From Azolla caroliniana (lineage: Eukaryota; Plantae; Polypodiophyta), in contig JBHGNT010000020.1 of NCBI GenBank assembly GCA_043228905.1, positions 6,758,001 through 6,822,000 on the forward strand: DNA of 64,000 nt, read 5' to 3'. Of this stretch, positions 1 to 64,000 are shown one piece after another. Every line of letters begins with the position of its first letter. Position 1 is the first letter of the stretch. The notes under the pieces were generated by a model, which saw only the letters and a program-made list of their open reading frames with translations, was not told the origin of the DNA and ran no database searches. Made by a program: the position numbers and the translations under genes.

Positions 1-918
1 ATTTCCGGTCCAGGGTAAGGTGGAACGACGCTCCGGAGTCTACCACCCAGGTCATCTCGTCGCCGGCAAGGTTTATCTCACTCTCCTCGGTGATGAGCAT
101 AAACTCTTCTTCACTTGCCGCGATTGCCGTCGTTCCCTTCCGGTCCGGGGTCCGCTTCGAATCGGTACCGTCGGTTTCCTTGTCTTTTCGGAAATGCCGA
201 CAGTTCTTTTGGAAGTGTCCCAGCTTGCCACAATAGAAGCAAGTAGGCCTTCCCCTTGACTTTGACCGTATCCCCGACTTCACCGGCTGCGTAGAATGAG
301 AAGCATTTCCGGTCCAGGGTAAGGTGGAACGACGCTCCGGAGTCTACCACCCAGGTCATCTCGTCGCCGGCAAGGTTTATCTCACTCTCCTCGGTGATGA
401 GCATAAACTCTTCTTCACTTGCCGCGATTGCCGTCGTTCCCTTCCGGTCCGGGGTCCGCTTCGAATCGGTACCGTCGGTTTCCTTGTCTTTTCGGAAATG
501 CCGACAGTTCTTTTGGAAGTGTCCCAGCTTGCCACAATAGAAGCAAGTAGGCCTTCCCCTTGACTTTGACCGTATCCCCGACTTCACCGGCTGCGTAGAA
601 TGAGAAGCATTTCCGGTCCAGGGTAAGGTGGAACGACGCTCCGGAGTCTACCACCCAGGTCATCTCGTCGCCGGCAAGGTTTATCTCACTCTCCTCGGTG
701 ATGAGCATAAACTCTTCTTCACTTGCCGCGATTGCCGTCGTTCCCTTCCAGTCCGGCCCCCTCTGGTCTTTACCGTTCCGGTCCGGGGTCCGCTTCGAAT
801 CGGTACCGTCAGTTTCCTTGTCTTTTCGGAAATGCCGACAGTTCTTTTGGAAGTGTCCCAGCTTGCCACAATAGAAGCAAGTAGGCCTTCCCCTTGACTT
901 TGACCGTATCCCCGACTT
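1..918. repeat. Tandem array of 304-bp units derived from the Copia gag zinc-knuckle/protease region (units <1-280, 281-584, 585-918)
   Basis: ATTTCCGGTCCAGGG recurs at 1, 305 and 609. The third unit has 30 extra nt. The + strand ORFs 20..259 and 324..563 are identical. Confidence 0.95.
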
Positions 919-1572
919 CTCCTGGTTCTGGGGATTACGGTTTCTATGTCTTCCGCGTTCCGATTCGGTAAGGAGCGCTTTGGAGTTGGAGCTCGTATCT
1001 TTATCTTTCCGACGCGCCTCCTCAGCTAGCAAGCTCGACTTTACTCTTGCTAGGGATAACCGTTTTCCTTCCGGCCCGGCGTTGCCCAAAGTGACAACCA
1101 ACGTCTCCCAGCTATCCGGGAGGGAACCGAGCAAGAGTAGCGCTAGTACCTCATCGGTGAGAGGTACTTCCAATGAAGTTTCCTGGTGGATCAGCCCCTG
1201 GAAGGCATTCATGTGCTCCGCCATGCTGGAGCCATCTTGGTACCAGAGTCTTACCAGCTTCCGGAATACCGAAACCTGATTAACAACATTTTTGTTCTGA
1301 AACATAATGCTGATCTTCTCCCAGAGCTCATGAGCCTTGAACTCTTCATTGAAGTTGTTGTATAGGCTCTTGTCGATGAAGCACCGTATGTATGCCTTTG
1401 TCTTCATGTGCATCACCTCCCATATCGTGGCATCGATTTTGTTCGGTCTCTTGTCCCCAAATTGAACCGGCAACCAAAGATCTTTAACCACGAGCATATC
1501 CCTCATCTTCAACTTCCACACCGAATAGTTGGAGCCGGTGAGCTTGAACATGCCGCCCAACGATTCGTCCAT
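415..1572 (-). pseudogene. Copia gag (UBN2-type, CCHC knuckle) plus start of protease, disrupted by the tandem duplication
   Basis: MDESLGGMFKLTGSNYSVW; LLLGSLPDSWE; CFYCGKLGHFQKNC; WVVDSGASFH. The frame shifts at the repeat junction. Confidence 0.92.
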
Positions 1573-1587
1573 TTTTTGTGTCGTTTC

Positions 1588-1599
1588 GCTCTGATACCA
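1588..1599 (-). promoter_or_regulatory. PBS, tRNA-Met(i)
   Basis: Minus strand TGGTATCAGAGC, 2 nt from the LTR end. Confidence 0.95.
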
Positions 1600-1601
1600 C
1601 T

Positions 1602-1869
1602 TGACGGGAACTGCACGCTCTTTATGCGCAACGCTCGGCCACAACTGAGCTTAGAATCATACACAGAAAATGGGAAATAAATGCACGACACAGTGAAGAG
1701 AAGAGTACACAGGATGTTTACGTGGAAAACCCAAACTAGGGAAAAACCACGGCAGCCCACAGGCTGCAAACTATCACTATGTTAGAATGTACAATAGTGA
1801 GCTCACGGAGGCAACGACCTCGTGCTCACGATCTTCGCCACAGGCGGCGGTTTCAACAGAGGCAACGAC

Positions 1870-1901
<32 letters not shown>

Positions 1902-2323
1902 ATACACGGTTACGCGCTCTCTCTCTTCTTACACCAACAAGAATAACAACAACATCCAAAAGTTTGCCCTAAGTCATATTTATATTAATATGACTTTTCG
2001 GCTATTTACAAGTATAGCCATGATGGACTCTCAGAAACATATTTACGAATATGTCTCTTCATCCGGTGAGCACTCCTCACCGGGCCTGCACCATCCGGCT
2101 CTCCGTAGCCGGGTACTCCTTATCCGGTTCTCATCGGGTCTGCACCATCTGGCTCTCCATAGCCGGGTACTCCTCATCCGGTTCTCACCGGGTCTGCACC
2201 ATCCGACTCTTCGTAGCCGGGTACTCGTCATACGGTTTCAGCCTCGGCCTATCGGCCTCGGCCGAGTTTGTTCATCAACATTGTTCTTCTCCCTTCCCAT
2301 CCGGAGGGACCTGTCTCCCAACA
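1602..2323 (-). repeat. K1 5' LTR with (CT)n and about three 54-bp tandem units
   Basis: TG..CA termini; homologous to K2 LTRs 32088-32956 and 37029-37955. Confidence 0.93.
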
Positions 2324-4255
2324 CCCCGGTCGTGTGCTTCCTGCAGTTGGCGGGTGAATCTCTCTCTGGATGTTGATAGTACGATGTTGATTCTCTCGGT
2401 TTTCGTCCGCATTTCTTGGATGGTCGACTTGAGTTTTGTGATTTTGTTGGTGTTGGAGGCCGCATGTGCTTCATACCGTGCTTTTACCTCTTGCCAGAGC
2501 TTTGATTCTTTTGCGTGCAGTTCCTCTAGTCGACCCATTTCATTATTTAATCGCACTTTGAATTCTCTCGTCATCTGGCGCTTGATCTCGATTTGCTCAT
2601 CGTACCATTGTAGCTTCTTTTGCACGGCCTCTCATAGTGCCGCAATGATCTCTTCAGATAGACCAACTTCTTCCGTTTGCTTGTTAAGTGCTTCGACCGT
2701 TTGTTTGTGAGCCGTGATTTTGGCGTCCAACTTGTCTTAGATCTCCTTCATGCCTTTCCTTGCCTTGGCCCAAATCTCCGTCTTCCGATCCGACGATTGT
2801 CGGAGTTTGGAGCGGAGTCTCTCGATTTCCATTTCGGCGAGTTCCACCGCTTTTTTCGCTTTGGCCGCTATCAGTGTCTGAGCTTCGACTTCCTCGGTCA
2901 AGCTTTTCATTTCGGGTGTTGGGGAGGCTGCGGTATTGGTTGAGGATGTTTTCTCCTATAGGCAACACTCCAACTCTTTGATCTTCCTTTGGGCCTCTTC
3001 AAGCTTGCTTGTCGAGTTGTTTGGCCTTCCTCGCGCTCTTGTTTTTACAGACCATATCTTTCGCTCTGTGCCGTACTGTGGCAAGCTCCCGGTGTACCTC
3101 GACTAAGGGGATGTTCCATGGGGGAACCTCTATTCCTACACGCCCTTCCTCTACGTTTCTCATTCGGGTGATTTTGCTCAGGGCGCGGTCATCTTCTCTT
3201 TCCGCTACTCCGGCCAGAGCTTGCTCAATCATCTGCCTTTCTGCATGTTCCTACACCATGCATTGCGAGACTTTGATTTGTTGCATCACCAAGAACTCCA
3301 TGATTTCGAAGGAGGCGCCAAATTGCAACAGGGCCGCAAATTCATGGGCCACAACTAGCATCTCCGAGTAGGCCATTACAACATTATCTAACGTGAGGAT
3401 GCCCTTGCCTCCTCTCTCCGTATTCCCGGTCAAGATTGATTGAGACCGCGGAATTTCTTCGAACACCTGCGTGGGCTCTGCCTCGGCTGATACTTTAGTG
3501 GCAGGTTATGGGGCCGCGTCTTTTGCCAAACCCCAACCTTCCTTTCGATCTAGCCGACGACGTTTGGGTTTGGGGTTGCTCGGTTGCTTGTCGGTGTCTT
3601 GGTTCGTAACGGGGGCAGACTGCTGCTTGTTTCGTGTGATGCTGAACATCGGGGACTGTGTGCTTCCATCCTCCTCCCATTCTGTTGTGTTGAGTTCTTT
3701 GAGCCGCCGCTTCTATTGTCACGGGCCTGGTGATGGGCGGGCCGCCCCTGGAGCTGGGAAAGTCGATGGGGAAAACAATATTGTGAAATATTGTTGTATA
3801 ATTGGGCGGAGCTTCTTACCTGTCTGGAAGGCATGGAGTCCTTCGTGTAATGAAGAACCTAGTCAACGTCGCGGCCCTCGAAGGTTGAAATGATGATGCC
3901 ACCCTTCTGCTTGGGCATCTCATACGCGTTGGGTGTACGCAACCCACCTCCAGTAGGAACTTCGCGAGCTTGCGGAAGAACAGATAAGGGGCATCCATTG
4001 TTCTGTATTCTTTGGCCGAGAGGGAGTATTCGCCAAAGTATCGTTCGAGGATCTTTGCGGGAGGGACTTCGAATTGGCGTTCCCTTGTAGCGGTCATGTC
4101 CAACTTCTTGCAAACGTCACATTCGTGATCACATTTATTTGCATCGCCATTTCTTGGGAGTTGGGGTGAGTCAGTGCTTTCGCTACCTAGATATATCCAG
4201 TGAGGCCGTGGTCATGGAGACACCGTTGTAGAGCAGGGGAGATTTCGATCGACAT
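2324..4255 (-). pseudogene. Extra ORF (aORF) of Gypsy A: conserved globular N-domain plus coiled coil
   Basis: ATG at 4255; LHDHGLTGYI; RYFGEYSLSAKEYRT; EDDRALSKI..AKDM; coiled-coil fragment 2275..2625. Homologous to the B and D aORFs. Confidence 0.8.
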
Positions 4256-4954
4256 GGCTACTTCGGTGTGGGTGCGTAGAGGGGGTTGTTTGTGTGGCGT
4301 GCAGAGCGAGGAGAGCTAAGGCAGCTTCTAAGGTGTGTAGAGTGAGAGAAATGGCTCGAATTACCATTTTGTAAGGTGGGAATGCCAATGTTCAAGATTC
4401 GTCGAGTCATGATGTCCACGCGTGTGACTAGAGCAGGTACTTGCTTTCCTGGGATGTGCGTCTGCATGCAAGATCTTTCTCTTTTTTTTTTTTTCCCTTT
4501 CATACCTAACGGTAATGGCTGTTAATATGTTACATTAATATTACATTATTACACAGTGGGGTGCGTATTAATGTGGGGTGGATCCACCGCCCAAGATTGA
4601 TTTGGTAGGGAGTGGGCCGACGTTTTGACCCGTTAACTCCGCGACGTTCCTGGATGGATTTGGGGATGTGGGTCCCAAGTATGGTTTGAGTTGAAAGCCA
4701 TTGACCTTTGTCGTAAAAGTTCCTCGGCAAGAGTGCCAAGCTTGAAAGTGTCTTTTTCGACGCCGACTATCCAATACGGCCCCGTCCACCAGAATCGGAG
4801 TTTGCCCAACATTTTTCCCATGCGTGTTTGGAACATATCTCGTTACCCCCGCGATGATCCACATGGAAGAGGAATTTCCGGCCCAGTAGGTTGTGACGAA
4901 TTTGTTACCGGCCGGCAAGGAGTCCAAAATACGGAGTGAAGGAATTAATTAAGT

Positions 4955-7042
4955 ATGGTTGTAAATAAGCATAAGATCCGGTGGCACAGCCGGATGCTCC
5001 GTCACTTGGCTGACTTGGCTACACCATTACACACCGCGGTACATCGAACACCGTTCCAATGGACGGATACGGAGGATAAGGCATACAATGCCCTGAAGGT
5101 ACTTTTGTCGCAAGCACCCGTCGTGCAGCCTCCGGATTGGAGCAAGGAATTTCATGTGTTCGTTGACGCTTCCGACATCGCTATCGGCAGCGCCTTAATG
5201 CAACTTACGGAGCCCAAATGGTACCGGCCGGTATATTACGCCAGCCGGAAGCTGTCCCAAGCGGAGAAGAACTATTCGACTACGGAACGGGAGGCCCTGG
5301 GCATGATCTACAGTGTCACAAAGTTTCGTCATTACCTATTGGGAAGGAAGTTCTCCTTTCATGTGGATCACTCGGCGCTCCTGTACTTAGTGTCCAAGGC
5401 GTCCCTGACCGGTAAGTTGGCCCGTTGGACCTTGCTGTTGCAGGAGTTCGAATTCGAGATCTTCCACCGGCCCGGTATCCAGCATGCCGTAGCAGACTAC
5501 CTGAGCCGGTTAGAGTCCGGAGAATCAGGCGACGGAGTATCGGATGAATTCCCGGACGCAGAGTTATTCCGTATCACCCCGGAAACGGTAGCGGACGACA
5601 CGGTGGCATCAGAAGATAGGTGGCTGACAAACATGCACCAGTTCCTAAGCACGGGCCTGCCACCGGAGGAAATGAACCGGGACGAGAGGAAACGACTGGC
5701 GGTGCAGAGCCGCAATTTCTGTCTGTTACGGGACACTCTCTACCACAAGGGAGCAGATGGAATATGGAGACGGGCAGTCCGTAGTGACGAGAAACAAGTA
5801 ATCTTACGGGAAGCACATTGTGGGGTTGCCGGAGGACACTATGCCGGGGAAGCGACGGCAAGGAAAGTATGGCAGAGCGGCTTATGGTGGCCCACGACGT
5901 TAAAAGACGCCGTCAAGTATGCTAAGGAATGTGACCTATGCCAACGAATGGGCCAGCCTACGGAGCAAGCACGGATGCCACACCAACCGGTACTTCCACT
6001 AGAGCCATTCCAGAAGTGGGGGTTGGATTTTGTCGGACCGTTCAAGCCACCGGCAATGAGAACGGGTAATCGTTATGTCATCGTGGCAACAGATTATTGC
6101 ACTAAATGGGTGGAGGCTAAGGCCCTGAGAGACAACACCGCGTCATCCACAGCAAAATTCCTGTACGAAAACATTTGGTGCCGATATGGATGTCCGATTG
6201 AATTAATCAGCGACCAAGGAGGGCACTTCCTCGGCCAGGTAGTTGAAAGCTTAACAACGTTCTATGCTGTGGTCCATAAACGGAGCACACCGTACTACCC
6301 ACAAGCGAACGGGTTAGCAGAGTCCACCAACAAAACGCTGCAGAACATTCTCCGCAAAATCGTCAATGAAAACCGGACGGACTGGGATACAAAGCTCCAT
6401 AGCGCGCTATGGGCGTACCGAACGGCATACAAAACAAGTATCCGGACAACACCGTTCCGGTTAGCGTTCGGCTTAGAGGCGGTCATGCCGGTGGAATTTC
6501 AGGTACCAAGCTTACGGATCCAACTACGGGAACGGCTGAATGAAAAGGAGTCGGAGGAAAGGCGGCTAACAGCACTATGCGAACTGGAGGAGCAACGGCT
6601 GGCCAGCATCCTACACATGGAACTGGAGCAACGACGACGAAAAGCGTTCGTTGACCGTCACCGGAAAGGTAATGAAAAGATGTTCGAAATCGGGAAGCCG
6701 GTGCTAGTATTCCAAACAAGGATGGGCAAGATGCCGGGTAAACTCCGGTTTAGATGGACAGGCCCGTATTGGCTGACACGGGAATACAACGGGTCCTATC
6801 AGTTAGGGACACTTGCCGGTGAAGTGCTAGGCAAGTGGGTCAACGGATTTAGACTAAAGCCCTATAAAGGACCGATGCCAAGTAACCCGTTTATGCAGCC
6901 CACCGGCACTATACCGGGAACCTGTCCGGGAACGGTACGGATGGAAGAAAAAGACGACGGGGAACCCGTAGCAGAGGCGAAGGAAGACACGGCAACCCGT
7001 AAGGAAAACGGTAAGGGTCCGAAGGGACCTACGGATGTGTAA
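4955..7042 (+). CDS. Open pol remnant: RT C-terminus, RNase H and integrase (695 aa)
   Basis: FHVFVDASDIAIG; NYSTTEREAL; HCGVAGGH..CDLC zinc finger; WGLDFVGP, ISDQG, NGLAE (DDE). Confidence 0.93.
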   Translation: MVVNKHKIRWHSRMLRHLADLATPLHTAVHRTPFQWTDTEDKAYNALKVLLSQAPVVQPPDWSKEFHVFVDASDIAIGSALMQLTEPKWYRPVYYASRKLSQAEKNYSTTEREALGMIYSVTKFRHYLLGRKFSFHVDHSALLYLVSKASLTGKLARWTLLLQEFEFEIFHRPGIQHAVADYLSRLESGESGDGVSDEFPDAELFRITPETVADDTVASEDRWLTNMHQFLSTGLPPEEMNRDERKRLAVQSRNFCLLRDTLYHKGADGIWRRAVRSDEKQVILREAHCGVAGGHYAGEATARKVWQSGLWWPTTLKDAVKYAKECDLCQRMGQPTEQARMPHQPVLPLEPFQKWGLDFVGPFKPPAMRTGNRYVIVATDYCTKWVEAKALRDNTASSTAKFLYENIWCRYGCPIELISDQGGHFLGQVVESLTTFYAVVHKRSTPYYPQANGLAESTNKTLQNILRKIVNENRTDWDTKLHSALWAYRTAYKTSIRTTPFRLAFGLEAVMPVEFQVPSLRIQLRERLNEKESEERRLTALCELEEQRLASILHMELEQRRRKAFVDRHRKGNEKMFEIGKPVLVFQTRMGKMPGKLRFRWTGPYWLTREYNGSYQLGTLAGEVLGKWVNGFRLKPYKGPMPSNPFMQPTGTIPGTCPGTVRMEEKDDGEPVAEAKEDTATRKENGKGPKGPTDV

Positions 7043-7440
7043 GATCACATACCGTCATTAAAAAGAGAGAAAAAAAAGAAAAAAAGAAAAAAAGAAAAGA
7101 AAAGAAAAAGAAATCATTAAAAATCGAGGTATGAACGGACGTGAAAGCAAGGAGCGAAAAGGTACGTAGTGGGCATTTAAGAGCCGCCACATTACTTAAT
7201 ACTAAATTGGTACACGACGTGCGCATGCTCGAAAAAGGTGCCAAGACGCACAGAGAAAAAGAAAAACGCATGGAGACCTTTTTTTTTCGCGAGCCAAGAA
7301 GCACAGAAGCACCAAGGCAGTGGAAGCTTAGCAAACGCGAACCTGCACTCAGAGAACCCCCACGTTCGGAACGCTCTCTCTCTCGCTCTCACTCTCATCA
7401 CCACTCTACCTCGCCATCTTTCCTCGACCTCGAAGCAGAC

Positions 7441-10110
7441 ATGGAACCACAAACGCTGTCGGAAGCGGCCAGGAAATGGCTCAGGCAACACGGACTGGAT
7501 GGGTTCTTGACCATCATGGAGGCACCACCGCACAAAGAAGCCGACCAGGTCATCAAGGAGCTCGACAAAGAAGTCATCACCGAGGAAGCGATCCGTGCGC
7601 TAACAGGCCTTCCGGAGGGAGGTATTTTTCAGATTGATAACCCAACGTCGGAGCAACTCATCCGATATTTCGGTGAGTACTCTGTAGCCGGCAAAGGCTA
7701 TCGAACGTAGGGCGGCGAAGATCCGCTATTCAGGGAGATAGCTCGAGTGCTCCATGAGTACGGCCACGTGTACCCCCGACCCCCTGTCATGCCAAAAAAT
7801 CGGGCAGGGATGATCATAGCCACCTATGAAGGGATCAAGGTGGATTGGCCGGTGTTGATTGCAAACGGTTTGTGCGCGGCAATCGACACGGTACGAGGAA
7901 AGGACGGCAAGGAGGGCCGGAAGCTGTGGCATGCCGTAGCTCAGTGGATAACATTGCTCGCGCCGCCGGTCGAGACCGTTCAGCCAAAGAAGCGGCCAAG
8001 ATTATCGGAAGGAAGCACCTCGAAACCCGCGTCCAAACGACAGCAGCTGCTGGCGTCGAAGGCGACGAAAGGGAAGAAACGGCTCCCAGAACTGGAGGAG
8101 GTGTCACCGGTCCGACCCGTTAAGATAACCATACGGCGACCGGGATAGAAGGAACTGGAACCCTTGACGGCACAGATACATGCCGCTACCCAGGAAGAGG
8201 AAACGGAGGAGCCAGTAGAGCACCTCCAACGACGGTCAAGAAGTAGGACTGCCGGGACAGCGGGGGAGCGTTCAGACCCGCAAAAGGAAGAAACGCCCCC
8301 AACTCAACCTGAGCAAACCACAAGGGAGGAACCGGAACCGGTGCGTATAGAACCGGCCTTGTCGACTTCTACACAAGAAGTCATTCCAACGGCTCCGGAG
8401 ACGGTGAGAACCGGAACTCAACAGCCGGCGAGCCCAGCCAGCACACACGGCGGCCAAGGAGTAGAACCAGAACGGCAGATACAGGCACTCAGGCCAGACA
8501 ATTCCACAGTGAACGAGCCGACCCGACCAGTACAGCAGCAAGGCACCAGTAGCATGTGGCTACGGTGGGTAGGCGAGCAGATCGCCGGAGCGGTTGAGTA
8601 CATAGAGGCGGAGGAGAGAGCGCACCACGAACGGTTGCTCGTCACAACCGTAGATCTAGAGACGGCCCGGTCTAGAATCCGGAGCCTTGAACAAGACTTG
8701 GACAGGGTCACAAGGGAAATGGCTCAATTGGCTTTGACAACACAAGTCCAAGCACCGGTGACTCCGGGCAATGTACAGAATAAAGCATCAGATCAACCTG
8801 TACATAGCAATCAGACCCCGGCAACGGAAACCGTTCCGGAGAGAAATGCGGCACAAGCCCAAGAGCTTGCGGACTTAAAGGATGAGCTAGCTGCCCAAGA
8901 AGCGCTGAGGAGCCGCGAAAGAGAGTTGAAGACGGCAGCGGAGGCAGAACTCAAAAAGACTGCTGAGAAGCTACGTTGGGCCGAGGAGAGCTTACGAAAA
9001 GGCCACCAAGCGTACGACCGGCTCAAGGAGGAGAAGGAGAAAATGCTGCAAGAGAAGGATAGGCTCCGGAGAACCGCCGAAACAGAAGTAGAGCGCCTGA
9101 AAGAGGAACTCCGGCAGGTAAAGGACCGGGAGGACCGGAACCATCGCCAGATCAACGGCAAGCTCAAACAAAAAACGGAGGAATTTGAGCACTTGCACCG
9201 GGAGTATAAACGGTTGCAAACGGAGCACAAGGAACGGACGGATGAGCTCCGGCAAGCAGTTGATCGGACCGCAACGGCATACGCTAATGAACAAGCGGAA
9301 ACCAGAAGACGGTTGGAAGAGGCGGAGAAGGTTCGGACAGAGCTCCTCAGGCAACAACAGGCGGAAAAAGAAAGAGCGGCGGAGGTACTGCAGAGGCTGC
9401 AAACAACATATCAAGGGCAGCTGACGCGCTACAGAGAGCAGGCGGAGGATACGGCTAATCTCATCAAGCAGTTGAAGGAGGAACGACAAGTTGTGGAAAG
9501 TAGAGCGCAAATGGGAGCAAGTCGCATCTAGGATATCATGCGAGCCTGGTTGAACCAGACCAAGAGCTTGATTGACAACGGTTCCGTCAAATGGTGGACC
9601 AAGTGGGCCACGAACGCGGCGGAACTCCAATTGCTCCGGGCCGACGTAGAGAACCGGCGGAAGGAGGGAGATGATTGCTATATGCTGACTTCCGAAGACT
9701 TCACCGGCATAAGAGATGAGCTGGCCGAAGACTTTCAAGCCTTGGCAGAGGACCAACTAGGGCAAGTCCGGCAACTTGTAGCTCAGCTGGACGACGACAG
9801 GCTGGAGGCGCAGATCCAGTTTGAAAGCTACGAGAGGTCCCGGATCCGGGAAGAGAAAGCACGAGAACCGGTTACGGTCAACCTCAGTGATGAGGAACCG
9901 TTACTGGAAGGAGACCGGACCGGAAGCAGTCAAACGGAGATGCCAGAGTCAGAGAAACAAACGGAGCAGCCGCCTATAGAGCAGCCGGAGCAGTCTCAGT
10001 CCCAACCGCAACCACAACAGCAGCAGCAAGCACAGCCGCAACAACCACAACCGGAAGAACAATTGGAAACTCTGGAACAAAGTATTTTGGACAATTTGGG
10101 TGAACAATGA
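7441..10110 (+). pseudogene. Extra ORF (aORF) of Gypsy B, ~889 codons in one frame with three TAG stops
   Basis: ORFs 7141..7710, 7747..8148, 8164..9531 and 9538..10110 share one frame. The ATG at 7441 aligns with the D aORF start. Confidence 0.88.
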
Positions 10111-10122
10111 AGGGGCCGAGAA

Positions 10123-10160
10123 GGGTTCGACGTACAAGGTACTGTCCCACGGGCGTGCCA
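10123..10160 (+). other. tRNA-Arg 3'-half-like motif ending in CCA at the PPT position of B
   Basis: GGGTTCGA-CGTACAAGGTACT-GTCCCACGGGCGTGCCA, 2 nt before the 3' LTR. Confidence 0.85.
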
Positions 10161-10162
10161 TG

Positions 10163-10581
10163 TGTTACCGGCCGGCAAGGAGTCCAAAATACGGAGTGAA
10201 GGAATTAATTAAGTATGGTTATAAATAAGCATAGTGTGGACGGACGGACTGGAAACGGTATGCCGTTCCAGATCCGGACGGATCCCGAATAGGTGCGATA
10301 GGCACCGTTTTGTACTACGGGCCGGAAACCTATTTAAAGGCCCGGACCCCATTGTAATCGCAGCGGATAATTAATAGAGCATATGGTGTTTATACTTCTG
10401 TGTTGATTTCCGTTCTGTAATTACTGTTATATCTTACGCGTGTAATTAACAAAAGCGCTCTAATCGTGTAACCTACTTAAGTCGGTGTAATCGTTGAGTC
10501 ATAATCCTATGCCGTAATCACCCTTTGGTGAAGTGTCTCCGTGACACCTTGTGTTAGGCCTTGTCCGGTCAGAGAATAACA
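10163..10581 (+). repeat. 3' LTR of B (419 bp)
   Basis: TG..CA termini, followed by the TSD; TATA-like CTATTTAAAG near 10330. Confidence 0.93.
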
Positions 10582-12091
10582 GAATTGTTTTGATACTATA
10601 TATCATACCCAACGCTTTGCGCTTGGTCGTGGAGTAATTGCGTTCAATGACTGAAAGCTTCTGGCTCGAGTAATAGATTGGCCAATATCAATTTGGTTCA
10701 GTCAACTGCATAAGAGCATTGCCGATCACTATTTCCAATGCATCTACGAACACGTGGAACGGTTGTGTCCAATCCGGTGGTTGTACGACCGGTGCCTCAG
10801 TTAGCATGACCTTTAAGGCCATGTACGCCTTGTCCTCCGTTTCGGTCCAACTGAATGGTGTTCGATGCACCGCCGCATGCAACGGTGTCACAAAGTTCTC
10901 TAGGTGGCACAACATGCGATTGTGCCAGCGGATCTATCCCAGGAATCGACTTAGGGCCTTCGCGTTCTTTGGGGTCGGGGCCTCAATGATGGCCTTGATC
11001 TTCCTTGGATCAACTGAAATGCCTTCACGGCTTACTATGCGTCCGAGGAGAGCACCAATTGTCACGCCAAATGCTCATTTGGCGGGATTGAGGCTGAGTT
11101 GTGCTGAGCGGCATCGCTCTAAGCAAAACCGTAAGTGCCGTAGGTACTCGTCCCGCACCCCATACATTGCAAAATTGTCGAGGAAAACCTGCATAAAGGC
11201 TAGTATGTAGTCGCCGGAAATTTCTGTGATGATGCGCTGAAATGTCGCAAGCGCCGTTTTAAGCTCGAACATCATCACTACGGCTACGAATATAGCCCAC
11301 TTTGTCACGAAAGTTGTCTTCTCTTGATCGTCGGGATGCATACGGATCTGATTGTAGCCGCTGAAGCCACCTAGAAAATTGTACATTTCGTCCCTGGCTA
11401 CGGCGTCGAGTACGCCATCCATGAATGGCAAGGAAAAGCATTTGTTATGGTTACCGCATTCAGTTTACGATAGTCGACGCAGACTCGAATTTTACCATTC
11501 TTCTTCGGTACGATGACAATTGGAATTAGCCAAGTTGCGTTCTTGACAGGTCGGATAAACCCGATTTTCAAGAGTTTTTCTATTTCTTCTTTGATGCGAG
11601 CCGTGTAATATAGGTTCATGCGATAATGTCGTTGTTGAATAGGCTTTACATCTGGTGCCAGGTTAATTTGATGCTGGTAGAATTTGGGGTCTAGTCCCTT
11701 CATATCCTCGTGGGGAGAAGCGAATACATCTTTACATTCGTACAATAAGTCGATCATGGTCGTCTTTTCCAAAGGAGGTAAGTCCTTCACGACGGAGAGA
11801 GGACACAGTGCGTCGGAAGTCCCAACATTGATTTCCTCTAATGTTGACGTCGTGACACGTCAAGATATCTCCATTTCTCACTCTAATGCGTCTTGCGCCC
11901 CACGGAGTTCCATGAGGGCCTTCGTGTTGGGTTCATAGTCGTCGTCGCCTGTTGCAAGCGTAGTGTATGTCCCTACCATTTCGATGACATCGATTTCGAA
12001 CAAGGGAATGATGCGAGGGTTCTCTTGCAGATAATTTTCCAGTTCCTCGTCATCTAATCCCTCTAGCATGTGGGCTTCTTCCACGTTGTAT

Positions 12092-12925
12092 TGTGATTCT
12101 TCACACACTATATAAAATAAATAAATAATGAAATAATTATTTTAGATTAGCTTAATAGCTTGGTATAAAAAGATGCATATAAAATGGACAATTATATATC
12201 AAGTTATGTAAGTATGAAGCTTGAGAAGATGAGGGAATAGAATTTTAAGATATCCCAAATAGATAGGAAAATTTCGGATACAACAATATATAAGTAGACC
12301 CAGAACCCATTAGTTTATATGTGTGTTTGGAGCATTGAACGGTCAATATGATCCTGGTTGAAGTGTTCAGATGGACGGATGAGACCGAATTGCTTAGAAT
12401 GGTTTTGGACCGGACGAATGTGGAATGATTTGTTGGGACGTATGGATCATGCACGGGCCGAACATTACGGATGTGGAAGGATCGAATCGGATTGGACGGA
12501 TGTGGATGGATCGGTCGGGACGGACAGATCATGCACGGGTCAAACTTTACGGATGATAGGATCATGCAGCCGAATTAAAGTAAAGTAAAGTAAAGTAAAG
12601 TAAAGTAAACTAAAGTAAAGGTCATGTGGACACATGCAATTGAACATGGAGGCCATTCAACTAAAGTAAAGGTCATGTGTGGACACATGCAACTGAATGT
12701 GAAGGCCATGCAACTAAAGTAAAGGTATGTGTGGACGCATGCAACTGGATTGGAGATTCAAACTAGATTTCCTCATGCAAGTGTATCTTCGAGTGGTAAC
12801 GGGGAATCCTAAGGGGGAGAGAGCAATTTTTTTTTCTCAGAACGGGGAGGAAAAAGAAAAATAGAGGACTGAAGAAACCCTAACCCTAATTTTCTTATCG
12901 AAGCCATATCTCTGTTAATATAACA
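12092..12925. repeat. Probable solo LTR (AT-rich, with GTAAA and CAACTAAAGTAAAGG minisatellite-like units) joining truncated A to truncated E
   Basis: TG..CA ends; homologous to 41439-42442 (both start TGTGrTTyTTCACACA); flanks do not form a TSD. Confidence 0.6.
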
Positions 12926-14100
12926 CAGATGGCTCATTCAACAAATATAAGGCCAGATTAGTGGCGAAGGGCTATGCACAGAAACACGTCATCGATTACG
13001 ATGAGACCTTCACGCCGGTCGCGAGGATGACAATTGTCCTTGTACTGATGGTGGTAGTAGTGGCAAAGGGGTAGCACTTACATTAAATGGATGTAAAGAA
13101 CGCGTTCTTGGAAGGCGATCTTGAGGAACAGGTATACATGGTACAACCCCCGCAAATTTCTATCCGAACGAAACCCCGACAGTTTGCCAATTGAAGAAGT
13201 CATTGTATGGACTGAAAGAAGCCCCGCGTGCCTGGAACACGAAGATCATGCAAAGGTTCCGTAAGATGGGATTTGCCCTATCAAAACCGGACTCTTTAAT
13301 GTTCATTTGGCCGAGTCGGACTGGACCGATTAGCCTTCTGCTATATGTCGATGATCTAGTCATTGCAAGTGCCGACCTCAGAGAAATCAACTGAGTAAAG
13401 TCTCAGCTTGCAACATCATTCGAGATGAAGGATCTGGGGGACCTTCATTACTTCCTTGGGATCGAAGTGATCCGAACCCCCGAAGGCATATTGATCAGCC
13501 AACGCCATTATGTGTTGAATATGATCTTCAAGTTCGGTATGGCGGATTGTAAGTCCATCTCAACCCTTCTGGACAGAAACATGAAGGTTCGCCAAGATTC
13601 GGGAGAGGTGTGTGTTGAGCGGCAAGCTCAACCGGATCCGGATCGGCTGAATAAGCCTAAGCCGGATCGGCATCCGGAAGGATGAGCCAGATCGGTTAGC
13701 CGGTTAGCCGGATCCATCAGTAACCGGAAGCCTAGTAGCAGCCTAGAATACTAGGTAGTTAATGTCTCATAGTTAGTGTCAGACGCTCGTGTGAGCATTG
13801 AAGTACACCGTACTTCTGTCAGTCCGTATGGATTTGTATAAAAGTGTTCACTGAACACATACGATGTACAGAGTAATACAGAGAACTATTATTGTTTTGA
13901 AATAGATTTAACTTGTTCTGTTCTTTCTCTGTCTCTCCTACGTACTGTCAAGCTCTCGATTAAACCTGCGTTTCTGTATTCGGTTTTCTATTGCTTCCGC
14001 ACACTATTCGTTTTTACATGGTATCAGAGTGCGAGGGTTGAGAACCTCTGCAACCAAGATACTTGAAAGGAAAACCAACCAAGAAGGACAGGTAAAACCG

Positions 14101-17100
14101 ATGGATAGAGGCATGGCTAGCTCGCTTCCGACGGAGAAGCTCGATAGAAACAACTACGCGTCTTGGTCCTACAAGATGCACCAATACCTGCTCGGGCACG
14201 ATTACTGGAGTTATGTTGACGGAGCAAATGACACGGCACCCGAATTGACACACAGAGATTTCCCGGCGTGGGAACAGTCGGGGAGCAGAGTACTGTACTG
14301 CTTCGCATCTTGTGTGGGCGAACAACTCTTAAGCTACATTTGGGATGCAAGAATGTCGAAAGATGCTTGGGGAAATCTGAAGAATATTTTTTCCGCAAGC
14401 ATTACAACCAGGAAGCTTCAACTCCGATTGGAGCTGAGCAACCTACGACAACGTGACTTGTCGGTGGCAGACTACACCTCCAAAATCAAGGACATTTGTG
14501 ACTCTCTGGTCTCCATCGATGTAAATATTGAAGAAGCTGATATGGTGCAAATCTGTCTCGGAGGTTTGGCGTCAAAGTTCAGAGCGTTCCGAACTGCTAT
14601 GTGTACAAGGGAAAATACGCCGTCATTTTTCGACTTATAGTCGATGCTCCTTGTAGAGGAGAACCACGCTGGTGCGTCAACAGGTGCACCCGCTGACAAC
14701 CGGATGCTATATGCGGAGGCAGATCGGCCCCGTGGGTGTGGTGGACGAGGCGGGTCAGCTCGCAATGGGAGCAGCTGGCGAGAGCAGGACCGAAGGCACA
14801 GAGAATGTGCCGACATCAGTTCCGGACCCTCCACAAGCAGGGGGAGTCAAGGCGGCGCCAGATGCCGGCAAGAAAAGGCTGACACGGAATGCTGGTACTG
14901 TGGTAAAAAGGGCCACAGAGAAAGCGAGTGCTGGAAGAAGCGCGCCGATTCGGATAGATCCGGATCCGGCAAGGCCGACAGAGAGAACCGGCAATACTTG
15001 CACTACGTAGAAGGATCGGGAGGATCCAAAACCGGAAAAGCCGATAAAGGGCCAGCCTTGGTGATGAACCACGAGGCTAACTTGATGAAGAAGACTACTT
15101 CCAAATCGGAGGAAGTGTGGTACGTTGATTCCGGTGCGTCAAATCACATGACGAGCCACAAAGAGTGGTTCTCTTTCTTGGAGAAACCGGAACAACCGGG
15201 AGTCGTCGAAACCGGAGATGACACTCCTCACCCAATCGTGCATATTGGAGAAGTCCCTTTGAGCCACGTCGGACAGAGGGGGAAGATGATGAACGTATTA
15301 CACGTTCCGACTATCACGAAGAACCTGGTGTCAGTCGGTCAGATCATTGACTAGGGGATGCAGGTGTGGTTTACGCACCTTGGGTGCTTCATCGAGGAAG
15401 AGGGCCAGATTATTGCGCAAGGGTGCATATATGGGAGGATGTTCATCCTTGACACCAATGACGTCGACACCGCTTTGTTTGCCAAAGAATAGAAGATTGA
15501 ATTGGATATTGATCTCTGGCACAAGCGGATCGGCCATGTCAATTACCGGAGGCTTCAAGACTTGCAAACGAAACAAGTTGTTTTCAGTTTGCTGAAGTTT
15601 AGTGGTCAGAAGGCCAAAATATGTGAAGCTTGCCAACTCGGGAAGCAACACTGGCTTCCATTCCCCAACAAACGAAAGCGTAGCTGTAACAAGCTCGACC
15701 TTATTCATTCGGATGTATGGGGATCGGCACAGAACGTTAGTCTTGGCGGGAGTCGGTATTTTGTCTCCTTCATCGATGACTACAGCCGGCGCACGTGGAT
15801 CTACCTCATTGAGTGAAAGAGTGAAGTCTTTGAGTGTTTCCGGAACCTGCAAAGCCTGGTTGAACAGGAAACGGAGAGGAAGATCAAGTGCCTACGGTCG
15901 GATGGCGGAAAAGAATATTTTTTCTGGCCAATTTAACAATTATCTACAGCAAAAAGGAATTCGGAGAGAGTTCAGTTATAGATACACACCGGAGCAAAAC
16001 GGTGTGGCCGAAAGGAAGAACCGGTCGATTGTCAACGTGGCAAGGGCAATGCTGGAGGAGAAGAGCATGCCCCATTTCTACTGGGTGGAGGCGGTCCTGA
16101 CGGCCATCTACATCCAAAACCGGATCGGTAACAAGGTGTCCGCACATGAGCTGTATTTCGGATGCAAGCCGAATTTGAGACACCTTCGGATATTCGGTAG
16201 CATTGCATATGTGCATGTGCCGGATGAGAAGTGGAGGAAGTTGGATGCAAAGTTGGAGAAATGCATCCTGGTCGGTTACTCGCATGAGAAAAAGGGGTAT
16301 AAGTGTTATAACCCCCAGACGAAGCAGGTCCGAGTTAGCCGGGATGTTGAGTTTGATGAGACGGCCTCATGGTATGCCTTACCGGCTCCGACTTCCAACC
16401 CCGACCTGATACCAAAGGATGAGGTTAGTGAGCATGAGCCGGTCCAGCTAGAAGATGAAGACCTCGGCACTCTAGAAGAGAGTCTGATCCCATTTCGGTT
16501 AAGTGGACCGAATGAGCGGCTGAGTCGGGATGACCAGTCGGATGAGGAATTGGCGAGTAATGGAGACTCTGCCGTGCTCTCCCCGCGCAAGGAACCGAGG
16601 AGACGGTTCACGTGAAAAGAGAAGGGGAAGAAGAAGATGCCGGAATACGAAACCGACAACGTTGAGTCGGATCGGAGCTAATCCAACTCTGGAAAGGATG
16701 AAGGTGGATCTTTAAGAATGACGTCCAAACCGGCCAAGAAGGGCCTCAAACCGGGTAACGATAAGTTACGTCGGTCTTCCCACCAGAAGAACCCCGTGAA
16801 GCGGTACGGGTACAATGAGTACATGGTGCATCACTATGCGTACATGACCAAGGTGGCGGAAGTGTGTGAACCGGAGAGGTACGCAGAAGCGGCAAAGGAC
16901 GCAAATTGACGTGCTGCTATGGAGGAAGAGATGTGGGCACTTGATGCCAATGACACATGGGACCTACTTGACCCTTCCCGACATTGTAAACCGATCGGAT
17001 GTAAGTGGGTGTACAAGGTAAAGTAGAATGCCGACGGTTCGGTTAACCGGTACAAGGTCCAGTTAGTGGCGAAGGGATACGCGCAGACCCACGGAATTGA

Positions 17101-17680
17101 CTACGACGAGACCTTCGCTCCGGTAGCGAATATGACGACGGTTCGTGTGGTGCTGGCGGTTGTTGCGGCAAGGGGGTGGCATCTTCACCAGATGGACATG
17201 AAGAATGCATTTCTTCAAGGTGATCTTGACGAAGAGGTCTTTATGACCCAACCCGTCAGAGATGAACAAGTCAGCGGTATGCCGGCTGAAGAAGTCACTT
17301 TATGGCCTGAAGCAAGCCCCCCGAGCTTGGAATGCGAAGATCACGCACCGGTTGTGTAAGATGGGGTTTGCGGCCTCCAAGTCTGACTCTTCGTTGTTCA
17401 TTCGGCAAGGTCCGGACGGTCCGGTTTGCATCTTGTTGTATGTTGATGATCTAGTCATCACCGGACCCGGACTCGATGAAATGAGCCGAGTCAAGTCCTA
17501 GTTGTCGGACGCATTTGAGATGAAGGACTTGGGGGAGCTTCACTATTTCCTTGGGATTGAGGTGATCCGAACCCCCGATGGCATATTTCTCTCACAAAGA
17601 CACTATGTGTTGAATATGCTGTACAAGTTTGGCATGATGGAATGCCGACCGATCACCACACCCCTGGACCCGAACCAGAA
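14101..17680 (+). pseudogene. Copia C gag-pol (gag, CCHC, protease, integrase, RT) with many stops; resumes at 38695-~39380
   Basis: CWYCGKKGHRESEC; WYVDSGASNHM; IHSDVWG; NGVAERKNR; LLYVDDL. Confidence 0.92.
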
Positions 17681-18141
17681 TGTTGTCCAGAGGATAGAAA
17701 TGTAAAATTAGGAAATTAGCAAACGCCGAGTCCGAGTATCACGGGCCACCGACGACTCGGCTGTGTATTAGGGGAAAAGTTATTTAAACGAGGACCAGTA
17801 CCTCAGAGAGGGAGAGAAGAAAAATATAGGCGGAAGCACTAGCTTAGTCCTTCGTAATTAGATAAACTTGTAAGGTCACCGGCCATAGGCCGTGTTCTGT
17901 AATATTTTCTGTCATAGTAATATATCTGAGTTGTACCCATTTTGCTGCATGAGTCTGTGCTTTGATCCATACCTATGAGTTCAATGCCGCCCACGTCTAT
18001 CAAGACCTCGCTAGTGTTTTCTCTTTGAGCCCTGTATCTCTCTCGACGCCTCTGTTACGAGCCTTCACATACCACGCCCTTGAAGACCGATAGCCTCAGA
18101 TCTATCGAAGGTGTTCACCCAAAGGAACGGATAACACAATT

Positions 18142-18154
18142 TGGCATGCCCGGT
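18142..18154 (+). promoter_or_regulatory. PBS, tRNA-Arg type
   Basis: TGGCATGCCCGGT, 5 nt after the 5' LTR; one C>T relative to TGGCACGCCCGGT. tRNA identity is from recalled plant tRNA-Arg(UCU). Confidence 0.75.
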
Positions 18155-18282
18155 TACAGCTGTGGGTGCACAGCGAACTTCGTTGAAGGTAACCACCAGC
18201 TGCCGTTACAACGCCCTCTCGCACTACGAGGTCTTGGCCACCCGCCCGACGCCCCGAGCCAGTCGAAGGAACTGCCGACTCG

Positions 18283-21200
18283 GTGGTCACTAACCAATCC
18301 TTTCCCGATCAATCGGAGGCTTGTCCAGTGCAATCCTCGCCACCGGACACTCGATCGCGAGTTGATTCACCACCAGAACCCCCGTCGAGCCCTCCGGAGG
18401 TCAATCAACCGGAACTAAACCCTTTTCCGGTGCTACCAGAAGACCCACAATACGACATCATGCCGTACCCATACCCACGATACACCGACGGACTAGACGC
18501 GGAGTCACACGTCCGTGCCTTCATATCCACGTGGCAGGCTAACCACTCCATGCACCGCCTCACGCCGGCCGGAATCGATGCCTCGAAGATTGCCGAGTTC
18601 ACACTCTCCCTCGATGGACCGGCCGCACGATGGTACTCTCGCCTCAAAATAGGAGAGGCCGCCACTTTCCAAATCGTGCGCACAAAGTTCCTTGAACTTT
18701 TTCATCGCGAGGTGCCTAAACGGGAACTTCTCCGACAATTCTTCTCTATATGCCAGGAACCTCACGAAACGGTCGCGCAGTTCACGATCCGGTTCCAGGA
18801 TCTCTACAGACAAGTGGCCGATGATGTCTCGGCACAACATATACCGGACACTTTCCTATCTAGTTTACGAGAGCCTCTACGAACGACTCTCGCACTTACA
18901 AATTTCGCCAACCATACTATCGAACAAGTCATAGCGCGCGTTCTCGCCCTCGATCGGAACCAGCACGGCATGGCCTTCTCGATGACATCCTTGCAAAACG
19001 CTCTTCCCCAAGAGGACAATCGCTTTCGCCAAGCCCTCCAATGCACTGCGTGTTCAGGATCAGGGCACCTGGCCCTCGAATGTCCCCACCAACCACAGTG
19101 TCTGATCTGTCAGTCTCGAGCTCACACGGTAGAGCAGTGCGAATATAATATGCTGAACCGCACAACGGCGGCACCGGTCCGCCAGATCGAGCCACGAAAT
19201 ACATACTCTCGGCAGGATGAGCGATATATCTACCGAGACCAGGATAACGACCAACCACGATCCCCGGATCGACGGCGCCGAGACGACGACTACCGACGTG
19301 ATAACCTCCGTGATCATTATCGCAATGACCGACACGGCGATTATGCCCGATATGATGACAATCGCGATGACCGGTATGACTGATGGAACTCATGCATTGA
19401 TCGGCGAAACGACAACCGCAACACACGCAACAATAGAAGACCTAATGACAACCGCCGACGGGACGCTCCTCAAAATGACCAGCGCAACTCCAACGCACCT
19501 CGGAACAACCCACCACCAAATGAGACCGAGAATCAACAACAACAACTTCCACACACAGACCGAGCGGACACCAGCAGCTCGGCCAATGTGACATGTTTTA
19601 AATGTAAGCAACCAGGCCACTACGCCATGCAATGTCCGATAACCAACCGTGGCAAGGCACCCGCGGTGAACAGTATCATGGCCGATGTTCAAATGGTCAC
19701 TACCCGGAGTAAAGCGTAGACTACTCAGTGGAAAATCCAGGATGACGTACGTCAGGCAGGAAAAGAATGGATCGACACGGCCAATAAAAATAATGTTGTA
19801 CGCATGCAAACTGACATGAGAGATGGGCCCAGTGAAGTACCACAAACCTCGGCACCATCCACGTCGTCGGAGGACGACCATCTATAGGATGTTCTTACCA
19901 ACTCCCGCATCTCGCTGCCCCTACATAAACTGCTACCACTCATGCCGAGATTTCGGGACACCCTGGCGGCACTCCAGGCCAATACTAACCCCGTGACGCC
20001 ACCGGTACACCTCACCGAAGCAGGAACCAATCCACCACTCATGGATTCTCAGAACCCAGCCGTGCGAATCATCGTTAAGGGACAAGACCTGCACGGATGC
20101 ATCATCGACGACGGATCTGGCGTAAACGTTATTAGCGAGTCAACGTGTCTCAACCTCGGCTTGAATCAATGGGAACCATGCCCCTTTTGGCTTCGGATGG
20201 CTGACACCCGCTCCGTTCGCCCCATTGGTTTAATCCGCCATCTCGACTTCACACTCGGAGGCCACATGTTCACGATCTTGGCCGTCGTGCTACGACTGGA
20301 GACACAAGGCGCCTACCCAATGTTACTAGGTTGACCATGGTTGCGTACAACGAATATCAAGCAACATTGGCAATGCAACATGATCTCGTTCCGAAGAGGA
20401 AAGACAAAAGTCCGAATCATCACTGAAGAACGAGTCCCCGTCGCCCTCAACACTTCGCCGTTATACGCGGAAGGGGTCCATATGCTCGACGGGTTGGCCG
20501 ATGAGGAGGAGGACGACTTCCTAGATGATCATCCCACGATCATCCCTCTCTTCGAAATCAATGCCTTCCCAACCATCGAGCCATCTAAAGACGAGGAAGT
20601 CACGGAGGAGTCACCACCCCAGGAGGAACCAGATGCAACCACAGTTGCCGAGCTACGTCATGCTCGGGAGGCTTTCGAACGTGAACTCGCCATTTCACAA
20701 CGAGTGAAAGCATCAACCCTAGAAACAATAAACCTCGGTTCGGACGAGAATCCCCGTACGGTGCAAATTGCCAATAATCTACCAACTGGAGAACGGGCAT
20801 GCCTCGTAAAATTACTCACCGACTACCAGGATGTTTTCGCTTGGTCTTACACCGATATGAAGGGGCTGGATCCTCAATACTACAAACATCAAATTCACAT
20901 CTTACCCGACACTCGGCCGGTTCAGCAGAGGCGCTACAGGATGAACCCCAACTACGCCGCTAAAGTCAAAGAGGAAATTGACAAACTACTCTGAGTGGGG
21001 TTCATTCGCCCTGTTAAACGGGCTACATGGTTGAGCCCGATCGTAGTGGTCCCAAAGAAAAACGGAAAAATCCGCGTCTGCGTCGACTATCGGAAGCTTA
21101 ACGCGGCAATAGTCACCGACGGTTTCCCTCTCCCATTCACGGATAGCGTCCTCGACACGGTAGCCGGCCACGAATGCTATAGTTTCCTCGACGGGTTCAG

Positions 21201-23527
21201 CGGCTATAACCAGATAAGAATGCACCCGTAGGATTAGGAGAAAACCGCTTTCGTCACGGAATGGGGTGTTTTTGTAGCAGAAGTTATGATGTTCGGTCTA
21301 AAAATGGCGCCGGCTACGTTCCAGCGCATCGTCACCGAAATCTTTCATGACTACATCCTGACGTTCATGCAAGTCTTTCTCGACGATTTCGCCGTGTATG
21401 GCCATCGACGGGAACACATGACCCAGTTACGACTCTGCCTGGACCGATGTCGCCAAGCTTGATTGAGTTTTAACCCGGCGAAATGCGCGTTCTTAGTCAC
21501 CAGCGGCAACCTTCTCGGCCACATTGTTAGTCAAGAAGGCATCGCTATGGACCCGGATAAAGTAAAGGCAATCTTGAATGCCACCGCACCCTCGAACGCT
21601 TGGGCACTAAGCCGTTTTTTGGGACAGATCCGGTGGCACAGCCGAATGATACGACACCTGGCCGATTTCGCGACACCCTTACACGCGGCAGTCCATCGCC
21701 TTCCTTTCCAATGGACGTCAATCGAGGACACGGCCTATTAGACCCTGAAACGAATGCTGTCACATGCCCCGATGGTCCAGTCTCCAGTTTGGTCTGAACC
21801 GTTTCATGTCTTCGTAGATGCTTTGGACATCGCCATCGGAAGTGCCCTGATGCAATGCACACCCCCGAATTGGTATAGGCCCGTGTACTACGCCAGCCGA
21901 CGGCTCTCGACCGCGGAAAAGAATTACTCCACCATCGAGCAGGAGGCCCTGGGTATGATTTATAGCATCAATAAATTTCGGCATTACCTCTTGGGCTGAA
22001 AATTTACCTTTCATGTGGATCACTCAACCCTTCTTTATTTGGTCAATAAGCAAGCCCTTACCGGACGGTTGGCTCAGTGGATGCTCCTACTACAAGAGTT
22101 TGATTTCCAGATTCAACATCGACCCGGGGTACAACATGCCGTCGCCGACTACTTGAGCCGTCTTGAGTCAGGAGAACCGGCGAAAACAACGTACGACGAG
22201 CTACCGGATGCCAGCCTATTTAACCTGACGACGATACCAGACGATAACGGAGATGAATGGATCACGGAGATGACCCATTTTCTCACTACCGGTGTACCTC
22301 CCGAGCACATGACCCTTGACACGAGAAAACGCCTAGCAGTGCGTAGCCGGAATTTTTGCCTCGTCTCGGACATTCTCTACCACAAAGGCTCGGACGGCAT
22401 ATGGCGCCGAGCGATTCGACAATTCGAGAAGAACGCCGTTCTTCAGGAAGCCCACTAGGGAGTAGCTGGGGGGCACTACGCCGGGGATTCCACGGCAAGG
22501 AAAGTTTGGCAAAGTGGATTGTGGTGGCCGACAACGAAGAAAGACGCTAATGAGTTTTGCCGGTAGTGCGATTTGTGCCAACGACTGGGGCAACCAATGG
22601 AACAGTCACGGATGCCACAGCAGCCGATTCTTCCGTTGGACCCATTTCAAAAATGGGGTTTGGATTTTGTTGGCCCTTTCAAACCACCCACGGCCTGAAC
22701 AGGGAATAGGTATATTATCATTGCCACGGATTACTGCACCAAATGGGTCGAGGCTAAGGCACTCCGAGATAACACGGCGGCATCCACGGCTAAACTCGTG
22801 TACGAGCACCTCTGGTGCCGTTACGGATGCCCAATCGAGCTCGTTAGTGACCAAGGTGGGCACTTCATCAATCATATAATACGTGAGCTTACACACCACT
22901 ACGCGGTGGTGCACAAGAAAAGCACACCATACTACCCGCAGGCGAACGGCTTGGCGGAATCGACCAATAAAATCTTCCAAACCATACTGAAGAAGATCGT
23001 CAATGAAAACAGGACCGATTGGGATGACAAACTCCAGAGCGCACTGTGGGCGTATCGTACGAATATCAAAACAAGCATCCAATTGACCCCCTTTCGAATG
23101 GCGTTCGGGTTAGAAGCCGTAATGCCCGTCGCGTTCCAAGTCCCGAGCCTCCGAGTTCAAGTCAAAGCACGGCTTCCCGAGGCCCAATCCGAGCAATCCC
23201 GACTGGAACAACTCCTCGAACTCGGCGAAGATAGGATAGAGAATATGGTCCAGCTCGAACAACGGCAACGGCAACGCAAGGCTTTCGTGGATCGACATCG
23301 ACACGGGCTGGAGAAGGAGCTCACCATAGGCAAACCAGTTCTTCTTTTCCAAACACGACTCGGGTCAATGCCGGGAAAATTAAGATTTCGGTGGACTGGT
23401 CCATTCTGGATTATCGACGAGTTCAACGGGACGTTCAAGCTCGGCACACTCGCCGGCGACACTGTCAAAAGCTGGGCCAATGGTTTCTGACTTCGACCAT
23501 ATCGAGGGACTACACCACCCAACCCGT
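18283..23527 (+). pseudogene. Gypsy D gag-pol with nonsense mutations
   Basis: Retrotransposon gag; CCHC knuckles (CTACSGSGHLALEC, CLICQSRAHTVEQC, CFKCKQPGHYAMQC); RD-rich tract; IIDDGSGVN protease; RT; RNase H; integrase. Confidence 0.92.
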
Positions 23528-24310
23528 TGTCGTGAAGAATTTCGGCCAGAGGCGGAAACCGGGAAACATTGGCTACATCGACGGGGTGCAGCGTGTGTAC
23601 GCACCCATGTACATTTAGTGTGAATAACGAGGGCACCTTTATGGCGCCGAAGAGTAGTCAAGTCGGGACAGTCGATCCCATGTAAGTCGGGATTTATCCC
23701 ACATTGTAACGCATCCCTCTCCTTGTTCTATAAAAGGAAGGGAACACCCTTTGTGAAAGGGTTGCCCATTTTGCATTAGAGGGTATACTGTTAGGTTTAG
23801 AGTTAGTTTCTTCTTCTTCTTCTTCTTCTTCTCCCCCTTCGTGTTTGTTTAGGGTTTGCTTCAGCTCATCTCCTGCGCAAGACGCCGCTCGGCGCGACGA
23901 GCCCGTGAGCTCCCCGACCGGCGGCTTGGCAGCTGACGACTACTGTAACCTACCTTGGTCCGGCTCGACGCCGGGAATGTATTCTTCCTTTTATATATAT
24001 ATATATATACGTTGCGTCTGTCTGTGTATATTCGCGTCTCTGTTGGTGTCGGGTGCTTCCCCTTTCCTGCGTTTCCTGTACAAAAGGGCGTGAGTCGGGT
24101 TGGCATGTGCGTGTGTGTGCGTGTGTGTGCGTGAGTCGGTTTTAAGCGCGTGCTCCCTCTCTTTCTCTCTCTCCCTTCGATCGCTTCCGGTGTTCTTCTG
24201 GGATCCCCCGGAAACGGTGAAGCACGACTTCCTACGCTCCGTCACTCCCTAGTCCAAGACCCCCGTGGTCCCGCCTTTCTCCACGCACGCGCGTAACAAC
24301 GCAACATATT

Positions 24311-24328
24311 TGGTGAACCCGACGTGAA
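24311..24328 (+). promoter_or_regulatory. PBS, tRNA-Trp
   Basis: TGGTGAACCCGACGTGAA, complementary to the recalled plant tRNA-Trp 3' end TTCACGTCGGGTTCACCA. Confidence 0.85.
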
Positions 24329-24343
24329 AGGCGGCAAGGGAGG

Positions 24344-25225
24344 ATGGAGTCGGAAGACGACGACCTTGCGGAGATGGTGGCCGAAGTGGTGTTGGAGTCG
24401 GCACGAGTGGTGATGAGGCGAGAAGCAGCGCAACAAGCGGCTGAGCGAGTGGTCGAAAGAGTCGGCCGTTTCAACGGGGACAAAGTCCCATCTTACTTGG
24501 AAGCCTACAACGCGGAAATGGAGGAGCGTGGTGCAGACGAGGCGTTAAGGCTGGAGTTCTTCTGTCGGGTCGTGGCTGTCCGGATGCACGCGGAAATAAA
24601 GGAGCTCCGTGAGGCTCATAGTTCGTGGGAGGCCTTCGAAGAGGCGCTCCTGAAGGCATACGGAGGATGGCGGAAGAGCCGGGGACGACACGACTTCGAC
24701 CAGTGGGTAGCATCGGCAAAGACCCACCGGGGCGCTGCCAAGGCGTTTCGAGAGTTCGAGCGGCGGCTTGCTCGGCTCCCAGAGCGGGAACAAGGTTTGG
24801 TGGGGGCGGACAAGGTCCTATTGTTCGTCAGGTCGATCGACCGAACGGAACGGGAGGCCATCGGGATTGAGCTCGAAGACGATGATGGAGCGAATGGGCT
24901 TACGGAGGACTGGTCGAAGGTCGGATGGGTGTGCCAACGGCTAGACAACGAGCGAGCCAAGAAGGCTAAGAGGAAGGTACGCGACGGCGTGCCGTCACAG
25001 CGGGAAGAGGTCGAACGGCAAAGAGAGTCGGCAAGGGTCGGTGTTGGGGGCCAGGATTGCGGAGGCGTACGCAGCTCTCGAGGCGATGATCGAGGAAGAG
25101 GAAAGATGGAGGCCGCAAGCCGAGACCGAGGAGACGGACTTGCCCCACGCGACGGCGGAAGATCGGTACGACGGTACCACGGGAGAGGGTGCGGAACAAA
25201 ATGCCCTCTCGACTTGCAGAGATAG
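24344..25225 (+). CDS. Gag-like capsid protein of F
   Basis: ATG 16 nt after the PBS; GRFNGDKVPSYL..SWEAFEEALLKAY resembles retrotransposon gag. Confidence 0.65.
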   Translation: MESEDDDLAEMVAEVVLESARVVMRREAAQQAAERVVERVGRFNGDKVPSYLEAYNAEMEERGADEALRLEFFCRVVAVRMHAEIKELREAHSSWEAFEEALLKAYGGWRKSRGRHDFDQWVASAKTHRGAAKAFREFERRLARLPEREQGLVGADKVLLFVRSIDRTEREAIGIELEDDDGANGLTEDWSKVGWVCQRLDNERAKKAKRKVRDGVPSQREEVERQRESARVGVGGQDCGGVRSSRGDDRGRGKMEAASRDRGDGLAPRDGGRSVRRYHGRGCGTKCPLDLQR

Positions 25226-28200
25226 AACGACCAAGGACGAGGCCGAGATACAGATCGCGGAACCAGATAGTTGGGACCAGCGGTTTCGGGCGTGTCAGCC
25301 CGAAACCCCGGTCATTGGAGAAGCGAGCCAAGACGGGCTTTGCGCGATCGGTAAGAAGAAGACCGCCGACCACGAAGAGTCGGTGGCTACGGACAAGGGC
25401 GTAAAACGGACGGGCGATTCTTTGTGTCTTCCCACACTTGCTCCCGAGACGGTGGCAGTCGGGCCCGAGTGCCCACGTGAGTCCCAAGCGGAGGAAGGCG
25501 GCGGCGAAAGGCCAAGAATCACCGGCGAGACGATACGGGGAAGGAGCGGACGAAAGCCCACGAACCCGATTCCGGAGAACTCGGCATTCAGGCCCGTATG
25601 CCCATGGAAGACCGAGGAGATGGATGGTGGTACCGAGGAGTCCTGGCACGATGCCAGCGAAGACGGATGGGAAACGGCCTGTGAGGAGGCCGAGGACGGA
25701 AGAGGCACGAGAAGATCGGCATTCCGATTCGGATGGAACAGAATCCGGTCGCGGATCGTTCAATCGAGGCCGGATTTGGCATAAAGGTGCCGATACGGGA
25801 GAGGGTGCGGGACGAGCCGCCCTCTTTTACATGGGGAGAAAGATCGACCAGGCGAAGGTCGAGATTTGGAAGGAGAATGAAAGCCGGTCCTATAGGAGTT
25901 CCTTACCCCGATCCGGCTGCCGGCCCGAGAGCCGGTGTGAGTCCTATAATAGAGAGATTGGTGGCGACAGGAGAACGGGACTCGGCAATCTGGAGAATGA
26001 CGAACGGACCCGAGCGAGAACCGGGCGGAGCGGACTCCCGGATAACCATTCCGGGAGGGAGGAAGAGAGCTGGCCTACGAAGAGGCCGAGGACACGGTAC
26101 GTCGGGACCACGGGAGAGGGTGCGGAACAAAATGCCCTCTCGGCATGCGGAAAAGGACGACCTGGGACAGGGTCGGGAAGACAAATCAGAGGCCCACGGA
26201 GGATCCTTCACACCGGTTCTAGAGACTTCGGCGGTCGGCAACGCGGTCGACGTAAGACCAAGATACTGACGGTGGCGGCGAGGTGACGAAGGCAAAGGGG
26301 CTACGGATGGGCGGTCGGCGGAGGATCCTTCACACCGGTTCTAGAGACTTCGGCAGTCGGCAATGCGGTCGACGTAAGACCAAGATACTGACAGTGGCGA
26401 CGAGGTGACAAAGGCAAGGACGGAAGGAAGTTCGGTCCTACGGGATCCCCACACTTAACCAGAGACTCCGGAAGTTCGGCCAACGTGGCAACATGAGACC
26501 GAGAGAGAAGGTTGGTGGCGGCGGGAAACGGGACCCGACTACGCGGATGACACGAGGAGAGTCCGGGAGGGACTCAAACAAAAGACACCCGAATTACGGC
26601 AAGCATAGAAACGGAGTCCGGTCCTATGGGGCCCTCACACCGATCCGGAGACCTCGGCTGATCAGCCAATGCGGCAACGTAAGACCGATGGAGAAGGACG
26701 GTGGCGGCAGGGAACGAGACCCAACGACACGAGGTTTCGGAAGGAACGGTAGGGGCAAACGCGGGGAGGTGTGTCAGGCTGGAAAGGCACACCTGGGATA
26801 GAACAAGGGTCTCGCAAGTGGCCATCGCGGGCCGGATCGAAGCGTGACTACGGGACGGTGTTCGGCGCGGGCGGGGCCGAACGAAGGAAGCGGAAGACGA
26901 CACAAGAGAGGTGCCGGGAACGAGGTGACAAGTGCCTAGTGGACTGCACATGGTCGGAGTTAGGGGATTGCAAGAGAGGCCGGAGGAGGATCCTCCACAC
27001 TCGCTTCGTAGATCTCGGGAGATCTGTCGAAGTAGCGAAGACTGACATGGCAAGCCCGGGGTGACAAGCTGGTGGGGGCGAGGGGACGACGGCAAGCGGA
27101 AGACTCAGGACCTACTGCAGCAGCACGAAGACGGGAAGGGCGAAGCGGGCTACTACGGGGTGTTCCTCGAATGCAAAGGACACCGGTATGCGGGTGAGCG
27201 GCGATGCACGATCTGGCCGAAAAGGGGGCCGACAAGGTGTGCAATGAACCGGAGTGCGACACAGGCAGTGCCAAACAACGGACGAGGGTATGTGGCACAC
27301 GGAGGTGCCAGAGCGGAAAGGCGAGCGCGGAGATAGGTTGCGTGGTTCGGAGGTAGCGCGGAGAAGGCCGGAAAGGGATCCTCCACACTATTCCGGAGAC
27401 CATGGCGGTTCGAGCCGACGCGGCGATGTAAGACCATGGAGAAGGAAGGTGGCGGCGAAAGGACGAAGACAACGCGAAACAACATGGGACGACCATCAGG
27501 ACATCACGGTTGGACAACGGAGGCCAAGGGGGCCACTACGGGCATGCTTGAAGCGGAGGACATCGGGCATACGGCGGGAAGCGGGGCGTTCATACGGCCG
27601 AACGAGGGCCAACGAAAGTACGCGTACTACGGAGATCGCGGCAGAGGACCCATCGACGGGTCGAACGAGCCTACGGGGAGGTAAGCGCGAAGGAAGAATC
27701 GAAGCCGACGGATCAAACCGGCAGCGTGCCGGGATATCGATCACGGAAGACCGGTTTCTCACCGGCCGAAATCTCTCACCCTTCAACCAGATTTGGCACG
27801 TACCGGTGGACGTGTAGTTAGGTGGGGGCGGATGTCGTGAAGAATTTCGGCTAGAGGCGGAAACCGGGAAACATTGGCTACATCGACGGGGTGCAGCGTG
27901 TGTATGCACCCATGTACATTTAGTGTGAATAACGAGGGCGCCTTTATGGCGCCGAAGAGTAGTCAAGTCGGGACAGTCGATCCCATGTAAGTCGGGATTT
28001 ATCCCACATTGTAACGCATCCCTCTCCTTGTTCTATAAAAGGAAGGGAACGCCCTTTGTGAAAGGGTTGCCCATTTTGCATTAGAGGGTATACCGTTAGG
28101 TTTAGAGTTAGTTTCTTCTTCTTCTTCTTCTTCTTCTCCCCCTTCGTGTTTGTTTAGGGTTTGCTTCAGCTCATCTCCTGCGCAAGACGCCACTCGGCGT

Positions 28201-29189
28201 GACGAGCCCGTGAGCTCCCCGACCGGCGGCTTGGCAGCTGACGACTACTGTAACCTACCTTGGTCCGGCTCGACGCCGGGAATGTATTCTTCCTTTTATA
28301 TATATATATATATACGTTGCATCTGTCTGTGTATATTCGCGTCTCTGTTGGTGTCGGGTGCTTCCCCTTTCCTGCGTTTCCTGTACATAAGGGCGTTAGT
28401 CGGGTTGGCATGTGCGTGTGTGTGCGTGAGTCGGTGTTAAGCGCGTGCTCCCTCTCTTTCTCTCTCTCCCTTCGGTCGCTTCCGGTGTTCTTCTGGGATC
28501 CCCCGGAAACGGTGAAGCACGACTTCCTACGCTCCGTCACTCCCTAGTCCAAGACCCCCGTGGTCACGCCTTTCTCCACGCACGCGCGTAACAACGCGAC
28601 ACCGTTTACCGAGCCACACGGCACAAACAAGTCTCGGGAGACCACCACGGAGGACGCCACGTGTCCCCCTGAATAAGGACTCACCCACCTTCTTGAAATT
28701 AATAAAAGTAGTAGTAGGTAGGATTAACCATAGTTTAGCCATTGATTATCTACACCTACACCACCCACCTAGGCACCCACAATTTTAGGGGCACCCCTCG
28801 CCACCACTCAGTTAGTACCTATTTAAGCACATGCAAAGCACTAGAAGCGCCCCACTCACCTTCAGGACACGTGGTGCTAGTCACTTATTATGGCACCCAC
28901 GACTCAGAATTTTCAGGATTCGCTTCAGGCACAAAACCCTAGGAGTAAGTTACTAAAACCGTTTCCAAAATGCAGCATAGACCATTATCGCTCCCCATCT
29001 CCATCGCTCTCAAGCTCAAAAACCCCGTCTCGCCCTCATCACGCTAAACGCTCTTGCTCTCAAGCCCTCTTTCGCTCTCATAACCCCTCTGCTGGACTTC
29101 CCCTTCCTGTTGTTCCTCCTGTGTCTCGCCCTCGCCTCATCACTCTTCTTCACGCTTCCACACAGTGGAACCCCGTCTCCATCTCCACC

Positions 29190-32087
29190 ATGCCTCTTAC
29201 CGCCTCAATAGAAACCCGCGCCTGGCTCCAGGAACGAGGAATGGGCGGTTACCTGAAGATCATCGATGCCCCCGTGCACCCAGATGCCCAAGGTGTGGCT
29301 AAACGTATAACTCCCGAAGCCATCACCAACAACGTGCTTCGGGCTGTTTTGGACTTGCAACGGGGAGGGGACCATGAGGTCGACATACCCCCGGCATCAA
29401 AGATGAAGGCGTACTTCGGTGAGTACTTAGCCTCAGGGAAGGCATATCGCACGTATGGCGGTCCCAACAAAGCTTTCGGGGAGATTGCTCGTATATTAAT
29501 GGAGTATGCGTTCGTGCATACGAACCCAACAAGCATGCCACAGAAGAAGGCAACCATCATCATCAACACGTATGAAGGAAACAGAATCGATTGGGGAATC
29601 ATCACAGGCGAGGGACTCCGTGCCGCCTTAGCTTCATTTCAGTCCGGTAAGAAGATGTTGTCTGTTCTTACCCACTTTTTGATGGTTCTATACCCACCCT
29701 CTTCTCTTCCTTCCCCTCGCACATTCACGTCCCCACCACCACCACGAAGGCAGAGAGAGAAATTCGTTGCCATCAGCCATGAAGCATGGGAGGAGCCCAC
29801 ATCGCCTTCACCTCCTGTGGCTGACCAAAACCCCGCACCTGCACCACCACCCACCCAACCCCAACAAAAAAGGGCAGTTTCCGAGACCTGCCAAGAATGG
29901 GAGGAGGAGGTAGCCGCGGAAGACAACACGGCCGATGACGTCACCATTCGACAGCCAACGTCGCGCCCCTCGGTAACGTCCCCAGGGCCTAGCCCACGCC
30001 CCAACACACAACAGGCTGCACCACCACAACCCCAAAAAAGGAAGCAGGCGGAGGAAACAACACTACCGCCCCCAGAACCCCAAACACATCCAAGGAAGAG
30101 AAGATGACTCAACCGCGAGTCCTCGGAAGAACAGAAAGAGCCACAACAGGAGCAAGCCTTAGTTGTCCGACAGAGCAACCTGGCCATCACCCCTGAGGAG
30201 GCATCGCTGAACCAGGGAAAGATCGAGCATGGGTAGACAACACAGATCTCGGAGGATGAAGTCCTCGGGTATAAGGACCTCCCCGCGGAGGCTTACGAAT
30301 TTAGTGTGCTCCTACGCCTCGGTACGACATTCGAGCTGGTCGACTTCCTCACCAGAGCCCAAGTCGCGGCAGTCGCTCGAATGGCGGAGGAGCATGCTGA
30401 AACAAAAATGATTCAACGCACGCTAATAGGTGAAATTGAGCCCCAGGAGGACAGGGCTTTACAAAAAATCGGGAGGAAGAAGCAGGCAAAATAGGCCGCT
30501 CTTCTCATGGAAGTCCCCGAGTTGAACACGGCCCTTATCGAGGCATATCGGGACCTGGATCGCACTACGCGGGCAGCCAAAGACATGGCCCGAAAGATAA
30601 AAATAGCCCAAAAACAGGCTAAGATGGCTACAGAATTATGGCAAGCTGCGAACTAGAAGCTGGCAGCCTGGGAGCAAAACCGGCCGGAACAACAACTCTT
30701 GAGCCTTCCGGTCACGACTACCGAGGCCCTCCCAGCGCCTCCACGCATAACAATGATGGATGAAAGCACCATCACTGACTCAATCCTGACGGTGCAGGCC
30801 AGTACACAAACGGACTCGTTACAGATGGTCGATGCCTGCACAAGAACCGAGGCGCCCATGCCCATGGAGAAGACCGAGATACCACCACCACGTGCACCCA
30901 AGGAGGTGGCAACCCAGATAGAACCCCCGCTCCGGGATTACCGCGCGGAGCTTAAAGAAGAACAACGACGAACAGAGAGACACGAACAATGACATCAAGA
31001 GGCGATGGCTCGCCTAAAAGAAGAAGCTTCCAAGCAGATGGCCGAGATTAGAGCCCAGGCCGACCAAAGGATACACGAGCAGAACGAAGCACTGGGCCAA
31101 AGAAGCCGAACTCAAAAGCAAGCTGGAGGAATACGCAGCCACAGTGGTGAAGAAAGAGAAGGAGGTTCTAGACCTACAGGCCGCGCTCGACAATGCGAAA
31201 GACTGGAACCATCGGCAGGAGGAAAGAAATCTCCAACGGGAGGAGAGGATGATCGCGGAGAATGCCGAGCTGCAGAGTCAACGTACGACCCTTAAAGAAA
31301 TGGCTGACAAGTTTTTCATCAAAAGCAAGCTACTTTCGGAGCAAAAAGACACATTATCGGATTCCTACTTCGCCCTACAAGAAGAGAGAATCGTCGAACG
31401 GGAACAAATCCGGGCCACGTGTCAAAAAGAATGGGAGCAAGCTACCGAAGAACTCACCAAGCGTTACGAGCAGGCTCTTCAGCTCGTAACCGCGGATGCA
31501 AAGAACACTCAGGCCATCTATGAGCTAAGAACATAGAAGATTCAGGCCAAGGTCGACGGCTTAAAATAGGCATTAGCAGCCATCCGAGCACAGCCCGGCA
31601 TGGATGAGACACGCATCAGAATATTGATCGAGAAACAGCGCCAACACCTTACCAAAAAGGTCGAGGAAACATTAAGTCACGCAGGAGAAGAATGGGCAGC
31701 CCAAGCTGCCGAATTGCATATTTTACGCGCCGACGCTGAGAACCGACGGAAGGAGGGCCGCGGCTTCTACAAAATGGACGAAGCTAGCATACAAAACCTA
31801 CGTGCAGATTTAACCGAGGATTACCAGTCCTTGGCAAAATCTCACACCGCGGCAATCGAGCAAATAATGAAGGACTTCAATGACGGTCAGATGCTGTTTC
31901 GCCTGGAAGCAGAAGCCTTTGAACGAGAACGACTCGTAGCCATCCCCACTAGCCCTTCAACGGCCACAAAGTAGAAGGAAGAACCTTCCAGCAAGGAGAT
32001 CACGGACACGGCATAGGAGGAACTTGCCCTGGCCAACAGACATCCCATGGACGCCCACACGGTACCAGATCCTGTCGAAGTAGAGGT
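29190..32087 (+). pseudogene. Extra ORF (aORF) of Gypsy D, interrupted near its end by K2
   Basis: MPLTASIETRAWLQERGMGGYL; YFGEYLASGKAYRT; TYEGNRIDWGII; Pro-rich linker; coiled coil; WAAQAAELHILRADAENRRKEG. Confidence 0.87.
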
Positions 32088-32567
32088 TGATGGGAACCCA
32101 ACGATCCTTATGCGCGATGCTCGGCCACAACCGAGCGTAGAATGATACACAGAAAACGGGAAATAAAATAGGACACAAAGGAGAGGAAGATACACACAGA
32201 CTACACAGGAGGTTTACGTGGAAAACCCCAAACTAGGGGAAAAACCACGGCAGTCCACATGCTGCAAACTGTCACTATGTAAGAATGTACAAAAAATAGT
32301 GAGTCCACGGAGGCAACAACCTCGTGCTCACGATCTTCGCCATAGGCGGCGGTTACAACAGAGGCAACGACCTCGATCTCTCTCTCTCTCTCTCTCTCTC
32401 TCTGTACAGTTACGCACTCTAATTTCGTGCAAAACAGAAAATGACAACCACAACTAAAAGTTTGCCCTAAGTCATATTTATACTAATATGACTTTTCGGC
32501 TATTTACAAATATAGCCTCGATGGGCTCTCAGAAACATATTTACGAATATGTCTCTTCCTCCGGTTC

Positions 32568-32902
32568 TGCACCATCCGGCTCTCCGTAGCCGGGTACTCC
32601 TCATCCGGTTCACACCGGGCCTGCACCATCCGGCTCTCCGTAGCCGGGTACTACTCATCCGGTTCACACCGGGCCTGTATCATCCGGCTCTCCGTAGCCG
32701 GGTACTCCTCATCCGGTTCACACCGGGCCTGTATCATCCGGCTCTCCGTAGCCGGGTACTACTCATCCGGTTCACACCGGGCCTGTATCATCCGGCTCTC
32801 CGTAGTCGGGTACTACTCATCCGGTTCACACCGGGCCTGTATCATCCGGCTCTCCGTAGCCGTGTACTCCTCATACCGTTTAGGGTTTAGGGTTTAGGGT
32901 TT
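32568..32902. repeat. 54-bp tandem array (~6 units) plus (TTTAGGG)3 in the K2 3' LTR
   Basis: 18-aa periodicity in ORF 32549..32890; TTTAGGG x3 at 32879-32902. Confidence 0.95.
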
Positions 32903-32966
32903 GTTCGTCGGCACTGTTCTTCTCCCTTCCCATCCGGAGGGACCTGTCTCCCAACAAACTCCCCCT

Positions 32967-35900
32967 TCACTCCGGCATGGGGTGTCTTACCAGTCCGATT
33001 CTCTTCCGGCATGCATCCAGCTTGTCGGGTGTCAGCACTTTGGTCAGCATATCTGACCCGTTCTCGGCCGTGTGGATCTTCGTCAGTGTGAACTCCTGGT
33101 CATCTACTCTTTCCCGGATCCAGTGATACCTCCGCTGGATATGCTTCGTCCGGGAATGGTAGGCCGCATTTTTTGCAAGGTGGATGGCACTTTGACTGTT
33201 GCAATAGAGTCGGTATTCCTCTTGCCGTATACCGAGCTCTCCGATGAAGTCCTTCATCGATAAAATTTCCTTGCCGGCTTCCACTGCCGCCATGTACTCC
33301 GCCTCCGTGGTTGACAATGCCACCGTCTTCTGCAGCCTCGACTGCCACGAAACAGCCCCCCCTGCATATGTCATTACATACCCGGATGTAGACCGGCTGG
33401 TATCCACATCAGCCGACATGTCCGAATCGGTGAAACCGTCTAGTTGAGGTTTTCCGGAGCCGAATCGGAAACACATATTTGAAGTGCCCTTCAAATACCG
33501 GAGTATCCATTTGACTACGTTCCAGTGCTCCTTGCCGGGATTACTCATGAACCGGCTCACCACCCCGACTGCGTGTCCAATATCTGATCGGGTACAAACC
33601 ATTGCGTACATCAAGCTCCCGACGGCAGAGGCATATGGAATCTTCATCATATCTGCCTTCTCTCCTTTCGTCTTCGGGCTTTGCTTGCCGGATAGCTTGC
33701 AGTTTGACGGAAGTGTCGATCCGACCGGTTTCGCATTTGACATGTTGAACCGGTGAAGCACCTTTGTCATGTACTTCTCCTGTGACAACCATAATTGCTT
33801 CACTGACCGGTCCCGAATGATGTGCATCCCCAACATCTGTCTTGCCGGACCCAAGTCTTTCATTGAGAAGGTCCGGTTGAGAGCCTTCTTCAGCATCCGT
33901 ATTTTGACTTGGTCTCGTCCGACGATCAACATGTCATCCACGTACAGGAGGAGTATCAGGAAGTCCCCTCCTTCGAACTTCTTCACAAACACGCAGTGAT
34001 CGGCCTGCGTCTTGTGGTACCCTTGATCGGTCATGAAGGAGTCGAACTTCCGATACCATTGCCAGGGAGCCTGCTTTAGTCCGTATAGGCTCTTCTTCAA
34101 CCGGCATACTAGGTGCTCCTTCCCTTTCTCCACAAATCCTTCCGGTTGCTGCATGTAGATCTCCTCTTCGAGGTCGCCGTGAAGGAATGCCGTCTTCACG
34201 TCCAGCTGCTCTACCTCGAGGTCCATGCTTGCTGCTATACTCAGCACCGGCCAGATGGAGGTCATCTTTACTACCGGGGCAAATATCTCGTCGAAGTCCA
34301 CACCCTTCTTCTGCTGGAACCCCTTCACCACGATCCTGGCTTTGTATCTCGGGGGGTTGCCAGCATCTCCCGGTTTCAACTTGTACACCCACTTGTTTCG
34401 GAGTGCCCGCTTTCCTTTCGGCAGCTCCACCAATTCGTACGTATGGTTCTCATGCAGGGAATCCATCTCATCCTGCATGGCACTTAACCATTTTCGGCTG
34501 TGGGTGTCTTCCTTCGCTTCTTCGAAGCTTTCCGGCTCCCCCTCATCGGTCAGCAGAACATGCTCTGCATCCGGAAATCTCCGGGGCGCCCTTCTCTCTC
34601 TGAGAGGATATCTACGTCTTCGGGCTTCGGTAACCGGCTCCTCCATTTGTTCTTCATCCGAATCCGATTCGAGGTCTTGACCGGTTCCGGTCTCAGCTTC
34701 CTCTACTTCTTCTTCTGCCGGTTCGGTATCCTCACCGTAACCGGCTGGTTCCTCGAGTGCTAACCGGTCTCTTGCCGGTTGGGTCTGCTCATCGTAGAGT
34801 CTATCCTTACCGGTCGACTCGGAGTTCATTATCTTCTTCTCCGACTCCCAGTCGGCAAGCGTCTTGTCCTCCATGAAGATAATATCTCGACTCCGGAATA
34901 CCTTCTTGTCGACCGGGTCCCACACTCGGTAGCCGAACTCATCGTCACCGTAATCGAGGAATATGCATGGCCGGGTCTTTGGATCTAACTTTCCTCTCCG
35001 GTCCTTTGCTACATGCACGTACGCGAGACACCCGAACACCCTCCGATGCCGGTAGGACACTTCCTTACCGGTCCATACTGTCTATGGCGTGTCTCCGTCC
35101 AAGGGTACTGAGGGTGATCTGTTTATCACATATGTCGCCGTCGACAGTGCCTCAGCCCAAAACTTCTTGGGTAGTTTTGCATGCGCTAGCATACTCCAGA
35201 CCCTCTCCATTATGGTTCGGTTCATCCTCTCGGCTAGTTCGTTTAGTTCCGGCGTCTTCGGCACGGTAAATTCGAGCCGGATTCCCTTCGAGCGGCAGTA
35301 CTCCTCGAACTGCCCCCGGTACTCACCTCCGTTATCTGCTCGAACCGCCTTCAGCTTCCGGCCGGTTTCTCTTTCCACTCTCGCGTGGAGCTCTTTGAAG
35401 ACGGATAACACCTGATCCTTTGTCTTCAACGGTGTGGCCCACAGCTTCCGGCTGTGGTCATCTATGAACGTCACGAAGTACTGCGCTCCGGCATGTGACT
35501 TCGTGTCTACTTGACACACATCCGTATGCACTAACTCCAGTGGTGCATTACGTCTCATCGGTGGCCTTGGTCGGAAGGAGATCCGGTTCTGCTTACTGGC
35601 CAGACAATCAGTGCACTTCTCTAAGTGCACGTTCTTCACTGGAATGAGGTTGTCGTCTGCAAGCCTCTTCATCCCCTTCTCACTCATGTGACACAGCCTC
35701 TTGTGCCACAGCTCACCGGCAGTGTCGGATGCCACGTTCACTTCTTCCGGGCATAACCGGGCATTCATCAGGTACAACGTGTTTACCTTCCGGGCCCGAG
35801 CCACAATCAGGCTCCCTTTGCTGAACTTCATGACACCGTTCCGGATGCTACCCGTGTAGCCTTCATCATCTAGCCGACCGACTGATATCAGGTTTAGACG

Positions 35901-36998
35901 AACCTCCGGAACGTGTTGGACATACTTCAGCAGCAACTTGCATCTGGTTGGTGTTGACAGCCACACGTCTCCTATGCCGATAATTCGGCATGTACCTTCA
36001 TGCCCCATCCAAAAACAGCCGTGGTCACCGGCTGAGTAGGATGAGAAGCATTTCCGGTTCGGGGTAAGGTGGAACGACGCTCTAGAGTCTACCACCCAGG
36101 TCATCTCGTCGCCGGCAAGGTTTATCTCACTCTCCTCGGTGATGAGCATCAACTCTTCTTCACTTGCCGCGATTGCTGTCGTTCCCTTCCGGTCTTTACC
36201 GTTCCGGTCCGGGGTTTGCTTCGAATCGGTACCGTCGGTTTCTTTGTCTTTACGGAAATGCCGACAGTTCTTTTGGAAGCGTCCCGGCTTGCCGCAATAG
36301 AAGCAAGTAGGCCTCCCCCTTGACTTTGACCGTGTCCCCGACTTCTCCCGGTTCTGGGGACTACGGTTTCTATGTCTTCCGCGTTCCGATTCGGTAAGAA
36401 GCGCTTTGGAGTCGGAGCTCGTATCTTTGTCTTTCCGACGCGCCTCCTCATCTAGCAAGCTCGACTTTACTCTAGCTAGGGATAACCGTTTTCCTTCCGG
36501 CCCGGCGTTGCCCAAAGTGACAACCAACGTCTCCCAGCTATCCGGGAGGGAACCAAGCAGGAGTAGCGCTAATACCTCATCGGCAAGAGGTACTTCCAAT
36601 GACGTTGCCTGGTGTATCAACCCCTGGAAGGCATTCATATGTTCCGCCATGCTGGAGCCATCTTGGTACCGGAGTCTTACTAGCTTTCGGAATACCGAAA
36701 CCTGATTAACAACATTTTTGTTTTGGAACATTATGCCGATCTTCTCCCAGAGCTCATGAGCCTTGCTCTCTTCATTGAAGTTGTTGTACAGGCTCATGTC
36801 GATGAAGCACCGTATGTACGCCGTTGTCTTCATGTGCATCACCTCCCATATCGCGGCGTCGATTTTGTCCGGTCTCTTGTCCCCGAACTGAACCGGCAGC
36901 CAGAGGTCTTTAATAACGAGCATGTCCCTCATCTTCGACTTCCATACTGAATAGTTGGAGCCGGTGAGCTTGAACATGCCGCCAAATGATTCGTCCAT
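32967..36998 (-). pseudogene. K2 gag-pol, one in-frame TAG at 35082-35084
   Basis: The 638-aa and 697-aa ORFs are in frame; CCHC, protease, VHTDV/DNGGEY integrase, YVDD RT, RNase H. Confidence 0.95.
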
Positions 36999-37315
36999 TT
37001 TCTATGTCGATTTCGCTCTGATACCACTTGACGGGAACCCAACAATCCTTATGTGCAACGCTCGGCTACAACCGAGCGTAGTATGATACACAGAAAATGG
37101 GAAATAAAACAGGACACAAAGGAGAGGAAGATACACACAGACTACACAGGAGGTTTATGTGGAAAACCCCAAACTAGGGGAAAAACCACGGCAGTCCACA
37201 TGCTGCAAACTGTCACTATGTAAGAATGTACAAAAAATAGTGAGTCCACGGAGGCAACAACCTCGTGCTCACGATCTTCGCCACAGGCGGCGGTTACAAC
37301 AGAGGCAACGACCTC

Positions 37316-37351
<36 letters not shown>

Positions 37352-37511
37352 CAGTTACGCACTCTAATTTCGTGCAAAACAGAAAATGACAACCACAACT
37401 AAAAGTTTGCCCTAAGTCATATTTATACTAATATGACTTTTCGGCTATTTACAAATATAGCCTCGATGGGCTCTCAGAAACATATTTACGAATATGTCTC
37501 TTCCTCCGGTT

Positions 37512-37901
37512 CTGCACCATCCGGCTCTCCGTAGCCGGGTACTCCTCATCCGGTTCACACCAGGCCTGCACCATCCGGCTCTCCGTAGCCGGGTACTCCT
37601 CAACCGGTTCACACCGGGCCTGCACCATCTGGCTCTCCGTAGCCGGGTACTACTCATCCGGTTCACACCGGGCCTGTATCATCCAGCTCTCCGTAGCCGG
37701 GTACTCCTCATCCGGTTCACACCGGGCCTGTATCATCCGGCTCTCCGTAGCCGGGTACTACTCATCCGGTTCACACCGGGCCTGTATCATCCGGCTCTCC
37801 GTAGTCGGGTACTACTCATCCGGTTCACACCAGGCCTGTATCATCCGGCTCTCCGTAGCCGTGTACTCCTCATACCGTTTAGGGTTTAGGGTTTAGGGTT
37901 T
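37512..37901. repeat. 54-bp tandem array (~7 units) plus (TTTAGGG)3 in the K2 5' LTR
   Basis: Periodicity in ORF 37494..37889; TTTAGGG x3 at 37878-37901. Confidence 0.95.
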
Positions 37902-38191
37902 GTTCGTCGGCACTGTTCTTCTCCCTTCCCATCCGGAGGGACCTGTCTCCCAACAGAGGTCAGCGCCCACGAACCCACACCCCCACCAGAAGAATCGGCC
38001 GCACCTAAGGCGGACGCCCGAGAAGATATCCCACCCCCGGACCAAACTCAACCCCCCGCACCGACAGTCCAACCAGACCACCCTGCCACCACCCCGGACC
38101 CCGAAAGCATCCTCGACATCTTAAAAGAGGAATGAAATGAGGATCACGCCTAAAAGGAAATTTTTGTAATATTGTTAGTATTTTGTAAGTC

Positions 38192-38231
38192 GTGGGTCCG
38201 ACGGACAAGGTCCTGTCCCACGGGCGTGCCA
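38192..38231 (+). other. tRNA-Arg 3'-half-like motif ending in CCA at the PPT position of D
   Basis: GTGGGTCCGA-CGGACAAGGTCCT-GTCCCACGGGCGTGCCA, 2 nt before the 3' LTR. Confidence 0.85.
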
Positions 38232-41200
38232 GGTGTTGTCCAGAGGACAGAAATGTAAAATTAGGAAATTAGCAAACGCCGAGTCCGAGTATCACGGGCC
38301 ACCGACGGCTCGGCTGTGTATTAGGGAAAAAGTTATTTAAACGAGGACCAGTACCTCAGAGAGGGAGAGAAGAAAAATATAGGCGGAAGCACTAGCTTAG
38401 TCCTTCGTAATTAGATAAACTTGTAAGGTCACCGGCCATAGGCCGTGTTCTGTAATCTTTTCTGTCATAGTAACATATCTGAGTTGTGCCCATTTTGCTG
38501 CATGAGTCTGTGCTTTGATCCATACCTATGAGTTCAACGCCGCCCACGTCTATCAAGACCTCGCTAGTGTTTTCTCTCTGAGCCCTGTATCTCTCTCGAT
38601 GCCTCTGTTACGAGCCTTCATGTTCCACGCCCTTGAAGACCGATAGCCGCAGATCTATCGAAGGTGTTCACCCAAAGGAACGGGTAACACAGAAGCTTTG
38701 TCTCGACTCCAGACCGGCCTGCGATGAGAAGCGGTTTCGACAAATCATTGGAAGCCTTATATATTTGACAATCACCCAACCCGACATCAGTTATCTAGTC
38801 GGCGTTATCAACCAATATATGTAGAAGCCGACAGTGGAGCACCTTCTGTGCGCGCATCGAATTTTGCGATATGTGAGCGTCACGAAGGACTGTGGACTGT
38901 TATACCGGCATGGTATAACCGAAGAGCTGGTCGGCTACACCGATGGCGACTGGGCCGGTGATGCATCGGATCGCCAATCCACCTCCGACTATATGTTTCG
39001 TGGAGGAGCAAAAAGTAGCCAACAGTGGCCCTTTCGTGCACTGAGGCTGTATACCGGGGCGCTACTGTTGCCACCCGTGAAGCCATTTGGCTTCGGCGAT
39101 TGCTGCAAGACCTACGGATCGAGGTGCCGACCCCGATCCTGATCTACTGTGACAACATAAGGAGCATGCAGCTCGCTAAGAACCCCGTATTCCATGCTCG
39201 CACAAAGCACATAGAAGTGCACTACCACTTCGTGCGTGAGCGTGTTTTGAGGGGTGAAGTTGAACTTCGGTATGTTCATACGAATTGGCAAGTTGCCGAC
39301 ATCTTTACCAAACTGCTCGGATCGGACAAGTTGCAGCACTACACCAAAATGCTTTGGTGTTTAGCATATCCACGTGCCATAGTTGAGGGGGAGAACAGGC
39401 AAAGACACTGGAACGGTCAAAGGCAAAGAAACGGCCGATTGCGCTGGTGAGGGAAGAACCGACAGAGGGAGAGACAAGAAGAAGAAAGGAGCCGAGTCGA
39501 CAAAGGAAGTTGACACATCGGAACAAGTTGGAACAAGCGGTAGTGGCGGCAGAGTCAAGAAGGACAGAGCCGACCAGAAGACGAAGGCCAAGACCTAGAC
39601 ATGGTCCGATGTGGTGAAGGGCCTGGAACCGGAAGATGAATCGGGAGCTACCGATTCAGACAAGAGCTGGAACGAATCGAAGATAGTCGATTCGGTTCAA
39701 CAGATGGATTCGGAAGAACCGGATCAATTCAAGGCCAAGAGGATGAGAAGGCAACAAAAGTCGACGCCAACACGAAGGAATCGGCGAATCGACAAGCGCC
39801 GAAGTCATAGCAGCAAGGGAGTTGATTTGGGCCTGTTGAGTAGACAAGCCGACCGAGGAGGTCGAGGTGCGCAGAAATAGAAGGGTCGCGGCAAAAGGGA
39901 CCGAACCGGACGAGGAGCGTGAGCGAGGCGGAGTGACGCCAAAACTATTATTGTTTTGAAATAGATTTAACTTGTTCTGTTCTTTCTCTGTCTCTCTTGC
40001 GTACTGTCAAGCTCTCCATTAAACCTGCGTTTCTGTGTTCGGTTTTCTGTTGCTTCCGCATGCTATTCGTTTTTACAGTGTGCGACCCCACACGGTTCCG
40101 ATAAAATGGTTGGGAGCCTTATTTATTTAACAATCACTTGGCTGAACCTCAGCTACCCGGTCAACCTGATTAGTCAATTCATGTCACATCCAAAGGCCGA
40201 ACACCTTTAGTGCGTGCAAAGGATATTGTGATGTGTCATCGGCACTAAGGACAGGGCGTTGTTGTATCGTGTAGGAGTAGCCACTAAGTTAATCGGCTAC
40301 ATGGACGCTGGTTGGGCCGGAAATGCCGATGATCGCAGGTCAACATCTGGGTTTGTGTTTTCATTGGGAAGCGTCACGATCGCCTGGAGTAGTAAAAAGT
40401 AGCCGACAGTGGCACTATCAAGCACTGAGGTCGAGTATCGAGGGGCGGCTGTCGTCACGTGTGAAGCCATTTGACTCAAAAGGCTACTAAAGGATTTGCA
40501 TGTAGAGCTGTCTGAGTTGATAGTCATATTCTATGACAACCTTAACAACATCCAGTTAGCGAAGAACTCTATCTTCCACGCCCGGACAAAGCACATCGAG
40601 GTGCACTATCATTTTTTCCGTGAGCGTGTCCTCTCCGGTGAAGTCGAACTAGTGTATGTTCCAACCGATTGGCAGGTTGCCGATATCTTCACCAAACCTC
40701 TTGGCCTGGAGAAGTTGCAGCAATTCTCGGGCATGCTTGGTATCTAGTGCCCTGATATGCCAAACTTGAGGGGGAGGAGTGAAGTAAAAAAGGAGAGAGA
40801 CAAAGTCTGAAGAAGAATCGAATCGGATGTAGAATTTGATTTTGGCATGACTGAAGAAGTCGGGATGTTCAGATCAGTTGGAGAAGCCGATGATGCATAG
40901 ATAGATGGAAGAAGATCGACTAAGAAGAGAATAGCCAAATGTGAGGGGAGCAGTCGAAAGAGAGAGCCGAAGCCGGAGCCAACCGAACCAAGGGGAAGTG
41001 AAGCCGAGAAGGGTAAGAAAGGCGGCAGGGTCGAAAAGGACAGAGCCAGCCGAGTGAAGGCCAAGACCAAGACATGGGCAGATGTGGTCAAGGGTTTGAA
41101 GGAGGAGGAATTGGAGAAAACCAATTCGGACAAAGCTTGAACGAATCGGAACTAACCGATTCGATCATGGGAGGTGATTCGGATGAGCCGAATTACACAA

Positions 41201-41438
41201 AGGCTAAGCGGACGAGGAGGCAACCGAAGTTGACGCCGACATGGAGGAGTCGACGGGTTGAGGGGCGCCAATACCATGACATCAAGGGAGCTAACAAGGT
41301 CCTTGGGAAGCAAACAAGCCGATTGTAAGGGCCGAGGTGTGCGGAACTAGACGGGTCAAGGAGGATCAGACCAAAGAGGTCGTGGAATGCAAGGCCAAAC
41401 TAGACGAGGAGCACAAACGAGGCATCAGGACGCCGTCG

Positions 41439-42442
41439 TGTGGTTTTTCACACATGATATGAAAACTAGTAAAATAATTATTTACGATTAGCTTAATATA
41501 TGGATATGGAAAGATAGATGTGTTCAAAAGCTTCATAGCGTATTTTACTACGCATAAAACGGATAAACAAGTATCAAGTTATGTGAGTGTGAAGTTTGAA
41601 GAAAAGAAAAGAAAAGACAAAACTGTGAGATATCCCACATAGATAGGACAACATTGGAACCCAGAAAATATAAGGGAAACCAAAACATATTCATTCTATC
41701 AATGTGTGGAGCATAGAATGTTGAAGGTGACTTGGGCTACACTATATGGTGTGCATGCTTCGGGCGTACGCGCGTGTGCATGGTTGCGTGGACGTCTTCA
41801 GATGTACGTGCACATGGACGTCTTCAGATGTCTTCAGATGTACGCACGTGTGCAAGTTTTGGGAGTACGCGTGGACACGTATGTGCGGACAAGCGCGCGG
41901 ACGCGTGTGTGCGCACATGCGCATACGTGGATGCGTACACTATGGCGCGGTCGAGACTTTTGTGTGCGGATGCGTACACGGTGCGGGTTGGACGTTCGTG
42001 CGCGTGGATGCGTATACTACGGCGCGATCGGGACGCGCGCATGCGTGGATGCGTACACTACTACGTGATCGGGACTTTTGTGTGTGAACACGTCTACGGT
42101 TTGGTTGCGACACACGTACGTATTGCGCACGGGCTAAACTTTATGGATGATTGTGTCATTTGGCCGAATTATACGGACAATTGCATGCAACCAAAAGCCA
42201 AGGCCATGCAACTAAAAGTAAAAGGCATGCATCTAAAAATGGAAGCATTGAACTAAAAGCAAAGGCCATGCAACTAAAAATAGAGGCCATCCAACTAAAA
42301 GTGGGCATGCAAAGTAACATTGGGGAGGAGGATCAACGAGGAGCTCGATATGTCTCATTTTTTTCCCTCCTAGTTTTTTTTTTCCCATCTTTCTTCTTCC
42401 CTCTCGGATTCGAGAAACAAATTATCTCACATATTAATATCA
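41439..42442 (-). repeat. Probable LTR related to 12092-12925, with ~300 bp of adjoining internal remnant to the right
   Basis: Shared blocks (GATATCCCA.ATAGATAGGA, GCCATGCAACTAAA); TG..CA ends; PPT-like GCTAGGAGTT adjacent on minus. Confidence 0.55.
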
Positions 42443-45400
42443 AACTCCTAGCTTTGTTTACTCGATCTTTCTGGTAAAAAATTATCTCTCGTATTCATAT
42501 TGAACCACTCCTTGCATGGTTGTTGGCTCCTTTCTTTGAAAAATTAATCTCTCATTTCCATACCCAACCCATTGTAACACGATTTTGAAATGATAAAGAA
42601 TCGATTTTCTTTTGCAATAAACGAATGATTTGTCTCTCCCACTTGTCTTATGTTTAAAACTTGCTTTTGTTGTACATGTTGCTCTAAATCCTTCTAGTCC
42701 AAAACCCCGACGGTTCCGTCTCACGATCCACACATAGTGACGGATTTTCACGAAAACGTGAGGAGAAGAGGTTGGAATGACAAACCAATTGGAATTGACA
42801 CGGAGGGACCTCAAGTTGAGCTTGAGGGGGAGTGTTGAGATACAAGCTCAACATGGGCCGAATCGGCTAAAGAAGCCGAGGGCTGAGAACTAGGAGCTGA
42901 ATCGAAGACAATTTGTCTCGGGTGGGCTGAGTCGGAAGAATTCCAAAAAGGCTGTTGAGGGCCTATATTCCTATTATGGTAGATAGGGATATTGTAGGCA
43001 GAATTAGTGTCAGGCTCATTTATGAGCATTCAAGTACCGACGATACTTGTGTTAGCCCACTAGTTAGGGGTTTGTATAAAAAGTGATCACTGAGCACAAT
43101 GTATTTACAGAGTGTTCATTATTCGAAATTGAAGTTGTTGTCTGCTCACTTTCTCTCACATCATTCTCTGTGTTTACCTAACTATTGAGTTTCCGAAATC
43201 AACTGTGTACTCAATGTCTATCGCAGATGCTTACGCATACGTATTATTTTTCTAAGCTTCAATAGTTGAGCGTAGAAGTGAGAGCAACAAAGAGTAGGAA
43301 GAGACGAGAGAGTGTGCGTAAGAGAGAGAGGCAGAGTTTAGTGGAATTCACCTAAACCCTAACTGGGTATTCTCTATTTTACAGAGACTTGTAAATCTTT
43401 CCATCGTACCTCTGTTCATAGTGAAAACTTGTTGTCCCGTGGTTTTTCCCATTTTTTAGGGTTTCCATGTAAATATTGTATACTGTGCATTCTCTGTTTG
43501 ATTTTCTAATTTTCAATTTTCGTGTTGTGTACTATTTTTGGTTTATCTTTCTCATAGATCTATGGTCCAACGTCAACAAACTAGTATCAGAGCTTGAGGT
43601 GCAAGAATGGAAGGAGACGTGAGCGGCTTCCCAGGTATGATAGTCCTAAACTCTCACAACTACTCTAACTGGAAGATGAAAATGGAAGATCTTCTAATAG
43701 TCAAAGATCTGTACGAACCCATCGACAAAAGTGAAATACCCACAGGGGTATTGAAGTTTGAAGGGAAACTTCTAAAAAGGAAGACAGTGACCACCATCAG
43801 ACAATGTGTAGATGTGAGTGTCCTACAACATGTGGTTAACGACACAAATGCCTACAAAATGTGGCACGAGCTGTCAGGGTTGTACGAGAGGAAGAATGCC
43901 CTGAACAAAACCTCTGTAATGAGAAAGATCGTGAGACTGAAGTACAAAGATGGAGAAAGCATCGTGGTGCACATTAACACCTTCATGGGGCTGGTGAATC
44001 AACTTGCAATGGAAATGTTCCCATTAGATGATGCTATGCAGGCTTTGTTATTGCTATGTACCCTGTCAAACAGCTGGGAGAACCTAGTGGTGTCTCTCAG
44101 TACCTCGTGCCAAGAAGAAAACTTGTGATTGCAAGTGGTAAAGACAAGTATCCTAAACGAGGAGACAAGATGGAAGGACAAGGGGGTCCTATCCCAGTTG
44201 GAGACACATATGACTCAAAATCCCAGTAGAGGTAGAAGTAAGCAAAGAAGTCCACAGAAGAGAGGAAAGATCACATGCTTTTACTACGAAAAGTCTGGAC
44301 ACTTCCAGAAGGACTGCCGACACCTTAAGAAAGACAAAAGGTGCTTTGAGTGATGTCGAACCCAGGAAGATTCCTAATGAGAAGGGCACTTCAGCTCTGG
44401 TTACAAGTGAAGAAGAGCTTTTGTTCATTTGCGAGCAAGCGAGTACAAACCTTGAAAATGAAGAGTGTACCTGGGTGTTGCTTCTCGTCCTACACAACTG
44501 GTGACTATGGCTATGTAAAGATCGGAGACAATGGAGAATGCAAGATATCCGGCATAGGAAGTGTAAGTATGACAACATTGATCGGTTCTCGGCTGACCCT
44601 GAGGGATGTTCGACATGTGCCAGATATTAGGCTGAATCTGATATCGATCGGAAGATTGGACGAAGAAGGCTACAATGGTCGTTTTCAAAATGACACGTGG
44701 AAGTTTTGTAAAGAAAGTCTCATAGTGGCCCGAGCACAAAAACATGGCCCTTTGTATGTGATGCATGCCAAGTTGTGCAAGGACGAAGCAAACATGGCAG
44801 CTGACTCGAGTGGAGAGATATGACACAAGAGGCTTGGCAACATGAGCAAGAGAGGCATGCATATCCTAGCTGACCAAAAACTTCTTCCATATGTAAAAGG
44901 AGTGCACTTGGAGAGATGTGTCGATTGCATGGTCGGAAAGAAAAATAGAATTGTGTTCCACTCGAGACCATCAAAGAGAAGAGAAGTTGCACTGGAACTG
45001 GTACAAACAGATGTGTGCTACGTGGATGCTCCATTGCATCGTGGTGGATAGTATTTCGTAATGTTTATTGATGACTACAGTCGAAAGTTTTGGGCTTTCG
45101 TACTAAAGTTGAAGGATCAAGTATTGTCGTTCTTCAAAGAGTTCCAAGCCAAAGCTAAAAGAGAGTCGGGTCGGAAGCGAAAGGTTGTCCAAACCGACAA
45201 TGGTGGCGAGTACCGAGGATAGTTCGAAGAATATTGCAAGTCCCAATGTATTCAGCTTGAATATACAATGCCTAAGACCCTTGAGCTGAATGGGCTTGAA
45301 GATAGGATGAATCAAACTATCATGGAAAGAGTGAGAAGCATGTTGTCACATGCAAAGCTGCTGAAATCGTATTGGGTTGAGGCAATGTACACGACTGTTT

Positions 45401-48400
45401 ATCTTATCAATAGGTCCCCATCAATGCCCCTGAAAGATGATGTCCCACACAGGGTGTGGATAGGTAAAGACATGTCCTATCAACACTTGAAGGTGTTTGA
45501 ATGTCTGGCATATATGCATGTAGTAGAGGATCAGAGGTTGAAGCTTGACAACAAGTCGAAACCATGCATATTCTTGGGGTACTCGGAGGATGAATTTAGC
45601 TACAAGTTGTGGTACTTAGTTGACAAGAAGGTGGTGAGGAGTTGAGACATCATGTTCTTGGAAGACAAGACAATTGAGGACTAGAAACAACAGAAGTCAG
45701 AATCGGCTTCCCAGTCGACTCCCACTACTATCACCTCAGGACTAGTCGATTCTACACAGTCGAAGGTCAGTAGAAAGCCAATAGACACAGCCAAATCCGA
45801 GCTGGTTGACTCGGAGCAACTGATTGATACATATGAGTCGGAGTCAATGGACCTACAGAAGCCGATTGAGGCATATGAATCGATCGACGTGTATGAACAC
45901 GAGCCGAGTGAAGAGTCGGCAGAGACATCCAAACCTAAGCTGGCAATGGGAGGTGCAAAGGAGAGAACCCTCATGATATGCCAGTCAATATGTTTTATTT
46001 ACCCGATGAAGATGAGCTAGAGTGCTACGAGGAGGCCATGGAAGACAAGTTCAAGGAGAAATGGCAGAGTGCAATGCAAGATGAGATGGACTCCTTGCAT
46101 GCAAATTACACCTATGATTTGGTGGAGCTTTCGAAAGGTAAGAGAGCCCTGTGGAACAAGTGGGTCTTCAAGCTGAAAAATGGGGAAGATGGAAACTCAC
46201 CCAGATAAAAGGCCTGAATCGTTGTGAAGGGGTTTCAATAGACGAAAGGGGTGATTTTGATGAGATCTTCACACTAGTCGTAAAGATGACATCCATTCGA
46301 ACAGTGCTAGGAATTGCTACCAGCATTAATATGGAGATAGAGCAATTGGATGTCAAGACAACATTCTTGCCTGGGGAATTAGACGAAGAGATCTATATTA
46401 AGTAGCCCGAAGACTTTGGGGAGAAAGGAAAAGAGAACCTGGTGTGTCGACTAAGGAAACACTTGTATGGTCTTAAACAAGCTCCACGCCAATGGTATAA
46501 GAAGTTCGAATCCTTTATGGTAGAACATGGGTTCCATAAAATACAAGCTAATGACTGTGTGTTTTTCAAAAGGTATAATGAAGGCGACTTCTTGATTCTC
46601 TTGCTATATGTTGACGACATGTTAGTGGTCAATCAAGATACAAGGAAGATTAGGAACTTGAAGAGAGCCCTAGGCAAGTCGTTTGCTATGAAAGATCTTG
46701 AACCGGCTAAATAGATCTTGGGGATGCACATAGTTCGAGACAATACTAACAATGTACTATGGTTGTCACAAGTGAAATATGTGTCAAAGATCTTGGAAAG
46801 ATTCAAAATGTTGGAAACAAAACTAGTCGGGTTTGCATTGCTGAAAAACTGTAAGTTGAATGCTAACAAATGCCCAAAATGGGAGAAGGATAAGGCTGAG
46901 ATGAGGAAAGTACCATATGCCTCGATTGTCGACAGTTTAATGTATGCTATGGTCTGTATGAAACCAGACATAGCGTTTGCAGTCGGAACAGTTACCCAAT
47001 ATATGAATAATCCAAGTCGAGAACACTAGGCAACAGTAAAGTGGATACACAGGTACTTGAAAGGCATCTGAAGGGTATGGCTTAGGTATGGGTTCAGAAA
47101 AACTATGCTTGAAGGTTTTACCGATTCAGATATGTCAAGGGATGTAGACTCAAGCTGATCCACATTAGGTTATATGATGACCTATGCAGGGGGAGCAGTG
47201 TCATGGCAGTCAAGACTACAAAAGACTATGACTTTGTCGACCATAGAGGCAGAATATATGGCTGTTGTAGACGTTGGTAAGGAGCTAATATGGATGAAGA
47301 GCTTTCTCAATGAATTGGGAATGAAGCAAGGAGAATTCTTGCTCCATTGTGATAGTCAGAGTGCCATACATCTAGCCAAGAATGTTGTGTATCACTCTCG
47401 GACCAAGCACATACAAGGAAGGTATCATTGGTTACGAGAGAAGGTGGATGAGGGAGAGTTTACTCTTGTGAAGATCCATACTGATGACAATGGATCCAAC
47501 ATGCGTACGAAACCACTACCTATGGACAAACTCAAAGTCTGTCGATAGAATATAGGGCTAGCCGGCTTTGCCCATAGGAGTGAAGTGGGAGTTTGTTAGG
47601 AATTGGTCCCCCCCTATGGGAGAAGTCGACAGTCAAAGTCAAGGAAAAAGTCGATAGTCGAATCAATGAGCCGAATATAGGCTGGTTAAATACACCCATG
47701 GCAAACCATTATGTCATGATGCGAGTTAGAGCTTCAATAGTTGAGTGCAGAAGAAAGAGCAACAGAGAGTAGGAAGAGACGAGAGAGTGCGTGAGAGAGA
47801 GAGAGAGGCAGAGTTTCGTGGAACTCGCCTAAACCCTAAGTGGTTATTCTCTGTTCATACATCTGTTCATAGTGAAAAATTTCCTTCGTACCTCTATTCA
47901 TAGTGAAAACTTGTTGTCCCATGGTTTTTCCCATTTTTTAGGGTTTCCACGTAAATATTGTGTACTGTGCATTCTCTGTTTGATTTTTTGTTTTTATATT
48001 TCCGCATTGTGCATTATTTTTGTTGAGATATCAAGCTCAACTAAGTTTAGTTATTTTGTCATATGCATAACTTAGTAGTTACACATATAGAATCTAGTTA
48101 GTGTATTGACTTCAAAGCCTTAAATAGGATTTTATGCTTGTACTTAAGAATGGATACATTCTAGATCCTCCACTACCGAGTACATTTAATATAGGACTTA
48201 CATCCTTGTACTTATATTCCATCACACATGTGCACCCTTGCACATGAGATGTATATATACCTCATGATGAGTATTTTTGGTTTTTGATGTCTTTTTAATA
48301 TAAGTAAGAGTTCCTTGAGCTACACTTGTTAATCATCCCCCATTTATCTTATTGTTCATAAGTGTAACTTCCTCTCTCACACATATCAAATAATCTTCCG

Positions 48401-49646
48401 CGGCTTAATAACATACATGATTAACTACTCACATAATTAGATACTAATTAAACCTTATTTAATTACCTAATTATTAACATGGTATCAGACCGTGTGGTTT
48501 CCAACATCCACTAAGCCCATCCGCCTCATAGTGATTGATTGTGTGTTGGAGACGCCAATGAAAAATCCACCTATTGTCATGACACAATGACGTCAAATAC
48601 ATAGTTGGTGAGGATTGAACTTGCAACCTCACATCTACAAGACTTCTTGCTCATCCATTTGGATATGAGAAGGTGTTTGTATATAATAGAGTATTGTATA
48701 TTCTACAATATATACATTCCAGAATATTCTAGAGCCTTTAGTGTATTCTAGAAATATTCTATGGTGTATTCTAGACGGGTATATTCTAGAGATATTCGTG
48801 AGGTATATTCTAGAGATACTCAATCTCAGTACTTGTATAAATACTTGTAACATTTTTGGTCCCTTTCAAGGGATTCAACACTAGCCATTGATTGATACAT
48901 CAATCTAGTATTCTCATTTCGCCCCATCTTGTCTCCTTGATCTTTATCTTTGTTTTCACGTTCTTGTCTCGTTCCTAGCTTTTTAAGTTCCATGCTCTTA
49001 GCCCCATTATCCGTGCTCCCAACTTCCCAAGTTTGTAGCCTCGTCACTTCTAGCTCTAAGTTCGTTGCCCATTGCTTGTAGACCCATCATCTGCTATCGT
49101 AGTGCCGCGACATAACACATGTACGTGACCGAAGGAAGACACTACATCAGCATGAACACACAAATGGGTAGCTCGCTCCCTAGTGAAAAGCTAGACCGGA
49201 GCAATTTCTGATCTTGGGAGTACAAGATGAACCAATACTTAGTCGGCCAAGGGTATTGGAGCTACATCAATGATACCCTCAAAAATAAACCCATCATCCC
49301 AAACGCCAACTACCCAACATGGGAGCAAGGGGTGAGTCGGGTGATGTACTATTTGGCAAAATATATACATTTTAGAATATTCTAGAGCCTTTAGTGTATT
49401 GTAGAAATATTCTATGGTGTATTCTAGACGGGTATATTCTAGAGATATTTGTTAGGTATATTCCAGAGATACTCAATCTCAGTACTTGTATAAATACTTG
49501 TAACATTTTTGGTCCCTTTCAAGGGATTCAACACCAGGCATTGACACATCAATCTAATATTCTCATTGTCATGATCCTTTAGATGCATGATGTGAGTGTT
49601 ATCATGACAAAATGTGGAAGACGAGAACTTGTTAGGGTTTGTGGAA

Positions 49647-49723
<77 letters not shown>

Positions 49724-50127
49724 TTGAAAGAGAATTACTATATTGAAGAGTAAAATGGATTACAAAGAGTAGGCTACAAAATGGCGTTGAACCAATTTAG
49801 GTTTGGGATGAGTGGTAGATCCCTATTTATAAGTAATAGAGAACACTCTAGAATATTCTAGGTTACCCTAGAATGTAGAGTAATCTAGAAGATCTCTAGA
49901 GTATTCTAGTGGTATGGAACACTCTAGAATATTCTACGTCATTCTAGAATGTAGAGTAATATAGAATATTCCTATGATATTAGATTTTATATTCTAAAAA
50001 CTATACATATAAGAATACTAATACAATGGTTAAGGATTTGACATGTGTACAATAAGGTTGTGTGTTCAAATCCTTTCCAGTCATAACGTGAGTGTCATGA
50101 TCCTTTCGATGCATGATGTGAGTGTTA

Positions 50128-53100
50128 TCATGACACTATCCCCCTTCTTTGATGACACGTCTCACGGGTCGTAGGGTTTGTATTAAGACCTGGTTTACAA
50201 GGATATTGGCGATGAAATGCAGTGACGAGTTCTGCATTGGAAAGATTTGCAGTAGGTTCCCAAGTTCGATCATTAGGGGTATAGCCTAGCCAATTGACTA
50301 AGTAATACAACTTGTTGCGCACGATTTTAGAATTGAGAACGACAACAACTTCAAATTCGGGTCCGTATCACTTATCTTACAAGTGATCATGTAAGGGTCA
50401 AAACGTTGGTAATCCAATTTACTGCAAGGTCGAGTGGTCTTGATGTTGTGTTGGAGAAGCCATACATGATCCCCAACGTGGAACTTTTTTGAGGAGTCTA
50501 GACGATGACGATCGACAAGCCTCTTGTGTGTAACTTGAACATCGTGTGAATTTCTTGGAGGCGACTAAGACGATCCTTAGTAGCAGGGTTGGTAGGAATG
50601 TCTGGATGCACATTCATCGTCCACCGAGGATGACAACCTGTATTTGCGAAAAATAGGGAATATCTTGTAGAAGAATCGACTGATTTTTTGTAAGCGAATT
50701 CCTCCAAGTGCAAAAAATCAACCCAATCATCTTGTTGATAGTTGATGAAACAACGAAGATATTGTTCCAACATCTGGTTGGTACGCTCAGTTTGGTCATT
50801 TGTTTCGGGATGATAGCCCGAAGAAAGCTTAACTGAAATGTGGAGAAGTTTGAACATGTGCTTCCAAAACTTTGAGATGAATTGTGGACCATGATCACTA
50901 ATAATATCCTCTGGCAAACCATGATGCTTAAATACCTCCCGCATAACGAGATCAGCCAGCTCTTGACTAGTAATCGACTTTGTACATGGCAAGAAATGTG
51001 CCAATTTGGTAAATCGATCAACCATTGTGAGAATTGCATCAAAACCTTTTGAAACTGGGAGATCAGTAATGAAGTCCAAGGATATAGACCTCCAAGGAGT
51101 TTCTGGAATGGGAAGTGGTTGTAGTAAGCCATAGGATTGGTGACGTGGACTCTTTGATTGACAACATATATCACAGCTCCAAACATACTCCTCAACAAAA
51201 TGACGAAGGTGAGGCCACCAATAGCGTCGAGAAATTAATTCTAGAGTCTTGTGAACTCCAAAATGACCAGCCATTGGTGAGTCATGGCAATGTTGTAAAA
51301 CTTGTAGTTGTGGGGGACTATTAGGAACATACAATAGATTTCGTCGAAACAGAAAACCACCATGCCAATAGAACTGATGATAGTCATTACGAGGATTTTT
51401 CGACCGTGAGCAAGAAGCACAATCGGGGACAATATGATCCAAAACATCCTTGGCGAAATCATCAGTGGCCATATGATCTCGAATGGAGTCAAGAAGAGTG
51501 GAATTTTCAAGAGTTGTTATGGCATTAACTACCATTAATCGTAATCGATTTGGACCCAAAAGGATTTGTTTTTGATGCTCAAATGCAGGTTCCCCTGGAA
51601 GAAGTTCCATATAAGAGCGCCGAGAAAGAGCATCTGCTTTGCCTTGCTGCATCGTAGGGCAATATATGATGATAAAGTCGAAGTGAGTCAAAAATTGCGC
51701 CCACCGGGCTTGTTGCTGACTCAAGACTCGAGCATTTTGGAAACAAGTTAGGTTCTTATAATCATTGTAGACAATGATCTGCTGAGAAGAACCTTCTAGA
51801 AAATGTCGCCATTGTTGAAACGAATCCACAATTGCAAGAAGCTCTTTGTCATGGATCTCGTAGTTGATCTCTACAGCTTCAAACTTTCGTGAATGAAAGG
51901 CGACATGGTGTAGGTGTCCATCACCTCCAGTCCGCGAGAGGACACTTCCTAGTGCAAAATCGGATGCATCGGCTTCGAGGATGAAGCGTTTTGTTGGGTC
52001 GACATGTGCTAAGATAGGTGCCGTTGTAAATGCTCGTTTTAAGCTTTCGAATGCTTGGGCTGCATCTGAACTCCATATAAATGGCTAATCTTTATGTGTG
52101 AGTTGAGTAAGCAGAGGCACAACCTTGGAATAATCTTTAATAAATTTTCGATAAAAATTTGCAAACCCGAGAAAACATTGCACATCACGCACTGAAAGGG
52201 GTGTTTGCCACTCTAAAATTGTTTGTACCTTCATGGGGTCCATAGCAATACCATCCAATGATACAACATACCCCAAAAATTCCACTTGATTTTGGCCGAA
52301 ACTACACATTTCTAATTTTGCATAGAGACCATATTCTCAGAGTCGACATAGTACCTGACGAACATGTTCGTCATGCTACTCTTGGGTCTTCGAGTAGATT
52401 AAAATATCATCTAGGTAAACTATAGTGAAATATCAAGAAAATCTCAAAAAATATCGTTCGCCATATGTTGGAAAACAACAAGTGCATTCGTGAGATCGAA
52501 TGGCATCACAGTATACTCAAAATGTCCATAGCGAGTGCGAAAAGCTGTCTTCCATTCACCCCCTGGGCGAATCCGAACTAGATTATATGCTCCACGAAGG
52601 TCCAACTTCGTGAAATATTTTGCACCATTGAGACGTTCCAAAAGTTTCGGGATTAATGGTAGAGCATATCTATTTCGGATAGTCACTTTGTTTAGCCCTT
52701 GATAATCCACGACCAACCGAAGAGTCCCATTCTTCTTCTTAACGAAGAACATAGGTGCACCAGTAGGGGATCTAGAATGCCGAATGAATCCGTTTGCTAG
52801 ATTCTCATCAATATATTCCCACAAAGTCTCTAGCTCTACAGGGGAGAGATTATAAATTGGGCCCCATGGAGGTTCTTTCCTTGGTTGTAAGTCAATAGGG
52901 CAGTCGTATGGCTGATGCTTCGGCAATGTATTGGCCTTCACCTTATCAAATACATCTGAAAACTCCTTGTATTTCTCTGGTAGTTTAATGTCCGCTTCAC
53001 GTGAAGTGGATGATGGAGTTGCTACTATTGCGAAGACGAACATGGCCTCTTTCCCCCCTTCCTCCTGCAACTGTCGTAAAGAGATGGTCGATAACTCTGG

Positions 53101-53613
53101 GGATCTATTATCACATGTAGGAGAGAGGGATGTGGGGTTTGTGCTTTTTCCCCGGGTTTCCTCAATTGTTCTTTTCATCCAATCAATCTTCGGGTTATGG
53201 AGTTCAAACCAAGGGAGACCTAGAACTATTGGGTGTTCCAGACTACGAATAATGTTGAAAGAGATTATGCTTGCCAAATCGCCAAGAACTATCCTAATTG
53301 GCTCAGACTCCTCGACTATATCTCCTGATGCAATGAGACGTCCATCAAGGACTCCTACGACTACTGGGTTGGGAAGTTTATTCAAGAGGATGTTTTGTGA
53401 CAAGGCAAATTCACGATCCATGAAACAAGAGTTGGCTCTAGAATCTAGGAGGGTAGAGGCTAGGAATCGATGACATGTAGATGTGGTAAGCTCGACTTGT
53501 GCTGAAAAAACTCTACTCACTTGATTTGATGAAATGGAACCACGACTAAGAACTAACTCTACATAGCTAGGATGGTCCAGCCAAATGGCTCCTATTTTGG
53601 CCGGATTTACTCG
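50128..53613 (-). pseudogene. Chromovirus pol (PR-RT-RH-IN-chromodomain), fragmented
   Basis: LLDSRANSCFM; KLDLRGAYNL; SISLDFITDLP; SDHGPQF; chromodomain. Confidence 0.9.
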
Positions 53614-53619
53614 TTTAAC
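53576..53619 (-). promoter_or_regulatory. -1 ribosomal frameshift signal (G_UUA_AAC, 7-nt spacer, 10-bp stem-loop)
   Basis: The -1 frame is open from the heptamer into the pol ORF; stem TCCGGCCAAA/TTTGGCTGGA. Confidence 0.8.
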
Positions 53620-54731
53620 ACATCCTCTAATTGACTCAAGACATCGAATCTATTCTCATGGCATGGACTATGAGGCTTACTTATGTTATTAGAAGTAACA
53701 ATAGAACTCGATGTAGGGTTTTCATGGGCACTTACTTGGTATACTTGATGCCTAGGTTTATGTGGACAATTTACAGCTATATGTCCTGGACCGCCACAAT
53801 ACAGGTAGAGGCGATGCACTCGACGTCGTTGCTTCTCAATATCTGACAACGGCCCACGACGTTGTGTTGACTCTATTTCCATCGGAGTTGGGCCATCCCT
53901 TGTAATGGGTCTAGAAACTTGTGGAGGTGTTGCGACTATGGAAGCATAAGTCTGCTCAGGTTGACGACGTAACATTTGTTGGCACTCAAAACGTCGCTCA
54001 AATAGGTGATTATCACATCGCACGGCTCGACTAATGGCTTTTGTAAGCGACTTCTGATCTTTGGGGAAAGTAAGAAGAAGATATTTGACATCATTTCGCA
54101 AACCTTGACGGAATTGATCCATTAAGGCTGCCTCATCCCAAGGGATATCACATGCCAAGAGACGGAAATCAGCTGCGTAAGCCAACGCGGGACGATCTCC
54201 TTGTTGGAGCCTTTGAATTTTGTTTATCGTTGTCCTAGTGCTGTCGGTGTCTCCAAAACTAGCTTGAAACTCTTTAACAAATGCCTCGAAATCCTCCAAC
54301 AATGGTGATTTCTTCACGAAAAGTGGTGTGAACCATGCTAACGTCGTACCGCATAACAAAGTTCCCACTAATCCCACATGAACAGCATCAGTTGGATACC
54401 GATTGGGATGTAGCTGAATAACCAGACGAACTTGATTTGAAAAGCCTCGAAATAAAGACCTCATACCTTCAAACTTGGCGGGGAGGCTGATCTTTGGCTC
54501 TCTATGGGAGTTCTGAGCCCCCGACGCGTGCTCTCGTAATGACAATATAGTCGCCTCGAGTTGATGAACCCGTTGTGATAACTCTTTATATTGTTGAGCT
54601 TTTTCAACACTCACGTGTTGTAGGTCTCCAAGTAGCCTTTGATTCTCATGCTCTAATGCCACAAATTTATTCTTGAGCATGTTGAGCTCAGAAAGAACAC
54701 ACATGTATTCTTGTTTGCTCACAGACTCCAT
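53607..54731 (-). CDS. Chromovirus gag (PEG10-like), 374 aa
   Basis: PKISLPAKFEG; LQQG..YAADF; PMEIE; degenerate knuckle YLYCGGPGHIAVNC. Confidence 0.9.
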   Translation of the reverse strand: MESVSKQEYMCVLSELNMLKNKFVALEHENQRLLGDLQHVSVEKAQQYKELSQRVHQLEATILSLREHASGAQNSHREPKISLPAKFEGMRSLFRGFSNQVRLVIQLHPNRYPTDAVHVGLVGTLLCGTTLAWFTPLFVKKSPLLEDFEAFVKEFQASFGDTDSTRTTINKIQRLQQGDRPALAYAADFRLLACDIPWDEAALMDQFRQGLRNDVKYLLLTFPKDQKSLTKAISRAVRCDNHLFERRFECQQMLRRQPEQTYASIVATPPQVSRPITRDGPTPMEIESTQRRGPLSDIEKQRRRVHRLYLYCGGPGHIAVNCPHKPRHQVYQVSAHENPTSSSIVTSNNISKPHSPCHENRFDVLSQLEDVLNE

Positions 54732-57700
54732 AGCGTACGAGGGGAGAGGAGAAGGAAGAAGAGAACTTGTTAGGGTTTGTGGAAGACGAAGAGATGAAAG
54801 GAAAAAATTGGTTCAAACTGTCTCTTTCAATTATCTCTCTCTCTCTGTCTCTCTCTCTTGACACTCATTTCGCCCCATCTTGTCTCCTTGATCTTTATCT
54901 TCGTTTTCACGCTCTTGTGTTGTTCCCAGCTTCTTATGTTCCATGCTCTTAGCCCCATCATCCGGGCTCCCAACTTCCCAAGTTTATAGCCTCGTCACTT
55001 CTAGCTCTAAGTTCGTAGCCCATCGCTTGTAGCCCCATCATCTGTGCTCCGTCCGAGTCCGCGATTGGCGTGTCTGTGACAACTATTTGCTACCGTAGTG
55101 CCGCTACATACCACATGTACGTGACCGAAGGAAGACACTACATCAGCATGAACACACAAATGGGTAGCTCGCTCCCTAGTGAAAAGCTAGACCGGAGCAA
55201 TTTCTGATCTTGGGAGTACAAGATGAACCAATAAGTAGTCGGCCAAGGGTATTGGAGCTACATTGACGACACCCTCGAAAACAAACCTGTCATCACAAAA
55301 GCCAACTACCCAACATGGGAGCAAGGGGTAAGTCAAGTGATGTCCTGTTTGGCAACATGTGACCACAATCACATGTTCTGTCACATTCGAGACGCCAAGA
55401 CGCCTAAACAAGCATGGCTGAATTTGAGAAAAATATTTGTTGCCAATACGACCGCCCGCAAGCTTCAACTCTTGCAAGAGTTGAAAACAACATTCGACAA
55501 AAACACATGTCCATGTCGAACTACACATCCAAGATCAAGAGCATTTACGATGCACTTAGCACCATCAACATAAACCTTGAAGAGGACAAAATGGTGCAAG
55601 TGTGCTTGGGTAGCTTTGCAAAACGATTCAACCCAATAAGGACGATAATCTTGGTGAGGGAGAACCCTCATTCATTTTTAGACCTTCAATCCATGTTATT
55701 GGTTGAAGAGAATCATGTAAGAACAAAGAGTAAGACATCGGAAGGACAGATGTTCTTCTTGAATTGAGGAGGCAGCCGAGGACGTGTTTGAGGCAGTAAA
55801 GGTCGATTCGTCCAAGGACGAGGCGGATGAGGTCTGACCTATGAAAATAACTCCCAATTTCATAGGAAACACTCAAGGAACCTTCGGAAGAAGGGGGAGA
55901 TTTCATGCTGAACAAGCTTGGCAAATCAGGTTTGCCACTTGCAACTACTGTGGTAAAATCGGCCATCGTGAAGAGGACTGCTAAAAATAAAGAAGTGAGT
56001 TGGCTTCCACAAGTCGACAAGTCACCAACTACGCCACCAACTCCGAATTCAAAAACTATGGAGGCATGTTCGTCATGAGACACAAAGCAAACACTATGTC
56101 GGGATCTATTTCAGCCAACACCTCCACATCAGAGGAAGTATGGTTCATCGACTCAGGCACATCAAATCACATGATGTCTCACAAAGAATGGTTCAATGAT
56201 TTGCGTACGCCCGATCAACCCGGCTACGTGGAGATGAGAGATGACATCACACATACCATTCGGCATATCGGCAATGTTCCTCTCATCATGGGCAACGACA
56301 ATTACATCAAGTATGTCTTTCATGTTCCAACAATAACGAAGAATTTGGTCTCAGTCGGCCAAATCGTGGAGCAAGGCATGCATGTTCACTTCAACAATAG
56401 AGGCTGCTTTATAGAAAAGAATGGCCAACTCATAGCCAGAGGACGGAGAGAAGGTCGAATGTTTATTCTTGATTCGGAAGAGGTAAAATCTGACATGTAT
56501 GCAAAGGGTCTCAAGGTTGAATCGATTATCGAGTTATGGCACAAGAGAATCGGCCACATCAACCTCCAACGGCTCTGAGCTATGCAGTCGAAGGGAGTAG
56601 TTATCGGACATCCGACCTTTGAGTCAAAACGAGTTGACCGAGTATGTGAAGTTCGAGATGAAAGACATGAACGAACTTCATTACTTTCTGGGAATCGAGG
56701 TCATCCGAACTGACGATGGTATCATGCTCTCCAAACACACTACATCTTGAACCTTTTGTTCAAGTTCAGTATGATGGACCACAAGCCCATTTCGACTCCC
56801 CTTGATCGCAACCCAAAATAGCACGCAAACTCTGATGCACCATGTGAGCCGACTCAATATCGGCAAATCGTAGGGAGTCTCATTTATGTAACTATCACTC
56901 GACCTAATCTGAGCTATCCGGTCAGCCTCCTTAGCCAATTTATGCAAACACCATGCGACACACATTTGCATTATGTTAAGCGAGTCCTACGATATGTTAG
57001 TGGAACCATGGATCGCGGACTCTTCTATAAGACAAGAGCAACAATTCGGCTAGAAGGATACACAGATGCTGATTGGGCCAACAATGTATCCGATCGATGG
57101 TCAACATCCGGCTTCGTTTTCTCACTCGGAAGTGGAGCAATCTCTTGGAGTAGCAAAAAGCAACCAACGATTGCATTGTCCAACACCGAAGCGGAGTACA
57201 GAGGCGTGACCATCGCCACCTATGAAGCCATTTGGTTGAAGCGGTTACTCAAGGACTTCAATGAATCGGTCACCAAACTGATACGAATCTATCGTGACAA
57301 TCAGAATATCATACAACTAGCTTGAAATCCAATATTTCATGCCCGGACAAAACACATAGAGGTCCACTACCACTATGTTCGGGAGCGCATTATTGTCGGA
57401 GATATCGACCTTCACCACGTCAGCACTAATCAACAGACGACCAATATCTTCACCAAGGCCTTAGGAGCAGACAAGCTCCACTAGTTTTCGCTAGCACTTG
57501 GCCTTCGACCACTTCACACTCCAATCCTTCGTCAACGGCTTGAGGGGGAAGAACCGGTGATATGAGCTGGGAGTCAACGTCTATAGTCGAATCGAACGCC
57601 GAACATTTGAACTTGAGGGAATATGTTGAGATATCAAGCTTAACTAAGTTTAGTTATTTTGTCATATTTGTAACTTAGTAGTTACCCACATAGAATCTAG

Positions 57701-58355
57701 TTAGTGTGTTAACTTCAAATCTTTAAATACAATTTTATGCTTGTACTTAAGAATGGATACATTCTAGATCCTCCACTACCGAGTACATTTAATATAGGAC
57801 TTACATCCTTGTACTTATATTTTCTCACATACGTGCACCCTTGCACATGAGATGTATATATACCTCATGATGGGTATTTTTGGTTTTTGATGTCTTTTTA
57901 ATATAAGTATAAGTTCCTTGAGCTACACATGTTAATCATCCCCCATTTATCTTATTGTTCATAAGTGTAACTTCCTCTCTCTCTTTCTCTCACACATATG
58001 CACACATCACATAATCTTCCACGGCTTAATCACATACATGATTAACTACTCACATAATTAGATACTAATTAACCCTTAGTTAATTACCTAATTATTAACA
58101 ATTTTCGGTCTATCTTTCTCATAGATCTACGGTCCAACCTCAACAGAAGAAATTTGAGATGAAATCATGAAATGTGTCAATGTAGATGCAAATGAATCAA
58201 AAAAGCTTGATAAAAATTTCCATGAAGAGATTTGAGGAAGTTACCACATGCTTCCAAAACCAATGAACCACTTACATATGATGAAAATGTATATTAAGAT
58301 TTTGAGCTTGTTGAGATACAAGACATGGATGTATGCTTAAAGGAAGAAGATGTGA

Positions 58356-61300
58356 TTATTATTATTTTTTTCCAAAATGAAGCTACTTTCCCATTAGTTA
58401 GGTAAGATTATTACAAAGAGACTATACAAGGAGGCTTAAGCATAGAACGGGGAATCCCCCTCCACTCAAGTCCTAGAAATCAAGACTAGTTACAACGCCT
58501 TTCGGACGGACTACTTAGTGTAAGTACCAACAGCTAAAACAATGCCCTGTACTGATGACTAGTACGAGACAACTCTTGGGGCCGACAATAGAGGGAGGGT
58601 GGTAAGTGAGCCGGAAACAGCCAATGTGGGGGTTGGTAGTTCCACCTTGGGCCACTTCCTCCTAGTGTCACCATAGGCGTGTTCCGCCATTTCTGCCAAA
58701 AACGAAAACGGGCAATATCCATGTCAGAGGAGTGGCTGCAAACCTCGTCCAATTGCCCTCGTAGGCAGCTAATAAGCGCAAACCATATGTCCATGATCAC
58801 TTCCTCCGGGGGTCACACCAGATCCTGGAAGACCTTTAGGCAACGCGCTTTCCATACGTACCACACGGTGAAGCCTGCGATCAGCATCCAAATGTCCGGG
58901 AACCTAGGGGATGCGGACTGCAAGCCTCTCTCAAATCGAAACTTGGAGATTTTTCCTTGCATGCATACATAGCACCAACTATCCGCATTGAAGGCGTCCG
59001 TCCACCTATCACTAGAATGATCAAGCCATGCCGCAACACTCCACGCTGCTGTTCCTTCCACTTCACATGCCGCAAGGAGGCGAGTCACCCTATCCCATAC
59101 CTTTTGAGCGTGAGGGCAATCCCATAGATAATGCCTCAAAGTCTCAATAGGTGAATGGCAAAGTGGGCAGCCTAACGGGCCGCCACGTTTACCTAGCCAT
59201 TCGCCAACTGGAACCACATTATGCCCGATTTGCCACCNNNNNNNNNNNNNNNNNNNNNNNNNNNNNNNNNNNNNNNNNNNNNNNNNNNNNNNNNNNNNNN
59301 NNNNNNNNNNNNNNNNNNNNNNNNNNNNNNNNNNNNNATTGGTGTCTCAGTGTCTCGCAATTCATAGCCTTCGAGCCTGTCTAGTGGTCCCCTACCTCTC
59401 GGGATCAAAGATCCCTCCTCCTCGTGGCCTATCCATTTCTCCATTGTCGTCCTTTGAGTAGCAGATTCCGTAATCAGTAGAGCGTTAATGATTTCTGATC
59501 GCATAGTCCATCCGCCCCTGATTCCATGGAGTATGTTCGCCTGATCTTGTAGTGGCAATGACATAAACCTTCGCCAACATTCTATCATTACTTTTTCCTG
59601 AACCTTATGCAATGTATTCCCATGACAACCCCTTGCGTGATCCTAGTAGTTGATTAGATTCATCCTTGATACATGGGTTCCATAGGATACGTTGACTGAG
59701 CCAGGAAGGTTCGGATCTCGGTTGATCACACTTGAGCCCTCGACAAATGTCACACCATGCCTTCCACATGGATGCACTGAATCTATCCTCCAATTGGCGG
59801 GAGAAACTAGGTTTGAGATCCATGTTTAGAATCCATCTCGTTTGGGGGGCCTAATTGACCCCTTTTTGTGGCCTAAAGTAAGCGAAACGTAACCTCAATA
59901 GCATTTTCCAACAGTCATTTCCTGGTTGGAGTCCTTGCACCACAAATTTAGCAAGTAAGGCTTTCGATTGTGAAAGGAGATCAATAAGACCCAATCCCCC
60001 TCTCGACTTAGGCGTTGTGAGTATAGGCCACGCCAACTTGGCGTGAGCTACATGGTCTTCCTTACTAGACCAAATGTAGTTGTGGACCAGTTGTTGAATC
60101 TGATGTATACTTTCCTTGGAGATTGTCCAACATGATAGACTGTACCATGTTGTTGCGAGTAGTACCTGATTTGCCACTATGATGCGACCTGCTAATGACA
60201 GTTTTTCCGAGCTCCAATGTATCAACTTTTGTCGAATGGAATGGATAACGGGTGCAATCATAGTCTCTGGCGGTATGTTGAAACCAATTTGGAAACCCAA
60301 ATATTTGGTGCTTGCTCCTTGATTGATCCATTTGAAAGTGGGATGTGGGTGCCACACCAGATGTGTTTCCTGAGAGAGCCATATTGCGCAAGATTTGTGC
60401 CAATTGATCATGACATTGGATCTCTTGCAAAATACAGCTAGCCCACTTTCTAGCTTTTGGAGGTTTTCCAAGTCCCCTTGTAGGTAGACCGTTGTGTCAT
60501 CTGCAAATTCTATATCCAGGATGCTTTGGTGAGAATGAGGTACGGGAAGACCACGTAGGTTGACATGCCGCGAGTTAAGAAAGCAAGAGAGTGCTTCGGT
60601 GTATAATAGAAATAAGGATGGAGGTAGTGGGCATCCTTGTCATACAGATCGGGATATTCGGAAAAAGGGGCCCCTTTCACCTGCCAATGAAACGCAATTG
60701 CTGCCATTCCTATAAAGTCCAGCAATGCCTTTGATCCATGTCTCTTGAAAGCCGAGTTTCCGCATCACACTTTCTAGAAAGTTCCAGCCTACCCTGCCAT
60801 ATGCTTTCTCAAAATCTAGTAGCACCACCGCCGCTACCTTGTTGTTGGTACGCTTGGCAAGGGCTACTGCTTCCTAGAATGAGAAGAGGTTATCTAGGAT
60901 GTTCCGATTTCTAACGAACCCTGTCTGGGATGGATGAATGAGTTGAGGGAGAAGTGGTGTTCAACGGGGTGCCACGATTTTTACGAGCAACTTATAGACA
61001 ATATTGAGAAGAGCTAGGAATGAGATGTATCATCTCCTGTCCAAATTCCTCTGGCATGCTTCCAAAGGCGATGATCTCCTCATATGCCTGGAGGAGGTCT
61101 TCTTTAATAGTGTCCCAAAGGCATGTGAAAAAGTGCGAGGTGAGGCTGTCGATTCCGGGGCAAGTATTGGCATCTAAATCAGTGAGGGCCTCCCATATCT
61201 CAATGATTGATAGGGGACGCACAAGCCATGTATTCATTTCCGGCGTGACTTTCTCGGGTATGCTTTGTAGGATAATATCTTCTCTTATGTCTTCCCTTGT

Positions 61301-62090
61301 AGCTATAATGTCTTTGGTAAGTAGGCGGTTATAGTAACTTGTGGCAATATTCCTCATTTCATCGCCATCCTCAATGGTCGTTCCATCCTCTCGGTTGAGG
61401 CTGCACATCACAATTCTGGCGTGCCTCAGGCCTTTGGAGCGGAAGAATTCCTTCGTGGTTTTGTCCCCTACTCAAATCCATCACACCATGCTTCCATGAA
61501 ACTCCATGTCATATATTTCCTTTTCCGCCATGCTAAGTTCATGTTTGGCCGTGGTGACTTGTCCTGCGATCCAAATACATGATGGGTATCTCTGTTGGAG
61601 TCGTTGTAAGGTTCTTAGTCTCTGTTTTGTCCTCTGTCGCTTCTCCTGAGCATCCTTGCTCCTGGTCTTGACAATCTCATGTAGGAGAGTTGAAGCTCTT
61701 GTTAATTTAGCAAGAAGTTTGTCAGATGCTGATGAGTCATTGACGGGTAATGACCATTGGTTGGAGAGTTGGTCCTTCACCTCCATAGATGAGTAAATAG
61801 TGTGGGGGATGCGAATCTGGAATGGGCCCCATTTTCAGTGCAATTGAAAATGACCAGCTACCGGGTAATGGTCAGAGAAAGTCGTGCCTGGAGTTATGCG
61901 ACACCCCCCCCCCCCTTCGCTTCTAGAACCTCACCCACATAAATGCGGTCAATGAGAGATAGGGTGGGTCCACTATTCCGCTGGTTTGATTGGGAGAATA
62001 GGAGAGAATCCCTTTTTCGTTGGAAGTTGTCAGAATACCAGATGTCTCACAGGTTATGGTGGACACATAGCTTCTCCCATTGTTTACGTC
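58356..62090 (-). mobile_element. Degenerate L1-type LINE ORF2 (endonuclease end, RT, zf-RVT), 5'-truncated
   Basis: FSDHYP; CPGIDSLT; LLDFEKAY; KYLGFQIG; GGLGL; CPLCHSPIETLRHYLWDC; A/(AAT)n tail at ~58356-58372. Confidence 0.88.
59238..59337. other. Assembly gap (100 N)
   Basis: Run of N. Confidence 1.
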
Positions 62091-62399
62091 ACATATGGTT
62101 TTTATTAATATTAGAGTTAGTTTCAACAAATATCAGAGTTACTTTCAACCAACCCCCCTTAACTCTAATACTTATAGATTAGTGAGAGAGACTCAACCCA
62201 ATATGCTTGCAACAATTCCGATGTTTAGTACTTGGAACCAACTTGGTTAAGAAGTCAACCCACATATCTGGAGTAGGGGTATAGTTGTTGTTGAGGTTAT
62301 GTTATATCAACAAGTTCTGTTATGGTGTGATATTGAGCTTGTTATCCCTGTCGACTAACACAAAGGGTCGAACGACTATTTTATATAGTCTCTCTATCA

Positions 62400-63635
62400 A
62401 TAAGATTGTGGTCGGAGACTGGAGTCGTCGAAGTTGTGCATTTTCGTAAGATTCAAGTTTGAGGACAAGCTATAATTGGTCGTTCGTCGTCATATTCTTC
62501 CAGTAGTTTAGTGATTTCACCTATGTGTTTAGTTGTGAGCTCCCCGAAATCAGCTGACAATTCATCCCGAATTACCCTTAGACTCGCCTAGTCCAATTCA
62601 TAAAATCCATTACCGTTTTTTTTTTTTGTTCTCCTGATCGGCCCTTAGCAGTTGTAATTCTATTGCTTGAGTCGACCAGGTCTTCCTTGTTCGAGGGATG
62701 ATGTTATTTTCTTGTGCAGTCTTTGCTTATGTCGGTTTAAGATAGCTTGAATCTTTTGTTCGCCCATGCTGAGTCGATTTTTCAGAGCCTTCATTTCAAT
62801 CTGTGGCTCATCTTATCGAGCTATTGCTGAGTCTTGTGCAATTTGAAATTTAGATTTTGCCCACTAAGAGTGAGGTTCACGCTTGTTCGTATTTCTCCAT
62901 GAGCTTCTTGATTTGTTGCGTTATTTTGTCTTGGTCATCTTGGAAATCTTGGCACATCTTTTCCCTTTCTACTTTGAATTTTGTTGTGTGTCTTTGGCAA
63001 ATCTCCTCCTGGGCCTTCATGTCCTTGTTGAGATTAGCTATTATTTGTTGTTTCCGATCAAAAGGAATTTTGAGGTGTCGGTGTTCGTACTGGAGTTTGT
63101 CAAATTCTTCTTGTCATGCTCAAAGTGTGTCATTGATGTGTTTTTGAAATACTTCGACCTGTTGATGTGCTGTCTGAAGTCGGCCCCATAGTTAATGGAC
63201 TTTAGCGTCAACAGTCTCTAGTTTTTTATTTGCCTTGTCGAGTAGATCCTCCTTTTGTTGCAATTCTTCCCACAGACGCTTGTCCGGTACGAGAACAATT
63301 GCGTGGTCATAAGTTTGGAGTTGTTCTTCTGCATCCTTTAGCTTCGAATTAGCTTGTTGTAGTCATTCTGCTAACTGTGTTTTCGCTTGAGTGGATTTCG
63401 ACCACTCCATTAAGTCTGCCACCTTCATTGTACGTTTACTTACTTGAGCCATATCTTTTGCGACCCTAATCGTATTGGCAAGTTGTTCATGCACATTGAC
63501 CAATGCTCTATGCAGAGGTGGCATCTGGAAAGCTCTTCCTTTATTCTTTGCTTCCCTCTGACGTCTTATTCGATAAAGGGCTTGCTGGTCTTCAGGCTCG
63601 ATGTCACCTTGTGTTGGGAAAACATGTCCCTCCAT
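62400..63635 (-). pseudogene. Fourth, divergent fragment of the Gypsy aORF (C-terminal half)
   Basis: GDIEPEDQQALYRI..AKDMA matches D GEIEPQEDRALQKI..AKDMA; WSTQAIELQLLRAD at ~62637-62678. Confidence 0.78.
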
Positions 63636-64000
63636 ATGGGAAGAAGAGTATGAGCTAAATCGGCTTATCGGCTTTGGCCGAAATCAAGAATTGAAATCGG
63701 AAATCCATTATATAACAGATTCGGGAGACTATATTTGTAAATAGTTTGAATGTGCCCCATGTGGGTTATATCTGTAAATAACCAAAAAGTTGTATAAGTA
63801 TAAATACAACTAGCGTAAAATTTGTTAGCGAGTTGTATTATCATTAGTTGTTAAATAGTTGGAGAATGTGGTTGCCTCTGTAACTGTGAGAGAGTGAGAG
63901 TTAACGAGTAACTCTACGGTCGTCAATCTGACGAAGGAGAGCTTAAGGTTGTTGCTTTTGAAGCTTCTCATTGTACTCCTCCTATCATAGTGATTTGTTT

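Follow-up and report, generated by a model that had tools for sequence, protein, structure and literature searches.

A structured tRNA-Arg(UCU)-like element at the position of the polypurine tract in a lineage of plant Ty3/gypsy retrotransposons

In a lineage of plant Ty3/gypsy retrotransposons, the last internal nucleotides before the 3' LTR are occupied not by a polypurine tract (PPT) but by a structured block that matches the 3' end of tRNA-Arg(UCU) and that ends in CCA two nucleotides before the LTR. Priming of the plus strand from a PPT has been regarded as invariable in retroviruses and LTR retrotransposons, and annotation tools rely on this tract. On the sequence evidence set out below, the block probably replaces the PPT, plus-strand DNA then starting at a primer that ends in CCA. 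This primer could be the host tRNA-Arg(UCU) itself, bound to minus-strand DNA, in which case both strands would start from tRNA CCA ends and a PPT would be unneeded; this further proposal is put forward tentatively.

The block was recognized in two elements, B and D, of a 64-kb stretch of DNA that was analysed as a whole (the window; Table 1). In both elements the internal region ends with the 5' half of a T-arm, followed by a 13-nt hairpin, the 17-mer GTCCCACGGGCGTGCCA, two nucleotides and the LTR, which starts with TGTT; the spacer is TG in B and GG in D, and the T-arm piece GGGTTCGA of B has the counterpart GGGTCCGA in D. The two copies of the 17-mer, both on the + strand, are the only matches in the window at up to three mismatches, 0.15 being expected by chance. 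Read in the tRNA sense, the motif closes the internal region; the stop codon of a long accessory ORF precedes it by 13 nt in B and by 58 nt in D. The initial annotation had described an identical 17-mer two nucleotides before the LTR of each element, between LTRs that it held to be unrelated and a T-arm-like piece with a covarying 13-nt hairpin. The coordinates and the target-site duplications confirm this placement, BLAST detects no similarity between the LTRs of B and D, and the stems GTAC/GTAC (B) and GGAC/GTCC (D) belong to a covariation that extends over 82 copies. An orientation error, by which the block would be the normal primer-binding site (PBS) of a minus-strand element, was considered since the reverse complement of the 17-mer is PBS-like; it was ruled out by gag/pol coding on the + strand and by LTR pairs with target-site duplications. 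Nor is the motif a part of the LTR, being absent before both 5' LTRs. A tRNA gene, a pseudogene or a SINE was also rejected, since only tRNA positions 49-76 are represented, with an interruption, while ARAGORN found no tRNA in the window and Rfam gave no match at E up to 10.

Table 1. Coordinates, in the window, of the features of elements B and D
Element	Feature	Position	Strand	Remarks
B	5' LTR, first 71 nt, then deletion	4903..4973	+	GAATT at 4898-4902
B	Remaining internal region: RNase H, integrase, coiled-coil accessory ORF pieces	4955..10110	+	Stop codon at 10108-10110
B	tRNA-Arg(UCU)-like T-arm 5' half and T-loop, to A58	10123..10130	+	GGGTTCGA; conserved in 82 copies
B	13-nt hairpin insert between tRNA positions 58 and 59	10131..10143	+	Stem GTAC/GTAC, loop AAG; covariation in 82 copies
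B	17-mer, tRNA-Arg(UCU) positions 59-76 including CCA, minus one C	10144..10160	+	
B	2-nt spacer TG, from CCA to LTR	10161..10162	+	
B	3' LTR, TGTT...AACA	10163..10581	+	Target-site duplication GAATT at 10582-10586; read depth drops at about 10581
D	5' LTR	17681..18136	+	CAGAA at 17676-17680
D	5' PBS, 13 nt complementary to the tRNA-Arg(UCU) 3' end	18142..18154	+	One CpG-to-TpG change; intact in relatives
D	T-stem 5' half and T-loop copy, GTGGG TCCGA	38192..38201	+	
D	13-nt hairpin insert	38202..38214	+	Stem GGAC/GTCC
D	17-mer identical to that of B, ending in CCA	38215..38231	+	
D	Spacer GG	38232..38233	+	
D	3' LTR	38234..38689	+	CAGAA at 38690-38694

The likely source of the block is represented at locus L008, where ARAGORN identifies a complete tRNA-Arg with anticodon UCU and a CCA end (L008:1190-1265, +); this real copy agrees with the tRNA-Arg(UCU) 3' end given in the initial annotation. 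The tRNA runs antisense to a D-type element, abuts the last ~110 codons of the accessory ORF without any intervening sequence, and is separated by 436 nt from the 3' motif of that element (L008:716-753); the contig ends 1 nt past the CCA. It looks like a retro-copied tRNA within a deletion derivative, produced by plus-strand synthesis through the whole primer tRNA and a subsequent aberrant strand transfer. Its complement would stand at the place expected for the PBS of a D-type element, a position deduced for this contig, which is without a 5' LTR. Compared with the L008 tRNA, the motif consists of positions 49/51-58, the 13-nt hairpin between A58 and G59, and positions 59-76, where the CACC run is one C short (CCCAC-CGGG in the tRNA, CCCAC-GGG in the motif). 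The first reading of the motif as a tRNA-Arg end is thus upheld as to its origin in tRNA-Arg(UCU) and corrected as to its exactness, one C being deleted and a hairpin inserted after A58. Methylation of A58 is known to stop reverse transcriptase (RT) on tRNA templates, so that the 17-mer corresponds to just that part of the tRNA that forms the classical PBS duplex. The derivation of the motif from tRNA-Arg(UCU), its place at the PPT position with a PBS-like 2-nt geometry, and its standing as a selected feature across the lineage now rest on data.

That B is a real insertion follows from the repeat pair 4903-4973/10163-10233, the LTR end at 10581 and the GAATT duplication. Its 5' LTR is cut after 71 nt (window 4903-4974) and fused to the RNase H region of pol; the remaining 5' LTR, the PBS, gag, protease and RT have been deleted. 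The two LTRs of D are 97% alike. On the + strand, RNase H and integrase are encoded in B, and gag-pol, in a full-length alignment, in D. Two elements are nested inside D, one (23528-28601) bearing an ordinary purine tract and the other a Copia element on the - strand (32087-37955) with a tRNA-iMet PBS, and canonical signals are therefore present within the same DNA stretch. The nested Copia interrupts the accessory ORF of D near its tail; a 54-bp tandem repeat forms arrays within the Copia LTRs (32405-32974, 37404-38027), and a related copy lies at 1-2385. Element C, which has a normal purine tract, carries TGGCACGTACCGGTGGAC at 27794-27811, about 21 nt upstream of its 3' LTR; the likeness of this sequence to the complement of the tRNA-Arg(UCU) end is probably due to chance, as matches that good are common in the window. 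B is itself inserted into element A, a Gypsy element of the same lineage on the minus strand (10592-12084 and 3026-4836). The 3' end of A is truncated by the Copia copy at the window start, and that of a fragment at ~62480-62626 likewise lies outside the window or has decayed. The long accessory ORF follows the integrase (window 7441-10110 in B; 28887-32013 and 37890-38144 in D; L062:139-3672, -). At 1177 aa in the intact L062 copy, it has no Pfam match and is coiled-coil-like and rich in E/K/R/Q, with a conserved tail of the I-L-D-x-L-x-E-E type upstream of the tRNA-like block.

Relatives were collected independently of the motif by a search with the accessory ORF piece 8164-9531, which returned eight proteins on short metagenome contigs. 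The block is present in every contig that extends past the stop codon (L002, 56% identity; L003, 88%; L006, 37%), in the layout stop, short variable spacer, GTGGG-TTCGA, 13-nt hairpin, 17-mer, TG, TGTT. The 17-mer has one change in L003 and one in L006, and the hairpin stem of L006, GTGC/GCAC, constitutes a second compensatory change besides the GGAC/GTCC of D. In L117, which comes from another sample and shows 60% identity in RT-integrase, the 3' end comprises a T-arm-like piece, a longer hairpin, CTCCACCAGGTGTGCCA, AG and TGTT; the two differences in its acceptor part are both CpG transitions. The order CCA, 2 nt, TGTT is common to B, D, L002, L003, L006 and L117. A metagenome scan with a pattern made of the reverse complement of a 16-mer, a gap of 12-16 nt and the T-arm half gave 109 stretches, all from one ENA assembly series (one study), in ~100 distinct contexts with several unrelated LTR types. 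The 16-mer and a portion of the T-arm were prescribed by the pattern, so that their invariance in this set follows from the search itself; only the hairpin, the spacer and the start of the LTR were free to vary, and sequence invariance without pattern bias is tested only by the six protein-derived loci. Among 82 distinct aligned copies the spacer is TG (40), GG (37), TA (3), AG (1) or CG (1); TGTT directly follows a 2-nt spacer in 74/82, a 5-nt spacer is found in two, and one TGTT base differs in six. In one small family (L060:116-177, -, and L065:356-417, -), 5 nt (TATTG) separate CCA from TGTT, the putative LTR start. The abundance of the block was also seen when contigs from the DNA runs of three organisms were placed on positions 9800-10700. 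In all three the block is the most repeated stretch there, with a k-mer depth 3-6 fold above the flanks in bin 10141-10171, and dozens of contigs diverge exactly before 10123 and after 10166. The depth peak and the contig breaks indicate that the block is common to many more families than its flanks. Carriers of the sequence comprise organisms labelled A-C and leaf metagenomes.

The hairpin supplies the evidence for structure. In the 82 copies, pair 23-32 is UA in 51 and GC in 29, and pair 24-31 is GC in 44 and AU in 37, with ~1% unpaired; this covariation exceeds that of all 500 shuffles and all slid controls. The stem occurs as GTAC/GTAC, GGAC/GTCC, GTGC/GCAC, GGGC/GCCC and AGGC/GCCT, with the loops AAG, AAT, ATT, AAA and TTA. 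Its nine G.U wobbles, considered as a pointer to the strand on which the hairpin acts, are all C-to-T changes in one column, a CHG site, and are explained by mutation bias. The 5' half of the T-stem is imperfect in about a quarter of the copies, and the imperfections are not compensated; no conserved local pairing partner was found for the acceptor-like strand. Single-sequence folding of the block as RNA or DNA gave z-scores mostly near 0, so that the structure is known from covariation only. A family-wide survey of spacing, PPT absence and covariation had been proposed with the original description, and PPT absence and covariation hold in the 82 copies, as does the spacing with the few exceptions given above.

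The absence of a PPT at the 3' LTR, as noted in the initial annotation, is borne out by these copies: the last 15 nt before the LTR hold 8-9 purines in 82/82, as compared with 9-12 in five elements that bear a PPT, the longest uninterrupted purine stretch of the preceding 52 nt measures 3-4 in 74/82, and the purine run at 10109-10125 of B is not conserved among copies. As to relatives with a normal PPT, a matter raised from the start, no conserved tract exists among the motif-bearing copies, but distant liverwort-type relatives do have ordinary tracts. A Riccia relative (~46% in RT-integrase) carries the ordinary tract AAAAAGGGGA, L121 carries a weak purine tract, and a Marchantia relative carries the tract GGATAGGATAGGGTG followed by CCAGG and TGTTAC. 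In Marchantia polymorpha (L119:6470-6522 and 16708-16760) the tract ends in GGGTGCCA-GG before TGTTAC, and GTGCCA-GG-TGTTAC is common to this tract and to the motif-bearing families; such sharing is unlikely to have arisen by chance (~1e-4, a rough estimate of our own). The Marchantia tract may represent a transitional or an ancestral state. The close resemblance of the tract end GGGTGCCA to the tRNA end GGGCGTGCCA suggests that the motif could have originated when RT, during minus-strand synthesis, switched from a PPT with this ending onto packaged tRNA-Arg(UCU).

The minus-strand primers of these families were read from contigs that span motif, LTR and PBS, in which the assembly presumably passed through the repeat. 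D-type elements have AACA-CAATT and then a 13-nt complement of tRNA-Arg(UCU) in which the C absent from the 3' motif is represented. In a second family (LTR ~340 bp), AACA-CA is followed by 10 nt complementary to the same tRNA, and the two junctions mirror each other (CCA-GG-TGTT ... AACA-CA-TGG). The PBSs of the B/L002-type, TGGCGACCACGA, and of L117, TGGCGACTCCGCTGGGGA, do not fit tRNA-Arg(UCU) and appear from their sequences to fit other tRNAs. With RNA parameters, which make these values rough, the duplex with tRNA-Arg(UCU) amounts to -17 kcal/mol for the B/L002-type PBS against -38 kcal/mol for the D-type PBS, and the predicted pairing of the 3' part of the tRNA with the motif complement to -48 to -52 kcal/mol against the same -38 kcal/mol. 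The connection initially drawn between the motif and the tRNA of the 5' PBS is therefore retained for the D-type and the second family, which use tRNA-Arg(UCU), and lost for the B-type and L117, which use other tRNAs. The same 3' motif is found despite these differing 5' PBSs, which indicates that it is independent of the minus-strand primer. RNA pairing between PBS and motif, considered as a general function, is ruled out by the B/L002-type and L117 PBSs. The 5' leaders of the D- and B-types share a layout of PBS, small hairpin and CAGCGAAC (18142-18185; L002:3858-3905; L062, - strand); this layout echoes that of the 3' site on the other strand, and the CGAAC of the leader, which could pair with the tRNA T-loop, overlaps other predicted stems.

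In the established model, the 3' end of the plus-strand primer sets the U3 boundary, and synthesis from this primer begins with the leftmost nucleotide of U3 (PMC5371799). With the LTR limits fixed by target-site duplications, the primer of the present elements must then end at the CCA or at most 2 nt away from it. The sequences establish how the elements are built, that the block matches the tRNA, that it is conserved in a fixed geometry, that its hairpin covaries and that a purine tract is lacking; the biochemical steps by which such a primer might be supplied are inferred. Minus-strand DNA would be copied through the motif, the complement of which would form a second PBS, on DNA, 2 nt from the U3 complement. 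Packaged host tRNA-Arg(UCU) would anneal there through 11 bp, one bulged C and a further 6-7 bp, and could possibly also pair with the T-arm half across the extruded hairpin. RT would extend the CCA-OH of the tRNA through U3-R-U5; the tRNA would subsequently be removed by RNase H, and the two extra nucleotides would be trimmed by integrase. A 2-nt offset is present on the PBS side as well in the second family and in L117, and the G of the spacer together with the C after the right LTR lengthens the terminal inverted repeat by one base, which fits integrase trimming of two nucleotides.

Whether the primer would be the host tRNA or an RNA of the element itself is the point on which the evidence divides. 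The tRNA-matching segments are frozen across families that have unrelated LTRs and as little as 37% identity in the adjacent ORF, whereas the non-tRNA insert covaries freely, a contrast that fits pairing with a fixed partner in trans. Priming by host tRNA-Arg(UCU) is also favoured by the persistence of a tRNA-Arg(UCU)-like motif even where the 5' PBS fits another tRNA, and by the use of this tRNA in the lineage, as judged from the D-type and second-family PBSs and from the tRNA copy in L008; no novel property of RT, nucleocapsid or RNase H would have to be assumed. This reading is burdened by the C missing in every copy, which would force the tRNA to bulge, and by the requirement that families with another minus-strand primer also package tRNA-Arg(UCU). 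The GTGCCA-GG of Marchantia may further hint that CCA-NG is an RNase H cleavage context inherited from the PPT, which would favour a primer in cis. In that scheme, which we consider only slightly less likely than priming by the host tRNA, the element's own RNA ending in CCA would survive RNase H and prime the plus strand: the T-arm and hairpin would fold back while the last 17 nt stay hybrid, RT would treat the complex as a tRNA/PBS initiation complex, and RNase H, measuring from the recessed RNA end, would cut after the CCA. The geometry and the absence of a PPT suit it equally well, and the missing C would be costless to a primer that matches its own template. The hairpin-CCA distance of 17 nt in the B/D-type and in L117, where a different C is apparently missing, suggests a ruler, though L117 is a single decayed copy, and the Marchantia tract with GTGCCA-GG before TGTTAC would offer a stepwise route from a PPT. 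A cis primer would, however, need a new RNase H specificity, and we know of no RNase H resistance of an RNA/DNA hybrid with the composition of the 17-mer. It also gives no obvious reason for an identity to host tRNA in sequence, rather than in fold, while the insert covaries, and the uncompensated imperfections of the T-stem half speak against it.

Two further readings dispense with priming from the motif. A role at the RNA level, in minus-strand initiation, strand transfer, dimerisation or primer selection, is unlikely; the motif would pair with the 5' PBS, or would replace the 3' strand of the primer tRNA in a tRNA-bridged 5'-3' contact as in Ty3, its place beside U3 being secondary and its G-rich end serving as a short degenerate PPT. 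Such a role is consistent with the 10-11 bp that the 5' PBS and the motif can form in the D-type and the second family, with the acceptor-like strand that lacks a conserved local partner, and with the long-range 5'-3' contacts, tRNA-mediated or direct, of Ty3 and Ty1 (PMC5371799). It leaves unexplained why the B/L002-type and L117 keep the motif beside PBSs for other tRNAs, why the distance to the LTR is a near-invariant 2 nt, and why the T-loop letters are conserved. Far less probable still is a neutral relic, inherited without function from one old RT template switch into tRNA-Arg(UCU) beside the PPT position. That RT copies this tRNA into members of the lineage is seen in L008, but a relic would hardly be kept as a block across families that differ everywhere around it, with compensatory changes at two stem pairs, a fixed spacing and no alternative purine tract.

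The lineage concerned is large and apparently successful, with an intact gag-pol copy of 1752 aa and a very high copy number in three organisms. The exchange of the PPT for a structured element that is derived from a host tRNA and that has exact PBS-like geometry suggests a mode of second-strand initiation that has not been described; for any of the primers considered, selection by RT and RNase H must follow rules other than purine-tract recognition. If the primer is the host tRNA, replication would follow a symmetric scheme in which the element depends on tRNA twice, with a bearing on control by 3' tRNA fragments and on the evolution of PBS and PPT. The PPT-bearing liverwort relatives and the GTGCCA-GG tract of Marchantia provide a way to trace the transition. 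In agreement with the opinion first expressed that no PPT-less lineage of such design had been described, no report of a tRNA-like or PBS-like element replacing the PPT was found in the literature searched, which included a survey of 13,863 plant elements (Neumann 2019, Retand 2025 and Helenus 2024 were covered).

In other respects the elements conform to a known group. They have TGTT...AACA LTRs with 5-bp target-site duplications, GAATT in B and CAGAA in D, a tRNA-complementary site after the 5' LTR, and the domain order gag, CCHC, RVT_1, RT_RNaseH, rve in the intact 1752-aa ORF of L062. By LTRs, duplications, domain order and PBS the lineage is one of plant Ty3/gypsy (Metaviridae) retrotransposons, departing from the group in that no PPT adjoins the 3' LTR in the 82 copies. 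The non-chromovirus OTA clade (Athila/Tat) of plant Gypsy elements is recognized by RT/RH/INT phylogeny, by an archaeal RNase H in Tat and by an additional ORF after pol; in the present lineage an extra 1177-aa ORF follows pol, and no match to archaeal RNase H was found. The closest named relatives in pol are proteins of liverworts, with 42-48% identity.

Among known systems, the 3' tRNA-like ends with CCA of the Mauriceville retroplasmid and of plant RNA viruses (TLS) are replication origins. There, as would be the case here, a tRNA-like CCA end marks the site of polymerase initiation; those ends, however, terminate the RNA on its 3' side and serve as templates for initiation that is de novo or primer-independent, whereas the present motif is internal and partial, consisting of the T-arm and the 3' strand of the acceptor. 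tRNA-derived sequence in an LTR retrotransposon has also been described for the Helenus TRIMs, where the LTR contains it as a Pol III promoter and the element has a normal PBS and PPT as well (PMC10886601). Replacement of the canonical primer by element-encoded RNA, as a primer in cis would require, is represented by Tf1/Sushi and TAR self-priming (cited in PMC6317226), which belongs to minus-strand synthesis at the transcript's 5' end and involves no tRNA mimicry. The bipartite PBS of Ty3 and the 5'-3' interactions of Ty1 likewise involve a tRNA-related element that is situated towards the 3' end of the genomic RNA, in the neighbourhood of U3; in Ty3, however, the 3' segment lies within U3 and is complementary to the TΨC and D arms of the tRNA, and a normal PPT is kept (PMC5371799). 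A bipartite PBS of the Ty3 type was rejected for the present motif, which is in the tRNA sense, lies outside U3 and persists in families whose 5' PBS fits another tRNA. With the minus-strand PBS the motif shares a complement that reads TGG..., the usual 2-nt distance from the LTR and, in some families, the same tRNA; it differs in standing at the 3' end of the internal region and on the other strand, where it would act on minus-strand DNA, in being one nucleotide short, and in its extension into the T-arm across a hairpin. With the PPT of retroviruses and LTR retrotransposons it shares its place, the last internal nucleotides adjoining U3, and presumably its task of starting the plus strand and setting the left end of the LTR; in place of a purine-rich run, it offers a likeness of a host tRNA 3' end, complete with CCA and interrupted by a structured insert.
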